Shown: positions 1-64,000, numbered from the stretch's first letter. The stretch is 64,000 nucleotides of DNA from an uncultured Candidatus Saccharibacteria bacterium (GCA_964360585.1 CAYHXC010000001.1:21907-85906), one strand, 5' to 3'. Program-made: numbers and translations. Notes: generated by a model from the sequence alone, not told the origin.

Positions 1-467
1 CTACTTCCGCCACTTCCTTCGTCGCCATCACTTTCGCCATAGCGCAGACCCAATGTTTTTATGTTCCCTAAAACCGATTGGATCAGAACATCATCCTTGA
101 TCTTAAAATTTACGAAAGGACCGATGGCTTCAGCTGGTTGCCTCGAAGAACTCGTGTCTTTATTTAAAATATCGACAACTCGATTAACCAACGTCTTCAG
201 ATTTTTTTCACCGACGACGTTCCCAAGTTTAAAAACAGAAAAAGCGAGATCAAATGAAACATGTCCCGGCGGCAATTCGAGTTGAATCGCACTTTCCACT
301 TCATTCTTATTTCCAAATTCACCGAGAAGCGTCTCGACAATTTCTTTTTTAATGCGATAGAGAGTATATCCTTCGAGCGTCGCGCGAGTACTCGCTGGCT
401 CCATTAGTTTTTCCTCCACAGCCCGAAGTTCAATCTCGTTATTCTTTTTATACTCTTCAAAGTCCAT
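1..467 (-). CDS. argS: Arginyl-tRNA synthetase, N-terminal fragment (gene continues beyond the window edge)
   Basis: Hand-translated minus strand from 467 gives MDFEEYKK...ELPPGHVSFDLAFSVFKLG...AIGPFVNFKIKDDVL. This resembles the ArgRS N-terminal domain (PxxGDxA...AGPGFINF pattern). The catalytic core is not in the window. Confidence 0.4.
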   Translation of the reverse strand, partial: MDFEEYKKNNEIELRAVEEKLMEPASTRATLEGYTLYRIKKEIVETLLGEFGNKNEVESAIQLELPPGHVSFDLAFSVFKLGNVVGEKNLKTLVNRVVDILNKDTSSSRQPAEAIGPFVNFKIKDDVLIQSVLGNIKTLGLRYGESDGDEGSGGS

Positions 468-1259
468 TTACGGTGTTGCAACAATCGCCCGAATAACTTT
501 TTTAGTTTCCTCGGGACCAGACACCTGGATGTACTCCACCCCGGCCTCTACCGCCGCGTAATCATTCCCGCCAGGATAGATAGCGTCGCCGATAAAAAGC
601 ATTTCCGGAATCTGTATTTTCAACTCCTCTCCGATCTTCTTAATGCCGTAGGCCTTATCAATGCCTTTTCTCGTCACATCAATCGTCGTAATCCCTCCCA
701 GCCGCACCTCAAAGTCAGGTAGATATTTTGCTACACGATTACACATATCAATTCGAAGTGGATTGTGGGCCGCCTTCCACTTCTCTTTTTCCGGCGGCGG
801 TGCTTTTTGTCCAAGCGGCGAAAAGGAAACTTGGGTAAGCCGATCTTCAAGGTCGATACCATACATGGTTTCTGGACGTTGATAGTTAATATCCGCGAAA
901 ACCTTCTTAAACGCCTCTATGATTTTCTTTCTCTCCTCTTCACTCAATGCTTCCTCATAAACCTTCATCCACAAACCATCTTGCGAACGATAAAAAACAG
1001 TGGAGCATGTTGGAAATAAATAGAGATGCTCAATCGTTTTCGCCGGATAACGGGCAATTGCGAGAAACTGGGTTTCGAACTGACCAAAGTGACCGCCGGA
1101 GATAATCGCGACCATTTTTGTCTCCAGCAGTTTTCCAAGAAGATCCATCATCTCCTGATCCATTGGCGACTTACTGACCGTCAACGTCCCGTCCAAATCA
1201 AAAATAATAAGCTTTTTATCGGCGTAGCGCGCCCCAAGATCAGCCATAGAAGTATTCAT
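468..1259 (-). CDS. HAD-superfamily hydrolase, subfamily IIB (phosphomannomutase/Cof-like)
   Basis: 263-aa ORF. Motif I LIIFDLDGTLT near the N-terminus and a C-terminal FIGDAIYPGGNDYAA motif, typical of eukaryotic-type PMM / HAD-IIB. Confidence 0.6.
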   Translation of the reverse strand: MNTSMADLGARYADKKLIIFDLDGTLTVSKSPMDQEMMDLLGKLLETKMVAIISGGHFGQFETQFLAIARYPAKTIEHLYLFPTCSTVFYRSQDGLWMKVYEEALSEEERKKIIEAFKKVFADINYQRPETMYGIDLEDRLTQVSFSPLGQKAPPPEKEKWKAAHNPLRIDMCNRVAKYLPDFEVRLGGITTIDVTRKGIDKAYGIKKIGEELKIQIPEMLFIGDAIYPGGNDYAAVEAGVEYIQVSGPEETKKVIRAIVATP

Positions 1260-1284
1260 GAATCATACCAGCCGGAACCCCACT

Positions 1285-1360
1285 AATCAATCTTTCGACT
1301 ACGCTCAAGATAAATCCCTTCGACAGGTTCGACAAGCTCACCGCAAACAAGCTCAGGGTA
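1285..1360. repeat. Two tandem copies of a ~25-nt dispersed motif (minus-strand form GUUUAYCCUGAGC..GUCGAAGG)
   Basis: Plus strand reads ttcgactacgctcaagataaatccc and ttcgacaagctcaccgcaaacaagctcagggtaaac. These match three copies inside the rnpB locus (17418-17455, 17708-17745, 17851-17880). Confidence 0.4.
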
Positions 1361-1554
1361 AACAAAAAACCCCGCTCAACGAGGTTTTCTGGCATCCCGA
1401 GAAGACAACCCAGCCCATAGCTAGGTGGGTGGGCTCAACCTCTTGTACCCCGGACGAACCAGCGGTAGCGAAGCACTTTGCCCTCCCTAAATGTAAAAGA
1501 TCTGGATCTTCTACGGGATAACCTCATTATACCAAATCAACTTATGAAGAAAAG

Positions 1555-2139
1555 ATGATTGCGCTGATTGAGACGTGTACGCTGTGGTATTATGGAGAAA
1601 TGACCAAGTTATCCATCCTATCCTTAGTTATTCTTATTGCCGCCCTTATGGTTGGCTACTCCTTTATAACCCAGGTATCCTCACCACCTAAGCCGATTGC
1701 CTGCACCGAAGAAGCAATGCTCTGTCCGGATGGTTCGTCTGTTGGTCGAACTGGTCCACGGTGCGAGTTCGCCGAATGCCCCGCCGTTTCCTCTTCGACG
1801 ACACCAACTTCCACTTCCACCGGACAAAGCGGCATTCGCGGTATGGTCCTCCTCGGACCAATCTGTCCGGTCGAACGTATCCCGCCGGATCCAAAATGCG
1901 CCGCTAAGCCCTACGGAACAACCCTCGTCCTCACCTCTCCCGATCAGGCCCGCGTGATTAAAACGTTCAGCTCTGATCAGAACGGAAAGTTCGTGATTCA
2001 AATCGCGCCAGGCGACTACGCCATCCGATCGGCCGCGGCGGCCAATATTCTGCCCTACTGCGCCAGCAACGACACAATTCACGTCAGCCCCGGCATCCTC
2101 ACTGAAGTAAACGTAAGCTGCGATACGGGAATTAGATAA
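1555..2139 (+). CDS. Hypothetical secreted/membrane-anchored protein with N-terminal hydrophobic segment and cysteine pairs
   Basis: 194-aa ORF with an N-terminal TM/signal segment. No family recognised. Confidence 0.4.
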   Translation: MIALIETCTLWYYGEMTKLSILSLVILIAALMVGYSFITQVSSPPKPIACTEEAMLCPDGSSVGRTGPRCEFAECPAVSSSTTPTSTSTGQSGIRGMVLLGPICPVERIPPDPKCAAKPYGTTLVLTSPDQARVIKTFSSDQNGKFVIQIAPGDYAIRSAAAANILPYCASNDTIHVSPGILTEVNVSCDTGIR

Positions 2140-2165
2140 CCCCCTTCCCCTCCACAGTGGGCAAA

Positions 2166-2192
2166 GCTAATAAAAATGACCCGGAGAGGGTC
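2166..2192. terminator. Rho-independent terminator hairpin (tgacccggagagggtca + T-run)
   Basis: Perfect 6-bp stem followed by ttttatttct, immediately after the 1555..2139 ORF. Confidence 0.5.
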
Positions 2193-2352
2193 ATTTTTAT
2201 TTCTAACGCTTGGCCCACTGTGGAGTCGCTACGCTCCTTAGAAACCCTCGGTTTCTAAACGTCCTCGCTTTTTGCTCGGACTATTTCCTACACGGGGAGA
2301 GGCTCATTTCCCGCCCCTCCCCGGCCCCCTCCCTCTCCGCAATAGGCCAAAT

Positions 2353-2380
2353 CAAAAACCGCCCAGAGGCGGTTTTTGAT
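2353..2380. terminator. Bidirectional terminator hairpin (aaaaccgcc cagag gcggtttt)
   Basis: 9-bp stem with A/T runs on both sides, directly downstream of rpsI on the minus strand. Confidence 0.55.
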
Positions 2381-2384
2381 TACT

Positions 2385-2810
2385 CTATCGCTTGGCCCAT
2401 TGCGGAGCACGGCGGGCTTTCTTCAAGCCATACTTCTTGCGCTCTACCATACGAGGATCGCGCGTAGTGAATCCTAGGGCTCGCAAACGAGGCTTCAGGG
2501 CCTCATCGGAAACAATCAAAGCGCGAGCGACGCCATGACGAACCGCCTCCGCCTGAGCGGCAATACCTCCGCCGGAAACATGCGCATCAACGCCATACTT
2601 TCCCAAAAGCTGAAGATCGTTCAACGAAGATTCGGCCACAGTCTGCAATTTCTTGAGCGGGAAATAGTCGGCTACTTTTTTGTCATTAATAGAAAACTTC
2701 GTCCCCTCTTTGGTAATGCGAACCCGAGCGACGGCAGTTTTTCTCCGGCCAATGCCTTCAAAATACTTGTGGCTGACTTTGGCTGATTTTTTTGTTTCTT
2801 GTTTAACCAT
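2385..2810 (-). CDS. rpsI: 30S ribosomal protein S9
   Basis: 141 aa, ends ...KKARRAPQWAKR, the classic S9 C-terminus. Confidence 0.9.
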   Translation of the reverse strand: MVKQETKKSAKVSHKYFEGIGRRKTAVARVRITKEGTKFSINDKKVADYFPLKKLQTVAESSLNDLQLLGKYGVDAHVSGGGIAAQAEAVRHGVARALIVSDEALKPRLRALGFTTRDPRMVERKKYGLKKARRAPQWAKR

Positions 2811-2811
2811 A

Positions 2812-3201
2812 TTACTTTGCAGATTTTATTTCCTCACGGTCGACAAAAACCAGATTCTTGAGCCGTGGCTGATTGATAAAATTCTTCGGCAGCATGTGAC
2901 GGACGGTTTCTCGGATAACTTTCTTCGGATCGCGCGTGAAAGCTTCCTCAAACGTCAGACTCTTCAGGTGTCCCATATAGCCAGTGTGACGGTAATAGAC
3001 CTTATCTTTGAATTTCTTGCCGCCGATGGTGACTTTGTCCCAGTTTTTTAAAATAACCCGATCAACGCTCACTTTATGCGGTGCATAGTCCGCGCTTTTT
3101 TTACCCTGAAGAATCACGGCGATCTCCGAGGCCAGGCGTCCAAATCTTTTGTTTTCCGCATCAATATGGTGATCTGCCATTTTTCTCTTAATTTTTAGCA
3201 A
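2812..3201 (-). CDS. rplM: 50S ribosomal protein L13
   Basis: 129 aa, L13-like sequence directly upstream of rpsI. The rplM-rpsI pairing is conserved. Confidence 0.9.
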   Translation of the reverse strand: MLKIKRKMADHHIDAENKRFGRLASEIAVILQGKKSADYAPHKVSVDRVILKNWDKVTIGGKKFKDKVYYRHTGYMGHLKSLTFEEAFTRDPKKVIRETVRHMLPKNFINQPRLKNLVFVDREEIKSAK

Positions 3202-3391
3202 AAAAATTAGCTAGAAAACTGAGCATCCCGCTCCAGTTCTCGGGAACATTTTGGGTAGTAAAAGGGTTGGCGCGGAATGCCGGCTTCGCCTTTGATTGTG
3301 TGGGTATGAGATTCGTCATAGGAACTGGGGCGGGATAAAGGTTTGGTGATGCAAAATAGTACACTATTCGTTTATATTTTTCAACCAAGCC

Positions 3392-3745
3392 CTATACAAA
3401 CTCTATCGTCACCAGCACGGAGGCATCGCGGCGACGAACTTTGGCTGACTTTTTAATCCGCAGATACCCGCCTTTCCGGTCGGCATACCGAGGAGACAGA
3501 ACCTCAAACACCTTGTGGGCCATCCGTTCGTTGTGCAGGCGCTGAATTAAGAGCCGTCGAGCGGCGAGCGTTTGCTTCTTCCCCATGGTAACCAACTTCT
3601 CAACCTGCGGACGAATTTCCTTAGCGCGGGCTTCGGTCGTCTCGATGCTCTCATGACGCACCAAATTATTCACCAGGTTTCTCAAAAATGGCGCTCGCTT
3701 CGAGGCAATGCGATGAAATTTTCTGCCGCGCTTTCGGTGCTGCAT
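3392..3745 (-). CDS. rplQ: 50S ribosomal protein L17
   Basis: 117 aa, MQHRKRGRKF...GYLRIKK, L17 family. Follows rpoA as in the alpha operon. Confidence 0.9.
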   Translation of the reverse strand: MQHRKRGRKFHRIASKRAPFLRNLVNNLVRHESIETTEARAKEIRPQVEKLVTMGKKQTLAARRLLIQRLHNERMAHKVFEVLSPRYADRKGGYLRIKKSAKVRRRDASVLVTIEFV

Positions 3746-3748
3746 GTT

Positions 3749-4510
3749 TTAAGCTGATTTCTTTTTAGTAGTTTTCTTTTTAGCCTCCTTCACCACTGCG
3801 GTGATCTCAAATGACTGCTCCGGAACCTGGGCTACCTTCTCGAAGTGATCCCGCAAAACATTCGAAGCTTTGTGGAGCGCTGAAGAAGGGCTCAAAGTGC
3901 CGTCAGTTTCCACTTCTAAATGGAGTTTGTTGTAATCAGTCCGTTCGCCAACACGCATGTCCTGAATGACATAGTTCACTTTCGTGACTGGCGAGAAGAA
4001 AGCATCCAGGGCGATCACCCCAATACCCAACTTTTCTCGCTTTCGTGATTCAACAGCGGAGTAACCCAAACCGCGCTCAACAGTCACTTCAAGTTCGAGA
4101 ACGCTCGATTTTCCGGTCAAAGTGGCAATCGGCGCATCCGGATTAATGATCTCCACTTCGGCGTTGGTTTCAAAGTCGCGGGCGGTAATCGCCGTCTCTC
4201 CTTTGGCGCTCAAGAGCAATACTTGCGGCTCGTCCGTGTGGACGCGGAACCGGAGTTGTTTCAAATTCAGACTCATTTCAATCACATCCTCCTTCACGCC
4301 CGGCAGGGTTGAAAACTCATGGGACACGCCTTTCACCTTAAACTGCGTCACGGCGGCGCCTGGCAAAGAAGAAAGCAAAGCCCGACGGAGAGCGTTTCCG
4401 ACCGTTAAGCCATAACCCGAATACAATCCTTCGACTTCAAAGACACCTTGGCGCGCGTCCTCGGAGATAACCTTGATTGAAACTGCTTCGCTTAAATGAG
4501 TAATTTTCAT
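3749..4510 (-). CDS. rpoA: DNA-directed RNA polymerase alpha subunit, N-terminal domain only (no recognisable alpha-CTD)
   Basis: 253 aa. The alpha-NTD dimerisation/assembly region is recognisable. The C-terminus is a Lys-rich tail (KEAKKKTTKKKSA) in place of the ~80-aa CTD. Confidence 0.8.
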   Translation of the reverse strand: MKITHLSEAVSIKVISEDARQGVFEVEGLYSGYGLTVGNALRRALLSSLPGAAVTQFKVKGVSHEFSTLPGVKEDVIEMSLNLKQLRFRVHTDEPQVLLLSAKGETAITARDFETNAEVEIINPDAPIATLTGKSSVLELEVTVERGLGYSAVESRKREKLGIGVIALDAFFSPVTKVNYVIQDMRVGERTDYNKLHLEVETDGTLSPSSALHKASNVLRDHFEKVAQVPEQSFEITAVVKEAKKKTTKKKSA

Positions 4511-4526
4511 AGGTATAAATTCGACG

Positions 4527-5150
4527 CTATTTTGTAAATGACTGCACGAGCAAACTCACATCAAAACGCTGTTCCAAATCGGCCGGCGCGTTTAACACTT
4601 CGCCAGTAATTTTATTGGTATTGAACGACAACCAGGTCGGTCGGTCTTTTTTCTCGAGCGCCTCTTTGCCGTCCTTAATTAATCTGGCCATCGCTTTCGA
4701 TCCTTGGCGGAAACCAATCACATCGCCCTTCTCGACCAGAACACTCGGTGTTCTTGTATTCTTGCCGTTAATCGTAATATGTCCCTGGCTGACCATCTGT
4801 CGGGCGGCGGCGCGCGACGGCGCAAAACCGAGACGGAAAATAGTGTTGTCCAAACGACGTTCCAAAAGCTCCAAAAGCTTGTGGGCGGTTGGGGCTTTGT
4901 CCTGGTGAGCAATCTCAAAAAGACGGCGAAGGGCTTTGTCGGTTAAACCATAACTCACTTTAAATTTCTGTTTCTCGCGAATCTGGCGGCCAAAGTCAGA
5001 CACTTTTCGCGGGCGTGAAGGATTCGGACCGTGCGCTCCCGGCGGATAGGGTTTTCGCAAAGCCGCGCATTTCGGCGACAAACACCGATCCCCTTTCAAG
5101 TGGAGACTTTCGCCCAAAAACCGTTCTCTTTTTTCTTTAGCTTTAATCAT
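4527..5150 (-). CDS. rpsD: 30S ribosomal protein S4
   Basis: 207 aa, S4 N-terminal Cys motif (CLSPKCAALRKP) and S4 RNA-binding domain. Confidence 0.9.
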   Translation of the reverse strand: MIKAKEKRERFLGESLHLKGDRCLSPKCAALRKPYPPGAHGPNPSRPRKVSDFGRQIREKQKFKVSYGLTDKALRRLFEIAHQDKAPTAHKLLELLERRLDNTIFRLGFAPSRAAARQMVSQGHITINGKNTRTPSVLVEKGDVIGFRQGSKAMARLIKDGKEALEKKDRPTWLSFNTNKITGEVLNAPADLEQRFDVSLLVQSFTK

Positions 5151-5263
5151 GAGAGTAATCGCTAATAATGCGAATGGATGTAAATAATGCTAATTCTTGG
5201 TGCTTAGTTCTTGGCATTTTATTCGCGTTATTTGTAGAAATTGGCATTATTCGTGATACCTTG

Positions 5264-5707
5264 TTAAACGCGGCGCACTTTTCGCGGACGCGGACCGTTG
5301 TGGGCAACCGGCGTGGCATCGCGAATGGAAACAATATTGAAACCGTGGTTCGGAAGCGATCGAACAGCCGAATCGCGTCCACTGCCGATGCCTTTCACGA
5401 TAACCTGGACATCAACCGGACCGGTGTTCTTCAGACGCTCGGCTAAGGCGGCGATAATCTTCGAAGAGGCAAATGGCGTGGCTTTCTTCGGGCCGGAAAA
5501 ACCAAGCGCGCCGGATGAGGCCCAGGCTAAGACCTCACCCTTCGAGTCGGTCACGGTAATCATGGTGTTGTTGTAGGATGCGTTGATATAAACGCGGCCC
5601 TCCTGGACTTTACGGGCTTTCCCCTTGCCCGAAGCGCCGCTTCGAACAGCCGCATCTTTCACGGCTGGATCGTCTCCTGATTTTGAAATGACTTTTTTCT
5701 TTCCCAT
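5264..5707 (-). CDS. rpsK: 30S ribosomal protein S11
   Basis: 147 aa, ...GRVYINASYNNTMITVTD...GSGRDSAVRSL..., S11 signature. Confidence 0.9.
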   Translation of the reverse strand: MGKKKVISKSGDDPAVKDAAVRSGASGKGKARKVQEGRVYINASYNNTMITVTDSKGEVLAWASSGALGFSGPKKATPFASSKIIAALAERLKNTGPVDVQVIVKGIGSGRDSAVRSLPNHGFNIVSIRDATPVAHNGPRPRKVRRV

Positions 5708-5947
5708 GTGCCAAATTTATATAAATTTACGAGCTGGTACAGCGAAGTCAAATGTATTGCTAAATTTGAGCATCCCCCCACCAACCTTTATGACGACTAA
5801 GTGTATCAGAAATCGGAGGCGTAAGCCGACACTGTGTGTCAGTCTATGGGTATACCAAAGACTAGTCACGAGGTTGGTAGGGGGATAACGGTTTTCTAGA
5901 TAAATTTTATTCATAATTATAAGGTAGGAAAATGTATAGAAAACTCG

Positions 5948-6331
5948 TTATTTCAGATCAACTTTTCTCTTACCACTGCCGGCGGTCTTACGGACGTTAC
6001 CGCGAACCGTTCGGGAATTGGTTTTGGTGCGCTGGCCATGGACCGGCAAACGACGGGCGTGTCGAGAACCGCGATAACTGCCAATTTCTTTCAAAATCTG
6101 GATGTTGCGGCGAACCTGCTGGCGAAGATTACCTTCGACCGGAACATGCTTTTCGATATAGCTGATAATTTTGTTGGTTTCCTCGGCGGTCAGTTCTTTG
6201 GCTTTCTTGGTTGGCTTAATGCCGGAGTTCTTCAAAATATTTCCGCTCACAACCGGGCCGACGCCATAAATATACGTTAGGGCAACGTTTACAGATTTAT
6301 TGTCGGGGATGGTGACTCCAAGAATTCGCAT
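5948..6331 (-). CDS. rpsM: 30S ribosomal protein S13
   Basis: 127 aa, MRILGVTIP...GVGP...RGxRH pattern of S13. Confidence 0.9.
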   Translation of the reverse strand: MRILGVTIPDNKSVNVALTYIYGVGPVVSGNILKNSGIKPTKKAKELTAEETNKIISYIEKHVPVEGNLRQQVRRNIQILKEIGSYRGSRHARRLPVHGQRTKTNSRTVRGNVRKTAGSGKRKVDLK

Positions 6332-6430
6332 AATTTAAAATTAAAAATGTAAAGTTAAAAATTGAATGTATCCTGGCAAAATACCAGAGAAATCAGAATT
6401 TTTCATTTTGACTTTTGCCTTTTGCATTTT

Positions 6431-6544
6431 TTAGCCTTGTCGTTGTTTATGTTTCGGATTTTTGCAAACAACATACAACCGTCCGCCGCGACGGACAATT
6501 TTGCAATTTAAACACCGCTTCTTGATGGAAGAATGAACCTGCAT
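6431..6544 (-). CDS. rpmJ: 50S ribosomal protein L36
   Basis: Not in the ORF track because it is under 60 aa. Hand translation of the minus strand gives [37 protein letters not shown], a canonical L36 with its zinc-ribbon CxxC...C...H. Confidence 0.8.
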
Positions 6545-6557
6545 GTCGTTGGTCAGC

Positions 6558-6779
6558 TTATAAACGTCTCACGATTCTCCCCCGATGACCATCAGGAGAT
6601 AATTCCAAGAGAACCTCATCGCCGGGTAAAACTTTGATGTGGTGGAGTTTCAGCTTACCGGCAAGATAAGCCAAGACTTCTCGGTCGTGATCAATAAGCT
6701 TAACTCGGAAAGAGAGTCCCGGAAGGGACTCTTCTACCTTGCCACGCTCACGACCAGCCTCTCTAGAGTTAGAAACCAT
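6558..6779 (-). CDS. infA: Translation initiation factor IF-1
   Basis: 73 aa, S1-like OB fold ending ...GRIVRRL. Sits between the upstream block and rpmJ as in the conserved infA-rpmJ-rpsM order. Confidence 0.75.
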
Positions 6780-6964
6780 CTATAAACAGTTCAAGGATTA
6801 TAACCGCAACTTTATATGTTTGTCAATCAGGTCGTGAAAGTTCGAACTATGCGAATAAGAACTGGTCACTTTGAAAGCAATGTATTCTAGTAATTTGTCT
6901 TATATTGCCCAGGAAAACGGATTCCCTCCTTCGAACTTCTACTTCCTGACAATCGGATTGGAGG

Positions 6965-8605
6965 CTAGTTCACAATGAGGGTAATATGGGCCGAATTTCC
7001 CGGAACCCGCCAGAGCCACGGCGGCCAGATGCCAATTTTAGCTTGCTCGAGGCCGGGAAGATTCGAGAGGATAGCCTGGGCTTCACTTAATGATTTTCCG
7101 GCCAACTGACCCCCCAAGGTCTTCTCATCCAACGGACTGACGAGGACTGCTTCGCTCTTCACACCCACACTCATCTTTCCGTTTACAAAATCCGGCTGGG
7201 CGTTGGAATAGGTTAAGGTAACGGTCTTAAAAACCTGATCGGCATTTGTTTCCTTCATCATACTCTCGAAAACTCGCTTCACATCTTCTTCTTTAAAGGC
7301 GATCACGGATAACTGGCCATCGCCCTGCACATTGAAATTCCCCTGCTCGTCAACGGCTTTATCTACGGCCAGCTTGGAAATCTGGACGGTTGAGGCCTCT
7401 TTTAAAATTTTCAACTCCTCTGGCACGCGGCGTCGGATATCAATGTCGAGCGAGGACTGAAGAATGCTTTTTGTTTTTTCTTCCGCTTTCGCGATGTCCT
7501 CGTCGGTCGGGTACGGCGCTTCGCCGATCACACCGCCTTTGGCTTTTTCTTTCATAACCGCATAAAAACCGTCGTAGCGCGGCGTTCCTTTGAACCCAAC
7601 GACGGTCATTTTGTCGAACGGACCAACATTATAATCGCTTCCTGCCTGATCGGCCGTAACCGTGGTATCGATGCCGACCGGCGTGATCTTTCCATTATCA
7701 AGCTTGGCTCCGGGAATGGTGATCTTGTTGTCAAGACGAAATATTTTGCCGTCAGGCGTGGCCAATCGCGTGGTGGCAACGAGGGTCTGCGGCGACGAGT
7801 CATAGGCATTATAGAGCGTCACTTTGGCCGTGGCCTTTTGGGTGGTTTGCTTCTTACCGGATGCTTTAAAGAACTGGACGGTGTTTTTCTTTTCCGTGAA
7901 AAGCGAGGCGGGCACAATCACACCCCCCGCGCGAGCGGCTGCCGGCGATTTATCGGCCACAATAACCACACTCGACTGCCACGGTGTTTTTTTCTGGGTA
8001 ATTGAAATATCGGCTCGTCCCAAAGCGCGGCTGCCGCCCCAAAGACCGACACCGAAAACGATCAGTCCGAGAACAATAATCCAGGTATATCGCCGGCGTT
8101 TTGGTTCCGGTTCAAACGAAATTGATTCTTCGCTCTCTTCCACTTCCTCATCCTCTCCTTCACCTATCGCGATCTCTTCTTTTTTCTTGGAGTGAAACCG
8201 GGCGCGCAACTTCATGAATCGCCGCCGCGGTTTTTCGGCAACTTTTTCCTCTCGTTCTTCCTCCACCTCTCCCTCAACTTCCTCCTCGGCTTCTTCCGCC
8301 TTTTTTACGTGGTGGCGCGGACGAATATCAGAAAGCATCTCACGCTTTTTCGCTCCCTCAAAAAGCGGATGGATCCGCTCCAGTCCCTGTTTTTCAGCCA
8401 GTCCCAAAATATGCTCATCAATTGATTCGATGATGAGTGTTTTTCCGGCCTCTTCGGCGTGCTTTTTTAAAAGATGAAGATGATTCCCCTCGCCCAACTT
8501 CGAGCCGCGAGGCACGACGAGCGTGATGACATCATAGGGTGCGTCCGCTACTTTTTCCGCGAGAATGGTGACGGTTTCTTTCTTATCAACAAATATTTTG
8601 AACAT
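6965..8605 (-). CDS. Hypothetical single-pass membrane protein with acidic Glu-rich linker and large extracytoplasmic domain
   Basis: 546 aa. N-terminal cytoplasmic domain, EEEVEGEVEEE low-complexity stretch, TM segment (WIIVLGLIVFGVGLWGG), then ~350 aa outside. No family recognised. Confidence 0.4.
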   Translation of the reverse strand: MFKIFVDKKETVTILAEKVADAPYDVITLVVPRGSKLGEGNHLHLLKKHAEEAGKTLIIESIDEHILGLAEKQGLERIHPLFEGAKKREMLSDIRPRHHVKKAEEAEEEVEGEVEEEREEKVAEKPRRRFMKLRARFHSKKKEEIAIGEGEDEEVEESEESISFEPEPKRRRYTWIIVLGLIVFGVGLWGGSRALGRADISITQKKTPWQSSVVIVADKSPAAARAGGVIVPASLFTEKKNTVQFFKASGKKQTTQKATAKVTLYNAYDSSPQTLVATTRLATPDGKIFRLDNKITIPGAKLDNGKITPVGIDTTVTADQAGSDYNVGPFDKMTVVGFKGTPRYDGFYAVMKEKAKGGVIGEAPYPTDEDIAKAEEKTKSILQSSLDIDIRRRVPEELKILKEASTVQISKLAVDKAVDEQGNFNVQGDGQLSVIAFKEEDVKRVFESMMKETNADQVFKTVTLTYSNAQPDFVNGKMSVGVKSEAVLVSPLDEKTLGGQLAGKSLSEAQAILSNLPGLEQAKIGIWPPWLWRVPGNSAHITLIVN

Positions 8606-8607
8606 GC

Positions 8608-8730
8608 CAGGTAGTGAAAATTCGACTAGGAATTGCGAGACTCTTTATCATGAAAATAGATACTGGTTTGGATCACAGCTTTGAATTATAAACTAAAAAA
8701 GGCATGCCCGTCGAATTTCTACTCCCTGGT
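8608..8730. mobile_element. MITE-like element, family C (TIR CCAGGTAGTGAAAATTCGAC / GTCGAATTTCTACTCCCTGG)
   Basis: ~20-bp imperfect terminal inverted repeats flank ~80 bp of AT-rich sequence. The same TIRs occur at 27694-27828 and 42378-42475. One TIR abuts the ATG of the 6965..8605 gene. Confidence 0.5.
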
Positions 8731-9857
8731 TAATTATAGTTCATTGAACCCAACCAGTGAAGTCGCCGGCGCAACCAGCGATTAATCTCTGGACTGCCCT
8801 GGTCGGAAAAGAAATCGAGAAGCGGCGCGCAATAGGAAAATTGTTCATACGAAGGCATTGGCCAGGCCTCGCCGGGTACAGAAAACCCCATCTTTTCAAG
8901 CAGTGTCTGGATAGAAATAGGCTCGAAGGAAAAACGCCGCGAAGCAAGGTGGACATCTTCCTGGCTGGTTATCAAAATCTTGGTCGGGGCGCCGATTTTT
9001 TTCAAAGATTCTTCGAGATGTTCGGAAACATCTTTAAACTTTTTCTGCAGCTGCTCTTCAATTGCCGTAGGTAGCTGCTTTTTTTGATACAGTCCGTAGA
9101 GATCGCGGGCGATCTCCTCATTCACTCCCCAGGTCTCGATAAATACCTCAAGATACTCCTTGGCCGACCAGGGAATATCCCGCCGCTCGTCCATTCGTCC
9201 CGTCTCCGAATCAGCCGCTCGAAAAACCGATGACTGCGGCGACTCAAAAACCGCCAGCGCGAAGGGCGGTTTATACGCTTTCCGCAAAGCGGTCAGTTTC
9301 GCTTCGGCTAAACTAGTGAAGAAAAAATTTGGTCGGCGGATAAGATTGCGGAGAGATTCGTAGAGCTTCCGCTGGACAAATGTAATCTCAATCGCCGTTT
9401 GCAACTCTTGGGGTGTAAAACCGATTGGATTGTGAACACGATGACCGTCAATTCTAAAATCAATCACCCGACTGTCGGCTAAGACAACATCAAGATCGGG
9501 TACGCCGAGCGCCTGACTGGCGATTTTTCGGTATTTAATAAACTCCTGATTCACACCGCGATTCAAAAGATTTTCCAGTTCGGGAAAAGACAGTTCGGTT
9601 TTTTCCTCGCGATGAACCCGAAAAGAGACATCGGCGGTGTAGGCCAAACTTGGCGAAGCGGCAACAATGACTGTCCAGTAGGGCATAATCTTCGGCCACC
9701 ACCGTCCCGGCCGCGCAATATGAAACTCCGGCCAGAACTTTTCGCAGGTGATGGAACGATCGCGCGTTACCGCAAATAAAACCGCGCTCACCTTTTCGGG
9801 CGCGATTAAAAGTACGAAAAATTTTTCTCTTCGATCAAACGGATTAAACCAAATCAC
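8730..9857 (-). CDS. Hypothetical protein
   Basis: 375-aa ORF with uniform coding character. No family recognised; a weak actin-like/FtsA-like N-terminal pattern only. Confidence 0.35.
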   Translation of the reverse strand: MIWFNPFDRREKFFVLLIAPEKVSAVLFAVTRDRSITCEKFWPEFHIARPGRWWPKIMPYWTVIVAASPSLAYTADVSFRVHREEKTELSFPELENLLNRGVNQEFIKYRKIASQALGVPDLDVVLADSRVIDFRIDGHRVHNPIGFTPQELQTAIEITFVQRKLYESLRNLIRRPNFFFTSLAEAKLTALRKAYKPPFALAVFESPQSSVFRAADSETGRMDERRDIPWSAKEYLEVFIETWGVNEEIARDLYGLYQKKQLPTAIEEQLQKKFKDVSEHLEESLKKIGAPTKILITSQEDVHLASRRFSFEPISIQTLLEKMGFSVPGEAWPMPSYEQFSYCAPLLDFFSDQGSPEINRWLRRRLHWLGSMNYN

Positions 9858-9886
9858 CGAATTCTATTGTACCATAGGCCCTACTG

Positions 9887-10948
9887 CTATAAATTCAAGG
9901 TTTTGGCGATCTGGCTAATGAGACCAAGTGCCACTGCCGAAGGCATTAAGCTATATGAATCAACGCCATTATCATCCTTGACCACCCAAGGCTTTTCAAT
10001 GGCGTCAACTTTTTTAGTCTCATTGTTATACACGTACTCATACATCGGCGTGAGCTCGTAATCATCCACTATATCTTTTTGATCTATGGGCACTGAGTTT
10101 CGGAGATAGAGTTTTGGGATTCCAGAAAGTTCCAAGAGTTGTTTCGAAATCTGATCATCAACTTCCAAGCGGGAGCGAATCGGTTCGATTCCTAGCTCAT
10201 CACCTTCTTTGGGCACCATCCGCTCGTGACAGTCGTCGCAAATAAGATAGAAAGATTTCTGAGTCTCGTCATAACCGACTTCTTTTGTTAAGGCAAGCTT
10301 CAAACTCCGCGGCGTATTACATTTGGGACATATCACGCGCGACTTGATGCGCTCATCAATAACCCGCTCCGGCACATCGATAAAAACCATGAAGTCAGGA
10401 TCATCTCGATATCCGATCAGCTCTTTCAAGAAAAGTGAATACCCTATTTGATCCATAGCTCGAGGGAAACCGTCGATGAAAATTGCCTTTTTGGGCCGGC
10501 GACTGATTTCGTACTTGATTAAAGCCACAATGAGCTCCGAAGACATGAGCGAACTTGTCCCTCGTCCCAGAATTAAGTCTTCCAATTCTTCAACAGAATG
10601 GAATCCGCGGAAATTCTTCTCCATAAACTCCAAAAGAGTTTTTTTATCATCTTCGGAAGATAAACTTTTATGAATGTCTCGAACGATGTCGCCAATAGAG
10701 ACATGGCCAACATGCTCCTTCCCCACTGCCTCCATGAACAGTTTTGAGTAGGTTCCTTTGCCAGAGTTCTTCTTCCCCATCAAGAAACCGACGAATGTTT
10801 TCGTTTCTAAATATTTTTTTAACTTCTCAATATCCGTCCCAGCCTTTGCCGCAAAATACTTCTTCCGATCTTCCGGATCGTTTAAATTAAACTTCTGAGT
10901 GACTCCTTCGGTTTTTGTTTTGAACACAGGGAAATTAACACCTTTCAT
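9887..10948 (-). CDS. adk: Adenylate kinase family protein with N- and C-terminal extensions (353 aa)
   Basis: P-loop GKKNSGKGT, IDGFPR NMP-binding motif, and a Cys4 zinc LID (CPKC...CDDC). It occupies the position where adk normally sits upstream of infA in the conserved cluster. Confidence 0.65.
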   Translation of the reverse strand: MKGVNFPVFKTKTEGVTQKFNLNDPEDRKKYFAAKAGTDIEKLKKYLETKTFVGFLMGKKNSGKGTYSKLFMEAVGKEHVGHVSIGDIVRDIHKSLSSEDDKKTLLEFMEKNFRGFHSVEELEDLILGRGTSSLMSSELIVALIKYEISRRPKKAIFIDGFPRAMDQIGYSLFLKELIGYRDDPDFMVFIDVPERVIDERIKSRVICPKCNTPRSLKLALTKEVGYDETQKSFYLICDDCHERMVPKEGDELGIEPIRSRLEVDDQISKQLLELSGIPKLYLRNSVPIDQKDIVDDYELTPMYEYVYNNETKKVDAIEKPWVVKDDNGVDSYSLMPSAVALGLISQIAKTLNL

Positions 10949-11076
10949 GTTGTACTCTTTATTTTTTATTATTAATTTCCAATCCTAATCGATTAGTGTA
11001 TTTATGGCAACTGCGAATTAGATAGTTGACCGTTCTTTTTGATTCACTTACTATCCCAAGTAGCAAGGAGTGTCTC

Positions 11077-11463
11077 ATGTCAAAAGCACGACTCGAGGTA
11101 TGTACTCTCTGCGGAAAACATGGGCGCATCATTCTGGCCGATGGATTTATCGGCCCAGAGTTCTGTTTCCAGCATAACGGATTCCAGATTGTCGAAGAAG
11201 GTCTCAGGTTCGAGCGATTTTCTACTACGGAAGCATCTTCTTTTATGACAGAGATAGCGCAATCTACCATTCCACCGAGTCACAGAGAAGTATCGCTGGA
11301 CTTTATATGGAGGGTGGAGAGGTGCAATCAAGTACGCCATGAAACCGGAAACTATCGAGTTTTCGATGCCTCGCAAATCCACGCTTTCCTCCAGAGACCG
11401 CCTGACGTGCCAATGCCCTCTGATCTTCTCTCAGTTCTCGATATGAATTTTTCTACTCACTAA
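11077..11463 (+). CDS. Hypothetical protein with N-terminal CxxC pair
   Basis: 128 aa from the ATG at 11077. It is preceded by aaggag 8 nt upstream, one of the few clear SD sites here. No family recognised. Confidence 0.3.
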   Translation: MSKARLEVCTLCGKHGRIILADGFIGPEFCFQHNGFQIVEEGLRFERFSTTEASSFMTEIAQSTIPPSHREVSLDFIWRVERCNQVRHETGNYRVFDASQIHAFLQRPPDVPMPSDLLSVLDMNFSTH

Positions 11464-11492
11464 GTGCCAAACGGCACTTTTTTTAAATCAAT

Positions 11493-11930
11493 TTAATCCG
11501 AAACAAGAATGACCTTGCCTTCAGGCCGTGTCCAATCAGTAAAACGCCACCATGTGGGTTCGAAAACAAACGAAATAAATTTCGGATCGGCTGCTTTTTC
11601 TTTTTTATTTGGGAACTTGCCTAAATAGACTTTTTCAAACAGTATTTTTTCTTCTGCTGTAATCAATCTAGCATCTCCATCAAGTTGCAAGGTTTTCAAA
11701 TCGTTCTCATTTACGCCAACTACGAAGGAGGCTCTGGTAGCATTTCTTTTCGTAATCGGTTCAGCCTTTCGATATTCGCTACGCGTTTCAAAGAAAAACT
11801 GATTCGAATTCTCGTCATATGCAAAATGCACAGTGGCGGCATGCGGTGAGCCATCGAGCATCTCGACCGCCAAAACACCAATTCGCTGAGTCTTCAAATA
11901 GTCAACAATACTGGGATCAAAAGCTTTCAT
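11493..11930 (-). CDS. Pyridoxamine 5'-phosphate oxidase-like FMN-binding split-barrel protein
   Basis: 145 aa, ...IGVLAV...GSPHAATVHFAYD... pattern of the PNPOx-like / general stress protein 26 family. Confidence 0.55.
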   Translation of the reverse strand: MKAFDPSIVDYLKTQRIGVLAVEMLDGSPHAATVHFAYDENSNQFFFETRSEYRKAEPITKRNATRASFVVGVNENDLKTLQLDGDARLITAEEKILFEKVYLGKFPNKKEKAADPKFISFVFEPTWWRFTDWTRPEGKVILVSD

Positions 11931-12077
11931 AATATTTTTCTCGGTTATAACAAATAATACGATGCTGAAGATTTGTGCTCATTTCAAGGCGTAGCTGAGG
12001 AGCGAAGTAAAGCGTACTCAAATGTACGTTGTCGAGCACCGCAAGCTACAACACAGAAATGAGCCAAATATTCTGCA

Positions 12078-13430
12078 TCACGGCTCCAGTCTTTTGACGC
12101 CACGGTAAAGGAACATCGCCTCTCGCACATTATCAATGCCTAAAAGTTTCATCATCACCCGATTCGGCCCCATGCCAAATCCTCCGTGGGGCGGACAACC
12201 ATACTTAAAAAAGTTTAAGTAGAACTGAATACTCTCCACATTCATTCCCTTTTCTTTGGCTTGGGAAACAAGTACGTCATACCGATGTTCGCGCTGGGCG
12301 CCAGTCGTCACTTCCAAACCGCCCCATAAAAGATCGAAGCTCTTCGTGAGCGTCGGATCATTCTCATGACGCATATGATAAAAGGGACGAACGCTGGCTG
12401 GATAGTCGGTGATAAATACAAACTCATGTCCTTTTTCTTTCAAGACATACTCGGAAATTTTCCGTTCCTCTTCGGGCGAAAGATCCCCTTCTTTCTCACT
12501 GGCTACGCCCATGCCTTTCAATATCTCTTTCGCTTCTTTCATAGAAACTCTTGGGAACGGGACTGTGGGAACAGTTACCTCTCGATCAAATTCTTTTTTT
12601 ATCGCCTCGCCATGCTTTTCCTTTACTGCGCGAATCGCTTCAGCGATCGCTTCTTCTTCAGCTTTCATCACATCTTCGTGTGAATCAATGTACGAGAGTT
12701 CGGCATCATAACCGGTAAACTCCGTAGCGTGGCGAGAGGTGAATGATGGCTCGGCTCGAAAAACTGGGCCAACTTCAAACACCTTCTCAAATCCCGCCGC
12801 CATGGCCATCTGCTTATAAAACTGGGGAGACTGCGCTAGGTACGCCGTCTTTTCAAAATACTTTACTTCAAATACTTCTGCCCCTGACTCGCTCGGCGCT
12901 CCAATCAGCTTCGGGGTATGAATTTCCACATATCCATTCTTCAGCCAGTAGTTGCGGAAAGCAGCTTCGAGCGTTGTCCAAACTTGAAAAGTGAGGAGGC
13001 TGTGGGGTTTTCGCAAATCCAACCAGCGCCAGTCGAGGCGAATGGATTGATCGGCTTCTTCCTGGCTTCCTTTTTCCAAAATCGGAATCGGTAATTCCGG
13101 ATTGGCTAAGGACAAAATCTCCAGTTCTTTGGCCAACACTTCGAAGCCGCCCGGCGCCTGATCCTCTTTTTTGGCCAAACCCTTAACCGCGATGACCGAC
13201 TCCATGGTGACCGTCTGGGCTTTCTGCATCGTCTCCAAAAATTCTTTGGTAAACACAACCTGAACCAGACCGGTGGCATCCCGAACCAAAATGAAAACGA
13301 TCTTCCCTTGATCGCGAATTGTTTGCGCGAAACCTTTTATCTCAACTTCCTGGCCATCTTTTTTGGCAATCTCCGAGATCAGTGTTCTCATTTGTGTTAC
13401 ACTATACTGGAACTCCTTTGAAAAATCCAC
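12078..13430 (-). CDS. aspS: Class II aminoacyl-tRNA synthetase, archaeal/eukaryotic-type AspRS/AsnRS (probably aspartate--tRNA ligase)
   Basis: 450 aa. N-terminal OB anticodon-binding domain, FRAEPSFTSRHATEFTGYDAE, and GGFGMGPNRVMM...RLEP C-terminus typical of type-2 AspRS/AsnRS. Confidence 0.7.
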   Translation of the reverse strand: MDFSKEFQYSVTQMRTLISEIAKKDGQEVEIKGFAQTIRDQGKIVFILVRDATGLVQVVFTKEFLETMQKAQTVTMESVIAVKGLAKKEDQAPGGFEVLAKELEILSLANPELPIPILEKGSQEEADQSIRLDWRWLDLRKPHSLLTFQVWTTLEAAFRNYWLKNGYVEIHTPKLIGAPSESGAEVFEVKYFEKTAYLAQSPQFYKQMAMAAGFEKVFEVGPVFRAEPSFTSRHATEFTGYDAELSYIDSHEDVMKAEEEAIAEAIRAVKEKHGEAIKKEFDREVTVPTVPFPRVSMKEAKEILKGMGVASEKEGDLSPEEERKISEYVLKEKGHEFVFITDYPASVRPFYHMRHENDPTLTKSFDLLWGGLEVTTGAQREHRYDVLVSQAKEKGMNVESIQFYLNFFKYGCPPHGGFGMGPNRVMMKLLGIDNVREAMFLYRGVKRLEP

Positions 13431-13573
13431 TTCTACTGCAACAACTGCTTTTCAGCTACGAAACATTCATTCCTCCTCGACATAGCGCAAACTATGCCTT
13501 GTCGGACTTCGTGCTTCTCGCAAGAAAATCATTTGTTTCGTAACGAAGGCGATTTCTCAAAGCAATTCCAACA

Positions 13574-14044
13574 ATGATGGATTTTTCTCAAATTATGGGT
13601 CGGCTCGTCGTGGCTATGGTTTGCGGCGCGCTCATGGGCCTTGAACGCGAACTTGCCGGCAAAGAGGCGGGCGTCCGGACAGAGATGCTCGTCTCGGGCG
13701 GCGCTTCCCTCTTTACATTAATCGCCTTGAATCTTCCTTACATCTTGAGCGACACTCCGGAGACATCCTCGGCAATTTTTATCCATAATGCCGGTGTTCT
13801 TTCAATCATTGCCAATATCGTGGTTGGCATCGGATTTCTTGGCGCCGGCATTATTATCAAGAATCAGTCACATGTGTTTGGACTCACCACCGCCGCCCTT
13901 GTCTGGACAACGGGAGCCATCGGCGTCCTCGTTGGCCTCGGCATGTTTGAAATCGCGATCGCCTCAAGCATACTCTTTTCCGGCGTTCTCTACCTCTTAC
14001 GCCGCATGAATATCGCCGAAGTTGTGGAAGCTGTTCGGGATTGA
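13574..14044 (+). CDS. mgtC: MgtC/SapB family membrane protein
   Basis: 156 aa, GLERELAGKEAGVRTEMLVSGGASLF... is the MgtC signature. Multiple TM helices. Confidence 0.7.
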   Translation: MMDFSQIMGRLVVAMVCGALMGLERELAGKEAGVRTEMLVSGGASLFTLIALNLPYILSDTPETSSAIFIHNAGVLSIIANIVVGIGFLGAGIIIKNQSHVFGLTTAALVWTTGAIGVLVGLGMFEIAIASSILFSGVLYLLRRMNIAEVVEAVRD

Positions 14045-14077
14045 ATAACTCACTCTGAAAATAATGCGTAGAAAACA

Positions 14078-14108
14078 ACCTCGTGAAGAGGTTGTTTTCT
14101 ATATTCTA
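14078..14108 (+). terminator. Rho-independent terminator (aaaacaacctc gtgaa gaggttgtttt)
   Basis: 11-bp perfect stem plus T-run immediately after mgtC. Confidence 0.6.
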
Positions 14109-14236
14109 TCCGTCTCCTCTCTTATCTCTGCCCTGCCGCCAGTCTCTGTACCGGAAGGTGGAGTGGCCGCAGGGAGTTATGCCTGGAGAGATTTGAGCAG
14201 TGGTTCAAACTCAGCTCGGGCTATTATGGTGCTTTT

Positions 14237-15472
14237 TTAAAACTCTCTTCTTACAAGTACAGCTTCGGCTGGAGAAAGAACTCGGCGGTAGATGCGAAAT
14301 TCGTCTAAGGCTCCACCTAGAGCTAAATTCAACCCTGAATTATTTCCAAGAAATACTGAAAAGGGATTATCATCAAGTCGAGTACCACTTCCATCAACAC
14401 TCACCACATAGCTCCCCTCTACGCCATTGTGATATAAACGCACATTATCGGCATTAGAAGATCCGTCCCACGTTATGAGTCCATGATTCCACGCACCACT
14501 AACCCACGGCACATTAGCAAGTCTGACTAAATTACTCGTTGAGTAACCAACATTAAAGATAAGCTGCGAACCGACGGGAGGTAACATAACTGTCCCGCCC
14601 CATCCTCCCCCTTTTGCAAAGGAAGATGTGAGGCCAGACCCATCAGGTCTTAACCAGTAACTTAGTGTAAAAGCTGGCATGTTATCGAAAGAAGTACCGC
14701 TTCCGACATTAATGACTCTATTATTAGATCCTCCACTGAACTGTACTGCTCGAGCGAATTTCCCAGATGTCCACACTGGGCTATTTATAAGTGTTCCAGT
14801 ATTGGTATAACCAGATACATCATTGGCAACAATTCCCCCTCCCTCATTTAGATTCCAGTATCCAATCATGCCATTTGCAAAAGGACTGATAGAGAGATCA
14901 GTGCCAAACTCGTACATAGTTGGATCAAAGCCGCTATCCTTTATCATCAGATCTCCGTACTTAGATGACTCAAGAGTAGCCGTTAACTCCCACTTTCCAC
15001 TCCTTGTCGCGTAGGTGTAGTATCTTCGTCCCGTAGAAGTAGCGTTCAAAGCATCAATTGGTAACGTTGGAAGTACTGGTTCGGTGCCAAGCAACTTGAA
15101 GTCAATGGGCATCCAGCCCTGACCATGCGGATCACGCATGGTTGAAGACGCCGCGCAGTGATAACTCCAGCCTGTAGGTAACGGTATCAGCCCTAGGGTG
15201 CCACAGTCAGTTCCGGCTGTCGTAGTAGCATTCGCATCAATAAGTGATAGATAGAGGACATTACTCTGACCAAGGTTGATGCTGTTTGCCTGACCAAGAG
15301 TAAAAGCCTTATTGATATTATTGAGATCGGACAATCTTCTCGAGTCGCGAGCAGCTCTCAACAGTTCTGCTGGTTGAAGAACTAAAACTACGATTACGCT
15401 GAGTGTCGCGATAATCGCGATAACGACTAAGAGCTCAATCAAGGTGAACCCTTTCCCCCAATCTCTGTGCAT
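14237..15472 (-). CDS. Prepilin-type N-terminal cleavage/methylation domain protein fused to a LamG/concanavalin-like jelly-roll domain
   Basis: N-terminus KGFTLIELLVVIAIIATL is the type IV pilin motif. The C-terminus LGGALDEFRIYRRVLSPAEAV matches the LamG-domain signature. Confidence 0.6.
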   Translation of the reverse strand: MHRDWGKGFTLIELLVVIAIIATLSVIVVLVLQPAELLRAARDSRRLSDLNNINKAFTLGQANSINLGQSNVLYLSLIDANATTTAGTDCGTLGLIPLPTGWSYHCAASSTMRDPHGQGWMPIDFKLLGTEPVLPTLPIDALNATSTGRRYYTYATRSGKWELTATLESSKYGDLMIKDSGFDPTMYEFGTDLSISPFANGMIGYWNLNEGGGIVANDVSGYTNTGTLINSPVWTSGKFARAVQFSGGSNNRVINVGSGTSFDNMPAFTLSYWLRPDGSGLTSSFAKGGGWGGTVMLPPVGSQLIFNVGYSTSNLVRLANVPWVSGAWNHGLITWDGSSNADNVRLYHNGVEGSYVVSVDGSGTRLDDNPFSVFLGNNSGLNLALGGALDEFRIYRRVLSPAEAVLVRREF

Positions 15473-15533
15473 TACCGACTAGTATACCACCTTCACTGTA
15501 GCAATGATCCTCCCAAGCTGAATATAAGGATAC

Positions 15534-16061
15534 CTAGGACGACTTCATGACAAATCGCCATTTTCTTTTTATCCAGTAGGGTCCGGCATAGATAATACCA
15601 ACTCGTCCGGTCTTTTTTATTTTATTTTTGGGAATCTTGATTCCCCTGTCTTCAATCCATAGTCCGCTCTTTTTTGAAGCTGGTGCGCCATTTAAATTCT
15701 TATCAATTTGCAATTCTTTTGTAAGACGGGCGGGACCGTTTAGACCCTCAACGCCACGAATCAAAACTGCCGCCGGATACTCCTTCTCGCGCGTCACAAT
15801 GTTCAACATCCAGTGCATGCCGTAGGTGAAATAGACATACCAAAATCCAGCGTGACCAAACATGATCGTATTGCGATTCGTTTTTCCCCGTGACGCATGC
15901 GAGGCTTTATCATGAAAACCATCATAGGCCTCCGTTTCCAAAATCATCCGTGCCATAATTTCCCCGCTCGGCAATCGCCGCATCAAAAACTTCCCTAAAA
16001 GTTCTTCGGCCACTTGCGGCGTTGGTCGATTAAAAAAATCTACACTTAAAACTTTTTTCAC
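15534..16061 (-). CDS. mpg: DNA-3-methyladenine glycosylase (Mpg/AAG family)
   Basis: 175 aa, ETEAYDGFHDKASHASRGKTNRNTIMFGHAGFWYVYFTYGMHWMLNIV is the MPG family core. Confidence 0.75.
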   Translation of the reverse strand: MKKVLSVDFFNRPTPQVAEELLGKFLMRRLPSGEIMARMILETEAYDGFHDKASHASRGKTNRNTIMFGHAGFWYVYFTYGMHWMLNIVTREKEYPAAVLIRGVEGLNGPARLTKELQIDKNLNGAPASKKSGLWIEDRGIKIPKNKIKKTGRVGIIYAGPYWIKRKWRFVMKSS

Positions 16062-16161
16062 TTTATTTTTGTACCACGTATCAACCGGCCTGCCAAAATT
16101 TGCAAATACTAATTTATTTCACTATAGTTCTTCCAGCAAAAAAAATCGAAAGGAATTCACC

Positions 16162-17184
16162 ATGCGTTTACCAGCAGAATGGGAATCTCACGAATGTACG
16201 TGGATGGGCTGGCCTCACCAGAAGAAGGGTTGGCCAGGACGATTTCAGGAAATGAAGTACGTCTTCGGACTCATGGCCTTTATTCTCACGAGACAGTGCG
16301 GAGAAAAAATTAGAATTCTGGTTCTCGATTCGGACCATAAAACAGAAGCTGAACGGATACTGAAAAGCATGGATGCTGATCTTGACATGATCTCCTTCCA
16401 TGCGATCGAAACCGATCGTTCCTGGCTGCGAGATACAGCACCAATCTTCGTCGAAGATCAGGAAAGGAAACTCGTTGGTCTTGACTTCCTCTTCAACGGT
16501 TGGAATAGGTATTCCAATTTCCAACTGGATAATGCCGCCAAAATCCAGATAGCGAAGATTGCCCAAGCGATCCACCGCGAACCACGACTTGGAAGCCAGC
16601 GGGTTATCCTCGAAGGCGGCGCGATTGATGTCAATGAAAGAAGCGCCCTCCTCACCACCGAAGAATGCCTCTTGGCGGGAAAAACGGCGCGACATCCCGA
16701 CTGGACGAAAGATCAGTGGGAAGTAGTCTTCGAAACCTACTTTGGCACAACGGAAACCATCTGGCTGAAGTTCGGCATTCGAGGCGACGATACTGGAGGA
16801 CACATTGATGATCTGGCGCGTTTTACCAGCGCTGATCAGATCGTTACACTCGATCCGAAGTCAGCTAAACATGAGCAGGATTTCCACGCTCTCACAGCTA
16901 ATCTGGAAGTCCTATCCAATACCGTGTACAACATCGTGAAGCTTCCAATGCCTGATCCGGTGATCTACCAAGGACAACAACTGCCTGCGAGCTACTGCAA
17001 TTTCTACATCGGTAATGAGGCGGTGATTGTTCCGGTCTTCAACGACCCGAATGATTACATTGCTCTGGGAATCCTGACGGAAATCTTCGATGAGCGCCGG
17101 GTAATTCCGTTCGATTGTCGAGCGCTCGTATGGGGCTACGGCGCAGTCCACTGCGCCTTGATGCAGCAACCGAAAATTATCTGA
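16162..17184 (+). CDS. aguA: Agmatine deiminase / Porphyromonas-type peptidyl-arginine deiminase family
   Basis: Start taken at MRLPAEWESHECTWMGWPH, preceded by aaagga. C-terminal GAVHCALMQQ is the catalytic Cys motif of AguA. Confidence 0.7.
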   Translation: MRLPAEWESHECTWMGWPHQKKGWPGRFQEMKYVFGLMAFILTRQCGEKIRILVLDSDHKTEAERILKSMDADLDMISFHAIETDRSWLRDTAPIFVEDQERKLVGLDFLFNGWNRYSNFQLDNAAKIQIAKIAQAIHREPRLGSQRVILEGGAIDVNERSALLTTEECLLAGKTARHPDWTKDQWEVVFETYFGTTETIWLKFGIRGDDTGGHIDDLARFTSADQIVTLDPKSAKHEQDFHALTANLEVLSNTVYNIVKLPMPDPVIYQGQQLPASYCNFYIGNEAVIVPVFNDPNDYIALGILTEIFDERRVIPFDCRALVWGYGAVHCALMQQPKII

Positions 17185-17191
17185 CGTTCCA

Positions 17192-17222
17192 AGCGACTTT
17201 AATACGGTCGCTTTTTTATTTT
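17192..17222 (+). terminator. Terminator hairpin (agcgac tttaatacg gtcgct + T-run)
   Basis: Directly after the aguA stop. Confidence 0.5.
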
Positions 17223-17242
17223 CTCTATATTACCAAAACAAA

Positions 17243-17268
17243 ACACCGGCTTTCGCCGGTGTTTTGCA
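17243..17268. terminator. Bidirectional terminator (aaaacaccggc tttc gccggtgtttt)
   Basis: 11-bp perfect stem. It lies just 3' of the rnpB P1 3' strand on the minus strand. Confidence 0.6.
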
Positions 17269-17292
17269 GTCATTCTATAAGCGGGATTCTGT

Positions 17293-17389
17293 CCCCCTGT
17301 CCTTAATCGTGAATCAGAGATTTCCTTCCTATGACCAATCAACTTAATTTTATTGACTGGCTCTCCATTCAAGACTAAGGACAGGGGGG
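17293..17389. mobile_element. Internally deleted derivative of the GIY-YIG element (14-bp TIR CCCCCTGTCCTTAA / TTAAGGACAGGGGG), inserted between the P2 and P4 3' strands of rnpB
   Basis: Same TIR as the pair flanking the GIY-YIG ORF at 17998-18282. The ends are similar (CCUUAGUC... / ...CGAUUAAGG). Only a ~9-codon ORF remains. Confidence 0.45.
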
Positions 17390-17530
17390 ACGATCATTTA
17401 TCTGGGCCGGCGATTACTCGCCGGCTCAAGTCCTTCGACTTCGCTCAGGATAAACCCAACTGAAATCGATGAGACTATGCGGCACAAACCAATGCTCCGC
17501 ATTGGAAATACAAAAGAAATCATAAACTCG

Positions 17531-17638
17531 AAGCACGAAACTCGAAACAATACTGAATGTCCAAAGTTCAAAGGTTTGAAACATTGGGAATTTGTTCGCC
17601 AGTTGGCGAATTGTTTCGGATTTCGATATTCGGATTTC
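17531..17638. repeat. IVS-like stem-loop inside rnpB, homologous to the stem flanking the four-helix-bundle cassette at 19720-20175
   Basis: Arms cgaagcacgaaactcgaaaca and tgtttcggatttcgatattcgg pair with each other. Both arms match the flanks at 19720-19750 and 20145-20172. Confidence 0.4.
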
Positions 17639-17997
17639 AAATTTCATCTTGTGCTTCCCAGTGCGAAGCACTGGAGTACGACCTTGCACTCAAGTAAGGA
17701 TTTAGCCGTTTCACCCTTCGACTTCGCTCAGGGTAAACCCTTCGATTTTACTCGAAAGCCCCAAGTTTATATGAAGGATCACCCCACTTCGCATAAAGCT
17801 CCGCGGGGCGGTTATATCCTTGCGGATATAACCGTCTCTGCTCGCACCTCTATCCTTCCCTTCAACTACGTTCAGGACTAGTAATCCTGAGTTACATCGA
17901 AGGATTGCGGACGGTGGCCGTTAACCACTACCGACTACGAAACTCTTTTAAGGATTAATCAGTCTTAAAAGAATCCCGTGAGTGTCCCGACTTTCCT

Positions 17998-18282
17998 CCC
18001 CCTGCCCTTAATCTTCGTTACTCGCCACAATACGTTTCTTTAATTCGCCGTAAGCTGTACTGAATTTTTTGAGCTGTCTTTCTCGTTTCTGAGCATCAGA
18101 CTTTTCGAGATAAGCTTCGTAATAAATCAGTACCCAGGGTTCTCGATATCTTGTTGCCGGAGATAAACCATTCTGATGCTCAGTAAATCTCCTTCGCAAA
18201 TTATCCGTACAACCAATGTACAGCTTACGATCTTTTTTACTTTTCAAAACGTACGTGTAGAACATCGACTAAGGGCGGGGGG
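17998..18282. mobile_element. GIY-YIG endonuclease element bounded by 14-bp inverted repeats, occupying the P3 position of rnpB
   Basis: TIR tccccctgcccttaa (17998-18011) and ctaagggcgggggg (18269-18282). The ORF start lies 3 nt inside one repeat and the stop codon lies within the other. Confidence 0.5.
18008..18265 (-). CDS. GIY-YIG nuclease family protein (small standalone, YhbQ/UPF0213-like)
   Basis: 85 aa, MFYTYVLKSKKDRKLYIGCTDNLRRRFTEHQNG...KSDAQKRERQLKK. Contains the GIY...YIG motif, the conserved Arg, and the Glu of the catalytic core. Confidence 0.75.
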   Translation of the reverse strand: MFYTYVLKSKKDRKLYIGCTDNLRRRFTEHQNGLSPATRYREPWVLIYYEAYLEKSDAQKRERQLKKFSTAYGELKKRIVASNED

Positions 18283-18344
18283 CGATCGTCCGAATGACCA
18301 TTTAATAGTCTAACATTTTCACACTTTTGTCAATCCAAGAGAAA

Positions 18345-18370
18345 TAAAAAAGCCAGGAGATGTCTCCTGG
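18345..18370 (-). terminator. Terminator hairpin (agccaggagacatctcctggct) downstream of the 18377..19057 gene
   Basis: 10-bp perfect stem flanked by A/T runs. Confidence 0.55.
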
Positions 18371-18376
18371 CTTGAG

Positions 18377-19057
18377 CTACTGAAAAGTCTTCTGAATTGC
18401 GAGGTTGCCCCCATATCCCATGGGGAAGCTGATATAGGCTTCCGGGAGTAGTGAAAATCCTTTGCCAAGTGGAACTTGCAAACCACCGCTCACTTTCCCT
18501 CCGGGTAAGGCTTGATGGAAATCTTTACTCATTGGCTGACTCGTACCAGCGGCTCCGCCTTCACCCACCGAGACATCGCCACTGAAACCACCTTCAACAT
18601 CAAATCCACCTACACCGATCCGAAAAACGAAGGCTAACTGTCGCCACAGTCTCAAGGTCACTTCAGGACCAATAGTCCCTCCGATCATCCGAGCTTTTGT
18701 TCTTCCTTCGGCTTTTCCGTCGGGAAAAGGAGAGTACTTGGCCGCTGTTTCCCTATCCTTCCACGCCCCATCCCCCGAGACACTGCCGTAGGAAGCTTCA
18801 ACAACTCCGGCTAGGGCCCACCAGTTTCCCTGGAGCACGTAGGCTTTCACTCGAACCGAAGCCGAGTACCCCGACATCGTCGGATACTCATCAATCTTTG
18901 CGATGTCGAAGAACCAGTTAGGGATTTGATTCCACGAGGCATCGATCCCAACACTGAATCTCCCTCCGGCAATCCGTTCCACAACTTGGTTACTGTCCGC
19001 GTGAGCTTGCGAGGAGAGCAAGGCAACCATCAGCCCAACCACCAACCATTGCTTCAT
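18377..19057 (-). CDS. Hypothetical secreted Gly-rich protein with signal peptide (possible beta-barrel/porin-like), GC-rich
   Basis: 226 aa. Signal peptide MKQWLVVGLMVALLSSQAHA, alternating Gly/aromatic pattern, C-terminal aromatic residue. GC content is clearly above the window average. Confidence 0.4.
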   Translation of the reverse strand: MKQWLVVGLMVALLSSQAHADSNQVVERIAGGRFSVGIDASWNQIPNWFFDIAKIDEYPTMSGYSASVRVKAYVLQGNWWALAGVVEASYGSVSGDGAWKDRETAAKYSPFPDGKAEGRTKARMIGGTIGPEVTLRLWRQLAFVFRIGVGGFDVEGGFSGDVSVGEGGAAGTSQPMSKDFHQALPGGKVSGGLQVPLGKGFSLLPEAYISFPMGYGGNLAIQKTFQ

Positions 19058-19132
19058 AGAAGCCTCCCTATCTACTCAATTTAGACAACGTTCTGAGAAA
19101 GGAGTCTATAGAAGCCCCGGGGAAAAGTAAAC

Positions 19133-19258
19133 CCCTACACCTAATGAGAAAAATAAAGCAACGTAGCTTTGAGTACAGGAACTATTTACCAATGAGAAAG
19201 TCGCCAATTCTACCAAGTTTTGTCGTTTTAGAACGACTATTTCTTATTAGGTGTGGGG
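19133..19258. mobile_element. MITE-like element, family A (TIR CCCCTACACCTAATGAGAAA / TTCTTATTAGGTGTGGGG)
   Basis: ~19-bp inverted repeats flank ~90 bp with an internal hairpin. A second copy with a perfect TIR lies at 46184-46316. Confidence 0.5.
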
Positions 19259-19278
19259 TAAAGTCGAAAATGAAGCAC

Positions 19279-19707
19279 CTAACGCTGCGCATCCAATGCC
19301 TGGTTCACCATCTTATCGGCTACTTTATTAAGCTCGCGCGGAATGTGTTTGAACGTTACCTTCTTAAAATCCAAACGTAAATTCCAGATCTCCATAAAAT
19401 ACAGTTGGAGTTTTTCGTCTTCGATCTTATAGATCGCATTCATCTGTTTCACGATCAACTCCGAGTCCATGCGCACCTCGACTTCCGTCTGCTTCGCTTT
19501 CGTTTTCCCGAGAAGTTGTTTGGCTTTTTTAAGCGCAAAAACTAAAGCCAAGTATTCTGCTTGATTATTAGTCATCACCCCCAAATACTCGCCGTATTCT
19601 TTTCCGCCTACCACCGCGCCCAAAGCCGCCGGCCCGGGATTACCTCTACTGCCACCGTCTGTGTAAATTATGAGCTTCGATTCAGTATTAAATAGTTGAG
19701 AGTTCAT
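19279..19707 (-). CDS. rnhA: Ribonuclease HI
   Basis: 142 aa, IYTDGGSRGNPGPAALGAV...NNQAEYLALVFAL...; RNase H type 1 catalytic DEDD residues present. Confidence 0.85.
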   Translation of the reverse strand: MNSQLFNTESKLIIYTDGGSRGNPGPAALGAVVGGKEYGEYLGVMTNNQAEYLALVFALKKAKQLLGKTKAKQTEVEVRMDSELIVKQMNAIYKIEDEKLQLYFMEIWNLRLDFKKVTFKHIPRELNKVADKMVNQALDAQR

Positions 19708-19719
19708 AATTTATAAATT

Positions 19720-20175
19720 CGAAATACTAATATCGAAATCCGAAACAATGTTTAAATTCATAAATTCAAATATCATTTTGATTTCTGCAAGATAGCTCCA
19801 AAAATCATCATTAATTCAGTTGATTCTTGGACTAAATCATTCCACTCTTTGACAAGAATAGTATCTATCTGAGTTTCTAACAAATTCAGCCAATATCTGC
19901 TTTCTTTTGCTTCTTTTCGAGAAATTTTAATACGCATCAAAAAATCTTTCTTGCTTAAAGCCTCATTCGCCTCTATATAGTTTGCACCAACAGATCCCGA
20001 AGAACGAACTAATTGCTTAATATCATCAATACTGGCAATACCTTTCGGCAGCTTCTTAACAAAACTTCTTACTTGTTTTGCAAAATCAAATGTTCTTTTC
20101 TCAAGATCATATTGTTTTGTATTTCGTACTTCGCTCATTTGAATTTGTTTCGATTTTCGTGCTTCGAATTTCGTA
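19720..20175. mobile_element. IVS-like stem-loop cassette carrying a four-helix-bundle gene
   Basis: Flanks cgaaatactaatatcgaaatccgaaacaatg (19720-19750) and tgtttcgattttcgtgcttcgaatttcg (20145-20172) are mutually complementary. Both are homologous to the stem inside rnpB (17531-17638). Confidence 0.4.
19773..20138 (-). CDS. Four-helix-bundle protein (23S rRNA intervening-sequence protein family, TIGR02436-like)
   Basis: 121 aa, ...GSVGANYIEANEALSKKDFLMRIKISRKEAKESRYWL... is the family signature. Confidence 0.75.
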   Translation of the reverse strand: MSEVRNTKQYDLEKRTFDFAKQVRSFVKKLPKGIASIDDIKQLVRSSGSVGANYIEANEALSKKDFLMRIKISRKEAKESRYWLNLLETQIDTILVKEWNDLVQESTELMMIFGAILQKSK

Positions 20176-20176
20176 T

Positions 20177-20788
20177 TTATCTTCCTAAAAGCTTTAGGAA
20201 GATCTGGTAGGTTGTTCTCGCATCATCAATCGCTCGATGCGCTCGTCCGCGATCAACTCCGAAATAATCAGCCATCTCCCGCAAAGAATAACGAGTGATT
20301 GCTGGTTCGTCCCTCAACATAAACCATCCCAAGGTAAATGTATCCAGTGGTTTATAAAAATAGTTGCTCTTCAAACCGTGCTCAAAAAGTGCTTTTTCGA
20401 GATGCAAGATATCTTTAGAAACATTCTGCCCGACCAAAATGACATCCTTGGTATAGCGCAAAAATTCCTGAAGCCCAGCTTTCATTTCCACTCCTTCCTT
20501 GGCCCACTCCTCGGGATCGTAGCCGCTAATCTCCAACCCATGCGGGTCGGCATTTTCAATGTGCTCCGGCTTCAGCTTAATATCTCGCTCGTGCAAAACA
20601 TCAAATGTTCCGGCTTTAACCTTCATCAAGCCTATCTCGGTTAATTCATGATCAAATCGGAGACCGGTAAACTCGCAATCAAAAAAAACGAGATCCCTCT
20701 CTTGCATTAATGGCTCTATTTCTGGAGTTGTGTTGTTTTCACTTAAATCAATATCGGACATGTGCTCATTCTCCCTCTTTTCCTTCAT
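20177..20788 (-). CDS. DEDDh 3'-5' exonuclease (DnaQ/epsilon-like)
   Basis: 203 aa, Exo I FFDCEFTGL and Exo III HRAIDDARTT motifs. Confidence 0.7.
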   Translation of the reverse strand: MKEKRENEHMSDIDLSENNTTPEIEPLMQERDLVFFDCEFTGLRFDHELTEIGLMKVKAGTFDVLHERDIKLKPEHIENADPHGLEISGYDPEEWAKEGVEMKAGLQEFLRYTKDVILVGQNVSKDILHLEKALFEHGLKSNYFYKPLDTFTLGWFMLRDEPAITRYSLREMADYFGVDRGRAHRAIDDARTTYQIFLKLLGR

Positions 20789-20853
20789 TTAGACAACTTC
20801 TGCGTTATAACACTGTTCGCCCTTCGATATACTCAGGACTTCGGCCTGTTTTT

Positions 20854-22620
20854 TTAGATAACTTCAGCATTGTAACAGGCCTCGCAATACACAATTTCTG
20901 GACGATCTGGGGCGTAAGAGGTTTCAAATGTGTTCGGACAAGAATCGGTTCCGTGAAAATGCGCCGCGGTATTTTTGTACACTTCATTTTTGGAAGTTGG
21001 CCCACCGCAAAGACATTCGCGCGACCAAAGCTGAAACGGATTGCGTAGTAGTGTTCGAGATTTATGACGGCAGAAGAAGCAGCGACGTGGCAAAGGAATC
21101 TGCATCCGTTTATAAAATTGCAGTTCCTGCGGCACAATCCGATAGTTCCGACCACAATCCTTACATGCCAAGATTTCTTTGAGAATATCTTCGTTCACAT
21201 CTCGAATAGCATCCGGAAGATCTTCCGACTGAATCGTTTCCTTTCCAGTCGTGACCGATACTTCCTTTCTCCAGTTAAAGTTTTTCTTCTGGGCCTCATC
21301 CTGAGTCAAGGGGAAATGATCGGTTGCCACGCTTTCGTTATACCCAAAATAAGACAGCTCCGATGGGAAAAATTCTCCGAACTTGTAACTCACGCCATTC
21401 TTGTCAACATACGGCATCTCATCCATGTGCGCTTTAATCTTCGGGAGAAGAGTCTCGTACTCTTCCTTGGAATACTCTTTATTCAAAATACAGTACTTCG
21501 CTTTTTTCAAACCGACACAGCCAAAAACGTTTTCTGACGAATGACAACCGTCCACATAATAGTAATCGCGATTTTTCCAGGAAAAGATCGCAAAGCGGCC
21601 AAGGTAGGTGTTATCTGGAGTGATCCCCTCGTAAGCAAGTTCTAGCTCCCCTCCGACATACAGGTCATAGCAATTCCTGGGAGTATCCGAACTCTCTACA
21701 TATCGAGAGTCTTCGGCTCGCTGAGCCAGGAAACAGTCTTTAGTATTTTTAGCATTTGATAAGTAATCGCCCGTTGAGTTCACCGTGTTTCGAAAGATGG
21801 CAAACTTTCTTGGCATTGTCTGTAGCATTGGAGCAAATTCTTCCTTGGCCCGCTCCATGCCCGAGTATGTATCAAGTGCATATTCCTTTAGAATCTTTTC
21901 GTACTCCTCTTTCGAGTACTGCTTATTTTTGAAACAGTATCGCTTATGCCGCAACCCAACACACATAAAACTGTCCGAACAGTCACGACAGTCGTACATG
22001 AAAGCAGAATCTGAAACTGCTACCGAATAATACACATACTTCGACTGATAGCAGTTCTCAATGAAAATTCCTTCGTACACAAAACTATTTGCATCAACGA
22101 CGTTTAGACAGTCAACTAAATTTTCTCCGCTCACCAGATAGTAACTATACATACAGTCCTCCAACTTCCAGGCGATAAATACCATGTAGCAGTTCTTGGA
22201 TCGGGCAAAATCCTGGTTGTACTCACAGTTCACACTTCCACCTAGTAAGCCGTTATCATTCGCGAGCGCAATGATCGGTACTTGTTGTTGCAACTCTCGG
22301 AACTGGGTAAAAAAAGGTTTCGAGAAATCGTACTCCCGAGCGTAGTCCTTAGGGTCCCATTTATCCGACCACCAACATTTTACACAGTAAACAGTAAGCC
22401 CCGATTCGGGAGAGTAGATGGAAACAGTGCTTTTCTTGCACAAATCACACGGCCGAGAATACAGATTCATATCGTTCCGCCAGGTTAGGCGGCGTTGCTT
22501 ACGACATGCCGGACAAAATGTCGGTGAAGGAACCGCCATCTTTTTGTAGAAATCGAAGTCTTGAGCCTCGATTACAAAAGGGTTCTGACAGTTCTGACAT
22601 TGTTTAGTTTCTAGGGTCAT
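20854..22620 (-). CDS. Large cysteine-rich protein, paralog A (tandem zinc-ribbon-like CxxC pairs at both termini, Cys-containing repeat core); family not recognised
   Basis: 588 aa, about 31 Cys. N-terminus CQNC..(x17)..CPAC..(x15)..CDLC..(x14)..CVKC. C-terminus CKDC...CFFC...CLC...CEAC. The internal YSKEEYE linker occurs twice. About 45% identical to the 23407..25188 product. Confidence 0.6.
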   Translation of the reverse strand: MTLETKQCQNCQNPFVIEAQDFDFYKKMAVPSPTFCPACRKQRRLTWRNDMNLYSRPCDLCKKSTVSIYSPESGLTVYCVKCWWSDKWDPKDYAREYDFSKPFFTQFRELQQQVPIIALANDNGLLGGSVNCEYNQDFARSKNCYMVFIAWKLEDCMYSYYLVSGENLVDCLNVVDANSFVYEGIFIENCYQSKYVYYSVAVSDSAFMYDCRDCSDSFMCVGLRHKRYCFKNKQYSKEEYEKILKEYALDTYSGMERAKEEFAPMLQTMPRKFAIFRNTVNSTGDYLSNAKNTKDCFLAQRAEDSRYVESSDTPRNCYDLYVGGELELAYEGITPDNTYLGRFAIFSWKNRDYYYVDGCHSSENVFGCVGLKKAKYCILNKEYSKEEYETLLPKIKAHMDEMPYVDKNGVSYKFGEFFPSELSYFGYNESVATDHFPLTQDEAQKKNFNWRKEVSVTTGKETIQSEDLPDAIRDVNEDILKEILACKDCGRNYRIVPQELQFYKRMQIPLPRRCFFCRHKSRTLLRNPFQLWSRECLCGGPTSKNEVYKNTAAHFHGTDSCPNTFETSYAPDRPEIVYCEACYNAEVI

Positions 22621-22827
22621 GGTTTTTGTCCCGACGTTATATTTATAAAAAGAGTGTCGAAGTCGGGATCCTCTATTGTATCTCCTGCGAAACAGGATCT
22701 ATACAATCGGGACAATTCTGGCACTGACGAGCTTGCCCTGAGCTTGCTCGCAGTGAGGAGTTCGGCTGAGGCTCACTCGAAGTCCTTGTCAAACCTGTCG
22801 AATGGGTTTCTGAGTTCATGTTCTCTT

Positions 22828-22849
22828 ATTCGCGCGAATTAGAGTATAG
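22828..22849. promoter_or_regulatory. Near-perfect ~22-bp palindrome CTCTTATTCGCGCGAATTAGAG (ArsR-operator-like), just 3' of arsR-A and 5' of Cys-rich gene A
   Basis: Core TTCGCGCGAA is a perfect palindrome; the arms are ctcttat/attagag. Related sites at 23124-23145, 25191-25212 and 26041-26062. Confidence 0.5.
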
Positions 22850-23099
22850 AGATAATTTGTTTTCCTACTGGGTGGGCGGATCCACTAAGCTGGTAAAACA
22901 CCTGCAAACTTTTCTGTTCTCGTTCGACCAGATCACAGGCGGCCAAAATCGTAAGATGTTTGGAGGTCGCTTTGAAAGAAAGATTGATTTCTCCAGCGAT
23001 CTCTCCGACCGTGCCTTGCTTATTATTTTTCAGATATTTCAGCATAGCTAATCGCCGACGGTTGGCTAAAGCTTTTAAAACCTTCTCTAAGTCTTTCAT
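22839..23099 (-). CDS. arsR: ArsR/SmtB-family winged-helix transcriptional regulator
   Basis: 86 aa, LKALANRRRLAMLKYL...GTVGEIAGEINLSFKATSKHLTILAACDLV is the ArsR HTH core. Confidence 0.7.
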   Translation of the reverse strand: MKDLEKVLKALANRRRLAMLKYLKNNKQGTVGEIAGEINLSFKATSKHLTILAACDLVEREQKSLQVFYQLSGSAHPVGKQIISIL

Positions 23100-23123
23100 G
23101 GTTTGCCCCAGTATACCATATTC

Positions 23124-23145
23124 TTTAATTCGCTCGAATTAGAGA
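23124..23145. promoter_or_regulatory. Palindromic site CTTTAATTCGCTCGAATTAGAG ~25 bp upstream of arsR-A start
   Basis: Imperfect copy of the TTCGCGCGAA-centred palindrome. Confidence 0.45.
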
Positions 23146-23405
23146 ATATGAAAGTCTTTAAAGTGTTGCAACTCACCTCTTTCTTCAATGACATTTTCCA
23201 CGCGAGCATGCCACGGTCCCCGCCTGGCCCACTTAATTAGTTTTTGAATGGCTTCTTCTTCCCCTTCCGCTTCGATTTTTACCGATCCATCGTTAAGATT
23301 CATCGCGTAACCATGCAAGCCTAGCTCTCTCGCAACTCTCCTCGTCGACTGTCGGAAAGACACACCCTGCACTTTCCCTGAAACAATTAATGTAACGTGC
23401 TCCAT
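23139..23405 (-). CDS. acyP: Acylphosphatase
   Basis: 88 aa, VSGKVQGVSFRQSTRRVARELGLHGYAMNLNDGSV is the acylphosphatase signature. Confidence 0.8.
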   Translation of the reverse strand: MEHVTLIVSGKVQGVSFRQSTRRVARELGLHGYAMNLNDGSVKIEAEGEEEAIQKLIKWARRGPWHARVENVIEERGELQHFKDFHIL

Positions 23406-23406
23406 A

Positions 23407-25188
23407 CTAGACTACTTCAGCGTTGTAACACTGCTCGCAGTAGATAATCTCCGGTCGATCAGGCGCATGGGAAGTTTCGAACTGATTAGGGCAGGAGTCG
23501 TTTCCATGAAAGTGTTGGACGGTATTGGTATATTTTTTCGAACCTACCCCTTCACACATGCACTTTCTTGACCAGGTTCGGAATGGATTCCTCATCAACA
23601 ACCTCTCATCGAAACGGCAGTTCGGACACAATCTGGGAAGCGGAATGCGAAGTCTGCGATAAAATTCTAATTCAGTCGCTGTAATTCGATAAGCTCCGGG
23701 ACACTGTCCTTGGCACTTTCCTTCATGAGCGCAACCTAATACTTCTTCCGTGACAGAATCAGGAACTTCTTCGATAGTATCCGGTAGATCGTTAAACGTT
23801 TTCGTAATTTGATACTCATACTTCTCTGGCTCTTTATAGAGATAGCCCTTCTTTTCCACTTCTGAGACATTGAGTGGAAATGACTCCTGAGCAGTCGTTA
23901 CGTTATAGCCAAACGGGGAAAGTTCTATCGGGAAAAATTCGCCAAATCGATATGAAGCACCGTTTTTATCGATATAAGGCACACTGTTCATTTGCTCAAT
24001 AATTTCTTGGCGAAGTTTTTTATACTCTTCTTCCGAATACTGTTTATTGAGAATGCAAAACTTTCGCTTCTTAAGACTCACGGTTCCAAAACAATCTTGA
24101 TCTCCGATCGCAAAGATACTGTAATCAACGTTATGAGAATTTGTTAGCGCAAACCAGCTGAAGCGAATACGGGAAGATTGGTTTCCACACTGGAGAGTTT
24201 CATACATGAGGTCGGCAGCAATTCCATAATGAGTAAAATCATAAACGTTTGTCGTTTTCCCAGGAGTGACTAAGGAACAATAGCGGCTATCCTCCATATC
24301 GTTAGCTACGAAACTATTTTTTGTATTTTTACAGTTGTAGATATAGTCCCCTGAAACATTGGATCCATGACGTTCGTGAATAAACTTTTGAGGGAATTTC
24401 TGCCAAGCCTCATGCACTTGGTTTTTTATCTTACTAACGTTGTCGTGCGCATTAAGTCCAAATTCCCTTATTTTGTTTTCATACTCTTCTTTGGAATATG
24501 GTTGGTTAAAAATATGGTAATTCTGATTTCTCAAATTGACACATCCAAAACAATTACTGCAACCAACACAATTCTTAGAAAACCAGACGTCGGTGCATCC
24601 CTCACAATCGAGAGAAAAGTTCGTTCTGTAACATTTTTGACAATTAACATTTTCATAACATAACTCACAGTTATTAATCATGAGATTATCAACGCAATCT
24701 TTACTGCCAGAGTTCATACTGCCATAGAGGCAATTTTCACTTTCATCACTGTGGAAAAGCATATAGCAATTTTTCAGATACGAGGCCATATTCACATAAT
24801 CAGAATTCTCGAGGGTGTGATAGACGCCAAAAAGAGACATCACTGGTGTCTTTTCTAGCAGTTGGCGAAGCTGAATAAAAAATGGTTTTGATGGATCGAA
24901 ATCCGTCCCATAATCAAGACCGTCCCAATCGTCACTCCACCAGCAAGGCCGACAATACACGGTGAGTTTCGAATCCGCGGCAAAAACAGAAATCATAGAT
25001 TTCCCACACTTGTCACACTTCCTTTTATAAAGACCGCGTTCATTTCTCCAAGCAAGACGCCGTTGTAAACGGCACTCCGGACACCAGGTCGGCGGTGGAA
25101 CTTCTATTTTTTTATAAAAATCAAAATCTTCCGGTTCGATCGTGAACTGTTGTTTACAGTTTTGGCAGTTTTTTGTTTCCTGAGTCAT
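23407..25188 (-). CDS. Large cysteine-rich protein, paralog B (same architecture as 20854..22620)
   Basis: 593 aa, about 36 Cys. N-terminus CQNC...CPEC...CDKC...CRPC. Dense NC..C/GC repeats in the middle. C-terminus ...CPNC...CMC...CEQCYNAEVV, co-linear with paralog A. Confidence 0.6.
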   Translation of the reverse strand: MTQETKNCQNCKQQFTIEPEDFDFYKKIEVPPPTWCPECRLQRRLAWRNERGLYKRKCDKCGKSMISVFAADSKLTVYCRPCWWSDDWDGLDYGTDFDPSKPFFIQLRQLLEKTPVMSLFGVYHTLENSDYVNMASYLKNCYMLFHSDESENCLYGSMNSGSKDCVDNLMINNCELCYENVNCQKCYRTNFSLDCEGCTDVWFSKNCVGCSNCFGCVNLRNQNYHIFNQPYSKEEYENKIREFGLNAHDNVSKIKNQVHEAWQKFPQKFIHERHGSNVSGDYIYNCKNTKNSFVANDMEDSRYCSLVTPGKTTNVYDFTHYGIAADLMYETLQCGNQSSRIRFSWFALTNSHNVDYSIFAIGDQDCFGTVSLKKRKFCILNKQYSEEEYKKLRQEIIEQMNSVPYIDKNGASYRFGEFFPIELSPFGYNVTTAQESFPLNVSEVEKKGYLYKEPEKYEYQITKTFNDLPDTIEEVPDSVTEEVLGCAHEGKCQGQCPGAYRITATELEFYRRLRIPLPRLCPNCRFDERLLMRNPFRTWSRKCMCEGVGSKKYTNTVQHFHGNDSCPNQFETSHAPDRPEIIYCEQCYNAEVV

Positions 25189-25190
25189 AT

Positions 25191-25212
25191 TCGTTTATTC
25201 GCACGAATTAGA
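25191..25212. promoter_or_regulatory. Palindromic site GTTTATTCGCACGAATTAGAGA between disrupted arsR-B and Cys-rich gene B
   Basis: Imperfect copy of the same palindrome. Confidence 0.45.
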
Positions 25213-25405
25213 GAAAAGTAAGGATCTGTTTTGCGGCAGGATGGAAATGAGAGCCTAATCGATAAAACACTTGAAGACTTTTTTGTTCTCGCTCCAAAAT
25301 ATCACAAACGGAAAGGATTCCCAAGTGTTTAGACGTGGCTTTGAAAGAAAGTCCGATCTCCCCCGCAATCTCTCCCACAGTTCCTTGTTTATTCTCGCTA
25401 ATACC

Positions 25406-25941
25406 TCGGCGGCTTGCCGCGAGGTTACCATATAAAAACTTATGATAGAATGGCCGCATGGGCGTAACCCGGAGTCATCACTGTGTCTACGACACGCACT
25501 ATCATGTCGTCTTTCCCGTTAAGTATCGCAAAGCTTTGCTATCAGGACCTCTCACTCAAGCGATTCTGGAAATCGCCCAGGACATAGAAGAACGGTATGA
25601 AGTCACGTTTGAGAAGATTGGCACCGATGGCAACCACATTCATATCCTGTGGGCTTTCCACCCCAAGTACAGCGCCACCGACATGGTGCGTCGGTTCAAG
25701 AGCATCACCGCTCGCGAACTCTTCCGGCGATTTCCGGAATTGCGTCGTGACTTGTGGGGAGGCGAGTTCTGGACTGATGGCTACTCCATCGCTACAGTCG
25801 GTACCGGCGGCGATTGGAAAACCGTCGAACGATATGTGGCCAACCAGGGAAAGACGACAGGGCATAACCTCCAGCTCAGACTCTGGCAGTGAGCCCAGGT
25901 GGCCATTCCGCTTCATACCCCGTCGGCTTGCCGCGGGGTGG
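25406..25941 (+). mobile_element. IS200/IS605-family insertion sequence (TnpA only) with subterminal imperfect palindromes
   Basis: Subterminal hairpins cctcggcggcttgccgcgagg (25407-25427) and cccgtcggcttgccgcggggtgg (25919-25941) bracket a single Y1-HUH transposase gene. The element interrupts arsR-B without an obvious target duplication, as expected for IS200/IS605. Confidence 0.7.
25458..25892 (+). CDS. tnpA: IS200/IS605 family transposase TnpA (Y1 HUH)
   Basis: 144 aa, HYHVVFPVKYRK...GNHIHILWAFHPKYS...ITARELFRRFPELRRDLWGGEFWTDGYSIATVG. The HUH motif (HIH) and catalytic Tyr region are present. Confidence 0.8.
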   Translation: MGVTRSHHCVYDTHYHVVFPVKYRKALLSGPLTQAILEIAQDIEERYEVTFEKIGTDGNHIHILWAFHPKYSATDMVRRFKSITARELFRRFPELRRDLWGGEFWTDGYSIATVGTGGDWKTVERYVANQGKTTGHNLQLRLWQ

Positions 25942-26040
25942 TTGATTGCCTTTCAGATATTTCAAAATGTCCAGGCGCCGGCGATTGGCTAAGGCCTTCA
26001 ACACTTTTTCCAGATCTCTCATTTTTTCAGCATACCATGT

Positions 26041-26062
26041 TCTCTAATTCGCGCGAATATGC
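26041..26062. promoter_or_regulatory. Half-palindromic site TCTCTAATTCGCGCGAATATGC ~30 bp upstream of arsR-B start
   Basis: Contains perfect TTCGCGCGAA, with a degenerate right arm. Confidence 0.4.
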
Positions 26063-26112
26063 CCTATAAGAACCTCGGTGACAAACGCGAATGTCTGATT
26101 CAGAACTTAGAT

Positions 26113-27246
26113 TTATTTTCGTTTCAGGGCTTCGATGCCGGGCAGTTTTTTGCCGCTCAAAAACTCGAGCATGGCGCCACCACCGGTTGAGATGAAGCTA
26201 AATGCTTTTTCCATTTTGTGTTTTTTGATAAACATGACCGTCTCTCCTCCGCCTATTAAGCGAAATGCCTTTTTATTCCGTCCAATTGATTTGGTGAGCG
26301 CGAGCGATCCATGAGAAAACTTTTTTTCTTCAATCAAGCCCAGCGGACCATTCCAGATAATCGTCCGAGCTTTTTTTATTTCACGCGCAAAGAGCTCTTC
26401 AGTTTTTACGCCAATGTCCAGTATCCTCCGGTTACTCATCTTGAAATCTATAGGGAGAAGTAAGTTGCGATATCCGGCAATCGTATGCACAAGCGGTCCG
26501 GGATTTTCATCAACTTTGGAACTATCAATATCCACCCCCCGCTCTTTTAAAAGAGTGTTCGCTACCGAGCCACCCAGGATAAACATATCCGCTTTCTTCC
26601 GAAAATAGCGAATAACGGGAATTTTTTCATGCGCTTTGCCGCCGCCGAAAATGACTACCAGTGGTTTTTTCGGTTTTCCCATAACGTGCGCCAGATGTTT
26701 CATCTCTGACTCCAGTTCCAACCCAGCATAACTCGGCAAGAATTTCGTTATTGCTTCGGTCGAAGTGTTGGCACGATGAGAAACCGGAAAAGCATCATTC
26801 ACATAATAATCCGCGAGTGAAGCCAAACTCTTGGCCAATTTCGTATCGTTCTTCTCCTCACCCGGCAAGAAACGGAGGTTTTCAAGAAGAAAAATACTTC
26901 CTTTTGGCGCCGCTTCAACCGTCTTCTGTATCTCCCTAAACCGGAAGTGTGGAATGAAGACAACCTTCCGCTTTAAAAACTTCCCCAAATTTTCACCATC
27001 TTTCTTTAAACTGAGTTTTGATACGTCTTTTCCTATGGGCTTGCCCGCCGTAGTTTTAACCGAGGTGGGACGACCGCGATGACTGACGATCACGATTTTT
27101 TCACACTGCTTCAGCAAAAATCGTATGGTTGGCAAGGTCGCTTCCATCCGCCACTCATCTTCGGTATTAAAATCTAAACGAAGCAGAACGGTGCCTTTGA
27201 GTTTGTTTTTTGCGGTTTTACTTAAGTAGTTGATCATCGTGGACAT
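26113..27246 (-). CDS. pgk: Phosphoglycerate kinase
   Basis: PGK N- and C-domains (LLRLDFN..., GGGKAHEKIP..., GGGAMLEFL). The ORF extends to 27312, but the start is placed at internal MSTMINYL by alignment with typical PGK N-termini. The start is uncertain. Confidence 0.8.
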   Translation of the reverse strand: MSTMINYLSKTAKNKLKGTVLLRLDFNTEDEWRMEATLPTIRFLLKQCEKIVIVSHRGRPTSVKTTAGKPIGKDVSKLSLKKDGENLGKFLKRKVVFIPHFRFREIQKTVEAAPKGSIFLLENLRFLPGEEKNDTKLAKSLASLADYYVNDAFPVSHRANTSTEAITKFLPSYAGLELESEMKHLAHVMGKPKKPLVVIFGGGKAHEKIPVIRYFRKKADMFILGGSVANTLLKERGVDIDSSKVDENPGPLVHTIAGYRNLLLPIDFKMSNRRILDIGVKTEELFAREIKKARTIIWNGPLGLIEEKKFSHGSLALTKSIGRNKKAFRLIGGGETVMFIKKHKMEKAFSFISTGGGAMLEFLSGKKLPGIEALKRK

Positions 27247-27638
27247 CCCATGTATGTGTAAACCCCACCTCGAAAGTGTCCGCAGGACTGTATCAATTGA
27301 GAAATCGAACATCTACCTGAGCTATCAGAAATCGACACTCCTGACTCTAAGTGTCTCGGAAGATTATCTGGAACGCAAAAACCGTTACACTGATTATCGT
27401 CATTACACTGCTTTCCAGCATCACTCAGGGGAAAATAACATTGCGGGTTTGAGATTCTCCATCCTACTGCTTCAATCCCCCAAACACCTCCCCAAACACG
27501 ACACCATATTTCACTCACACGTTGAGGCTGAGTGGTGCTATGTACGACGATAGAAAAACCGGAAGGATTAAAAAGATAAAGAAAAACGAGTATAAGGATA
27601 CTTCCCAAAACCACTCCTCCAGCCACTCGCTTTATCAT
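27234..27638 (-). CDS. Hypothetical small secreted cysteine-rich protein
   Basis: 134 aa, N-terminal TM/signal segment, 8 Cys in the mature part. Confidence 0.35.
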   Translation of the reverse strand: MIKRVAGGVVLGSILILVFLYLFNPSGFSIVVHSTTQPQRVSEIWCRVWGGVWGIEAVGWRISNPQCYFPLSDAGKQCNDDNQCNGFCVPDNLPRHLESGVSISDSSGRCSISQLIQSCGHFRGGVYTYMGCPR

Positions 27639-27693
27639 TGTATTTCATTATACTCGAGTATTTCTATATAATGAAAAGACCTGGGCTAGCTTA

Positions 27694-27828
27694 TGCCAGG
27701 TGGTAGAAATTCGATAGGCACGCTTTCTACTCTTTGTTTTAGAAAATCTAGACGAACTTCTTACATGCTCAGTGATTTCCATCTTAATTCACTTCCTAAA
27801 TAATAATCGAATTTTCACTACCTGGTAT
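27694..27828. mobile_element. MITE-like element, family C copy (TIR CCAGGTGGTAGAAATTCGATA / ATCGAATTTTCACTACCTGG)
   Basis: Inverted repeats flank ~90 bp. The right TIR ends 1 nt before the ndh ATG. Confidence 0.5.
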
Positions 27829-29104
27829 GGATAAAAAGAAAATACTGATTCTCGGCGCGGGCTTCGGCGGTCTCAAAACCGCTTTCCGACTGGCCGATGG
27901 ACTGAAACACAACAATCTCCTCGAAAAATATGAGGTTATTCTTATCGATCGGTATGAGCACCACACCTTTACTCCTCTCCTCTACGAGACCGCGACAACC
28001 TCTAAAGAAACGATTGACCTTGTCCGCCTCCATAGTCTCGTCACGCATAATGTGCGGAACCTGATCAATGGCTATCCGATTACATGTATCGAGGATATGA
28101 TTCGTGAGATTCGTCCGGGATCGGGCGAAGTCGTATTAGAAAAATCAGGCGCCGTCAAAGCAGAATATATCGTTCTCGCGCTCGGTTCGGAAGCCAACTA
28201 TTTTGACATGCCCGGCCTTAAGGAACACTCACTCACCCTCAAAACATTTACTGACGCTATTCGCATTCGGGATACAGTTCTTGATCTTACTGAAAATAAA
28301 GAATCGGGTATTCGCATTGTCGTCGGCGGCGCTGGACCAACGGGCGTCGAACTCGCCGCAGAACTCTCAAACTGGCGGCGTCGCGAGTCGGAAAAGTTAA
28401 GCTCGAAACTGAAAGTCACACTCGTTGAAGCCCAGCCCACCGTCCTTTTTGGCTTTCTGCCCTCCATCATTGCGGCAGCCGAGAAACGCCTTGCCGCTCT
28501 CGGTGTCGAAATGAAAACAAACACAAAGATTTCCGAACTGACAAAAGATACGGTCAAGTTCGAAAATGGCGAAGAGATGCCGGTTGATCTTTTTATCTGG
28601 ACTGGTGGGATTAAAACCCCGGAACTCCTCCAGCATTTGCCGCTCAAAAAAGAGGAGCGCGGCAAGATTGAAACCACTTCTTCGATGGACTGCTTACCCG
28701 AAACATCGGACTTATCGTTTGGCGCAAAAGTATACGGCCTTGGCGACAGTGTCTGTTTTCATGATCCGATTACGAAAAAACCAGTGCCGGCTGTTGCCCC
28801 GGCGGCGCTCGCCCAAGCTTCGGTTGTGGCCTACAACATCTTGGAAGATATCCGCGGCAAGGAGGGAATGGGTCCGATCGGCCACCGAATATACATACCA
28901 GTGAACTATCCTTACGTCATTCCCGTTGGTGGCAAATTTGCGATCGCAAGAATCGGTCCGCTTGTTCTCGGAGGATTCTTAGGTTGGCTCGTAAAAGGTG
29001 TGGTCGAACTCCACTACCTTTTCTCGATCATGCCTACATGGCAAGCGCTCCGCGTTTGGGCCCGAGGCCTGCGTGTCTTCTCAACCAACGACCAGCTGGG
29101 GTAA
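27827..29104 (+). CDS. ndh: Type II NADH dehydrogenase / FAD-dependent pyridine nucleotide-disulfide oxidoreductase
   Basis: 425 aa, two Rossmann dinucleotide motifs (ILILGAGFGG and VVGGAGPTGVELAAEL). Confidence 0.7.
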   Translation: MDKKKILILGAGFGGLKTAFRLADGLKHNNLLEKYEVILIDRYEHHTFTPLLYETATTSKETIDLVRLHSLVTHNVRNLINGYPITCIEDMIREIRPGSGEVVLEKSGAVKAEYIVLALGSEANYFDMPGLKEHSLTLKTFTDAIRIRDTVLDLTENKESGIRIVVGGAGPTGVELAAELSNWRRRESEKLSSKLKVTLVEAQPTVLFGFLPSIIAAAEKRLAALGVEMKTNTKISELTKDTVKFENGEEMPVDLFIWTGGIKTPELLQHLPLKKEERGKIETTSSMDCLPETSDLSFGAKVYGLGDSVCFHDPITKKPVPAVAPAALAQASVVAYNILEDIRGKEGMGPIGHRIYIPVNYPYVIPVGGKFAIARIGPLVLGGFLGWLVKGVVELHYLFSIMPTWQALRVWARGLRVFSTNDQLG

Positions 29105-29212
29105 TAAATTTAAAATTCAAAAATCAAAATTAAAAATGACAGTGCGAAACTCAAAATGAGCATCAACGAGAATTAAAAAAAGTCTCGAGCGAATTTCGCC
29201 GAGACTGTTTCC

Positions 29213-29677
29213 TTATGCTGCTTTTGCCTTCTTTCCGACAAGCGGTAAAGGCTTCCCAGAATACGACTTCCTGTCGATCTGTACAGAGGGAATGATCGCC
29301 GACAACTCTCCCCCGATAACCAAAGCCTTAATCGAGGCGGGAGCCATCGGACCCCATCGTGGATCTCTGACTCGCTCGAGCCTGCATTCAACATGATCGG
29401 GGTCCAACATCATGGCGAAGTACAGGCCATCACTTCCTTCTGCCTCCGCGCCATATACTGGCGTAACGACCATGCTCCCACTTTGATGACTGAAGTGTCG
29501 GAAGCCTGTCACGCGGCGAGCTCCAAACACACTCACACTTTCGTGTCTGGGATCAACTCGCATGATGATGTCTCGCCCTATGCTCAAGGGAACCCTTAAG
29601 ACTACCTCGTCTGCCATATGCCCTCCTAACGATTTTGTGGCTTCCCCAAGAATAACGAGGAAAATAAAAGACTGCAA
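29213..29677 (-). CDS. Hypothetical protein (GC-rich)
   Basis: 154-aa ORF. The true start is probably the internal MADEVV. No family recognised. Confidence 0.3.
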   Translation of the reverse strand: MQSFIFLVILGEATKSLGGHMADEVVLRVPLSIGRDIIMRVDPRHESVSVFGARRVTGFRHFSHQSGSMVVTPVYGAEAEGSDGLYFAMMLDPDHVECRLERVRDPRWGPMAPASIKALVIGGELSAIIPSVQIDRKSYSGKPLPLVGKKAKAA

Positions 29678-29679
29678 AT

Positions 29680-32052
29680 TTATGTTCGCAAGCGCTGGTG
29701 GATGTCGGCCTCAACAACTTCGCGGTTTTGGCCGTACTTGGTGCGCGAGTACTCTTTCATTTTTTCTCCAAGCGCTTGATCGCCGCCCGTCCATGATGCG
29801 GTGGAAATGCGCATATTAAACGGTTTGGCTGTCTGGCCATTCACCAGCAATTTTACATAGGCATTCAGATTATCAATATTGATCAAATCTTTTTCGCTAA
29901 AGATGGGCGCGAACTGCTTTACGAGAAACTCGGCATCCTGGACACCAACGCGCATGACCACCTGCGAACCAACGTTACCAAAAATCGAATCCCTAATCTT
30001 TTCTTCAAGCTGAGCAATAAACTGATGCGCCACCACAAGATTCAAGCGGTACTTTCTGGCTTCCGAAAATATGGTAGAAATTGAATCGGTCGTGAAGTTT
30101 TGGAATTCATCGATATAGAGATAAAAATCGCGACGTTTGTTTACGTCCGAGATGTCTCCTCGGGAAAGCGCGGCCATGAGAAGTTTTCCAGTAAAGAGCA
30201 TTCCGAGGAGTCCGGCATTGATATCGCCAATCCTGCCCTTAGAAAGGTTGATGATTAATATTTTTCCGGAATCCATAACTTCGCGGAAGTTAAAGGCGGA
30301 CTTCGGCTGACCAATAATCGGCCGCATGTAGTCGTTGGCGATGAAGTTGTTGAACTTCGATGTAATGTACGGCGTCATATTGGCGAGCGATGCCTCCCCG
30401 CCAGCTTTAGCCGCTTCCTTCTCCCAGAAATCGATCACCACCGGATTCTTGATTCGCTGGAGTTTGCGTTTGCGAAATTCCGTGTCGGTAAAGATGCGCG
30501 GCACTTCGATTAACGTCGCCGGTTCGTTCGGCATATCTTCCATTAAAAGTAATAAAGCGTTTCGCATGTACTGCTCGAACATCGGCCCCATGGTCTCGGC
30601 CACGAAGAGCTTGTTAAAAATGCTTTGCATCTCGTTGACGATAAATGTTTTTTCTTCCGGCCGATCGAAGTTGTAGTCAATCATGTTCAAACCCATCGGG
30701 CGCATAATGTCTCCCGGGTTGAAATAGATAAGATCATCCAGTCGCTCTTTTGGAATGTGATTCAGAACGCTTTCCGCCACATCGCCATGAGGATCAACGA
30801 TGGCCACCCCTCGGCCATTTTTGATATCTTCAATCAACATACTCGAAAGGAGTGTGGTTTTACCGGTACCCGTCTGGCCAACGACATACATGTGTCGCCG
30901 GCGGTCCTCTTCGTCAATAAAAACTGGCTGTTCTCCCCCGCGGAAAAGGGCGGTGCCAATTCGTAAGCCGGCTTTGGGCAGATCGACTGGCGGCGGCGCT
31001 TCTTTTGACTTCAACCACTTCACGCGCGGCGTTTCCGTGGTCGAGGTTGGAAGATGGTAGACACTCGCCAACTCTTCAGCATTCAGAATCATGGCCTTCG
31101 AGGCATCAAATTTCCGGAAAATATAGAGATGGAGAAGATTTTGCACGTTGCGCGGCTTTACGATCCGGAACTCATTTCGTTGTGGGCTGGTAAACTGGCC
31201 GAACGGCGTCGCAATACCATCAATAATCTCATCGGCCACGCGCGGATTTGGTCCGGAAGCAACGATTCGAATATTGACTGCGAAAAGCGGCTTAGATGCT
31301 TTTCGTTCTAAAAGTTTCATCCCTTCGTTATCAACTACTCGCTCCGCCTTGCGCTTTTCTTCTCCTTTAATATCCAAGGCATGTTTTACCTCTTTCACAT
31401 TCCAGGGCATCTTGTGCATAAACACCTGCTCCAAAGACTCACCGCGCCGCATATCGGCCATAGACGATTCCATCTTCTTTCGGTAATCGCGCGAAGCCGG
31501 CGTGGCCACAATCTGCAAAGCTGCTCCTTCGCCAAGCTCACTGATCTTCGCAAAACCGTTCAAGATACCGTTAAACGCGTCAGCGCCAATTTCTTCGTAG
31601 GTTCGGATTGGTAGAGCAAAGTTTTCTTTTTGTTCAAAAAAAGCGGCAGTCGTTGTTCCCTGGGCGTTAAAAACAGTGTAGTCGTCCGGCAGTGGCACCA
31701 CACTCGCGTCCGGCCAAATGCCCTGCACCTGTTTTACCGCCGCGTTACTCAACTCGCGCGGCACCGCCATGTGGAAATGAATCTCCTCGCCGATATGCGG
31801 CACCGCTACTTCAAACACGAACGGCGCGTGGAACGAGGCAAGCGAAGCAAAAAGTTGCTCGCTCTGATTAATCTCCTTCTTAAACTCATCCCCAGAACCA
31901 TTTTCTTTTTTGTGAACCTGGGGAATGCGGATCAAAAATACCTCGAGCGATAAAGCAGAAAGCAACGCCTGTTTTTTTACATGCCAAAAAATAAAGTAAG
32001 CTCCGCCGGTTATTAAAATGCCGATACAAACAATAAGGATGAGCTCGATCAT
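29680..32052 (-). CDS. Membrane-anchored P-loop ATPase of the VirD4/TraD/TraG type IV secretion coupling-protein type
   Basis: 790 aa, N-terminal TM helix. Walker A is MYVVGQTGTGKTTLL; Walker B is FYLYIDEFQNF. The overall size and order match T4SS coupling / DNA-binding-domain ATPases. Confidence 0.5.
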   Translation of the reverse strand: MIELILIVCIGILITGGAYFIFWHVKKQALLSALSLEVFLIRIPQVHKKENGSGDEFKKEINQSEQLFASLASFHAPFVFEVAVPHIGEEIHFHMAVPRELSNAAVKQVQGIWPDASVVPLPDDYTVFNAQGTTTAAFFEQKENFALPIRTYEEIGADAFNGILNGFAKISELGEGAALQIVATPASRDYRKKMESSMADMRRGESLEQVFMHKMPWNVKEVKHALDIKGEEKRKAERVVDNEGMKLLERKASKPLFAVNIRIVASGPNPRVADEIIDGIATPFGQFTSPQRNEFRIVKPRNVQNLLHLYIFRKFDASKAMILNAEELASVYHLPTSTTETPRVKWLKSKEAPPPVDLPKAGLRIGTALFRGGEQPVFIDEEDRRRHMYVVGQTGTGKTTLLSSMLIEDIKNGRGVAIVDPHGDVAESVLNHIPKERLDDLIYFNPGDIMRPMGLNMIDYNFDRPEEKTFIVNEMQSIFNKLFVAETMGPMFEQYMRNALLLLMEDMPNEPATLIEVPRIFTDTEFRKRKLQRIKNPVVIDFWEKEAAKAGGEASLANMTPYITSKFNNFIANDYMRPIIGQPKSAFNFREVMDSGKILIINLSKGRIGDINAGLLGMLFTGKLLMAALSRGDISDVNKRRDFYLYIDEFQNFTTDSISTIFSEARKYRLNLVVAHQFIAQLEEKIRDSIFGNVGSQVVMRVGVQDAEFLVKQFAPIFSEKDLINIDNLNAYVKLLVNGQTAKPFNMRISTASWTGGDQALGEKMKEYSRTKYGQNREVVEADIHQRLRT

Positions 32053-32058
32053 TACAGG

Positions 32059-32457
32059 TTAAGAGACAAGGCCCTTTTCTTTCATGGTGGGGTAGAGTTT
32101 TTTAACCAAAGCATCGTGAAAAGCGTCGAGAACAAACGGTGTCGTCTTTCGCGCCTCCCGATCAGCCGAGAGAATCCCTTTGTGGAAAGCAATATCCAAG
32201 AGATACTCGACTTCGAGCTTCATTTCGGGTGGCGCGTTTTCCACATACTGCGGTAACGGGTTCTGAAGGTTGGTTGGCGGGTCAATCGGACCGTTCCCGG
32301 CCGTCGCAAATGACTGGATCGAGCGCTTTAAAAGGGCTTCGCCGCCTAAATGTCTTGTCTCCAGTGCCTCTCGATGTTTCCCCACCTCCTCGGCCAGCCG
32401 CTTCATGTCGTTCTCGAGAGCCTGGTGTTCAAATTCTGGTAGCAATTGTTCAGTCAT
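32059..32457 (-). CDS. Hypothetical coiled-coil protein
   Basis: 132 aa, directly upstream of the ATPase gene on the same strand. Confidence 0.35.
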   Translation of the reverse strand: MTEQLLPEFEHQALENDMKRLAEEVGKHREALETRHLGGEALLKRSIQSFATAGNGPIDPPTNLQNPLPQYVENAPPEMKLEVEYLLDIAFHKGILSADREARKTTPFVLDAFHDALVKKLYPTMKEKGLVS

Positions 32458-32460
32458 AAA

Positions 32461-32500
32461 GGGTAGGGGGTAGGGTTGAGGGTATAGGGGTTAGGGTCGG
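32461..32500. repeat. G-rich telomere-like heptamer repeats (GGGTAGGGGGTAGGGTTGAGGGTATAGGGTTAGGGTCGGG) abutting the start codon of the 32059..32457 gene
   Basis: TAGGG(G/T) units. On the coding (minus) strand they form a C-rich CCCUA-repeat leader that ends at the AUG. Confidence 0.5.
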
Positions 32501-32676
32501 GATAGGAAGGAATCTAGAATTTAGGAGTTAGAATCTAGTTATGAAGTAGTAGTGGCAGGATTAGTCCAGAAGCCGCCCCTCTAACTCCTAGATTCTAAAT
32601 TCTAATTCCCTCGAGTGCTGGTCCTCTCTCCTATCCCCTAGTCACTCATCACTAGTTCCTGTTACTATAGTATACA

Positions 32677-34302
32677 ATGGCTCGATACATATTTGTAACC
32701 GGCGGAGTGATGTCAGGAATTGGAAAGGGAGTATCGACCGCTTCAATCGCCCGCATCCTTCAAGAAAAAGGCTTCCGCGTGACTGCCGTAAAAATTGATC
32801 CGTATGTGAATGTCGACGCCGGAACTATGAACCCTCTCGAACACGGAGAGGTTTTTGTGACCGAAGACGGCTTGGAGTGCGACCAGGATATTGGAAACTA
32901 CGAACGTTTCCTCGGCACAAACATCTATCGCGACAACTATATGACAACCGGCCTCGTCTATCAGACCGTAATCAGCCGCGAACGCAGCCTGGGCTATGAT
33001 GGCCGTTGTGTTCAAGTTGTCCCGGCCATTCCCGACGAAGTTATCCGCCGCCTGAAAATCGTCGGCCAGAAAACGAAGGCTGATTTTATTTTAATTGAGA
33101 TCGGTGGCACCGTTGGCGAGTACGAAAATCTTCTCTTCCTTGAAGCGGCGCGCATGCTGAAACTGCAAAGTCCCGAGTCAGTCATGTTTGTGCTCGTGAG
33201 CTACCTGCCGATTCCCTCGAAGATTGGGGAGATGAAAACCAAGCCGACCCAGCACGCCGTCCGCAACTTAAATGGCGCCGGTATCCAGCCGGATATCATT
33301 CTCGCCCGCTCGCCAGAACCACTCGATGGCCCACGGAAACAAAAAATCGCTATTTTCTGTAACGTCACACCGGAAGACATCATCTCCGCGCCGGACGTTG
33401 ATTACATCTACGAAATTCCGATCAACTTTGAAAAAGAAGGGATTAGTAATCGTATTTTGAAAAAGTTTGGTTTGAAGCCAAAAAAGAGTGATGGACGTGA
33501 GTGGCGCTCACTGGTTCGCTCAATTCACACCGCTAAAAAACCAGTCAGGATTGCGATCGCCGGAAAATATTTCACGACCGGTAACTTCACCCTCGGCGAT
33601 TCATATCTTTCCGTAATTGAAGCGATCAAACACGCCTCGTGGAAGTTGGGGCGGAAACCGGTGATCGACTGGATCGATACTAGCGCTTATGAGAAATCAA
33701 AAACGAACCTGAAAAGCCTTTCGAAATACGACGGCTTGATCGTGCCGGGCGGTTTCGGCTCACGCGGCATTGAAGGGAAGATTTTGGCCATCCAGTATGC
33801 TCGCGAGAAAAAAATCCCCTTCTTGGGATTGTGCTATGGCCTTCAGCTGGCAGTAATCGAGTATGCCCGCAACATGGCTGGATTAAAGCAGGCGCATACA
33901 ACCGAGGTAAATCCTAAAACCCCTGACCCCGTCATCCATATTCTCCCCGAGCAGTTGGAGAATCTCCACAAAGGGAATCTCGGCGGTTCAATGCGTCTCG
34001 GCGCTTATCCTTGCGAACTGAAACCAGGAACTAAAGCGGCAAAGGCCTATAGCCAAAAGATGATTACCGAACGCCATCGCCATCGCTACGAGGTAAACAA
34101 CCAGTATCGAGACCTCTTAGAGAAGAAAGGTTTAACCGTTTCCGGCGTAAACCCAGAAAAAAATCTGGTCGAGGTCATCGAACTCAAGAACCATCCGTTC
34201 TTTGTGGCCAGCCAGTTCCATCCGGAGCTGAAGTCACGACCACTTTCGCCCCATCCCCTGTTTTTGGAGTTCGTGAAAGCCGCCAGCAAGAACAGGGGCT
34301 AG
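32677..34302 (+). CDS. pyrG: CTP synthase
   Basis: 541 aa, MARYIFVTGGVMSGIGKG N-terminus and glutamine amidotransferase C-domain (GLCYGLQ). Confidence 0.9.
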   Translation: MARYIFVTGGVMSGIGKGVSTASIARILQEKGFRVTAVKIDPYVNVDAGTMNPLEHGEVFVTEDGLECDQDIGNYERFLGTNIYRDNYMTTGLVYQTVISRERSLGYDGRCVQVVPAIPDEVIRRLKIVGQKTKADFILIEIGGTVGEYENLLFLEAARMLKLQSPESVMFVLVSYLPIPSKIGEMKTKPTQHAVRNLNGAGIQPDIILARSPEPLDGPRKQKIAIFCNVTPEDIISAPDVDYIYEIPINFEKEGISNRILKKFGLKPKKSDGREWRSLVRSIHTAKKPVRIAIAGKYFTTGNFTLGDSYLSVIEAIKHASWKLGRKPVIDWIDTSAYEKSKTNLKSLSKYDGLIVPGGFGSRGIEGKILAIQYAREKKIPFLGLCYGLQLAVIEYARNMAGLKQAHTTEVNPKTPDPVIHILPEQLENLHKGNLGGSMRLGAYPCELKPGTKAAKAYSQKMITERHRHRYEVNNQYRDLLEKKGLTVSGVNPEKNLVEVIELKNHPFFVASQFHPELKSRPLSPHPLFLEFVKAASKNRG

Positions 34303-34351
34303 TGATTAGTGGATAGTGATTGGTGATTACACTACCGAACTCAGCGAATAA

Positions 34352-34585
34352 ATGATCAAAAACATAAGAAAGTTATCCGGGATTCAATTTGGAATATTGG
34401 CCGTTCTCCTAATTGTTTTTTCTGCCTATGTCGGCGCGACACAGGTTTATGTTGCATGGAGATGTGGCTATCAACCATTTCTAGAAGGAGAGGCTCCAAA
34501 TCCATTCATAATATATAGATTTCTGATTAAAAACAACGCAAGCATTCATCCGTTATGCGAATCCTTGTTGTTTAATAAGAATTAA
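34352..34585 (+). CDS. Hypothetical small membrane protein
   Basis: 77-aa ORF with one TM segment; weak support. Confidence 0.2.
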   Translation: MIKNIRKLSGIQFGILAVLLIVFSAYVGATQVYVAWRCGYQPFLEGEAPNPFIIYRFLIKNNASIHPLCESLLFNKN

Positions 34586-34656
34586 ATTACTGTCATTGCG
34601 AGCAAAACGAAGCAATCTCTTATCTAAAAAGATTGCCACGTCACTCTGTTCCTCGC
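34582..34656. repeat. Compound hairpin (12-bp stem tgtcattgcgag/ctcgcaatgaca enclosing a second gcaatct/agattgc stem)
   Basis: Nested inverted repeats. Shares the GATTGCCACG core with the structured element at 47105-47240. Confidence 0.35.
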
Positions 34657-34679
34657 AATGACAATCACCCTTGCGCTAC

Positions 34680-34710
34680 TAAAACTCCCGAGGTTAACTC
34701 GGGAGTTTTG
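34680..34710. terminator. Bidirectional terminator (aaaactcccgag gttaa ctcgggagtttt)
   Basis: 12-bp perfect stem between the convergent + region and rplU. Confidence 0.6.
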
Positions 34711-35011
34711 TGATTTCTACTTCAGTGAATGGCTGGCGGTGGCCTTTGCGGCGACGCAAGCGAGTTTTGGAATGGTACTTGAAGATTAACTTCTTTTCGC
34801 CTCGTCCTTGCATGAGAACCTTGGCGGCAACTTTCTCCGAGGCTACATAAGGCTGACCAACTTTAACAGTGTCACCATTAACGTTCAGAAGCACACGATC
34901 AAAAGAAATATCGCTTCCGGAAGCGGCTTCTAATTTTTCGATTTTCAGTTTGTCGCCAGCGGAAACCTTGTACTGCTTCCCGCCGGTTTCGATGATTGCG
35001 AAATTTGGCAT
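34694..35011 (-). CDS. rplU: 50S ribosomal protein L21
   Basis: 105 aa, MPNFAIIETGGKQYKV...GHRQPFTEVEI, L21 family. Confidence 0.85.
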   Translation of the reverse strand: MPNFAIIETGGKQYKVSAGDKLKIEKLEAASGSDISFDRVLLNVNGDTVKVGQPYVASEKVAAKVLMQGRGEKKLIFKYHSKTRLRRRKGHRQPFTEVEITKLPS

Positions 35012-35045
35012 AGGGGTTAGGGGTTAGGGGTTAGGGGTTAGGGTT
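35012..35045. repeat. Four tandem GGGGTTA heptamers (telomere-like) immediately upstream of the rplU start codon
   Basis: aggggttaggggttaggggttaggggttagggttg, followed at 35060-35087 by the C-rich complement-like acccttgaccctacaccctaatccc. Confidence 0.55.
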
Positions 35046-35088
35046 GAATTTTCACTATACCCTTGACCCTACACCCTAATCCCTGTAG

Positions 35089-35454
35089 TTAGTTGACCGT
35101 GATAATAGCTTGAAACACGGTAAAAAGCAAGATAGATAAGCCGAGTGTGACAGCGGCAACAAACTTTCCCCAAAACCAATCCCGATATTCGAGCTCAAGC
35201 GCAATGGCATAGTTTATACCGACGACTACCCAACCAATAACGCCATAGCCAAGAACCTGGGCCAAAGTACCAAACTGATCTATGCCATCACGGGTGTAGT
35301 GAATAACAAGCGGTCCACTATGATCACGGAAAGTAGAAAAAAGAAGCGCCTGCCCGATAAGAATAATCAGAAACGCCAGGCCCGATACAATACTCACGAG
35401 TTGGCGCGCCTTAGCTCGGTCCCATATTTTTTTAAGTTGGATGCGCGCGTTCAT
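35089..35454 (-). CDS. Hypothetical membrane protein (3-4 TM helices)
   Basis: 121 aa, hydrophobic. Confidence 0.35.
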   Translation of the reverse strand: MNARIQLKKIWDRAKARQLVSIVSGLAFLIILIGQALLFSTFRDHSGPLVIHYTRDGIDQFGTLAQVLGYGVIGWVVVGINYAIALELEYRDWFWGKFVAAVTLGLSILLFTVFQAIITVN

Positions 35455-36443
35455 TTTGGACGGAGAAACGAAGCCACATAATCAGGGTCGATGGTATTGA
35501 TATCTACCCCAGTCGAAAGTTCAAATCCGGCCAAGATGGTGATCTTGGGAATGATTTCAATGTGCCAATGATAGTAGGGATAGCGATCTTGATGTTTCAG
35601 GGGGGCGGTATGAATGAAAAAGTTCAGATCCGGATCTCCTAAGCGTTTTGTAATTAATCCCAAGGTTTTCTGAAGCAGATGACTCACTTCACGCATCACC
35701 CCGCCCGGTGTTTTTTCAAAAAACGGCAGATGCTTCTTCGGGAAAAGACGGAGCTCGTAGGAAGTACGTGAAACATAAGGCGCGATAATAATCACATCCC
35801 GGGTTTCTAAAACGACCCGTTTTTTCACCTTCCGCTCGTAGGCCAGCATATCGCAGTGCACACATTTTTTATTTTTTCGATAGTACCGCTCCGAACCGTT
35901 CAAGGAGTGCTGAACATCCGGGGGCACAATCGGCAGGGCCAGGATCTGGTAGTGGGGATGATAGAGCGAGGCTCCGGCCTTGGCTCCCCAGTTATAAAAA
36001 GTGGAAGCGTAGGTAATGCAAGGATCGGCGGCCAGTTCTTCGTATCGTTTTTTCATGACGGCCAAAACCTCGGTGGCATGCTCGGGAGAAAGTTCAGCGA
36101 AGTTTTTGAAGTGATCGCGGGTAATGACGAGATCGTGATGGCCAACACCGGTGCGCGAAAGGTATGGACCGCTGGCGATCGCTTCCGAACACCGCTCGAT
36201 ATGGGTTAGGGCGGGAAAACGATTCGGCACGATAACCACCCGCCAGTTTTCCTGACTCGGATAGCTCAAAAGCGGCGGCCAGTTTGGCGCGGCGATTAAG
36301 AGTTTTGGCTCAAAGGGACAGTTCGTTTTGGGAACACGTTTCCGCTTCTCTATCGCTTTTTTAAAACTTGATGGCCGAGATGATCGCTCCGGCGCCATCA
36401 CAATCCAGTCGCCAGAAACGGGATCTTGTCGAAATTCAGACAT
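35451..36443 (-). CDS. galT: Galactose-1-phosphate uridylyltransferase-like HIT-superfamily nucleotidyltransferase
   Basis: 330 aa, CPFEP, HPHYQILALP (HxHxQ HIT-like motif), and CVHCDM zinc motif resemble GalT / ADP-glucose phosphorylase. Confidence 0.6.
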   Translation of the reverse strand: MSEFRQDPVSGDWIVMAPERSSRPSSFKKAIEKRKRVPKTNCPFEPKLLIAAPNWPPLLSYPSQENWRVVIVPNRFPALTHIERCSEAIASGPYLSRTGVGHHDLVITRDHFKNFAELSPEHATEVLAVMKKRYEELAADPCITYASTFYNWGAKAGASLYHPHYQILALPIVPPDVQHSLNGSERYYRKNKKCVHCDMLAYERKVKKRVVLETRDVIIIAPYVSRTSYELRLFPKKHLPFFEKTPGGVMREVSHLLQKTLGLITKRLGDPDLNFFIHTAPLKHQDRYPYYHWHIEIIPKITILAGFELSTGVDINTIDPDYVASFLRPK

Positions 36444-36445
36444 AC

Positions 36446-36478
36446 AAATAGTGTATAGGGTTTAGGGCTTAGGGGCTA
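36446..36478. repeat. G-rich TAGGG(T/C/G) repeats abutting the galT-like start codon
   Basis: tagggtttagggcttaggggctagggc begins 3 nt from the ATG at 36443. Confidence 0.5.
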
Positions 36479-36520
36479 GGGCAGTAGCTAGTAGTTAGGA
36501 TCTAGGAGCTATATAATCAA

Positions 36521-36802
36521 GTGGTGGCTCTAAAAATTATTATTAAGGATATCGGAATAGCCATACTTATTTTCGTTATTGTCGGTGGTATTGTTTTGCG
36601 GAAGCTCGATCTTCTGCATTATTCTTCGAATTGGTGCGACTATGAACATCCTGTCGAACGTGAGGTTCCGTGCGGACAAGCCATCTTTATTGGCAGTCTT
36701 CTAGTAGAGAAACCGATCGTTTTTATTCCCACTTATGCGAAACCAGAATATATTGATGAGATGGGGCCTCCCCCAGTAATTTGCTCCGATGATAGCTGCT
36801 GA
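36521..36802 (+). CDS. Hypothetical small membrane/secreted protein
   Basis: 93 aa, one TM helix, 4 Cys. Confidence 0.3.
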   Translation: MVALKIIIKDIGIAILIFVIVGGIVLRKLDLLHYSSNWCDYEHPVEREVPCGQAIFIGSLLVEKPIVFIPTYAKPEYIDEMGPPPVICSDDSC

Positions 36803-36870
36803 CCGTCAACGAATGTGCGGCCCTTATTTTTTTTCGTTGAGCTCGCCGTGTCCTTGCCTTCATCCTCCTA

Positions 36871-37032
36871 GAACCCATCTCAAAAATAGAATCACGCAGT
36901 CTTCCGGCTAGATTCGGCTATAAACCCACCCGACCCTCCTTGAAATACCATAGGGTATTCCTGTCTCGGGTCGGATGGTTCTCGCTCGAATCTATCACGG
37001 AATACCCCTGTGCCTATTTTTGAGATGGGTTC
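36871..37032. mobile_element. MITE-like element, family B (162 bp; TIR GAACCCATCTCAAAAATA / TATTTTTGAGATGGGTTC)
   Basis: 18-bp perfect terminal inverted repeats. A second, inverted copy at 58429-58589 is about 95% identical over its full length. Confidence 0.55.
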
Positions 37033-38921
37033 TAACTTTTTTTAGAAAGTTGGGAAGATAAACGGTGCAAGTAGTACCACTCGAAAATATCTTTAGCGAT
37101 CGGGACGGCGTTCAAGCTCCCCTGTTTGGCGTTTTCAACTAAAACCAAAATTGCTAATTCAGGCTTGTCCGTTGGCGCATAGCCAACGAAGAAAGCATTT
37201 TCCACAGTGTTATTTTGCGTCTGGGCCGTTCCCGTCTTGGCCGCAATCGTCATCGGTAAACCGGAAAGCAGATGGCTTGTTCCCAAAGTAGATTGTACAC
37301 CCAACTCCATCCCTTTTTGTGCATACCGAATCTCCGGGGCTAGATGGGTGAGATCACGAGTTACTTCTGGTTTTTGGAGGTCAGCAGCAAGATAGGGCTG
37401 ATAGAGCGTCCCGCCATTCGCGATAACCGAAATATAGTTCAAAATCTGAAGTGGTGTCACCTGCAAGTCTCCTTGACCGATACTCACGTTGTACGTATCT
37501 CCCAAGAGCCACGGCCGCTTTCTTCGTTTCTCGGCTTCTTCAAGATTTGGAAGGCGTCCTGTCCCCTCGCCGGCAATATCAATCCCGCTCTCCCGACCCA
37601 TCCCGAACATGTCCCACCAGGCGAGAAGACGGGTAATGCCAAGTCCTTGAATGTCGCCGAAGCCGCCGCCGACTTCGTAAAAATAAACGTTACTCGACTG
37701 GGCAATGGCGGACATGACATTCACGTAGCCCTGCGGCCGCCAGTCTAAAAACCGGGTTGGTTTTGATGGGTCGAATCGGTTCGGCACATCGAGATAGCCG
37801 GGAGAGTAGATGGAACGGTCGGGCGTGATTACTTTTTCTTTCAAGGCAGCCACCGCGACCAAAGGTTTGATCGTCGAACCGGGACTATAAAAACCGGAAA
37901 CAATGCGGTTAAAAAACGGATGGAGCGGCGCGGTTAAAATTTTTTGTTTCTCCTCATTTTTCCCCGGCGAAGAAAGAATAGTGTTGTCGTAGCTGGGAAG
38001 ACTGATCATGGCCAGTATTTCGCCGGTCTGTGGATTCATGGCCAAACCAGCGCCCGACTCTCTCCCTAAGGAAGCGAGGCCTTGCGTCAGGCGGTTATAA
38101 AAATACTTCTGCAGTCCGCTATCAATCGTGAGGCGGAGCGCATTCCCGGAAACTGGTTCGACAGACTCGGCCTGGTTCAAGGCCACACCCTTGGCGTTCC
38201 GACGCTCGGCCGTGTAACCATTTATTCCGCGAAGCGCGTCATCATAGTAGGCCTCGATACCCGCCTTTCCGACAATAAGCTCGTTTTTGAGCTTCGGATT
38301 TCTCGCGAGACTGGCCGCATCAATTCGTCCGGTGTATCCAAGGACGGTGGCGAACTGGGGACCGTCTTTATAGTCACGCGTAAATCCTGGTCGAACAGTC
38401 ACTGGGAGATCGGTCTGCGATTGGAAGGCCACAATTTGCGCCTCATCCAGTCCTTCGCTGATCAAAATCTCATCTTTTTCTCGCGCCACACCTTCCAGAA
38501 TTTCTTCTTCTAAAGTATCCGGGGTAACTTTCAAAATATCAGAAACTCGCCTCATGATCGTTATGCGGTTGGTTGATGAAGCGATAAATTCCTTGAGGCG
38601 CAGGAAGGCCAGGAAACTTGGTTGATTGTCGGCCAAGACCACGCCGTTCCGATCAGTAATCACACCGCGCGGCGCCGGATCAATCTTTCGCGCTTCAAGG
38701 TTGGCAATGGCTCTCGTTCTATATTCAGCATACGAAAATGGCCCTAAAATCAGCATCCGCACGAAGATAATAGAGACCAAGAGGCTGGCCGAAAGACCGA
38801 CAATCTGGAAAACGTGGCTCTTGATCGGCATTTCGGCAATCTCCAAACTGTTCACCAATTCGTCCGCGGATAATCCTTCAAAGGAAAAATCGAATTCTTT
38901 TTCCTGGGAATGATTCTTCAT
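37032..38921 (-). CDS. mrdA: Penicillin-binding protein 2 / peptidoglycan D,D-transpeptidase
   Basis: 629 aa, N-terminal TM, dimerisation domain, transpeptidase motifs STIKP and KTGTA. Lies immediately downstream of mreBCD. Confidence 0.8.
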   Translation of the reverse strand: MKNHSQEKEFDFSFEGLSADELVNSLEIAEMPIKSHVFQIVGLSASLLVSIIFVRMLILGPFSYAEYRTRAIANLEARKIDPAPRGVITDRNGVVLADNQPSFLAFLRLKEFIASSTNRITIMRRVSDILKVTPDTLEEEILEGVAREKDEILISEGLDEAQIVAFQSQTDLPVTVRPGFTRDYKDGPQFATVLGYTGRIDAASLARNPKLKNELIVGKAGIEAYYDDALRGINGYTAERRNAKGVALNQAESVEPVSGNALRLTIDSGLQKYFYNRLTQGLASLGRESGAGLAMNPQTGEILAMISLPSYDNTILSSPGKNEEKQKILTAPLHPFFNRIVSGFYSPGSTIKPLVAVAALKEKVITPDRSIYSPGYLDVPNRFDPSKPTRFLDWRPQGYVNVMSAIAQSSNVYFYEVGGGFGDIQGLGITRLLAWWDMFGMGRESGIDIAGEGTGRLPNLEEAEKRRKRPWLLGDTYNVSIGQGDLQVTPLQILNYISVIANGGTLYQPYLAADLQKPEVTRDLTHLAPEIRYAQKGMELGVQSTLGTSHLLSGLPMTIAAKTGTAQTQNNTVENAFFVGYAPTDKPELAILVLVENAKQGSLNAVPIAKDIFEWYYLHRLSSQLSKKS

Positions 38922-39367
38922 AGGCGGGATGATTCAAGATACGACAAAATAAGTGTTGGCAAAAAGCTGATGAGACAGCTCATGAGAATAATCTCAAATA
39001 AAAACAGGGGTTGGAAAAGAAAAATCGAACCAACGGTTTCAAGATAGAAAATGATGATTCCCAAAGCACTAAAAACCGGCGCCAAAACTGGCGAAGGACC
39101 GAAAACGAATAATCGCAAGAAATGGGCAAAAACGATGATAACCAAAGCGACCAATAACTCTTGGGACGCGACCGGTCCTGCCAGAAATAAAAACCCAAGC
39201 AAGGTATAGAAAATGAGCTCTAGTCCCGGGATGACTGCTCCCAAACCGATCAATCCGGGAATAAGGAGGTTGGGCGTGTTTCCTGACCAAAGTCGAGTCT
39301 TGGACTCGAGAACGGCCAGAAGAATTATAAAAAGCGAGAGGGTGATCTCTTTCCGTATCGTGAGCAT
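38918..39367 (-). CDS. mreD: Rod shape-determining protein MreD-like membrane protein
   Basis: 149-aa polytopic membrane protein in the mreB-mreC-(mreD)-pbp2 position. Confidence 0.5.
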   Translation of the reverse strand: MLTIRKEITLSLFIILLAVLESKTRLWSGNTPNLLIPGLIGLGAVIPGLELIFYTLLGFLFLAGPVASQELLVALVIIVFAHFLRLFVFGPSPVLAPVFSALGIIIFYLETVGSIFLFQPLFLFEIILMSCLISFLPTLILSYLESSRL

Positions 39368-39385
39368 GCGAATAGTCGAATTATT

Positions 39386-40069
39386 CTAGTTGACTTCCAC
39401 GGCCACTGCAACCAGCCTGCTTACGTCGTAGGGCAACTCCAGTCCCGCTTCTTTAAAAAGTTTATCCGAAGACGGCCGGATATCCTTCACGCGGCCAAGC
39501 ATGATGCCATAGGGAAAATCCGAAGCGGTACCCAAAACGACATCGCCCGGCGAGAGTTTTGCGTCTTTAGGAATGAGCGTGATTGTAGGGTTCAACCCGC
39601 CAACAATAAGACCGGAGATCTTTCCGCTGCCCATCTGAACGGCGCTTTTGAAACGATAGTCAAACAGTGTGTGGACGGAACTTTTCGTGAGGAAGGTGCT
39701 TGAAACACTGCCGACAAAAAATAATTTTTGCCCGCCGTCTTCGCCGCGAATGGGGACAACAACAACACTGCCTTCCCGCACGTGGTCGCGGATGCCTTTG
39801 TCGATGATCAGCTCGTGTTTGAAGTTAATGGGATAGCGAGAATAGACATTCGCGAGAACAGTGTTGAAGGGAGTCGCGGGAAGCGAAAAGATCGCGCTCT
39901 TTTTAACCAGTTCGGCGCGGAGATAGCTATTTTCGGCGCGAAGCAACTCGAGATCACTTGGCTCAGCAGTGCTTTGTCGAGACAAACGCCACAAAAAATC
40001 AGGCGACCAAAGAATACTAACAATGAAGATTAGAAGTAGCGTCGGGAGCACCCAGCCGGACCGCCTCAT
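39386..40069 (-). CDS. mreC: Rod shape-determining protein MreC
   Basis: 227 aa, N-terminal TM, coiled coil (LELLRAENSYLRAEL), beta-rich C-domain. Confidence 0.7.
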   Translation of the reverse strand: MRRSGWVLPTLLLIFIVSILWSPDFLWRLSRQSTAEPSDLELLRAENSYLRAELVKKSAIFSLPATPFNTVLANVYSRYPINFKHELIIDKGIRDHVREGSVVVVPIRGEDGGQKLFFVGSVSSTFLTKSSVHTLFDYRFKSAVQMGSGKISGLIVGGLNPTITLIPKDAKLSPGDVVLGTASDFPYGIMLGRVKDIRPSSDKLFKEAGLELPYDVSRLVAVAVEVN

Positions 40070-41130
40070 GAGATGCGAATTTCTAAGGCTTTTAAGGGGT
40101 TGTCGAAGAAGGGACGATTGCGATCAATGTCTTCAATCAGCTGGCCAAGACCGCGGGCAACGCAGAGAAGCGGATCCTCGACGACCGTGGTTTTGACAGA
40201 TGTTTCTTTTTCGATCAACTGATCGAGACCCCAGAGGAGAGCGCCGCCGCCGCAGAGATGGATCCCCCGTTCTAGAAGATCGCCCGCTAGTTCCGGCGGG
40301 GTGGACTCAACGACATCCTGCGTCGCATCAACAATTATTTTTAAAGAACGCTGGAGAGCAGTTCTGATCTGCGAACTTTTAATTATCACCTCTTTCGGGA
40401 GACCGCTTGCCGCATCCCGACCCTTGATGGCGATCTCGCCCGGTCCGCCGGGACGGTGTTCGCCGGGAATGGCCGAGCCGACCATAATCTTGGCCAGTTC
40501 CGCCGTTGGTTCGCCGATAATCAGTTTAAATTCCTCTCGAACATACCGGATAATATCCTCATTGAATTTATCGCCAGCGGTTTTGAGCGTTCGTGAAATA
40601 ACCGGACTCCCCATCGAAATAACGGCAATATCGGTCGTTCCTCCGCCAATATCGATAATCAAGCTGGCTGCTGGCGAGTGGATCGGCAGGTTGGCGCCAA
40701 GCGCGGCCGCAACCGGCGATTCAACGAGATAGACACGGGAACAACCGGCATTTAAGGCCGCATCCTCAACAGATTTTCGCTCAACTTCCGTTAAACCGTC
40801 GGGAATAGCGAGAACGGCGCGACGAAAACCGAATAGCGAGCTGGAACCAAGATGTTTGAAAAAATGGCGAAGCAGTTCCTGGGTCATCTCAAAGTCGGCG
40901 ATCACGCCGCTCACGAGCGGCCGAATGACTTCGATATGCGCCGGCGTTCGCGCCAGCATTTTTTTTGCTTCGTCTCCCACCGCCATCATGCGATTTGTTT
41001 TTCGGTTGATTGCCGTGACTGACGGTTCGTTCACCACCACTCCCTTTTGCTTGCCGTAAATAACAACATTGGCTGTGCCAAGATCAATGCCAATATCCGT
41101 AAAAAAGTAATTAAGAAAATTCCAAGGCAT
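40066..41130 (-). CDS. mreB: Rod shape-determining protein MreB (actin homolog)
   Basis: 354 aa, GIDLGTANVVIY phosphate-1 motif and the rest of the actin fold. Confidence 0.9.
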   Translation of the reverse strand: MPWNFLNYFFTDIGIDLGTANVVIYGKQKGVVVNEPSVTAINRKTNRMMAVGDEAKKMLARTPAHIEVIRPLVSGVIADFEMTQELLRHFFKHLGSSSLFGFRRAVLAIPDGLTEVERKSVEDAALNAGCSRVYLVESPVAAALGANLPIHSPAASLIIDIGGGTTDIAVISMGSPVISRTLKTAGDKFNEDIIRYVREEFKLIIGEPTAELAKIMVGSAIPGEHRPGGPGEIAIKGRDAASGLPKEVIIKSSQIRTALQRSLKIIVDATQDVVESTPPELAGDLLERGIHLCGGGALLWGLDQLIEKETSVKTTVVEDPLLCVARGLGQLIEDIDRNRPFFDNPLKALEIRIS

Positions 41131-41154
41131 AAAAATAGAAATGGGAGAAACCGC

Positions 41155-42378
41155 TTACTCGGCTATCATATTCCGAGCATCTTCCAAAGACAAAACGTGA
41201 ACCTCTTCTTCTCCGCGCCGCTTCAGCTCAACCTGCGATCCCAATTTTGGGCTGACCACCATTCGCCAGGGAATACCGATCAGATCCGCATCGGCAAATT
41301 TTTCTCCGGCGCCAACCGCTCTGTCGTCATAGAGTACTCGAATGCCGGCCGCTTGTAAATTCTCATAGATCTCGTCCCCCGAGGCCTCGCCCAGAGAAAG
41401 CAGATGCACCTGGAATGGCGCTACGGCCTTCGGCCAGGTCAGGCCCTTTTCATCATGAAATACCTCGGCCAGGACGCCCATAAGGCGGGAGATGCCAATG
41501 CCATAACAGCCCATGATCACCTCCCGCTCCGTGCCATCCTTATCTTTATACAATAGCTCAAATGGCGACGAGTACTTGGTTTTGAGCTTGAAGATGTTTC
41601 CCACCTCGGCGCCAACTGACTCTTTAAGATCGCTCGAACCACAGTTTGGACAGGTTGACTGTTCCTCAATAATTTCCTTATTAATGGCGACCCGGCAGTT
41701 GTTACATATATAGATCGTGTCCTCACCGGACTCGGTCAGTGTCTGAAATTCGTGCGAGTATTTGGCAAAGGTACCGCCGGAAGCAAAAGTAAAATATGTT
41801 TTCTCGCCAATTCCTAAACGATCATAAATGCGAACATAGGCCTCGCGAACGGTTTCGTAATAACGATCGAGATCCGCCTCGTCAGCGTGAAAGGAGTAGA
41901 GATCCTTCATTAAAAATTCCCGACCGCGCAACAAACCGGACTTGGCTCGTTTTTCATCACGGAATTTTGTCTGAATTTGAAAAACGCATTTCGGCAGATC
42001 CTGGTACGAAAGAATACTCCGCTTCGCGAGCGGCGAGACAATCTCTTCGTGCGTTGGACCAAGGGCGTACTCATTTTGGGAGTAGTGGCTCATAAAACGG
42101 AAAAGCGTGTCGTATGTTTTCCAACGATCAGTTGTTTCCCAGTTCTCTTTCGGCTGAAGAGCTGGCATCAGAATTTCTTCTCCGCCAATTTTCTGCATCT
42201 CTTCGCGAACTATGTTTTCGATATTTTTCAGCACGCGCAAACCGAGCGGTAAATAGGAATAGACACCGGCCATTAGCTTATCTACAAAACCAGCGCGGAT
42301 TAAAAGCTGAGCATTAACTGCCGCTTCATCCTTCGGAGCATTGCGTAATGTTTTTGAAAAAAGTTCAGATTGCCGCAT
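41155..42378 (-). CDS. proS: Prolyl-tRNA synthetase, short form lacking the editing insertion
   Basis: 407 aa, class II motifs (FRDE..R..GLLRGREFLMKD.YSF), a CxxC...CxxC zinc insertion, no INS domain. Confidence 0.75.
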   Translation of the reverse strand: MRQSELFSKTLRNAPKDEAAVNAQLLIRAGFVDKLMAGVYSYLPLGLRVLKNIENIVREEMQKIGGEEILMPALQPKENWETTDRWKTYDTLFRFMSHYSQNEYALGPTHEEIVSPLAKRSILSYQDLPKCVFQIQTKFRDEKRAKSGLLRGREFLMKDLYSFHADEADLDRYYETVREAYVRIYDRLGIGEKTYFTFASGGTFAKYSHEFQTLTESGEDTIYICNNCRVAINKEIIEEQSTCPNCGSSDLKESVGAEVGNIFKLKTKYSSPFELLYKDKDGTEREVIMGCYGIGISRLMGVLAEVFHDEKGLTWPKAVAPFQVHLLSLGEASGDEIYENLQAAGIRVLYDDRAVGAGEKFADADLIGIPWRMVVSPKLGSQVELKRRGEEEVHVLSLEDARNMIAE

Positions 42379-42475
42379 ACCGGGTAGTCGAAATTCGAAT
42401 AATTAATAAAATAGTTTTCACGCCATTCCAGGCAGGTTCTGGGATGAAAACCCTTTCGAATTTTCACTACCCGGC
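42378..42475. mobile_element. MITE-like element, family C copy (TIR CCGGGTAGTCGAAATTCGAA / TTCGAATTTTCACTACCCGG)
   Basis: 20-bp inverted repeats flank ~55 bp. One TIR abuts the proS start codon. Confidence 0.45.
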
Positions 42476-42605
42476 ATGCCTGTATTGGTACAAGCGTATC
42501 ACGCGTCCCATCGCTTGGCAAAATAGAAATATCCTCCTTCGCTCATAAGCTACGAAAGGATTATTTTTCTCGAAAAGAAGGGATAAAAAAAGTCGTCTAG
42601 TAAAA

Positions 42606-43403
42606 CTAGGCGACTCGAGAAGCGTATCCCCTGTAACCGGGGTGATCTTCTAAATACCTGAAATGTTCGAGCTGCTGACGGAGACTGTCTGTGACTCGTC
42701 CGCCGTTCACCCGCCGCTCCTTCCGCACTTTCTGACGAATGAATCGCCAGGTCAGATTTTTCAAGGTTTCTTGGGAATCGACGTCAACGATATCAACGTA
42801 CGGTTTCCCTACCGGATCATTCGGTCGGGCCACCTGAATGATCCCACTCAAGGCCCCTTCTGTCTGGACACTTCTCTTGTCACCACCAGCCTCAAGCCCG
42901 ACCCCAAGAAATGTGAGTATTCTCTCGGGGAATGGAAAATCTGACGTGGAAAGAAAGATTGCCCGAGCCGCTTCGAAAACGGCTGGACGGAGAAGATTTC
43001 CCTGCATTGCGTAATGAACGTTTCCATCCACTCCGGAGAGATCATTCTTCTCCCCAAAGCAACGGCTCCCGGTAAAGGTTTTTTTCAAGACCTCCCCGGA
43101 ACGCATCCGCTTTACGAAACCGAACTGACACACTTCGTGTCCTTTCGTGATACTCAAAAAGCGCTGATAGTTCACGGTTCGGAGAACTTCGATCATGGTT
43201 GCGGGAGTGAGTAGCTCTCCCATCATTTTCTGAGCTTGATCGAAAAGCCGGAGATCGAGCAACGCACTTGCTTGGACCGCCCCGGCACCAATCCCGGGAA
43301 CAACGAAGCAGGTTTTTCTGAGGTCAAACCCACCCACACAACTAACCAATCCCACACCCGCCTCTTTCGTCACTTCATCAAATACGCAAACAGATAACGT
43401 CAT
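42606..43403 (-). CDS. DUF1028-family (Ntn-hydrolase-fold) protein
   Basis: 265 aa. The N-terminus MTLSVCVFDEVTKEAGVGLVS resembles the MTFSIVARD...G.GVAV start of DUF1028 proteins. Confidence 0.45.
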   Translation of the reverse strand: MTLSVCVFDEVTKEAGVGLVSCVGGFDLRKTCFVVPGIGAGAVQASALLDLRLFDQAQKMMGELLTPATMIEVLRTVNYQRFLSITKGHEVCQFGFVKRMRSGEVLKKTFTGSRCFGEKNDLSGVDGNVHYAMQGNLLRPAVFEAARAIFLSTSDFPFPERILTFLGVGLEAGGDKRSVQTEGALSGIIQVARPNDPVGKPYVDIVDVDSQETLKNLTWRFIRQKVRKERRVNGGRVTDSLRQQLEHFRYLEDHPGYRGYASRVA

Positions 43404-43493
43404 TGAAATTCCTCCATATTCGGGATGTGAAACCTAGCGCTAGGCTATTTATAACGAAAAATCGTTACTACGTCAAACTGTAAAATTCACAAT

Positions 43494-44588
43494 CTAAAGA
43501 AGCAAAAACTTGTCCAAAAAGAAGATAACCAGGCCAAGCCCGCAAGCCAACGCCGAAATGATCCAAAACCGCATGGTGATCTGGGACTCCGGCCAGTCTA
43601 ATGCTTCAAAATGATGGTGGAGCGGCGCGGACTTGAATATCTTTCGGCCAAAAACCTTTTTACTCGTCATTTGCGCGAGTACCGAGAGCGATTCAAGAAC
43701 CGGAATAAACATAAAGAGCGGCAGGAGAAGCGTGGTGTCGGTCAACAGAGCAATAACGCCAAGCGTAATGCCGAGAGCCATGGAGCCGGTGTCGCCCATA
43801 AAAAATTTCGCCGGAAAAATATTGTGCCAGAGAAACGCCAAGAGACTGCCCATCATCACGCCGCCAAAAGCGGCCAAATGATACCGCCCAAGGACAAAAG
43901 CCACTGTGGTTAAAGCGCCGAAAGCAAAGAGTGAAACACCGCCGAGCAGTCCATCCAAACCGTCGGTTTCATTCGCGGAAAAAGCGGAAGCAATGATCAC
44001 AAAAATAAAGAGCGGAATGTACCACGGCCCGATCTCAAAACTGCCCATGAGCGGCACGGTAATCTGACTAATCTCTAAACGAACGTAAAACCACCAGGCG
44101 CCGATCAAAGCGATAAACATATACAGAACTAACTTATACCTGATCTTCACTCCCCCGCCGTTCGTACCGATATGAAGAACGCCTAAAATATCATCAACGA
44201 GACCCAAGAGGGCAGCGATGAGGAGCGTGGCCAAAGGCAAGTATGTTTCTCCACGATCGATAAAGTTAATGAATCCAAACTGGCGCGAGATGCCGCCGAA
44301 GAGAGCATCGAGAAGGGCGAAGAGAAGGGCGAGACCGATCACCGTGCCCCAGATAATCACACCACCCGCGGTCGGCGTACCGGTTTTTTTCTCATGGAAC
44401 TTGTGGAAAACAGGCGCGTTTTCCGCCGGACGGATCTGTTTTCCGATGTGATATTTCTGAAGTACCTGATACCAGAGTGGCGTAATAAAAAGCGTGACCA
44501 AAAAGGCGGTGGCCATAAGACCAATAATTCGAATTGACTGAAGAGGAATCAGGAGAGGCGAGATGCCGTTGAAGTTGATGGGATCCAT
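43494..44588 (-). CDS. mraY: Phospho-N-acetylmuramoyl-pentapeptide transferase
   Basis: 364 aa, polytopic, DDxxD-like and GDTGSMALG motifs of MraY. Confidence 0.85.
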   Translation of the reverse strand: MDPINFNGISPLLIPLQSIRIIGLMATAFLVTLFITPLWYQVLQKYHIGKQIRPAENAPVFHKFHEKKTGTPTAGGVIIWGTVIGLALLFALLDALFGGISRQFGFINFIDRGETYLPLATLLIAALLGLVDDILGVLHIGTNGGGVKIRYKLVLYMFIALIGAWWFYVRLEISQITVPLMGSFEIGPWYIPLFIFVIIASAFSANETDGLDGLLGGVSLFAFGALTTVAFVLGRYHLAAFGGVMMGSLLAFLWHNIFPAKFFMGDTGSMALGITLGVIALLTDTTLLLPLFMFIPVLESLSVLAQMTSKKVFGRKIFKSAPLHHHFEALDWPESQITMRFWIISALACGLGLVIFFLDKFLLL

Positions 44589-44599
44589 GGATCTAATGT

Positions 44600-45640
44600 T
44601 TACTCATAATTATCTTTAAACCAAGCGAGGAGTGTTGTGGTGTCGTCAAACCGAGCCGAACTATTCAAGACAACGATCAAAATCGGCCGTCCCTTCACCC
44701 GGAAGATTGAAAATAAATTTCCGCCGGCTTCGTCGATGAATCCAGTCTTACCGCCCAAAAAATCGCTCCGCCCGGCATACATATTTATTGGCAAAACACG
44801 ATACTGCCTTTTCGCAGACAGTTCCGTAACCGTAACTCCCGCCTCACGACTCAACGACAAAACGTCCCCCTTCCGATTGAAGATCCGGAAAGCCAGCTTC
44901 TCGAGATCAGCTCCGGAAGATTGATTGACGGGCGAAAGGCCGCTTGGATCATAATAGTATGTTTGACTCATTCCCCATTGTTTGGCCTGTTCATTCATTT
45001 TTTTCATAAAATTCTCCCGACCGTAGGCATATGCCAGAGCCTCGGCCGCCACATTATCAGAAGCAGTGAGCATGATGCGGATGAGATCTAAGGCGCGATA
45101 CGATTCATCCACTTTTACGTATAGGGAGCCAGCTCCAGGATCTTTTAAAAAACTTTCTTTCGTGACCGATATTGCTGTGCTTGAAGCAAAGACTTCGCTG
45201 GCTATCGTCGCCGTCATAAGTTTGGTAATCGAAGCAATTGGCCAGTGACGATTTACCCCTCGCTCAAGGTAGTGCGTGCCGCTCTCTAAATCGGCGACCA
45301 GCATAATACTCGCTCCGATCTGCGGCGCGAAAACATTGGCCCGCTTAATAAACGGCGCTTCGAAAGAAGTGAGTGGGGCGATGAAGGCGCCGTCTTCTGT
45401 CAGCGCATGGGTATTTCCGAGGGCGGTCTCCGGTCCGATTTTCACTTCCGTTTCCAGGGATTCACTTTTCGGATGAAGCGCCGCCTGACTTTCCAAAGAG
45501 ACAAGCGCCAGTGTTTCGCGTCCAGACTGAATACTGTCCTTCGCGGTAATCACCCGGCCGTTTCGCGGCACGATATTGACGCCAAAGGCAATAATGACGA
45601 TGAGGACTAAGAAGATACTATTTTTCTGATAACTTGGCAT
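44600..45640 (-). CDS. dacA: Serine-type D-Ala-D-Ala carboxypeptidase (S11, PBP5/6-like)
   Basis: 346 aa. SxxK is ASITKLMTA, SxN is SDNVAA, KTG-like is GKTG. Confidence 0.7.
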   Translation of the reverse strand: MPSYQKNSIFLVLIVIIAFGVNIVPRNGRVITAKDSIQSGRETLALVSLESQAALHPKSESLETEVKIGPETALGNTHALTEDGAFIAPLTSFEAPFIKRANVFAPQIGASIMLVADLESGTHYLERGVNRHWPIASITKLMTATIASEVFASSTAISVTKESFLKDPGAGSLYVKVDESYRALDLIRIMLTASDNVAAEALAYAYGRENFMKKMNEQAKQWGMSQTYYYDPSGLSPVNQSSGADLEKLAFRIFNRKGDVLSLSREAGVTVTELSAKRQYRVLPINMYAGRSDFLGGKTGFIDEAGGNLFSIFRVKGRPILIVVLNSSARFDDTTTLLAWFKDNYE

Positions 45641-45646
45641 GGGAAA

Positions 45647-46189
45647 TTATCGCGTAAAGGATTCGAGGATAGTGCGGAACTTTTCATACTGGGGAAGCTG
45701 ATCCTGTTTTTGCAATCCCAAATGTTTCAGGGTTTCAAAACTGACTTTATACAAGAATGAATTGGTGCGCTCGGGATCCGGCGATCGCTCAACAAGACCG
45801 CGAATGAGGAGCGAACGCAACGTAAACAGCGAATTCACCCCGCGCAGATATTCGATGCGACTGCGGGAGATGGGACCAAGATACAAGATAACCGACAGCA
45901 CCTCAAGACTGGCCGGCGTGAGATCTTCACTCAACTCTTTTTTCATGAAACTTTCGAGCAGGGCATGAAACTGCGGCTTCGTGACCAACTGCACCTTGTC
46001 CTCGTGCCGGACCAGCCGTAATCCCCGCTCGCCCCGTTCCAGCTCCTTCTCCAGGACATCGAGCAGTGCTTCGCACTCCGTTTTATCCAACTTCAAAACC
46101 TCCCCCATTTTTTTGAGCGTCAAAGGCTCTCCGTGAAGAAAGAGGAGGGCTTCGCACTCGGCTAGTTGGTGATTTTTGTTCATCCCCAC
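45647..46189 (-). CDS. scpB: Segregation and condensation protein B
   Basis: 180 aa, winged-helix pair typical of ScpB, immediately downstream of scpA. Confidence 0.7.
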   Translation of the reverse strand: MGMNKNHQLAECEALLFLHGEPLTLKKMGEVLKLDKTECEALLDVLEKELERGERGLRLVRHEDKVQLVTKPQFHALLESFMKKELSEDLTPASLEVLSVILYLGPISRSRIEYLRGVNSLFTLRSLLIRGLVERSPDPERTNSFLYKVSFETLKHLGLQKQDQLPQYEKFRTILESFTR

Positions 46190-46316
46190 ACCTAATGAGA
46201 AACTGTGCTCTTAAGCAGCACAATCTCAATATAATAAACGACTCTTTTATGCATTTTATAATTGCTCATATGCGACATAGTATTTGGAAAATCAATATTT
46301 CTCATTAGGTGTGGGG
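46184..46316. mobile_element. MITE-like element, family A copy (perfect 19-bp TIR CCCCACACCTAATGAGAAA)
   Basis: Fills the scpA-scpB spacer. The left TIR overlaps the scpB start codon. Confidence 0.55.
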
Positions 46317-46318
46317 AT

Positions 46319-47065
46319 TCATGCAGTAGATTCGTTCGGTTTAATAATTATATCAGAGAAATGCTCGGCCTGTTCGATGATGATGGTTTGTTCGCGAGCG
46401 AGATGGAGAATCGCCAAAAAAGCGACGATAACGTCCGATCGGTCTCCTGATTTTGATAATTTGGAAAAGGTTGTCTCCTCAATGCGGTGCAACCGCTCAA
46501 GAATATGCTGCATTTTTTCCTCAAGCGTCACGATCACACTCCGCATAACCTCTTCCTCCAGAATGATCTTCTGAAGCGATTGGGTCAGTCGTTCCATGTG
46601 AGGAATGAGATTTTCAAGTGCGAGCGTCTCCCCGGGATAAAAAGTATTGTGCGATACATCCTGCGGCAGGTTTCTCGAGATAGAAAGAAAATAAGGACGA
46701 CTGGATTCCTTTTCCTCCGAACGCCAGAGTTGGGCGACCAACCTTCCCGCCTCCTTGAACTCCCGATAGGCCTTCAACCGCTCTTCAAGTTCAACCAGAT
46801 TTTCTTCGTCTTCCATTGTCATCGGAAGATCGGGCAAAAGAGATTTCGATTTTAAAAGGATCAGCTGGCTCGCGATCACAATAAAATCAGCCAGCAAGGC
46901 CGGCGGCGCTTCGCCAAGCGTTTCCACGTGTTTCAAAAAGTCATCGGTCACTTTGGCCATGCTCAAACGGCTCACATCCATCTTCTCCGATTCGATGAGT
47001 TCAAGAAGTTTGTCTAACGGCCCGGAGAACTCTCCGAGACGCAGTTCATAAGAGACAATGATCAT
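46319..47065 (-). CDS. scpA: Segregation and condensation protein A (kleisin)
   Basis: 248 aa, ScpA family. Confidence 0.7.
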   Translation of the reverse strand: MIIVSYELRLGEFSGPLDKLLELIESEKMDVSRLSMAKVTDDFLKHVETLGEAPPALLADFIVIASQLILLKSKSLLPDLPMTMEDEENLVELEERLKAYREFKEAGRLVAQLWRSEEKESSRPYFLSISRNLPQDVSHNTFYPGETLALENLIPHMERLTQSLQKIILEEEVMRSVIVTLEEKMQHILERLHRIEETTFSKLSKSGDRSDVIVAFLAILHLAREQTIIIEQAEHFSDIIIKPNESTA

Positions 47066-47066
47066 A

Positions 47067-47100
47067 GGGTGTAGGGGTTAGGGTATAGGGTATAGGGTAG
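47067..47100. repeat. G-rich TAGGG(T/G) repeats abutting the scpA start codon
   Basis: gggtgtaggggttagggtatagggtatagggtag begins 1 nt from the ATG at 47065. Confidence 0.5.
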
Positions 47101-47104
47101 CGAA

Positions 47105-47240
47105 CAGTGGATTGTCATTACGCCTTGTCCGGCCAGGGAGGAGCGGAGCGACTCGCCTCGCTGACAGCCTCGCCGAGTCTAGGCAGGGAACTTTGGCGAA
47201 GCGGGCGTGGCAATCTCGTGAAAGTGGATAGCGAATAGAG
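47105..47240. other. GC-rich structured non-coding element (possible small ncRNA; identity unresolved)
   Basis: ~135 nt at ~60% GC in a ~45% GC background. Outer inverted repeat ggattgtcattacgcc / ggcgtggcaatc and internal GC helices. Shares GATTGCCACG and TGTCATT motifs with 34582-34656. Confidence 0.25.
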
Positions 47241-47292
47241 AATTGTATGTATGACCATTAGTTATCAGTTATTAGTTGTTGGTCAGCGTCAG

Positions 47293-48672
47293 CTAGTAGT
47301 TGCTTTTGACCCAGGCCAATAAACTTTTCGCCTCTTCTTCGTAGTTCGGAGAGTTTAAAAGAATAATCACGAACGGCCGTTTTGCTCCATTCAAAGTCAG
47401 ATCGAAAACAGAAAGAATCGTGCCGCCGGCCGCGGTAGAAAGTCCCACTTTACCGCCAACAAATCCGGTCGTTCCGGTAAAGACATTATAGTTCTCAAGA
47501 TTAGTGAAGGCCGATGGACCATAAGCCCGATTATCCACCACGCCGCGCGAGAGCGAAAGAATAAACTGGCGGTTGTTATAAAGGTAGCGAGCCAGCACAA
47601 ACAAATCGCGGGGACTGCTGACATTTTCGGCGGCAACGCCAGCTGTATCGGCAAAAACCGTATCCCGCATACCAATCGCTTTTGCTTTTTGATTCATCTG
47701 CACAATGAATTGTTTCTCTCCTCCGTAGTATCCTTTGGCGAGCGCCGTCGCCGCTTCATTGGATGATTCCGTAAGAAGCAAACTTAAGAGATCGAGGACT
47801 CGCACCTGGCTTCCAACTGTAAGACGAGGACGCGACGTAGCAATAATCATATCGGTCCGAATGGTAATTTCTTTTTCGATGTTAATGTACTCGGTAGCGA
47901 TTAAAGCCGTCATGAGTTTGGTTAAAGAAGCGATTGGCAAAACAACATCTTTCTCTTTTTCTGTCAGCACAAAATCGCTCTTCAAATCGGCGGCCAGATA
48001 GCTTTTTGATTTTAAAAGCGGAGCGCGAATTTCATAGGCGAACGAATCGGCTTGAAAATCCTTTTTGAAAACTAAGACCGGCGTACCCACTTTCACCTGA
48101 TCATAGATCCATTTGGCATCTTCCGTCGAAAGACGGATACAGCCGCCAGAGTATCCCGGCGGAACAACGCGGCCATCGGGATAGGTTGGCCAACCGTGAA
48201 TGAAAAAATTTCCCTGGAACGGCAAACTCCAGGGCATCGAGACATGACCGAGCGATGAAAAATGCGTTGGCTCCTTAGCTTCAATTCTATATAACCCCGC
48301 CGGCGTTTCCCACCATGATCCTTCCTTTCCTTTTGATAAAACAGGAATTTCCTTAACTACCCGACCAGCTTTATAGAGACGAATGAGGTCGCTTGAAAGA
48401 TCGGCTTCGATAAAATCAGCGCCTTGGGTAATAAAATCAGACTTCACTTTTCCGAAAAACTGGACATCTTGAAGCGCCGGCCAGCTACCATACGTCAGTT
48501 CAACCGCATTGGTTCCGGTGGGCAGGAAAAAAGTGTACTTCAACGTTTTCCGATAAATGAAAAAAACAATGGTGACGATAATGATAGTGGCGCCAAAAAT
48601 GGAAGCCACGATCCAGTTCGGAACATGACGATGCAGAATATGAATATCTAAAACGTTATTCTCCTCTTCCAT
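47293..48672 (-). CDS. Fusion protein: L,D-transpeptidase (YkuD) domain + serine D-Ala-D-Ala carboxypeptidase (S11) domain
   Basis: 459 aa, N-terminal TM. YkuD catalytic motif is HGWPTYPDGRVVPPGYSGGCIRL. Then SLTKLMTA (SxxK), SSNEAA (SxN), GGKVG. Confidence 0.6.
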   Translation of the reverse strand: MEEENNVLDIHILHRHVPNWIVASIFGATIIIVTIVFFIYRKTLKYTFFLPTGTNAVELTYGSWPALQDVQFFGKVKSDFITQGADFIEADLSSDLIRLYKAGRVVKEIPVLSKGKEGSWWETPAGLYRIEAKEPTHFSSLGHVSMPWSLPFQGNFFIHGWPTYPDGRVVPPGYSGGCIRLSTEDAKWIYDQVKVGTPVLVFKKDFQADSFAYEIRAPLLKSKSYLAADLKSDFVLTEKEKDVVLPIASLTKLMTALIATEYINIEKEITIRTDMIIATSRPRLTVGSQVRVLDLLSLLLTESSNEAATALAKGYYGGEKQFIVQMNQKAKAIGMRDTVFADTAGVAAENVSSPRDLFVLARYLYNNRQFILSLSRGVVDNRAYGPSAFTNLENYNVFTGTTGFVGGKVGLSTAAGGTILSVFDLTLNGAKRPFVIILLNSPNYEEEAKSLLAWVKSNY

Positions 48673-48675
48673 AAA

Positions 48676-49920
48676 TTATTGTTCTTTAAGATACGCGCCG
48701 ACACGATAGTTATTTGAGGGACTCCAGATCATCCAACCATCAACGAGAGAAGGTGTGCCGGACGCCACGTCATTCAAAGCATTGATCTGTTTGCGAATCA
48801 TAGTCGAGTCGTAGGTGGCACCAAGATCAAAATCCTGGAACCAGGGACGAAGTTTACCAAGTGGTCGATCAAGAACAACCGTGCTCGAAGGTTCCATACT
48901 CGCCGCTTTTAATGCCTTCAGCTTACCAACGGCTTTCTCTACGGAATAGTAGACGACTTCATAGGGATACTCCGCGGGATTTTTGAAGCCGAGAAAACCT
49001 TGAGCGTAGTGCGAAGGATAGACCATCGGCGAGACATAATCAAAATAGCGGTAGGCGTCTTCAATTATTTGGCCGATTCCCAGATCGTCGTTATTGACGG
49101 TGGCCAATCCGAAAAGATCGGCGGACAATCGAGCCTGCGGCATCTGGCTCCGAACGTACCGGAAAAATTCTTTGATAACCGTATGTCGGGCAGTTTTCTG
49201 ATCCCAGTAAGGATACCCGATCAGCTTCAGATTTCCGTCCGAAGGAAAACGAACGTAGTCAAAATTGATCTCATCAAAGCCGCGCGCCAAAGCATCCTTG
49301 GCAATGGCAACATTGTAATCCCACACTGGTTTGGCTGATGCGTCCATCCAAGTCAGTCCTTTCCGATCTTTCCAGGTGGCCGTCGTTGATCCCTGTTTCA
49401 GAGCCCACTCGGGATGCGCTTTCGCCAACACCACATCCTGAAAAACAGAGACTCGTCCGATGACATAGATTCCAGCGTCATGCAGTTCTTTAATCGTCCG
49501 GTTGGGATATTTTATTTTTGGACTAACCCCGGCTTTACTATCCACCACTTCAGGGATCTCTGCAGTATACGACAACTCCCCTGAGTAGTCTTTGATATCA
49601 ATTACCACGGCACTGATCTCAGTCTCAGACGCGATTTTCTTCACATACTCAATTTTTTTACTAAGGCCGGCCGACCATCCTGTAAGATAGATAGCTTTGA
49701 TGGAAGCGGGTGGATTGGCGAGCGGCGAAGTATTCGGAATATCACCGTTTGAAAGAGTTGAAGTTTGACTCGTTGTTCCCTGGCCGGTCGTTATCGTTGA
49801 ACTTCCTTTCTCTTGCAACCCCACAATGGGCTTTCCCACTGCCACTTCACGCGGTCCAGCGAAAGAGAAAAGGCCAGCTCCAATAACTAACGCCCCCATG
49901 ATGCCAGCCGCGAATTTCAT
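48676..49920 (-). CDS. Putative TIM-barrel glycoside-hydrolase-like protein (COG1306/DUF4015-like), secreted, with Thr/Ser-rich linker
   Basis: 414 aa. Signal/TM, TTGQGTTSQTSTLSNG linker, then ...IKAIYLTGWSAG...VVIDIKDY... core. Confidence 0.4.
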   Translation of the reverse strand: MKFAAGIMGALVIGAGLFSFAGPREVAVGKPIVGLQEKGSSTITTGQGTTSQTSTLSNGDIPNTSPLANPPASIKAIYLTGWSAGLSKKIEYVKKIASETEISAVVIDIKDYSGELSYTAEIPEVVDSKAGVSPKIKYPNRTIKELHDAGIYVIGRVSVFQDVVLAKAHPEWALKQGSTTATWKDRKGLTWMDASAKPVWDYNVAIAKDALARGFDEINFDYVRFPSDGNLKLIGYPYWDQKTARHTVIKEFFRYVRSQMPQARLSADLFGLATVNNDDLGIGQIIEDAYRYFDYVSPMVYPSHYAQGFLGFKNPAEYPYEVVYYSVEKAVGKLKALKAASMEPSSTVVLDRPLGKLRPWFQDFDLGATYDSTMIRKQINALNDVASGTPSLVDGWMIWSPSNNYRVGAYLKEQ

Positions 49921-50050
49921 CCCTCACCCAACGAGGAACAACTCGCCATTGGGGCGAGGTCCTCACATGTTCCCGACTTTGTTAGATTGCTAGTTAAATT
50001 TTTCATTAGAGAAGCACCTACCTGCCCATTTCCTCGTTGGGTGAGGGATG
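49920..50050. mobile_element. MITE-like element, family D (18-bp perfect TIR TCCCTCACCCAACGAGGAA / TTCCTCGTTGGGTGAGGGA)
   Basis: Inverted repeats flank ~95 bp. The TIR abuts or overlaps the start codon of the 48676..49920 gene. Confidence 0.45.
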
Positions 50051-50158
50051 AATCCCTTTCATTGTATTCAAAAATGCCGCTTAAATCAAAGAAATTTTTA
50101 ATAGAAAAACGGCGACCGCTGTTATGCGAATCGCCGTATTGTTAAGCTTCTGCAGATA

Positions 50159-51469
50159 TTAGACAACTGCAAGTTCCTCTGCCATAACGCGCTTCACTTC
50201 TGCCACGGGATCTTTGGCTCCGAGAATCTGACGGCCCATGACGAGATAGTCGGCGCCGTTATCCTTGGCTCCACGAGGCGTGGCGATCCGTGCTTGATCG
50301 TCTTTTGGAGTGGCTTCGGAACGGATGCCTGGCGTGACGATTGTCTTGTCCGGATAGAGAGCCTTCAGTTTTCTAGCTTCTTCTGGCGAACAAACAAAGC
50401 CATGCGCCCCTCCTCCGGCTCCAATCTGGGCGAGAACTTTCACTTGTTCCAGCGGTCTACGTTGGTAAACTTCTTTACTGGTTGCGGGATTGATTGAGGT
50501 CAGTACCGTGATGGCAAGTACTTTGGTTGGCGTTCCAGCAAGCGCTTCGACAGCCGCCTTGACCATCTCGCCGCTTCCCGATGCGTGAACGGTAACTGCC
50601 CACGGCGGATTCTTGCGGAGCCGTTCGCAGGTGTTCTTCACCGTGTTTGGAATGTCGTGGCACTTGAGATCTGCCATGACGCGGCCGTACACATGAAGAT
50701 CGGGAATGAGGTCCGCGATCCCTCGATCAAAGAGAAGATCATTCACCTTGAGAATACACCCGGAGGGTCGCAGCGGATCGATGATTGCGAGTGTCTCTTC
50801 CCAGCTCTTACCATCGAGCGCCACGATGATGCAGTTCTTCTCTTCGGTTTCGGAGTTGCATCGTTGCATTACTCCGAAATCAGACACGAGAAGCTTGCGC
50901 ACATCGTGCAGTGTCGTACCCGGCCAGACTGAAAGATCGACTCCCTGCTCGACGAACTTTCTCTTCCACCCCTGTTGCCGATCGACGAGAACAACGAGAT
51001 CCTGCACCTGAAGACCCATCGCCCTCGCCTCGAAGAACGGAATGATCTTTGACTCGCCGTCGGTTACCACATCATCGAAAATTACCGCTGTGCTCCCGAA
51101 TGGAGCCGAGCCGATGGAAGTTGCCTTGGCGACGCGTCCTTCTTTTGGTCGCTCACGGATCGTGATGTACGGAATACCCGTAGCGAGCGACAATGGCCCT
51201 GCGAAACAACTCACGGCATCCGGCACCTCGATAAACCGACTGGGATTGAGGCGACGAATAGGATTCTCGAATGCTCGAGCAATCGTTCTGATCGCGTCGG
51301 GACTATTGCGAGCATCCCGTAGATTGATGTAGACATCGGTCTTACCACCGCTCTTTAGGGGCAGATCTCTCCCGTTCGAGAACCTGATGAGCTGGTGTTC
51401 GAGTAGACGGGCGACCAGATTCCTTTGTTCGGACGGATCAAGCCAAGAAAGTTGCATCCTAACCTCCAC
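50159..51469 (-). CDS. pyrEF: Bifunctional orotate phosphoribosyltransferase / orotidine-5'-phosphate decarboxylase (PyrE-PyrF fusion)
   Basis: 436 aa. N-terminal half has the PRTase motif (VIFDDVVTDGES). C-terminal half has OMPdecase motifs (IIVALDG, KVNDLLF, ADLKCHDIPNTV). GC content is higher than neighbouring genes. Confidence 0.75.
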   Translation of the reverse strand: MEVRMQLSWLDPSEQRNLVARLLEHQLIRFSNGRDLPLKSGGKTDVYINLRDARNSPDAIRTIARAFENPIRRLNPSRFIEVPDAVSCFAGPLSLATGIPYITIRERPKEGRVAKATSIGSAPFGSTAVIFDDVVTDGESKIIPFFEARAMGLQVQDLVVLVDRQQGWKRKFVEQGVDLSVWPGTTLHDVRKLLVSDFGVMQRCNSETEEKNCIIVALDGKSWEETLAIIDPLRPSGCILKVNDLLFDRGIADLIPDLHVYGRVMADLKCHDIPNTVKNTCERLRKNPPWAVTVHASGSGEMVKAAVEALAGTPTKVLAITVLTSINPATSKEVYQRRPLEQVKVLAQIGAGGGAHGFVCSPEEARKLKALYPDKTIVTPGIRSEATPKDDQARIATPRGAKDNGADYLVMGRQILGAKDPVAEVKRVMAEELAVV

Positions 51470-51596
51470 TTCTGGGCATCACCTTGTGATGCACGTTGAT
51501 TTTTCTGCTACTAGACTTATACCGTTAGAAAGCTGAAAGATCAAGAAGAATGTTAACCTATGCATTTTTCGAGATTCACCCTATAATCCTTCCCAT

Positions 51597-52733
51597 ATGG
51601 CTTTAGCTTTTCACCGCAAGTACCGCCCCAAAAAACTCGACGAGTTAGTTGGCCAGGAGGAGAATATCGACATCCTCCGAAATGCCGCGGCCACCAACCG
51701 TCTCGGCCAGGCCTATCTTTTCTACGGATCGCGAGGCACGGGCAAAACCACGACCGCTCGACTCGTCGCCAAACTTTTGAACTGCGAAAAACGCGCCGAA
51801 GATCCGGCATTTATGAAACTCGGTGAACCCTGCGGCGAGTGTCGGTCATGTAAAGAAATCGATACGGCAAGCGCCATTGATCTCATTGAAATCGACGCCG
51901 CCTCAAACCGCGGCATTGATGAGATGCGAAACTTAAAAGAGAACATTCGCGTTGCCCCGACATCCAGCAAGTACAAGGTTTATATTATAGATGAAGCGCA
52001 CATGCTCACCCGCGAGGCGGCGAACGCGCTTTTAAAAACTCTCGAGGAACCGCCCCAGCACACGACAATTATTCTGGCTACCACCGAGTATGAGAAACTG
52101 CCGCCGACGATTACCTCACGAACCCAACGTTTTCTTTTTAAAAGACTCCCGAAGCCGCGCATTATTGAAAAACTGAACCGGATCGTCGCAGAAGAAAAAA
52201 TCTCCATCGAACCCGAAGCGTTGGAGTTGATTGCCGCCCTTGGCGAAGGCAGTCTCCGCGATGCCGAATCCCTGCTTGATCAGATGAGCTCATTTTCTTC
52301 CGTGCTTGAAAACAAAAAGAAAACTGGCATCACCCTCCAGCTTGTCGAAGAAACAACGGGCCGCGTGGGCATGAAAAAGATACACCAACTGTGCACTCTT
52401 ATTTTGGAAAACGATCGCGAAGGCATGACCAAGTACCTAGAGCAAATTAACGAGGAGGGCCATGACCTTGTCCGCTTCACGAAAGATCTTATTCACTACT
52501 TGCGCAAAATTGTCGCCCTGAAGGCCAGTCCCGACCTAGAGAAGGATTTCCAATCGGAGATGACCGACGAGGAGATTAAAAAATTAAAAGCCCTCGCCGC
52601 AAAAGCGAATCTCGAAAAACATATTCCCCTAATCCGAAACTTGATTCGAGCGTACGCCGATATGCGCTATTCTCCCTTTGCGTTAATTCCATTGGAAATA
52701 ACGCTTCTCGAATTTCTAGGTAGTAGAGAGTAA
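51597..52733 (+). CDS. dnaX: DNA polymerase III subunit gamma/tau (short form)
   Basis: 378 aa, Walker A GSRGTGKTT, zinc module CGECRSC, SRC motif. Confidence 0.8.
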   Translation: MALAFHRKYRPKKLDELVGQEENIDILRNAAATNRLGQAYLFYGSRGTGKTTTARLVAKLLNCEKRAEDPAFMKLGEPCGECRSCKEIDTASAIDLIEIDAASNRGIDEMRNLKENIRVAPTSSKYKVYIIDEAHMLTREAANALLKTLEEPPQHTTIILATTEYEKLPPTITSRTQRFLFKRLPKPRIIEKLNRIVAEEKISIEPEALELIAALGEGSLRDAESLLDQMSSFSSVLENKKKTGITLQLVEETTGRVGMKKIHQLCTLILENDREGMTKYLEQINEEGHDLVRFTKDLIHYLRKIVALKASPDLEKDFQSEMTDEEIKKLKALAAKANLEKHIPLIRNLIRAYADMRYSPFALIPLEITLLEFLGSRE

Positions 52734-52799
52734 TTGGCAATGAGTAGTCGGGAGATAATCCTCGCTCCTCGCTAATTACTGCCTACTATTTACTAACTA

Positions 52800-53255
52800 C
52801 TATCTGGTAACCGAGATAGTCTGGCCCAACTGGGCAGACGGAGCGGACAAGGTGATCACCCCCGTGGAACTGGTTTTCAAAATATAGTACCCAGAATCGT
52901 AATCCGTAACCGACGTGTAGTACGCGCCCGACGCCGAAGGATCATAGGGCATCGCTGGTAAATACGGCACTATGCATGGAGCGATGTCATACGTACTCGT
53001 CCCGCTCGAGGCCATTTTTTTCGATGAGGTTGGGATGTCCCCCGCCGCGCACGGAAAAACACCGGTTCTATTTTCGGCAGTCAATTCACGTACCCATAGG
53101 CCAATTGCGTTCAAATCAGATGTTCGCTGATTATTTCGCGCCTTGGCCAACTGCCCCGCCGGATTTATAGAGCGAATGACGAGCGCGCCAACGATAACCA
53201 TTAATCCAACTGAAAGAATTATTTCCACTAACGTAAAAGCGTTTCGTGTTTTCAT
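52800..53255 (-). CDS. Type IV pilin-like protein
   Basis: 151 aa. N-terminal AFTLVEIILSVG is the prepilin cleavage/methylation motif. Confidence 0.6.
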   Translation of the reverse strand: MKTRNAFTLVEIILSVGLMVIVGALVIRSINPAGQLAKARNNQRTSDLNAIGLWVRELTAENRTGVFPCAAGDIPTSSKKMASSGTSTYDIAPCIVPYLPAMPYDPSASGAYYTSVTDYDSGYYILKTSSTGVITLSAPSAQLGQTISVTR

Positions 53256-53275
53256 AATTTCATTTTAGCACATAC

Positions 53276-54709
53276 CTATTTAACCTCATCCCAGGAAAGA
53301 ATCGCATACTGATCGGTCGTCAAAGGAAAATCAGGAGGCGGACCGTAGAGAAGATTGGTGTCATAGATATAGTCACGATTCTGATAGCCATTTGTTCCAC
53401 TATAATAGACACCCGATCTTTGCGCCGAAGCAATCATGCCATAGGTTGTCAGTTGTGTTCTTGATCGAGAGGAACCGCAGCCTGATGAGCTGTAGGAATA
53501 GCGGCCAAACCGTCCATTCTGAGCAATCAACGCTCCGTCAATTCTCAAATCGTCCTCACTTGATAATCCAATATTGATATTATTCTGGGCAATTAAACCG
53601 ATCGCGTCCGAGCCATCATAATTAGTGTAGCGAAGATCATTATTGATAGTCGCATTGGCGCGCGTCGCTTGATTGTCAGGGAAACGACCGGCGCCAATGG
53701 TCACTCGACGATTACTAATCTGCCCTCGAACCCAGATATTATCCTCAAAGAAGATTGAACCGCTGGTTGGAATTGTCCTCGTCGCCACTAATGTTTCTGA
53801 CTGAATACTCCAGGTTCCCCATCCAGCCGTCGAAGCGCTACAGCCAGACCCAGGAGTAGTGGTCGCTGTAACACGATAGACACTCATGATGCCGCTGGTT
53901 GCGAAAACGACATCGTACCCTCGAGCCGTTGAGCTGGGAAAATAGTACCCAGTCGAAGAAGCAATATCTTTAATAGCCGCTAGATCTTGGGTAATTTGAG
54001 CAAAGTCTAATGTAGGCACACCTGTTTCCCGACCGACCATAAAAACATCTGAGCGACTGGGAAGAGCTGTCGGGGGCAAGGGATCGGTTGAACTTCGATG
54101 CGTGTGGACTGCCCATTCATCACTCCCGGTGTGATCAGGATCGTTATACGAAGTAAGGGCTGAAGAAACAAGATTATATGCTATACCATCAAAATGAATA
54201 CCGGCATTCGAGTGTATTGCTCCGAAAACTTCTGCCGCGCTTCCAAAGGTGACATCACTATCCAAAGCCCAGGCATATTTTGCAAAAGAAGGAATCCCTA
54301 ACCGCACCTCGATAATCTTTTCAATACTGGCATCCGCCGCCACCTTCCCCGTACTCCGAACAGTCACAATCGTCGAGCCATTAGGGGGAGGCGTGATCTC
54401 CAGAATAAATGTGCCAATGAGGTCGCCGTTTTTACTATAGTAGTTATGTATATACGGTCCTGGCTGACCGGTACCATCCTCATAGTCTGTTGAGGCGTGA
54501 GCTAGATGCCAACGATAGTACTCGATCCCCGCCTCGGCCATGGAAAAAGCCAGATTTTTATTAAAATCCCGAACCGAGAGATTCAAGAATGACCCTGCCC
54601 AGAGAACGAAACCGCCCATAAGAATAACAGTAACGGCTGAAAAGATCAGGAGCTCCAGAGACAACTGACCATTTACCCGCTTAACTTTTTCTAAAAATAA
54701 TCGAATCAT
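53276..54709 (-). CDS. Putative pilus-associated protein (PilX-like), N-terminally anchored
   Basis: 477 aa, single N-terminal TM helix, Ser/Thr-rich. Located inside the pilin cluster. Confidence 0.4.
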   Translation of the reverse strand: MIRLFLEKVKRVNGQLSLELLIFSAVTVILMGGFVLWAGSFLNLSVRDFNKNLAFSMAEAGIEYYRWHLAHASTDYEDGTGQPGPYIHNYYSKNGDLIGTFILEITPPPNGSTIVTVRSTGKVAADASIEKIIEVRLGIPSFAKYAWALDSDVTFGSAAEVFGAIHSNAGIHFDGIAYNLVSSALTSYNDPDHTGSDEWAVHTHRSSTDPLPPTALPSRSDVFMVGRETGVPTLDFAQITQDLAAIKDIASSTGYYFPSSTARGYDVVFATSGIMSVYRVTATTTPGSGCSASTAGWGTWSIQSETLVATRTIPTSGSIFFEDNIWVRGQISNRRVTIGAGRFPDNQATRANATINNDLRYTNYDGSDAIGLIAQNNINIGLSSEDDLRIDGALIAQNGRFGRYSYSSSGCGSSRSRTQLTTYGMIASAQRSGVYYSGTNGYQNRDYIYDTNLLYGPPPDFPLTTDQYAILSWDEVK

Positions 54710-54726
54710 TATAAAAGTTAGGCGGG

Positions 54727-55350
54727 TTAATTTGAACGTAAGTTACGAATGGTGACTGTATTCGTGAAAGTTATGGGTTTGGGAGCAGAGCTCGTACTAA
54801 CATCGGCCGTCACTGATATTCTCATAAATCGAACTGCTTCAATTTCGATGGGAGAGGCAAGCGGTGTGAATGTGGAAGTGGCGGTGTCTCCAAAATACTC
54901 GAAACTACTACTACTAATTTTTACATTAGGGACTACAATTTTCACTCCTTCGGTGCTGGTCACATAGGTTGGCGGCGTACTCGTGGTCGGCTCAGTTACT
55001 CCTTTTTGGAGTGTGCTCGTGCCAAAGAAATACCGAACTCGTTCCATTGTGCCGTCGCGATCGACATCGCTATAAAAAACAAACGAGCTACTGGCAGCGC
55101 TTTCTATGGCATAGCTCCCATAGGCCGAAGGACCAGCTGAACGAATATCGGTTACCATGATCTGTAACCCTTGCTCTAAATCTCCTTGCACCTGTAAACG
55201 CTGATTAATGACCGTGCCGATGCTCGTCACTGTGCCGGAAAATTTACTAAGCACGAGCACAATAATGGCTGTAACGCCCATTGAAAGAATAATCTCGAGA
55301 AAGCTAATCCCTGCCCGTTTTTCTGATTGAAAAAAATTTCGAATAATCAT
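54727..55350 (-). CDS. Prepilin-type N-terminal domain protein (minor pilin/pseudopilin)
   Basis: 207 aa. N-terminal GISFLEIILSMG motif. Confidence 0.55.
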   Translation of the reverse strand: MIIRNFFQSEKRAGISFLEIILSMGVTAIIVLVLSKFSGTVTSIGTVINQRLQVQGDLEQGLQIMVTDIRSAGPSAYGSYAIESAASSSFVFYSDVDRDGTMERVRYFFGTSTLQKGVTEPTTSTPPTYVTSTEGVKIVVPNVKISSSSFEYFGDTATSTFTPLASPIEIEAVRFMRISVTADVSTSSAPKPITFTNTVTIRNLRSN

Positions 55351-57125
55351 GGCATGAGTAAAACTGTTATGTCATTTGAGCCACTGCCCACAGAAACGGA
55401 GGTAGACGTCGCAGAGTACCCAGGAGCAGAAACATCGAGTGTATAACTTCCGGTGCCAAGATCCTGGAAAAGGGCCTGCGCCGAAGGGACACAGATACCA
55501 TAAAATTCTAGGGAAACATCACTCAAAACTGGCGTTACTGTTTCATCGGTGGTCGACATAAATACTTTATACCTCAGATAGCGATGCCCGCTGTGCAAAG
55601 GAGAAATCGTTTCCCCGGAGTTTGTGTAGAATGTATTCACCGTGCCATCTGGGCCAGTAAAATCCCAAGTCGCGTTGTCATTATTTGAAGCAATCTGAAA
55701 ACCCAAGCTTGCACCAGAAGATTGTGACTCCGGATTCCAGTTCACGGTATAGAAATTTCCCGTACTCGATCCAATGTCCAACGACTGAGAAATAAGCCAA
55801 CTGGTCGTCGTAGTCGAATATCCCGTTCCTCCATTTACCAAACGCACAGTTCCCGGAACACTCGTCGCATCGATACCGCCATCCTGAGAATCAAACGTAC
55901 CGCTCGACCAATCAGTTTCCGTTATAAACGAGCGGGCTGTTTTCTTTGTTTCAGAAAATCCTGATTGCGAAAGAATAATGGTCGAACTCGCTATTCCCTG
56001 ACCGCTCTGGCCATCACGCACCTCCACCAAAAGCGAGTTTGGATCAGTGCTCGTGAGAATGAATGAAATATTTTCTGCCTCATCAGGATCAAGCGTAAAC
56101 TGAGAAGCGGGCATAATTCCGGCAATATCATATCCTGAACCAGTCAACGTGGCCGTATAGATATCCCACTCCAAATTTCCCCAGATTTTTTCTCCATTGA
56201 GGTCGGTACCAGAACTTGAAGAAAATTTAATAGTATCCGTGCCAATCGTCTTACTCCCTGCCAAAGTAAAAGCCTGGCTGGCCACGGGACGACAGACCGT
56301 ATCCATCGTTTTGAACGTGGCGCTACTTAAACGATCAATAGAAAATGTTTTCGAAGACAAGGTTTGAGCCGCCACACTGGCATGGGTGTACTGTGAAAGC
56401 GGAGTAGGATTTTCGGGATCGCCAATCGCGTACGTCTGTTCAGAAGAATATCCTTCTTTACTCACTCTAATTTCGTATCCTTGCGTACTCGTCGGTGCAC
56501 CAATCAACTGCAGTACGCCACTGCCATTCGTAATATCAGTTAAATTGATTGAAGGAACCACGCTCGCATTTATAATCTGAACAGTGGCCGTGGCCACAGG
56601 AAGACCGCTCGCGTCAATGACCGTCACGAAAAGAGAACCATCACTAGCCGCGCTTTCCAAATTTTTCGGAGCGACCGTCGTGGTCATAATAAGCGGCACA
56701 CTGCGCGCGCAACTCGTACAACGGATAGAAAGCTCAACCAACTTATAATCGCTGGGCGAGGTATCATTCGGCGTCCCGCCAAGGGTGCTGTCGAAGGAGT
56801 CGTCGATGTTCCGAACATACGTTTCAAGGGCAAAAGCCAGACCATTGGTAGAGGCGACCGCTTTCGTTGGCAACAAAACACCGCTCGGAATACCTCCTAC
56901 TATTCCTACTTGATCGTATGGTAAGTTGCGAATGATTTCGATTTCATTTGCGGCAATGGTTGCTGCTTCAGTTCGAACACCCGAATTAGTCACCACATCA
57001 ATAATAGAAACATAGGAAGCGTAAATAGCCCCGAACAGTAAGCTGATAAGACCGATCGCAATGATGACTTCGATCAGACTCAATCCTCTTCTCTTTTTTT
57101 GATACGTAAATATAATCTCTGCCAT
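55347..57125 (-). CDS. Large pilin-like protein (prepilin N-terminus + extended Ser/Thr-rich beta domains)
   Basis: Start placed at MAEIIFTYQKKRRGLSLIEVIIAIG (prepilin motif), 39 codons inside the longer ORF. Confidence 0.5.
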   Translation of the reverse strand: MAEIIFTYQKKRRGLSLIEVIIAIGLISLLFGAIYASYVSIIDVVTNSGVRTEAATIAANEIEIIRNLPYDQVGIVGGIPSGVLLPTKAVASTNGLAFALETYVRNIDDSFDSTLGGTPNDTSPSDYKLVELSIRCTSCARSVPLIMTTTVAPKNLESAASDGSLFVTVIDASGLPVATATVQIINASVVPSINLTDITNGSGVLQLIGAPTSTQGYEIRVSKEGYSSEQTYAIGDPENPTPLSQYTHASVAAQTLSSKTFSIDRLSSATFKTMDTVCRPVASQAFTLAGSKTIGTDTIKFSSSSGTDLNGEKIWGNLEWDIYTATLTGSGYDIAGIMPASQFTLDPDEAENISFILTSTDPNSLLVEVRDGQSGQGIASSTIILSQSGFSETKKTARSFITETDWSSGTFDSQDGGIDATSVPGTVRLVNGGTGYSTTTTSWLISQSLDIGSSTGNFYTVNWNPESQSSGASLGFQIASNNDNATWDFTGPDGTVNTFYTNSGETISPLHSGHRYLRYKVFMSTTDETVTPVLSDVSLEFYGICVPSAQALFQDLGTGSYTLDVSAPGYSATSTSVSVGSGSNDITVLLMP

Positions 57126-57126
57126 T

Positions 57127-58224
57127 TTACTGTGAAAGGCCTTGGCTAATGGTGTATATCGGCGTGATGATCGAAAGCGCCACGAAACCAACCACGATAC
57201 CCATGACAAGCAGAATAAGCGGCTCAAGCAACACGGTGACATTTTTTAATGATGTCTCGACTTCTTCCGAATAGTAATTAGCTAAATAGGACAAGTTCTC
57301 TTCGAGATTTCCGGTATTCTCCCCTACCTCAACCATAGCCGAGAGAATGGGTGGAAATATTTTTTTCTTCTTCATGAGATACTCGGAGAAAGCGCTGCCT
57401 TTTTTAATTTCTTCAGCCGCTTCTTTCAAGGCCACCTCATATACTTTATTTTCAAAGGTGTTGCTGACAATAAGAATCGATTCGACAATTTTGATGCCGC
57501 TCCGTAAAAGGATGGCGAGAATGCGACTCATATTCGTAACGTTCACATAAATGGCGAGCGAAGAAATAACCGGAAGCATCAGTATAAAATGATCGAAGAC
57601 CAACTTGACGGGCGGAAGGCGAAGAAGTGCTCGCCAAGCAACTACGATCATAATGACGAGTCCGATGACCAACCACCAGTAGCTACTAATGAATCCGAGA
57701 ACGGCGATCAGTATGCGGGTAGCAAGCGGTAACTCAACATCAAAGTTAGTAAATGTAGGCAGGAGTTTTGGAAAAACAAAGAAGGCCAAGAAACCGCTCA
57801 CGCCCATCGTCATCACGAAAAGAATGGCGGGATAGACCATGGCCGAGCGGACCTTGTTTCGCAGATCCTTGGACTTCTTCAGTTCTTCGGCGAGATAGAG
57901 CAGATTCGGCCCCAATGTTCCGCTCCGCTCACCAACCTCAACGACGCTGATAAAAAAGTCGCCGAAGATTCTGTGAAAACGGCGCAAACTGCCGGCCATC
58001 GTCTGGCCGTTATTCACATCTAAAATCAGCTGATCAATAATGATCTGAAATTTCTTGGTGGTCGTCTGACGACGCAAAATTTTCAAACTTTCAAAGAGCG
58101 GCAAACCGGCTTTAACCATAATCGCCAGATGTCGCGCGAAGTTGATCTTTTCCTGAATTGGAACACGCCCCCGAACGATCGGCGTGTGTCCGAGTTTCAC
58201 CGGATCTTTTTTAAAAAGAATCAT
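57127..58224 (-). CDS. pilC: Type IV pilus assembly platform protein PilC (GspF family)
   Basis: 365 aa, two GspF repeats, 3 TM helices. Confidence 0.8.
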   Translation of the reverse strand: MILFKKDPVKLGHTPIVRGRVPIQEKINFARHLAIMVKAGLPLFESLKILRRQTTTKKFQIIIDQLILDVNNGQTMAGSLRRFHRIFGDFFISVVEVGERSGTLGPNLLYLAEELKKSKDLRNKVRSAMVYPAILFVMTMGVSGFLAFFVFPKLLPTFTNFDVELPLATRILIAVLGFISSYWWLVIGLVIMIVVAWRALLRLPPVKLVFDHFILMLPVISSLAIYVNVTNMSRILAILLRSGIKIVESILIVSNTFENKVYEVALKEAAEEIKKGSAFSEYLMKKKKIFPPILSAMVEVGENTGNLEENLSYLANYYSEEVETSLKNVTVLLEPLILLVMGIVVGFVALSIITPIYTISQGLSQ

Positions 58225-58450
58225 TTATCCTCCAAACTTTTTGTAATTTTTTAATACACGTAGCAAATAATTTTTCCCCCCAACCAGATTTCAAAAATTT
58301 CTCTCTTAAAGCGGCGTCGTGCTTATTTAAATACGACTCAATATAAATCAATTTAAAAGGACGTCTAGACTGGGTGGAAAAAACTTTTCCAGAATTATGC
58401 ATAATAAGTCGTCGCTTTAAATTATTAGAACCCATCTTAAAAATAGGCAC
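58211..58450 (-). pseudogene. GIY-YIG nuclease remnant (N-terminal motif region replaced by MITE-B sequence)
   Basis: Residues ...NNLKRRLIMHNSGK...RRPFKLIYIESYLNKHDAALREKFLKSGW align with the middle and C-terminal parts of YhbQ-like GIY-YIG proteins. The first 8 codons are encoded by the MITE TIR. Confidence 0.4.
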
Positions 58451-58589
58451 AGGGGTATTCCGTGATAGATTCGAGCGAGAACCATCCGACCCGAGACAGG
58501 AATACCCTATGGTATTTCAAGGAGGGTCGGGTGGGTTTATAGCCGAATCTAGCCGGAAGACTGCGTGATTCTATTTTTGAGATGGGTTC
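58429..58589. mobile_element. MITE-like element, family B copy (inverted orientation relative to 36871-37032)
   Basis: Reverse complement of copy 1 with the same 18-bp TIRs. Sits between pilB and pilC and overlaps the GIY-YIG remnant. Confidence 0.55.
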
Positions 58590-58680
58590 TAGTAATACCG
58601 ACATATTTGTCTCTATCAATTGTACTTTCTCATACATAAACGTGCCACCACATATCTTTACAAAAAGTGAGGAGGACAAG

Positions 58681-59916
58681 CTACTCCTGCATGATATGGA
58701 GGAGTTCCTCGATGCTGATCATTCCCTCGTCCACCTTCTGGAGGCCATGATGAAACATCGTGAGCATGCCGTTTTTGATCGCCGCCTCCTTTATTTCGGT
58801 GGCAGTGGCCCGCTTAATGATGAGCGCCCGGATGGTTTCGTCAACTTCTAAAACTTCACGAATGGCGGTTCGACCGACATAGCCGGTTCCCTGGCAGGCC
58901 TCACAACCTTTCCCTTTGAAAAACTGACTCGGCACGATCGCATCTGGCGGCAAAATTTCTTTAACGCTTTTAATTTCGTCTTCGGTCATTTCCCGCGGAA
59001 TACGGCACTTCTGACAAATCATCCGAACTAGACGTTGGCCGATTGCTACATTGATGGTCGAACCAATTAAAAATGGCGGAATCCCCATATCCATCAAACG
59101 CGGAAAGGTTGTCGCTGAATCGTTGGTATGAAGCGTGGAAAAAAGTAAGTGTCCGGTTAACGCGGCATTCACGGCAATGCGCGCTGTTTCTTCATCTCGA
59201 ATTTCGCCGACCATAACAATATTCGGATCCTGACGTAAAACAGCGCGAAGACCATTCGCAAAAGTGAGTCCAACCTGGTTATTCACCTGAATCTGGCTGG
59301 CGCCCTCAAACGAATACTCGATCGGATCCTCAATCGTCACAATCGAAACCTCCGGCCGATTCACTTCGCGAAGCATGGTGTAAAGAGTCGAAGTTTTTCC
59401 CGATCCGGTCGGACCATTGGCCAGGATCATGCCGTAGGGTTTATTGATTGCCTTTTTTACTTTCACCAGATCTTCTTTTGCAAAACCAAGATTATCAAGA
59501 TTAAAAGCATGCGTTGGAACCAAAACGCGCATAACCACATTTTCACCATGATAAGTCGGCACGATTGAAACACGCACATCGACACTTCCCACATCTTCAA
59601 TACTTGATTTAAATCGTCCATCCTGTGCTTGGCTATGCTCATCAGTTCGTAATCCCGATAAGACTCGGACGCGAGTAATCAACTCTGATTGTAATTCTTT
59701 AGAAACCGCAATGTTTTCAAAGATATCCTGGAGCTGACCATCGATTCGAAAACGCACCCGCACCTTCGTTGTCCCTGGTTCGATGTGAATATCCGAGGCA
59801 TGCGAGGTGTACGCGTACTCCACAAAGTAGTCGATCAGCTTGATAATCGAAATTTCCTCGAGCGGTTTCAATAACTGCTCTTCGACTGCTTTTTTAAGAT
59901 CAGGAAGCTTCCTCAT
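58681..59916 (-). CDS. pilB: Type IV pilus assembly ATPase PilB (GspE family, short form)
   Basis: 411 aa, Walker A GPTGSGKT, Asp box, His box, and tetracysteine motif CQKC...CEAC. Confidence 0.85.
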   Translation of the reverse strand: MRKLPDLKKAVEEQLLKPLEEISIIKLIDYFVEYAYTSHASDIHIEPGTTKVRVRFRIDGQLQDIFENIAVSKELQSELITRVRVLSGLRTDEHSQAQDGRFKSSIEDVGSVDVRVSIVPTYHGENVVMRVLVPTHAFNLDNLGFAKEDLVKVKKAINKPYGMILANGPTGSGKTSTLYTMLREVNRPEVSIVTIEDPIEYSFEGASQIQVNNQVGLTFANGLRAVLRQDPNIVMVGEIRDEETARIAVNAALTGHLLFSTLHTNDSATTFPRLMDMGIPPFLIGSTINVAIGQRLVRMICQKCRIPREMTEDEIKSVKEILPPDAIVPSQFFKGKGCEACQGTGYVGRTAIREVLEVDETIRALIIKRATATEIKEAAIKNGMLTMFHHGLQKVDEGMISIEELLHIMQE

Positions 59917-60025
59917 TTGAAAATATTTGAATTTATTATACCACAGGAAGAGTTAACACTTATATAATGGTAATCCACTTTCTCTCAATCTAATGGTAGG
60001 AAAATATTTATTTTTCTGGTAAAAT

Positions 60026-60706
60026 ATGGATATGGAAATATCTTCAGATCGAGCCCTAAAGATTTCTCTTACTATGAAACAAAAAAAGTTGGATAACTTC
60101 TTGGTTTGGAGAGAGAAAATGAAATCTGAAGGAAAAATTAAGAGCAATTACCCCCCGTTCCCTCATACCTCTGATCTAGCAGAGCTCATCGGTGTCGTTT
60201 TGGGAGATGGCCATATCGAAAAATTCCCTCGCACAGAACGCCTTATCATTGCCGCTAACTCAAATAACGAAGGTTTTGTAAAGAGATATGTTGAAATCAT
60301 CGAAAAATTATTCCATAAAAAACCCTTGTGTACGAAAGTAAAAAAAGCTAATTGTATTCGAATAAGCATCTATGAAAAATTCATCAGCAAACGGCTAGGT
60401 ATACCTACCGGCAATAGGAAAAACTTTCAATTTAAATCGCCCATCTGGATTTTGAAAAATAGAATTTTTCTTATCTCATTTCTGCGAGGTCTGTATGAAG
60501 CTGAAGGAAGTTTCTGTATTCACAAACCCACATCTACCTATAAACTTTTATTCAAGAATACAAACTCTTATCTCTTAGATAGCGCTTTTGAAGGACTTGA
60601 AATGCTTGGATTCCATCCACACCGAAGCACAAATCAAATACAACTATCTCGTAAAAAGGAGGTTTACGACTGCAAAGATTTGATTGAGTTCAGAAAATAT
60701 GGTTAA
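60026..60706 (+). CDS. LAGLIDADG-family homing endonuclease (two-motif, monomeric type)
   Basis: 226 aa. Two LAGLIDADG motifs: AELIGVVLGDGH and FLRGLYEAEGSF. Very AT-rich coding sequence. Confidence 0.7.
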   Translation: MDMEISSDRALKISLTMKQKKLDNFLVWREKMKSEGKIKSNYPPFPHTSDLAELIGVVLGDGHIEKFPRTERLIIAANSNNEGFVKRYVEIIEKLFHKKPLCTKVKKANCIRISIYEKFISKRLGIPTGNRKNFQFKSPIWILKNRIFLISFLRGLYEAEGSFCIHKPTSTYKLLFKNTNSYLLDSAFEGLEMLGFHPHRSTNQIQLSRKKEVYDCKDLIEFRKYG

Positions 60707-60717
60707 AATGTAGTAAT

Positions 60718-60788
60718 TGCCGGATCGTCTAATGGTAGGACACAGCTCTCTGAAAGCTGTTATCTTGGTTCGAATCCAAGTCCGGCAG
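60718..60788 (+). tRNA. tRNA-Gln (anticodon CUG)
   Basis: Hand-folded cloverleaf. Acceptor stem TGCCGGA/TCCGGCA has U1-A72, typical of tRNA-Gln. D-arm GTCT-AATGGTA-GGAC. Anticodon stem CAGCT/AGCTG with loop CTCTGAA. T-arm CTTGG-TTCGAAT-CCAAG. Discriminator G. Confidence 0.8.
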
Positions 60789-60811
60789 CATCAGTCAGCG
60801 CAGTATCGTGG

Positions 60812-61201
60812 ATGACCGCGACGCATAAGTTTTATCGAAGTATGGAACCATTTAAGAAAGTAACGACGGAGGTCAGAAAACATAATATAAGTTTATTGTG
60901 GTCTATTTCAGATCGCTGGTTTAGAATTTTGGAATTTTCACTCATTATGGGGATATTGAATTACTTTAAAGATCAAACGAGCAGTATTGTTATAGAGATC
61001 ATCTACTGGATATCTTGGACCTTCATGTTTTGGCTGATTTTAGAAGTAATCGAATTTATTGCACAAACATTTTCTAAAAACAAAACCTTAAAAATACGGT
61101 GGTTGATATGGGCTGTTTCATTTAGTGCATTTTTCATGTTGTTTCTTACAATTACTTCCGCAGCAAATTTCATAACCGAAGGACAGTTTGGTATAAAGTA
61201 A
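60812..61201 (+). CDS. Hypothetical membrane protein (AT-rich)
   Basis: 129 aa, 3-4 TM helices. Confidence 0.3.
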   Translation: MTATHKFYRSMEPFKKVTTEVRKHNISLLWSISDRWFRILEFSLIMGILNYFKDQTSSIVIEIIYWISWTFMFWLILEVIEFIAQTFSKNKTLKIRWLIWAVSFSAFFMLFLTITSAANFITEGQFGIK

Positions 61202-61324
61202 AGCTCCGATCAAGACGGACCAATAATTCCAGCCTCGTCGCACAATTATATGTTGGGCGGCGGACTCGCAAACAAAAAGCACCCTCTCGAATAACGAAAG
61301 GGTGCTGTTATTCCACGGTCAATC

Positions 61325-62941
61325 CTAGAGAACTGTCTGAGGCTGATATTCTCCGAAAACTCTTCGGAACACATCGCTGATCTCGCCTAATGTCACATAC
61401 GCGCGTACCGCATAGATGGTGGGTAGCATGAGGTTATTTCCTTCTCTCGCTGCCCTTTCAACCTCTGCGATCAATCTAATCGCTTCGGCTTGATTTCTTT
61501 CGGAACGCACTCTGGCTAATCCAGCCTTTTGCTTTTCTTCTATTGTGGGATCGATTTTTAGGGTGGTAAGGGGAGTGTCTTCTCTTCCCTTAAATGCGTT
61601 GACACCAACAACAATCGTTTCTCCGGCATCCACTGCTTTTTGGTGGTAATACGATGCCTCGGCAATCTCCCGTTGCTGGTAGCCTAGTTCAATCGCCCTA
61701 ACCGCTCCGCCAAGCTGATCGATACGATCGATATATTCCTGGGCTTGGCTCTCGATAGAGTCGGTGAGCGACTCAACGAAGTACGAACCGCCAAGTGGGT
61801 CGACTGTATCAGCTACTCCGCTTTCATAAGCGATAATTTGCTGGGTGCGCAGAGCCAACTGTACCGACTCTTCGGTCGGCAAGGCTAGCGCTTCGTCCTT
61901 AGAACAGGTGTGGAGTGACTGTACTCCCCCCAGAACACACATCAAGGCTTGCAAAGTAACCCTTGCGACGTTGTTATCAGGTTGTTGAGCGGTTAAAGTA
62001 CTGCCGCCAGTATTTACCTGCATGCGCAACATCATGGATTTCGGATTCTTCGCCCCGAAACGATCTTTCATGATTCTTGCCCACAGTCGTCGAGCAGCAC
62101 GAAGTTTTGCTATCTCTTCGAAAAAGTTGCTGTGCACAGTGAAGAAGAACGATAGCTTCGGCGCAAATTGGTCGACCTCGAGGTCGGCTTTCAAGGCAGC
62201 GTCCACGTAGGCAATTCCGTGGGCTAGCGTAAATCCAAGTTCCTGGGTCGCAGTGGATCCCGCCTCACGCATGTGATAACCGGAAATCGAGATGGTGTTC
62301 CATCTTGGCACTTCCCGAGCACAGAATGAGAAGATATCGGTGATCAACCGCATTGCTCCCTGGGGCGGGTAGATGTAGGTACCACGAGCGACGTACTCTT
62401 TCAGGATGTCATTCTGGATAGTGCCCGCACAATTGGCCCATCTCACGCCTTGGCGTTCGGCAGCGACCAGATGCATGGCCAGGATGATAACGGCTGTAGC
62501 GTTGATGGTATAGGAAACTGTGACTTCGTTCAGTGGAATCCTTCGGTACAAGGTTTCCATATCGGCCACCGAACTCAGCGCTACACCAAGTCGTCCGACC
62601 TCTCCAGCAGCACGTGGGTGATCAGAGTCATAACCCATTTGCGTCGGAAGGTCCTGAGCCGAACTCAGCCCTTTTTGCCCATGATCAAGGAGAAACCTGA
62701 ATCGTTCATTAGCTTCTTCGGCAGTACCAAATCCGGCATACTCTCGAAACGTCCAGATTCTTTCTCGATACATGCTGGGATGTACTCCACGCGTGAAGGG
62801 GTACTCACCAGGCAATCCCAGCTTGCTTGAGTGGTCCCAATAATGAAGATTGTCTGGTGTGTAAACCTCTTGTACCACGCAACCAGATGATGTCCGCCTC
62901 TCTTCATTTCCCATAGCTGTTCCCTCTATTTTTTTGTTCAT
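61325..62941 (-). CDS. Methylmalonyl-CoA mutase family protein, catalytic (TIM-barrel, substrate-binding) domain only
   Basis: 538 aa, recognisable acyl-CoA mutase large-subunit barrel (...[16 protein letters not shown]...[12 protein letters not shown]...). No C-terminal B12-binding domain. GC-rich. Confidence 0.7.
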
Positions 62942-63413
62942 GTGCTACCTCCTTTGTTGTTGAGCTGGTTAGATTCTACCAGGGCAAAGTCAAAATCTGA
63001 AATATATATAATCTTATACCACAAAAAGTGACACTACCCCACCCCATTCTCGTGTCACTTTTGTCACTTTTTGGCGAACAGAGGCGCTCGAGACCCGTCG
63101 AGATGATAAGATAAAACTACTTGAAATTGCCTTACAGAGCTTGACCGCTCACGGTTCTAGCTCGAGACGGCCAGCACGAGTCAGCGCAATATCGAGGCAG
63201 ACTAGAGAGCCTCGTCGAGCTGCGGACCCGATCTCCGTCCCTTAATCGTCATACCGGCTGCTTGCCCGGCCGAAGCTTTCTTGTCCGCCATAGCTTTCTT
63301 TGACCTTCCGAAGCCTTGTGTGTAGGAGGTAGCGTCGGCGGGAGCGAAGGAGGGAGCGCCGTATTCAGAGAAGAAAAACACCAATTCGATTGGTGTTTTT
63401 CTTCGTGCGTCAT

Positions 63414-63968
63414 CTAGGCCTTGCAAATATCTGGTCGCCAACGCGGGAGATTTTTTGCCGACCATTCGGTTGCCCCGCCTTTGATACTGTAGGCAGTAAC
63501 CCCTTTTTTGCGGAACATACTTGCGATCATTCTCGTCCTTACGCCCATAGGACACAACAGAAACACTTTCTGTTTCTTCCACTTACGAACAAGCTGGGGC
63601 ATATTCTCGCTGATTTTATAAGAGTCCATCCGTTCGGATACGGGAAGGTGGAAATGGACAAACTCGCCGTAACTTCTTATATCAATGAGGATGACTTCTG
63701 GATTCTTCGATATCCTCTCCCCTTCTTGAAGTTTCTGCCACATTTCCTTTTGTGAAATCCCATAAATCAATTCATACGCCTTCTCTGGTTCTATATCAAA
63801 ACCTTCAGATTCTTTATCTGGAGTAATTGATTTCTTTACTCGCTTACCATCGGGTTTGTTGATGAGTAAGTTTTCATTCTCGATTTTCGGGAAATGAGAA
63901 GCATCCAAATACTCGAAGTACTCCTCAAGATACGGTAGTGGACTGTCGGGACAGATAAAAACCGCCAT
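63414..63968 (-). CDS. Rhodanese-domain protein
   Basis: 184 aa, ...ILIDIRSYGEFVHFHLP...VFLLCPMGVRTRMIASMF is the rhodanese active-site Cys loop. Confidence 0.6.
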   Translation of the reverse strand: MAVFICPDSPLPYLEEYFEYLDASHFPKIENENLLINKPDGKRVKKSITPDKESEGFDIEPEKAYELIYGISQKEMWQKLQEGERISKNPEVILIDIRSYGEFVHFHLPVSERMDSYKISENMPQLVRKWKKQKVFLLCPMGVRTRMIASMFRKKGVTAYSIKGGATEWSAKNLPRWRPDICKA

Positions 63969-64000
63969 AACCTCTCCTTCCTCATTGTGGAGAGACTCTA

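Follow-up and report, generated by a model that had tools for sequence, protein, structure and literature searches.

Tandem heptamers of the TAGGGNN type, in arrays of 4-6 units, were found at four sites of a 64,000-nt stretch of DNA (the window), all of them on the plus strand and all upstream of genes that are read from the minus strand. On the evidence of sequence comparison these arrays are young, lineage-specific insertions or expansions and not conserved control elements, and they belong to a known class of bacterial heptamer repeats. Our tentative explanation, held at somewhat less than even confidence, is that the arrays were born by slippage and/or derive from dispersed heptamer hairpins, and that they were kept in the orientation that leaves the mRNA poor in G at the AUG of genes whose start is independent of a Shine-Dalgarno (SD) sequence.

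The initial annotation had placed arrays at these four sites; this was borne out, and the arrays are non-random. The motif TAGGGNNTAGGG has 14 exact matches in the 64 kb, where dinucleotide shuffles predict 0.05. Thirteen of them lie in the four arrays on the plus strand, and the single minus-strand match (35067-35078) is the partner arm of the rplU hairpin. Tandem Repeats Finder reported a period of 7 with 3.9-5.1 copies at four of the four sites, and three of these arrays contain imperfect units. When the unit was counted over ~73 kb of the source genome, the four arrays and one partner were recovered, all within 15 kb; no TAGGGNN array was found in the further 8.9 kb beyond the window. Four further assemblies, made independently from the same population in the same aquifer well, carry the arrays base for base, and the arrays are thus not artefacts of assembly. 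In addition, the segment 60728-64000 of the window matches part of a contig from the MAG GCA_038058255.1 at 100% identity.

It had been proposed that each array ends 1-3 nt from an ATG. This describes ORF132, where the gap is 2 nt (CAT at 32455-32457), and in essence rplU and scpA, where the distance is 0: the T of the first TAGGG is the T of the start-codon CAT (35009-35011 and 47063-47065, respectively), and the array shares the first base of the start codon. It is loose for the galT-like gene, where one degenerate unit and a -10-like TACACT stand between the ATG and the first clean unit, about 12 nt (12-13) away. The description of the sense strand as C-rich up to the AUG was correct, and that strand is free of G in 4 of 4 arrays. 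For ORF132 the sense strand is C-rich and G-free while the plus strand is G-rich, and a C-free run of 42 nt (32456-32497, plus strand) lies at array A. Among the sense G-free runs of the window's minus strand, the four longest adjoin start codons, namely those of rplU, ORF132, scpA and rpsM. The rpsM array is G-free in sense like the TAGGG arrays, but its AT-rich units are incapable of forming a G-quadruplex. The coordinates of the arrays, of the associated features and of the genes are collected in Table 1. A CRISPR array was discarded as an interpretation, because the 7-nt units are contiguous and have no spacers, whereas CRISPR repeats are of 20-50 nt with unique spacers.

Table 1. Heptamer arrays, associated sequence features and the genes that they face in the window
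Feature	Position	Strand	Sequence or remarks
Array A	32460-32503	+	AGGGT AGGGGGT AGGGTTG AGGGTAT AGGGGTT AGGGTCGGG; faces ORF132
Array B	35011-35045	+	(TAGGGGT) x4.7, perfect; faces rplU
Inverted partner of array B	35060-35084	+	CCCTTGACCCTACACCCTAATCCCT; G-rich in mRNA sense; hairpin 5' arm
Loop of rplU hairpin	35046-35059	+	GAATTTTCACTATA; resembles the GAATTTTCACTACC motif adjoining three other start codons
Array C	36456-36482	+	TAGGGTT TAGGGCT TAGGGGC TAGGGCA; upstream of the galT/HIT-like gene (CAT 36441-36443)
Degenerate continuation of array C	36483-36511	+	TAG-phased TAGC TAG TAGT TAGGATC TAGGAGC; reaches towards the ORF93 start (36521, +)
Array D	47065-47100	+	TAGGGTG TAGGGGT TAGGGTA TAGGGTA TAGGGTA; faces scpA
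Second heptamer run, scpA spacer	47258-47292	+	TTAGTTA TCAGTTA TTAGTTG TTGGTCA GCGTCAG
AT-rich heptamer array	6332-6363	+	AATTAAA x4.6; adjoins the rpsM ATG (rpsM 5948-6331, -)
Imperfect palindrome of TAG-phased heptamers	32508-32611		GAATCTAGAATTTAGGAGTTAGA / TCTAACTCCTAGATTCTAAATTC
C-rich unit pair (pyrG sense)	32629-32640	+	TCCTATCCCCTA; mirrors array A across the palindrome
-10-like TACACT (sense)	36450-36455	-	6 nt before the galT-like ATG; position conserved in the array-less relatives L201 and L203
TATAGT + ATACA	32666-32676	+	immediately before the pyrG ATG (32677)
ORF132	32059-32457	-	conserved unknown protein; first of a pair with a TraG/VirD4-like ATPase
rplU	34694-35011	-	ribosomal protein L21
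galT/HIT-like DUF4921 gene	35451-36443	-	
scpA	46319-47065	-	

The start codons that the arrays face are sound, because the N-termini of the products align from their first residues with the Pfam families L21, ScpA and GalT/DUF4921, and the lengths of the orthologues equal those of the window genes. The public gene call for the galT-like gene is 58 residues too short. Named homologues of the galT-like protein are annotated as Patescibacteria group, Candidatus Liptonbacteria, Ryanbacteria, Paceibacterota and Parcubacteria, and the best matches of rplU come from 0.1-µm-filtered Hainich groundwater. The host is a Parcubacteria-like member of the Patescibacteria (CPR) of Hainich groundwater. A cyanobacterial origin of the window, which repeats resembling those of cyanobacteria might evoke, was rejected: the HIP1 sequence (GCGATCGC) occurs 6 times against 1.7 expected, which is too few.

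The lack of an SD sequence before the four genes, also noted in the initial annotation, is real but is a genome-wide trait, with an SD-like 4-mer at -20 to -4 in only 3 of 58 genes. The G content of the 20 nt preceding the starts is 0.13-0.18, compared with 0.25 in the coding sense, and A is enriched. In many genes the ATG is preceded at 5-10 nt by a -10-like box that often has a TG extension, and this position suggests that many of them are leaderless or have very short leaders. The conserved TACACT would be the leaderless promoter of the galT-like gene. The sequence at 32666-32676 is the remnant of an ancestral 19-nt divergent leaderless promoter pair, CAT-TGTATACTATAATAACAAC-ATG, of the kind present in relatives.

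To place the arrays in an evolutionary frame, the window was compared with three syntenic relatives, L201, L203 and L204, whose galT-like proteins share 77%, 75% and 65% amino acid identity, respectively, with that of the window. The four genomes have the gene order YkuD/S11 - scpA - scpB - S11 - mraY - proS - mreBCD - PBP2 - galT-like - ORF - rplU - pyrG (opposite strand) - ORF132 - traG-like in common. Conservation of the arrays is ruled out, because TAGGG arrays are absent from all four sites in L201, L203 and L204. The spacers of the relatives at these sites measure 1-97 nt, except for the 288-nt pyrG/ORF132 spacer of L201. The spacer before scpA is of 3 nt in L201 and of 227 nt in the window. 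Before the galT-like gene the relatives have 29-53 nt, with TACACT 7 nt before the ATG in L201 and L203; in the window this box is retained, and the array lies directly upstream of it. Before rplU there is 1 nt in L204, 43 nt in L203 and 97 nt in L201, against 77 nt in the window, all of it hairpin. The start codons of pyrG and ORF132 are 19 nt apart in L203, and the intervening sequence holds a -10 box for either gene, 5-6 nt from the respective ATG, the two boxes overlapping. This spacer is of 52 nt in L204, and both L204 and L201 retain TATAAT-AACAAC-ATG against ORF132, whereas in the window ~200 nt were inserted between the ancestral -10 region and the start codon of ORF132. Spacers elsewhere in the window genome have been enlarged as well, also by other intergenic hairpin repeats: at the scpA-scpB junction an 8-nt overlap in L201 contrasts with a 129-nt perfect-stem hairpin in the window, and the PBP2-galT spacer is of 44 nt in L201 and of 588 nt in the window. 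The absence of the arrays from the relatives, together with their tiny spacers, indicates that the arrays are recent, lineage-specific additions.

The comparison also bears on the suggestion that the units are stacked -10-like elements (TANNNT) yielding leaderless mRNAs. It is true that genes of the clade have a leaderless appearance, the -10 boxes of the relatives lying 5-7 nt from the ATG, and that some units read TACCCT or TATACC. However, the 7-nt period gives TANNNNNT, units lack a T at position 6 or stand at the wrong distance from the ATG, and a sigma-70 consensus scan found no promoter-like site in or beside the arrays. The real -10 boxes, as identified with the help of the relatives, are TATAAT-N6-ATG for ORF132 and TACACT-N6/7-ATG for the galT-like gene, and they are conserved outside the arrays. 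We consider such promoter arrays highly improbable. The same low probability is given to the hypothesis that the arrays are contingency repeats whose copy number tunes or switches expression, as heptamer simple sequence repeats upstream of genes do in Haemophilus (PMC12721329). At the consensus level, copy number does not differ between five assemblies made independently, L207-L210 among them, and one of these is a variant of 99.5% overall identity. Furthermore, the genes are housekeeping genes, and the imperfection of most arrays also speaks against phase variation.

A third proposal was that a C-rich-RNA-binding regulator recognizes the leaders. Here CCCUAAN units would form a post-transcriptional operator, bound multivalently by an RNA-binding protein (S1, a cold-shock protein or a KH-type protein), and ORF132, rplU, the galT-like gene and scpA would make up a small regulon. 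The 7-nt period fits the footprint of an OB-fold or cold-shock domain. The same motif precedes four genes within 15 kb, and an equivalent proposal has been made for the TAACTGA repeats (PMC4679880). Nevertheless, the motif is missing at the same genes in the relatives, unrelated units stand before rplU in other lineages, the four genes are functionally unrelated, and no candidate regulator was seen in the window. It is quite improbable, then, that the arrays are operators.

Two of the four arrays are parts of hairpins. The near-complement reported for the rplU copy is indeed present, and the resulting G-rich/C-rich hairpin has a predicted energy of -30.4 kcal/mol (z -2.7). The partner arm begins ~4 nt past the TAA stop of ORF121 (35089-35091), and the 77-nt spacer between this stop and the rplU ATG is essentially one hairpin. 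In mRNA sense array B makes up the 3' arm and a free tail, with ~15-19 nt of CCCCUAA units predicted to be free before the AUG. When the full spacer of ORF132 was folded, a long imperfect hairpin was predicted (-63 kcal/mol, z -2.2) with array A as its 3' arm. In both leaders roughly 10-19 nt would be free before the AUG. An unstructured leader was thus ruled out as a property of all the arrays, and the ORF132 fold narrows that claim to the AUG-proximal tail. No inverted partner was found for the scpA and galT arrays; the scpA array is unpaired in the predicted folds, and the galT array is unpaired in the short fold. A terminator scan showed no U-tract terminator at the rplU hairpin. At the gathering score Rfam returned only a tRNA, with nothing relevant at E<=1 in 32300-37100, and hence no known leader or riboswitch, including the L21 leader, is involved.

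Array A, the palindrome and the C-rich unit pair together form the ~200-nt insertion between pyrG and ORF132. In L201 the palindrome has a homologue in the hairpin that precedes rplU, and the two share an identical 18-mer, CTAGAATTTAGGAGTTAG. A ~100-nt hairpin of TAG-phased heptamers therefore occurs in both genomes at sites that are not orthologous, between pyrG and ORF132 in the window and before rplU in L201, and from this it can be deduced that the 32508-32611 hairpin, at least, is one of a dispersed family. In the window and in L201 the rplU spacers themselves keep the TAG phase (5' arm) and the CTA phase (3' arm) every 7 nt, but differ in the four bases in between, which are of the GGTG/ACCC type in the window and of the AATT/AATT type in L201. 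With two sequences to compare, compensatory change within an orthologous hairpin could account for this pattern, and independent insertions could do so equally well.

These observations give substance to the main rival of our explanation, in which mobile MITE- or REPIN-like hairpins of TAG-phased heptamers insert preferentially at gene junctions, and the arrays are their ends or arms. The strand bias would then stem from replication-coupled single-strand transposition and not from translation. Apart from the dispersed hairpin shared by two genomes, other inverted-repeat families exactly fill stop-to-start junctions (46182-46318, 8606-8729, 42379-42475 and 27690-27826), and an IS200-like Y1 transposase gene (Y1_Tnp, 25458-25892) is flanked by small hairpins. 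All the G-rich arms lie on the same (lagging) strand. The four arrays are upstream of leading-strand genes, with the mirrored unit pair before pyrG as the sole exception, and since all four genes are on the leading strand, orientation relative to replication and orientation relative to transcription are inseparable. Against mobility, the scpA and galT arrays are partnerless, the differences between units within an array follow a slippage-and-decay pattern and are not what copies of one element would give, and the hairpins flanking the Y1_Tnp gene are unrelated in sequence to the arrays. To our knowledge, heptamer arrays have not been described as ends of IS200/IS605 elements. Mobile hairpins as the source of the arrays are unlikely.

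The habit of placing heptamers at starts is wider than the TAGGG unit. In a sample of 80 metagenomic contigs carrying relatives of rplU, period-7 arrays are the most frequent tandem repeats: 43 were counted, and 12 for each of the periods 6, 8 and 9. Of the intergenic arrays of period 7-9 that face a start, 15 of 36 lie within 7 nt of it, against 6.4 expected if each were placed uniformly in its own spacer (P about 3.5e-5). The units of the clade include several that are unrelated to TAGGG and poor in G in the sense strand, such as TTATCGC, ATTAGTA, CTTTATAA, TAAACAGC, TTCTATT and TTTAATT, and rplU orthologues have unrelated units of 7-8 nt in the equivalent position. Several of these orthologues, as well as the secY-adk junction of the Levyibacteria genome L051, whose units are TAGGGTT/CCCTAAC, show the order stop - array - loop - inverted array - ATG, and such spacers fold with z values of -2.7 to -6.1. 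Spacers with z < -2.5 account for 48% of those upstream of rplU and for 24% elsewhere (Mann-Whitney P = 0.015), and structured spacers are found in 31% of same-strand against 11% of divergent cases.

Since unrelated units adjoin starts in related CPR contigs, the likeness to telomeres, to which the initial annotation had pointed, is incidental, and the arrays are one instance of a general clade habit. The likeness is true of the unit: literal TTTAGGG repeats occur in array C and in L051, as in eukaryotic telomeres (TTAGGG, TTTAGGG). It does not extend further, because the arrays are internal to a contig with a reported length of 141 kb, 30-45 nt long, composed of imperfect units and adjacent to start codons, with no replicon end or telomerase context, and theirs is one of many heptamer types in the clade. 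A telomere or contaminating DNA is ruled out by the internal position, the genes on both sides and the identical independent assemblies.

The units were also sought as TAGGGNN x4 in a genome collection, where this sample yielded at least 120 loci (130 arrays listed). Filamentous cyanobacteria contribute many of the matches listed, Planctomycetes some and CPR genomes two. The commonest position among them is just past a stop codon with a G-rich sense strand (25 of 130), and 4 of 130 adjoin a start codon with a C-rich sense strand. Upstream copies within 50 nt, again among the matches listed, are C-rich rather than G-rich in sense by 12 to 4.

The recurrence of one architecture with different units raises the possibility that a stop codon, a hairpin of two inverted arrays of 7-8 nt units, a G-poor tail of 7-20 nt and an AUG constitute a selected intercistronic initiation or processing device. 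Such a module might structurally take the place of the SD helix, or it might be cut by RNase III to free a near-leaderless downstream mRNA. Its arms would evolve in concert, so that the unit sequence would turn over fast while the architecture persists, especially before rplU. The units seen in modules of this form are TAGGGGT in the window and TAGAATT, TTATCGC, ATTCGTA, CTTTATAA and TAAACAGC elsewhere. We regard selection for such a device as doubtful.

It had further been suggested that the arrays form G-quadruplexes on the non-template strand, and G-quadruplex (or i-motif) DNA could in principle modulate transcription or replication at the four genes. The sequence rule stood: all four arrays match the G3+N1-7 x4 expression (at least four runs of G3+ with loops of 1-7 nt), and the arrays plus the rplU partner arm provide 5 of the 7 such motifs in the 64 kb. 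Moreover, related heptamers form G-quadruplexes in vitro and prefer four units (PMC4692102). The strand did not stand, since the G-rich plus strand is the template (antisense) strand. The relatives manage without arrays, AT-rich arrays that cannot form a G-quadruplex occupy the same position at rpsM and elsewhere in the clade, and no regulatory role was found for the heptamers studied by Rehm et al. (PMC4692102). A G-quadruplex function at these genes is accordingly improbable.

The explanation that we tentatively prefer can be set out as follows. Replication slippage in bacteria favours 7-nt units, and the arrays would have originated by slippage and/or by the spread of hairpin elements built of TAG-phased heptamers. 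The ancestral spacers were presumably so short that any insert would touch the start codon, and only inserts with a G-poor AUG-proximal mRNA end would survive, as initiation without SD pairing would depend on an unpaired start region. In a compact genome such junctions would be the sole sites at which the arrays can persist. For scpA the consequence would be a G-free single-stranded leader, and likewise for the galT-like gene, provided that its transcription starts upstream; for rplU and ORF132 it would be a stop, a hairpin and a short free tail before the AUG. Genes that were formerly leaderless or translationally coupled would now carry repeat leaders. The G-quadruplex potential and the telomere likeness would then be by-products of the unit, and a dedicated regulator would be unnecessary. 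The hairpin at the scpA-scpB junction speaks against a universal G-poor rule, because it sets its G-rich arm against the ATG. In addition, if the galT-like gene is leaderless from TACACT, array C lies outside the mRNA and a filter at the RNA level would fail for it. The clustering of the four arrays within 15 kb is unexplained by slippage and filtering.

Several known systems resemble the arrays. Rehm et al. (2015) described G-rich heptamers, GGGAATC in Xanthomonas and GGGGA(C/T)T in Nostoc PCC 7120, which can have inverted copies, vary in length and sequence between close relatives, form G-quadruplexes in vitro and have no established function (PMC4692102). Like these, the arrays of the window have a 7-nt unit with a G3-4 tract, about four units and an intergenic location less than 50 bp upstream of an ORF (0-13 nt here), are G-rich on the non-coding strand, can form stem-loops from inverted copies and neighbour genes of mixed function. 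They differ in the unit (TAGGGNN), in their occurrence in a small compact genome of the phylum Patescibacteria, in touching or overlapping the start codon, and in the clustering of 4-5 copies in ~73 kb; furthermore, the relatives compared here have no arrays, instead of variants between the same genes. The STRRs of Calothrix and Nostoc are likewise tandem intergenic heptamers with many unit types per clade. In contrast to the TAGGGNN x4 matches listed, many of them cyanobacterial and most commonly past a stop codon, all four arrays of the window are at start codons.

Intergenic hairpins of the REP/REPIN and MITE types (Bertels and Rainey 2011, PMC3116915) are comparable in that dispersed hairpins fill the spacers between co-oriented genes and in that the window contains an IS200-like Y1 transposase gene. 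Here, however, the arms are tandem heptamers and not a fixed palindrome, and two of the four arrays are partnerless. A dispersed palindrome, which defines that class, is seen in the pair formed by 32508-32611 and the L201 rplU hairpin, but not in the scpA and galT arrays.

A parallel in position is provided by the TAACTGA direct repeats of marine Beggiatoaceae, found also in Cyanobacteria and Bacteroidetes, most of which end ~1 nt before start codons that lack a ribosome binding site, including those of ribosomal-protein operons, and for which binding of S1, Csp or CsrA was proposed (MacGregor 2015, PMC4679880). Both systems consist of heptamer direct repeats (2-6 units in Beggiatoaceae) in a single orientation towards the start, without an SD sequence and before ribosomal-protein genes, in hosts with low SD use. 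The Beggiatoaceae unit differs in being G-poor on both strands, without a hairpin partner and present as ~170 sets per genome of one unit, whereas here the unit is NNCCCTA (sense) and C-rich, two of four arrays are hairpin arms, and related lineages use many units.

Novel with respect to these systems are the host phylum, the heptamer unit, the direct contact between array and start codon, the combination of a hairpin with a free tail and, from comparison with relatives, the evidence for insertion into junctions that were leaderless or coupled. Heptamers at start codons, described before in cyanobacteria, Xanthomonas and Beggiatoaceae with a function established in none of them, now extend to small compact genomes that barely use SD sites, and the arrays amount to natural experiments, in which a gene has a repeat leader of 40-220 nt in one lineage while its counterpart in another is leaderless or coupled. 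If the rplU hairpin-plus-tail module is selected, it bears on how translation starts without SD pairing. On the practical side, such arrays can mislead gene callers, and TTTAGGG units could pass for eukaryotic contamination.

A further observation concerns the second heptamer run of the scpA spacer, located at the far end of its 227 nt, by the stop of the YkuD/S11 gene. Its TCAGTTA unit is the complement of TAACTGA, and one TAACTGA unit is accordingly present in sense orientation at 47265-47271.

Shine-Dalgarno-like 4-mers were found at -20 to -4 in just 3 of the 58 genes of the window (all genes counted). The regions upstream of these genes are G-poor and A-rich, and many of the genes carry TGnTAnAAT-type boxes 5-10 nt upstream of the ATG. 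In L203, a syntenic relative, the divergent start codons of pyrG and ORF132 (a conserved unknown protein) lie 19 nt apart, CAT-TGTATACTATAATAACAAC-ATG, and this gap implies two overlapping putative -10 boxes from which leaderless transcripts would start both ways. The window retains the pyrG half of the divergent pair as TATAGT-ATACA-ATG. The database protein P0001, 100% identical to the product of the galT/HIT-like DUF4921 gene, has 272 aa and lacks 58 residues of the 330-aa form backed by all homologues; its start was probably miscalled, because the galT-like gene is without an RBS.

An inverted-repeat family, CCRGGTAGTGAAAATTCGA ... TCGAATTTTCACTACCYGG, has a 3′ arm whose end lies 1-3 nt upstream of the ATG of three genes in the window. 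Before the Pyr_redox orthologue of the relative L201, AATAATCGAATTTTCACTACCTG-ATG is kept, which suggests that AATAATCGAATTTTCACTACCTG may be a functional leader motif. At the scpA-scpB junction, the space from stop to start is filled by a perfect 21-nt inverted repeat (ATCCCCACACCTAATGAGAAA / TTTCTCATTAGGTGTGGGGAT), whereas the two genes overlap by 8 nt in L201. The G-rich arm of this repeat faces the ATG, in which it differs from the heptamer arrays, and a second copy of the family is present in the window.

Features of the window and of its relatives, with coordinates
Feature	Location	Coordinates
CCRGGTAGTGAAAATTCGA ... TCGAATTTTCACTACCYGG family	window	8606-8729; 27690-27826; 42379-42475
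Genes with its 3′ arm at the ATG	window	6965-8605; Pyr_redox 27827-29104; proS 41155-42378
AATAATCGAATTTTCACTACCTG-ATG	L201	17998-18020
pyrG/ORF132 divergent starts	window	32655-32680
	L203	5175-5202
	L204	13655-13684
galT/HIT-like gene (-)	window	35451-36443
scpA-scpB junction	window	46182-46318
Second ATCCCCACACCTAATGAGAAA / TTTCTCATTAGGTGTGGGGAT copy	window	near 19058-19278
Y1 transposase gene	window	25458-25892
167-nt element	window	36803-37034; 58426-58592
ORF93 (+)	window	36521-36802
Hairpin TGTCATTGCGAGCAA ... TTCCTCGCAATGACA	window	34591-34663
Further 7-nt-period arrays	window	6332-6430; 19708-19772; 20139-20176; 29105-29137; 34303-34335; 52759-52805

A Y1 transposase gene, IS200-like and matching Pfam Y1_Tnp at E 1e-33, lies between small GC-rich hairpins, CCTCGGCGGCTTGCCGCGAGG upstream and CCCCGTCGGCTTGCCGCGGGG downstream. 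Perfect terminal inverted repeats of 21 nt (TAGAACCCATCTCAAAAATAG) bound a 167-nt element that occurs in two copies at 99.4% identity, one of them inside a 588-nt insertion that separates PBP2 from the galT-like gene and also holds ORF93, a gene missing from the relatives. The hairpin TGTCATTGCGAGCAA ... TTCCTCGCAATGACA looks like a widespread palindromic repeat; 'cattgcgagg', which resembles it, is also present 5′ of rplU in L155.

The units of the further 7-nt-period arrays of the window are either AT-rich or of mixed composition: ATTTTGC, AAATTCA, GATTAGT, CTACTAT and, before rpsM, AATTAAA. Some adjoin the starts of rpsM, the RNase H/RVT_3 gene and the 23S rRNA IVP gene, and others adjoin stops. 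Elsewhere, in Ca. Buchananbacteria (L092, 1273-1330), a TAGGGAG/TAGGGGT x4 array begins directly 3′ of a stop codon and leads straight into a near-consensus promoter, TTGACA-17-TAAAAT; so placed, the array of this CPR genome occupies the UP-element position, with its G-rich strand in the sense direction. Heptamer arrays are extremely abundant, with many units, in one CPR contig (L141/L144, metagenome contigs Ga0335069/Ga0335071), where AAATGAC x17.6, GTCATTA x10, AGGGGAC x6.6, CCATGTC, CCTTGTC, TCCCAGC and TCCCTTG were observed, part of the arrays falling within a called ORF.
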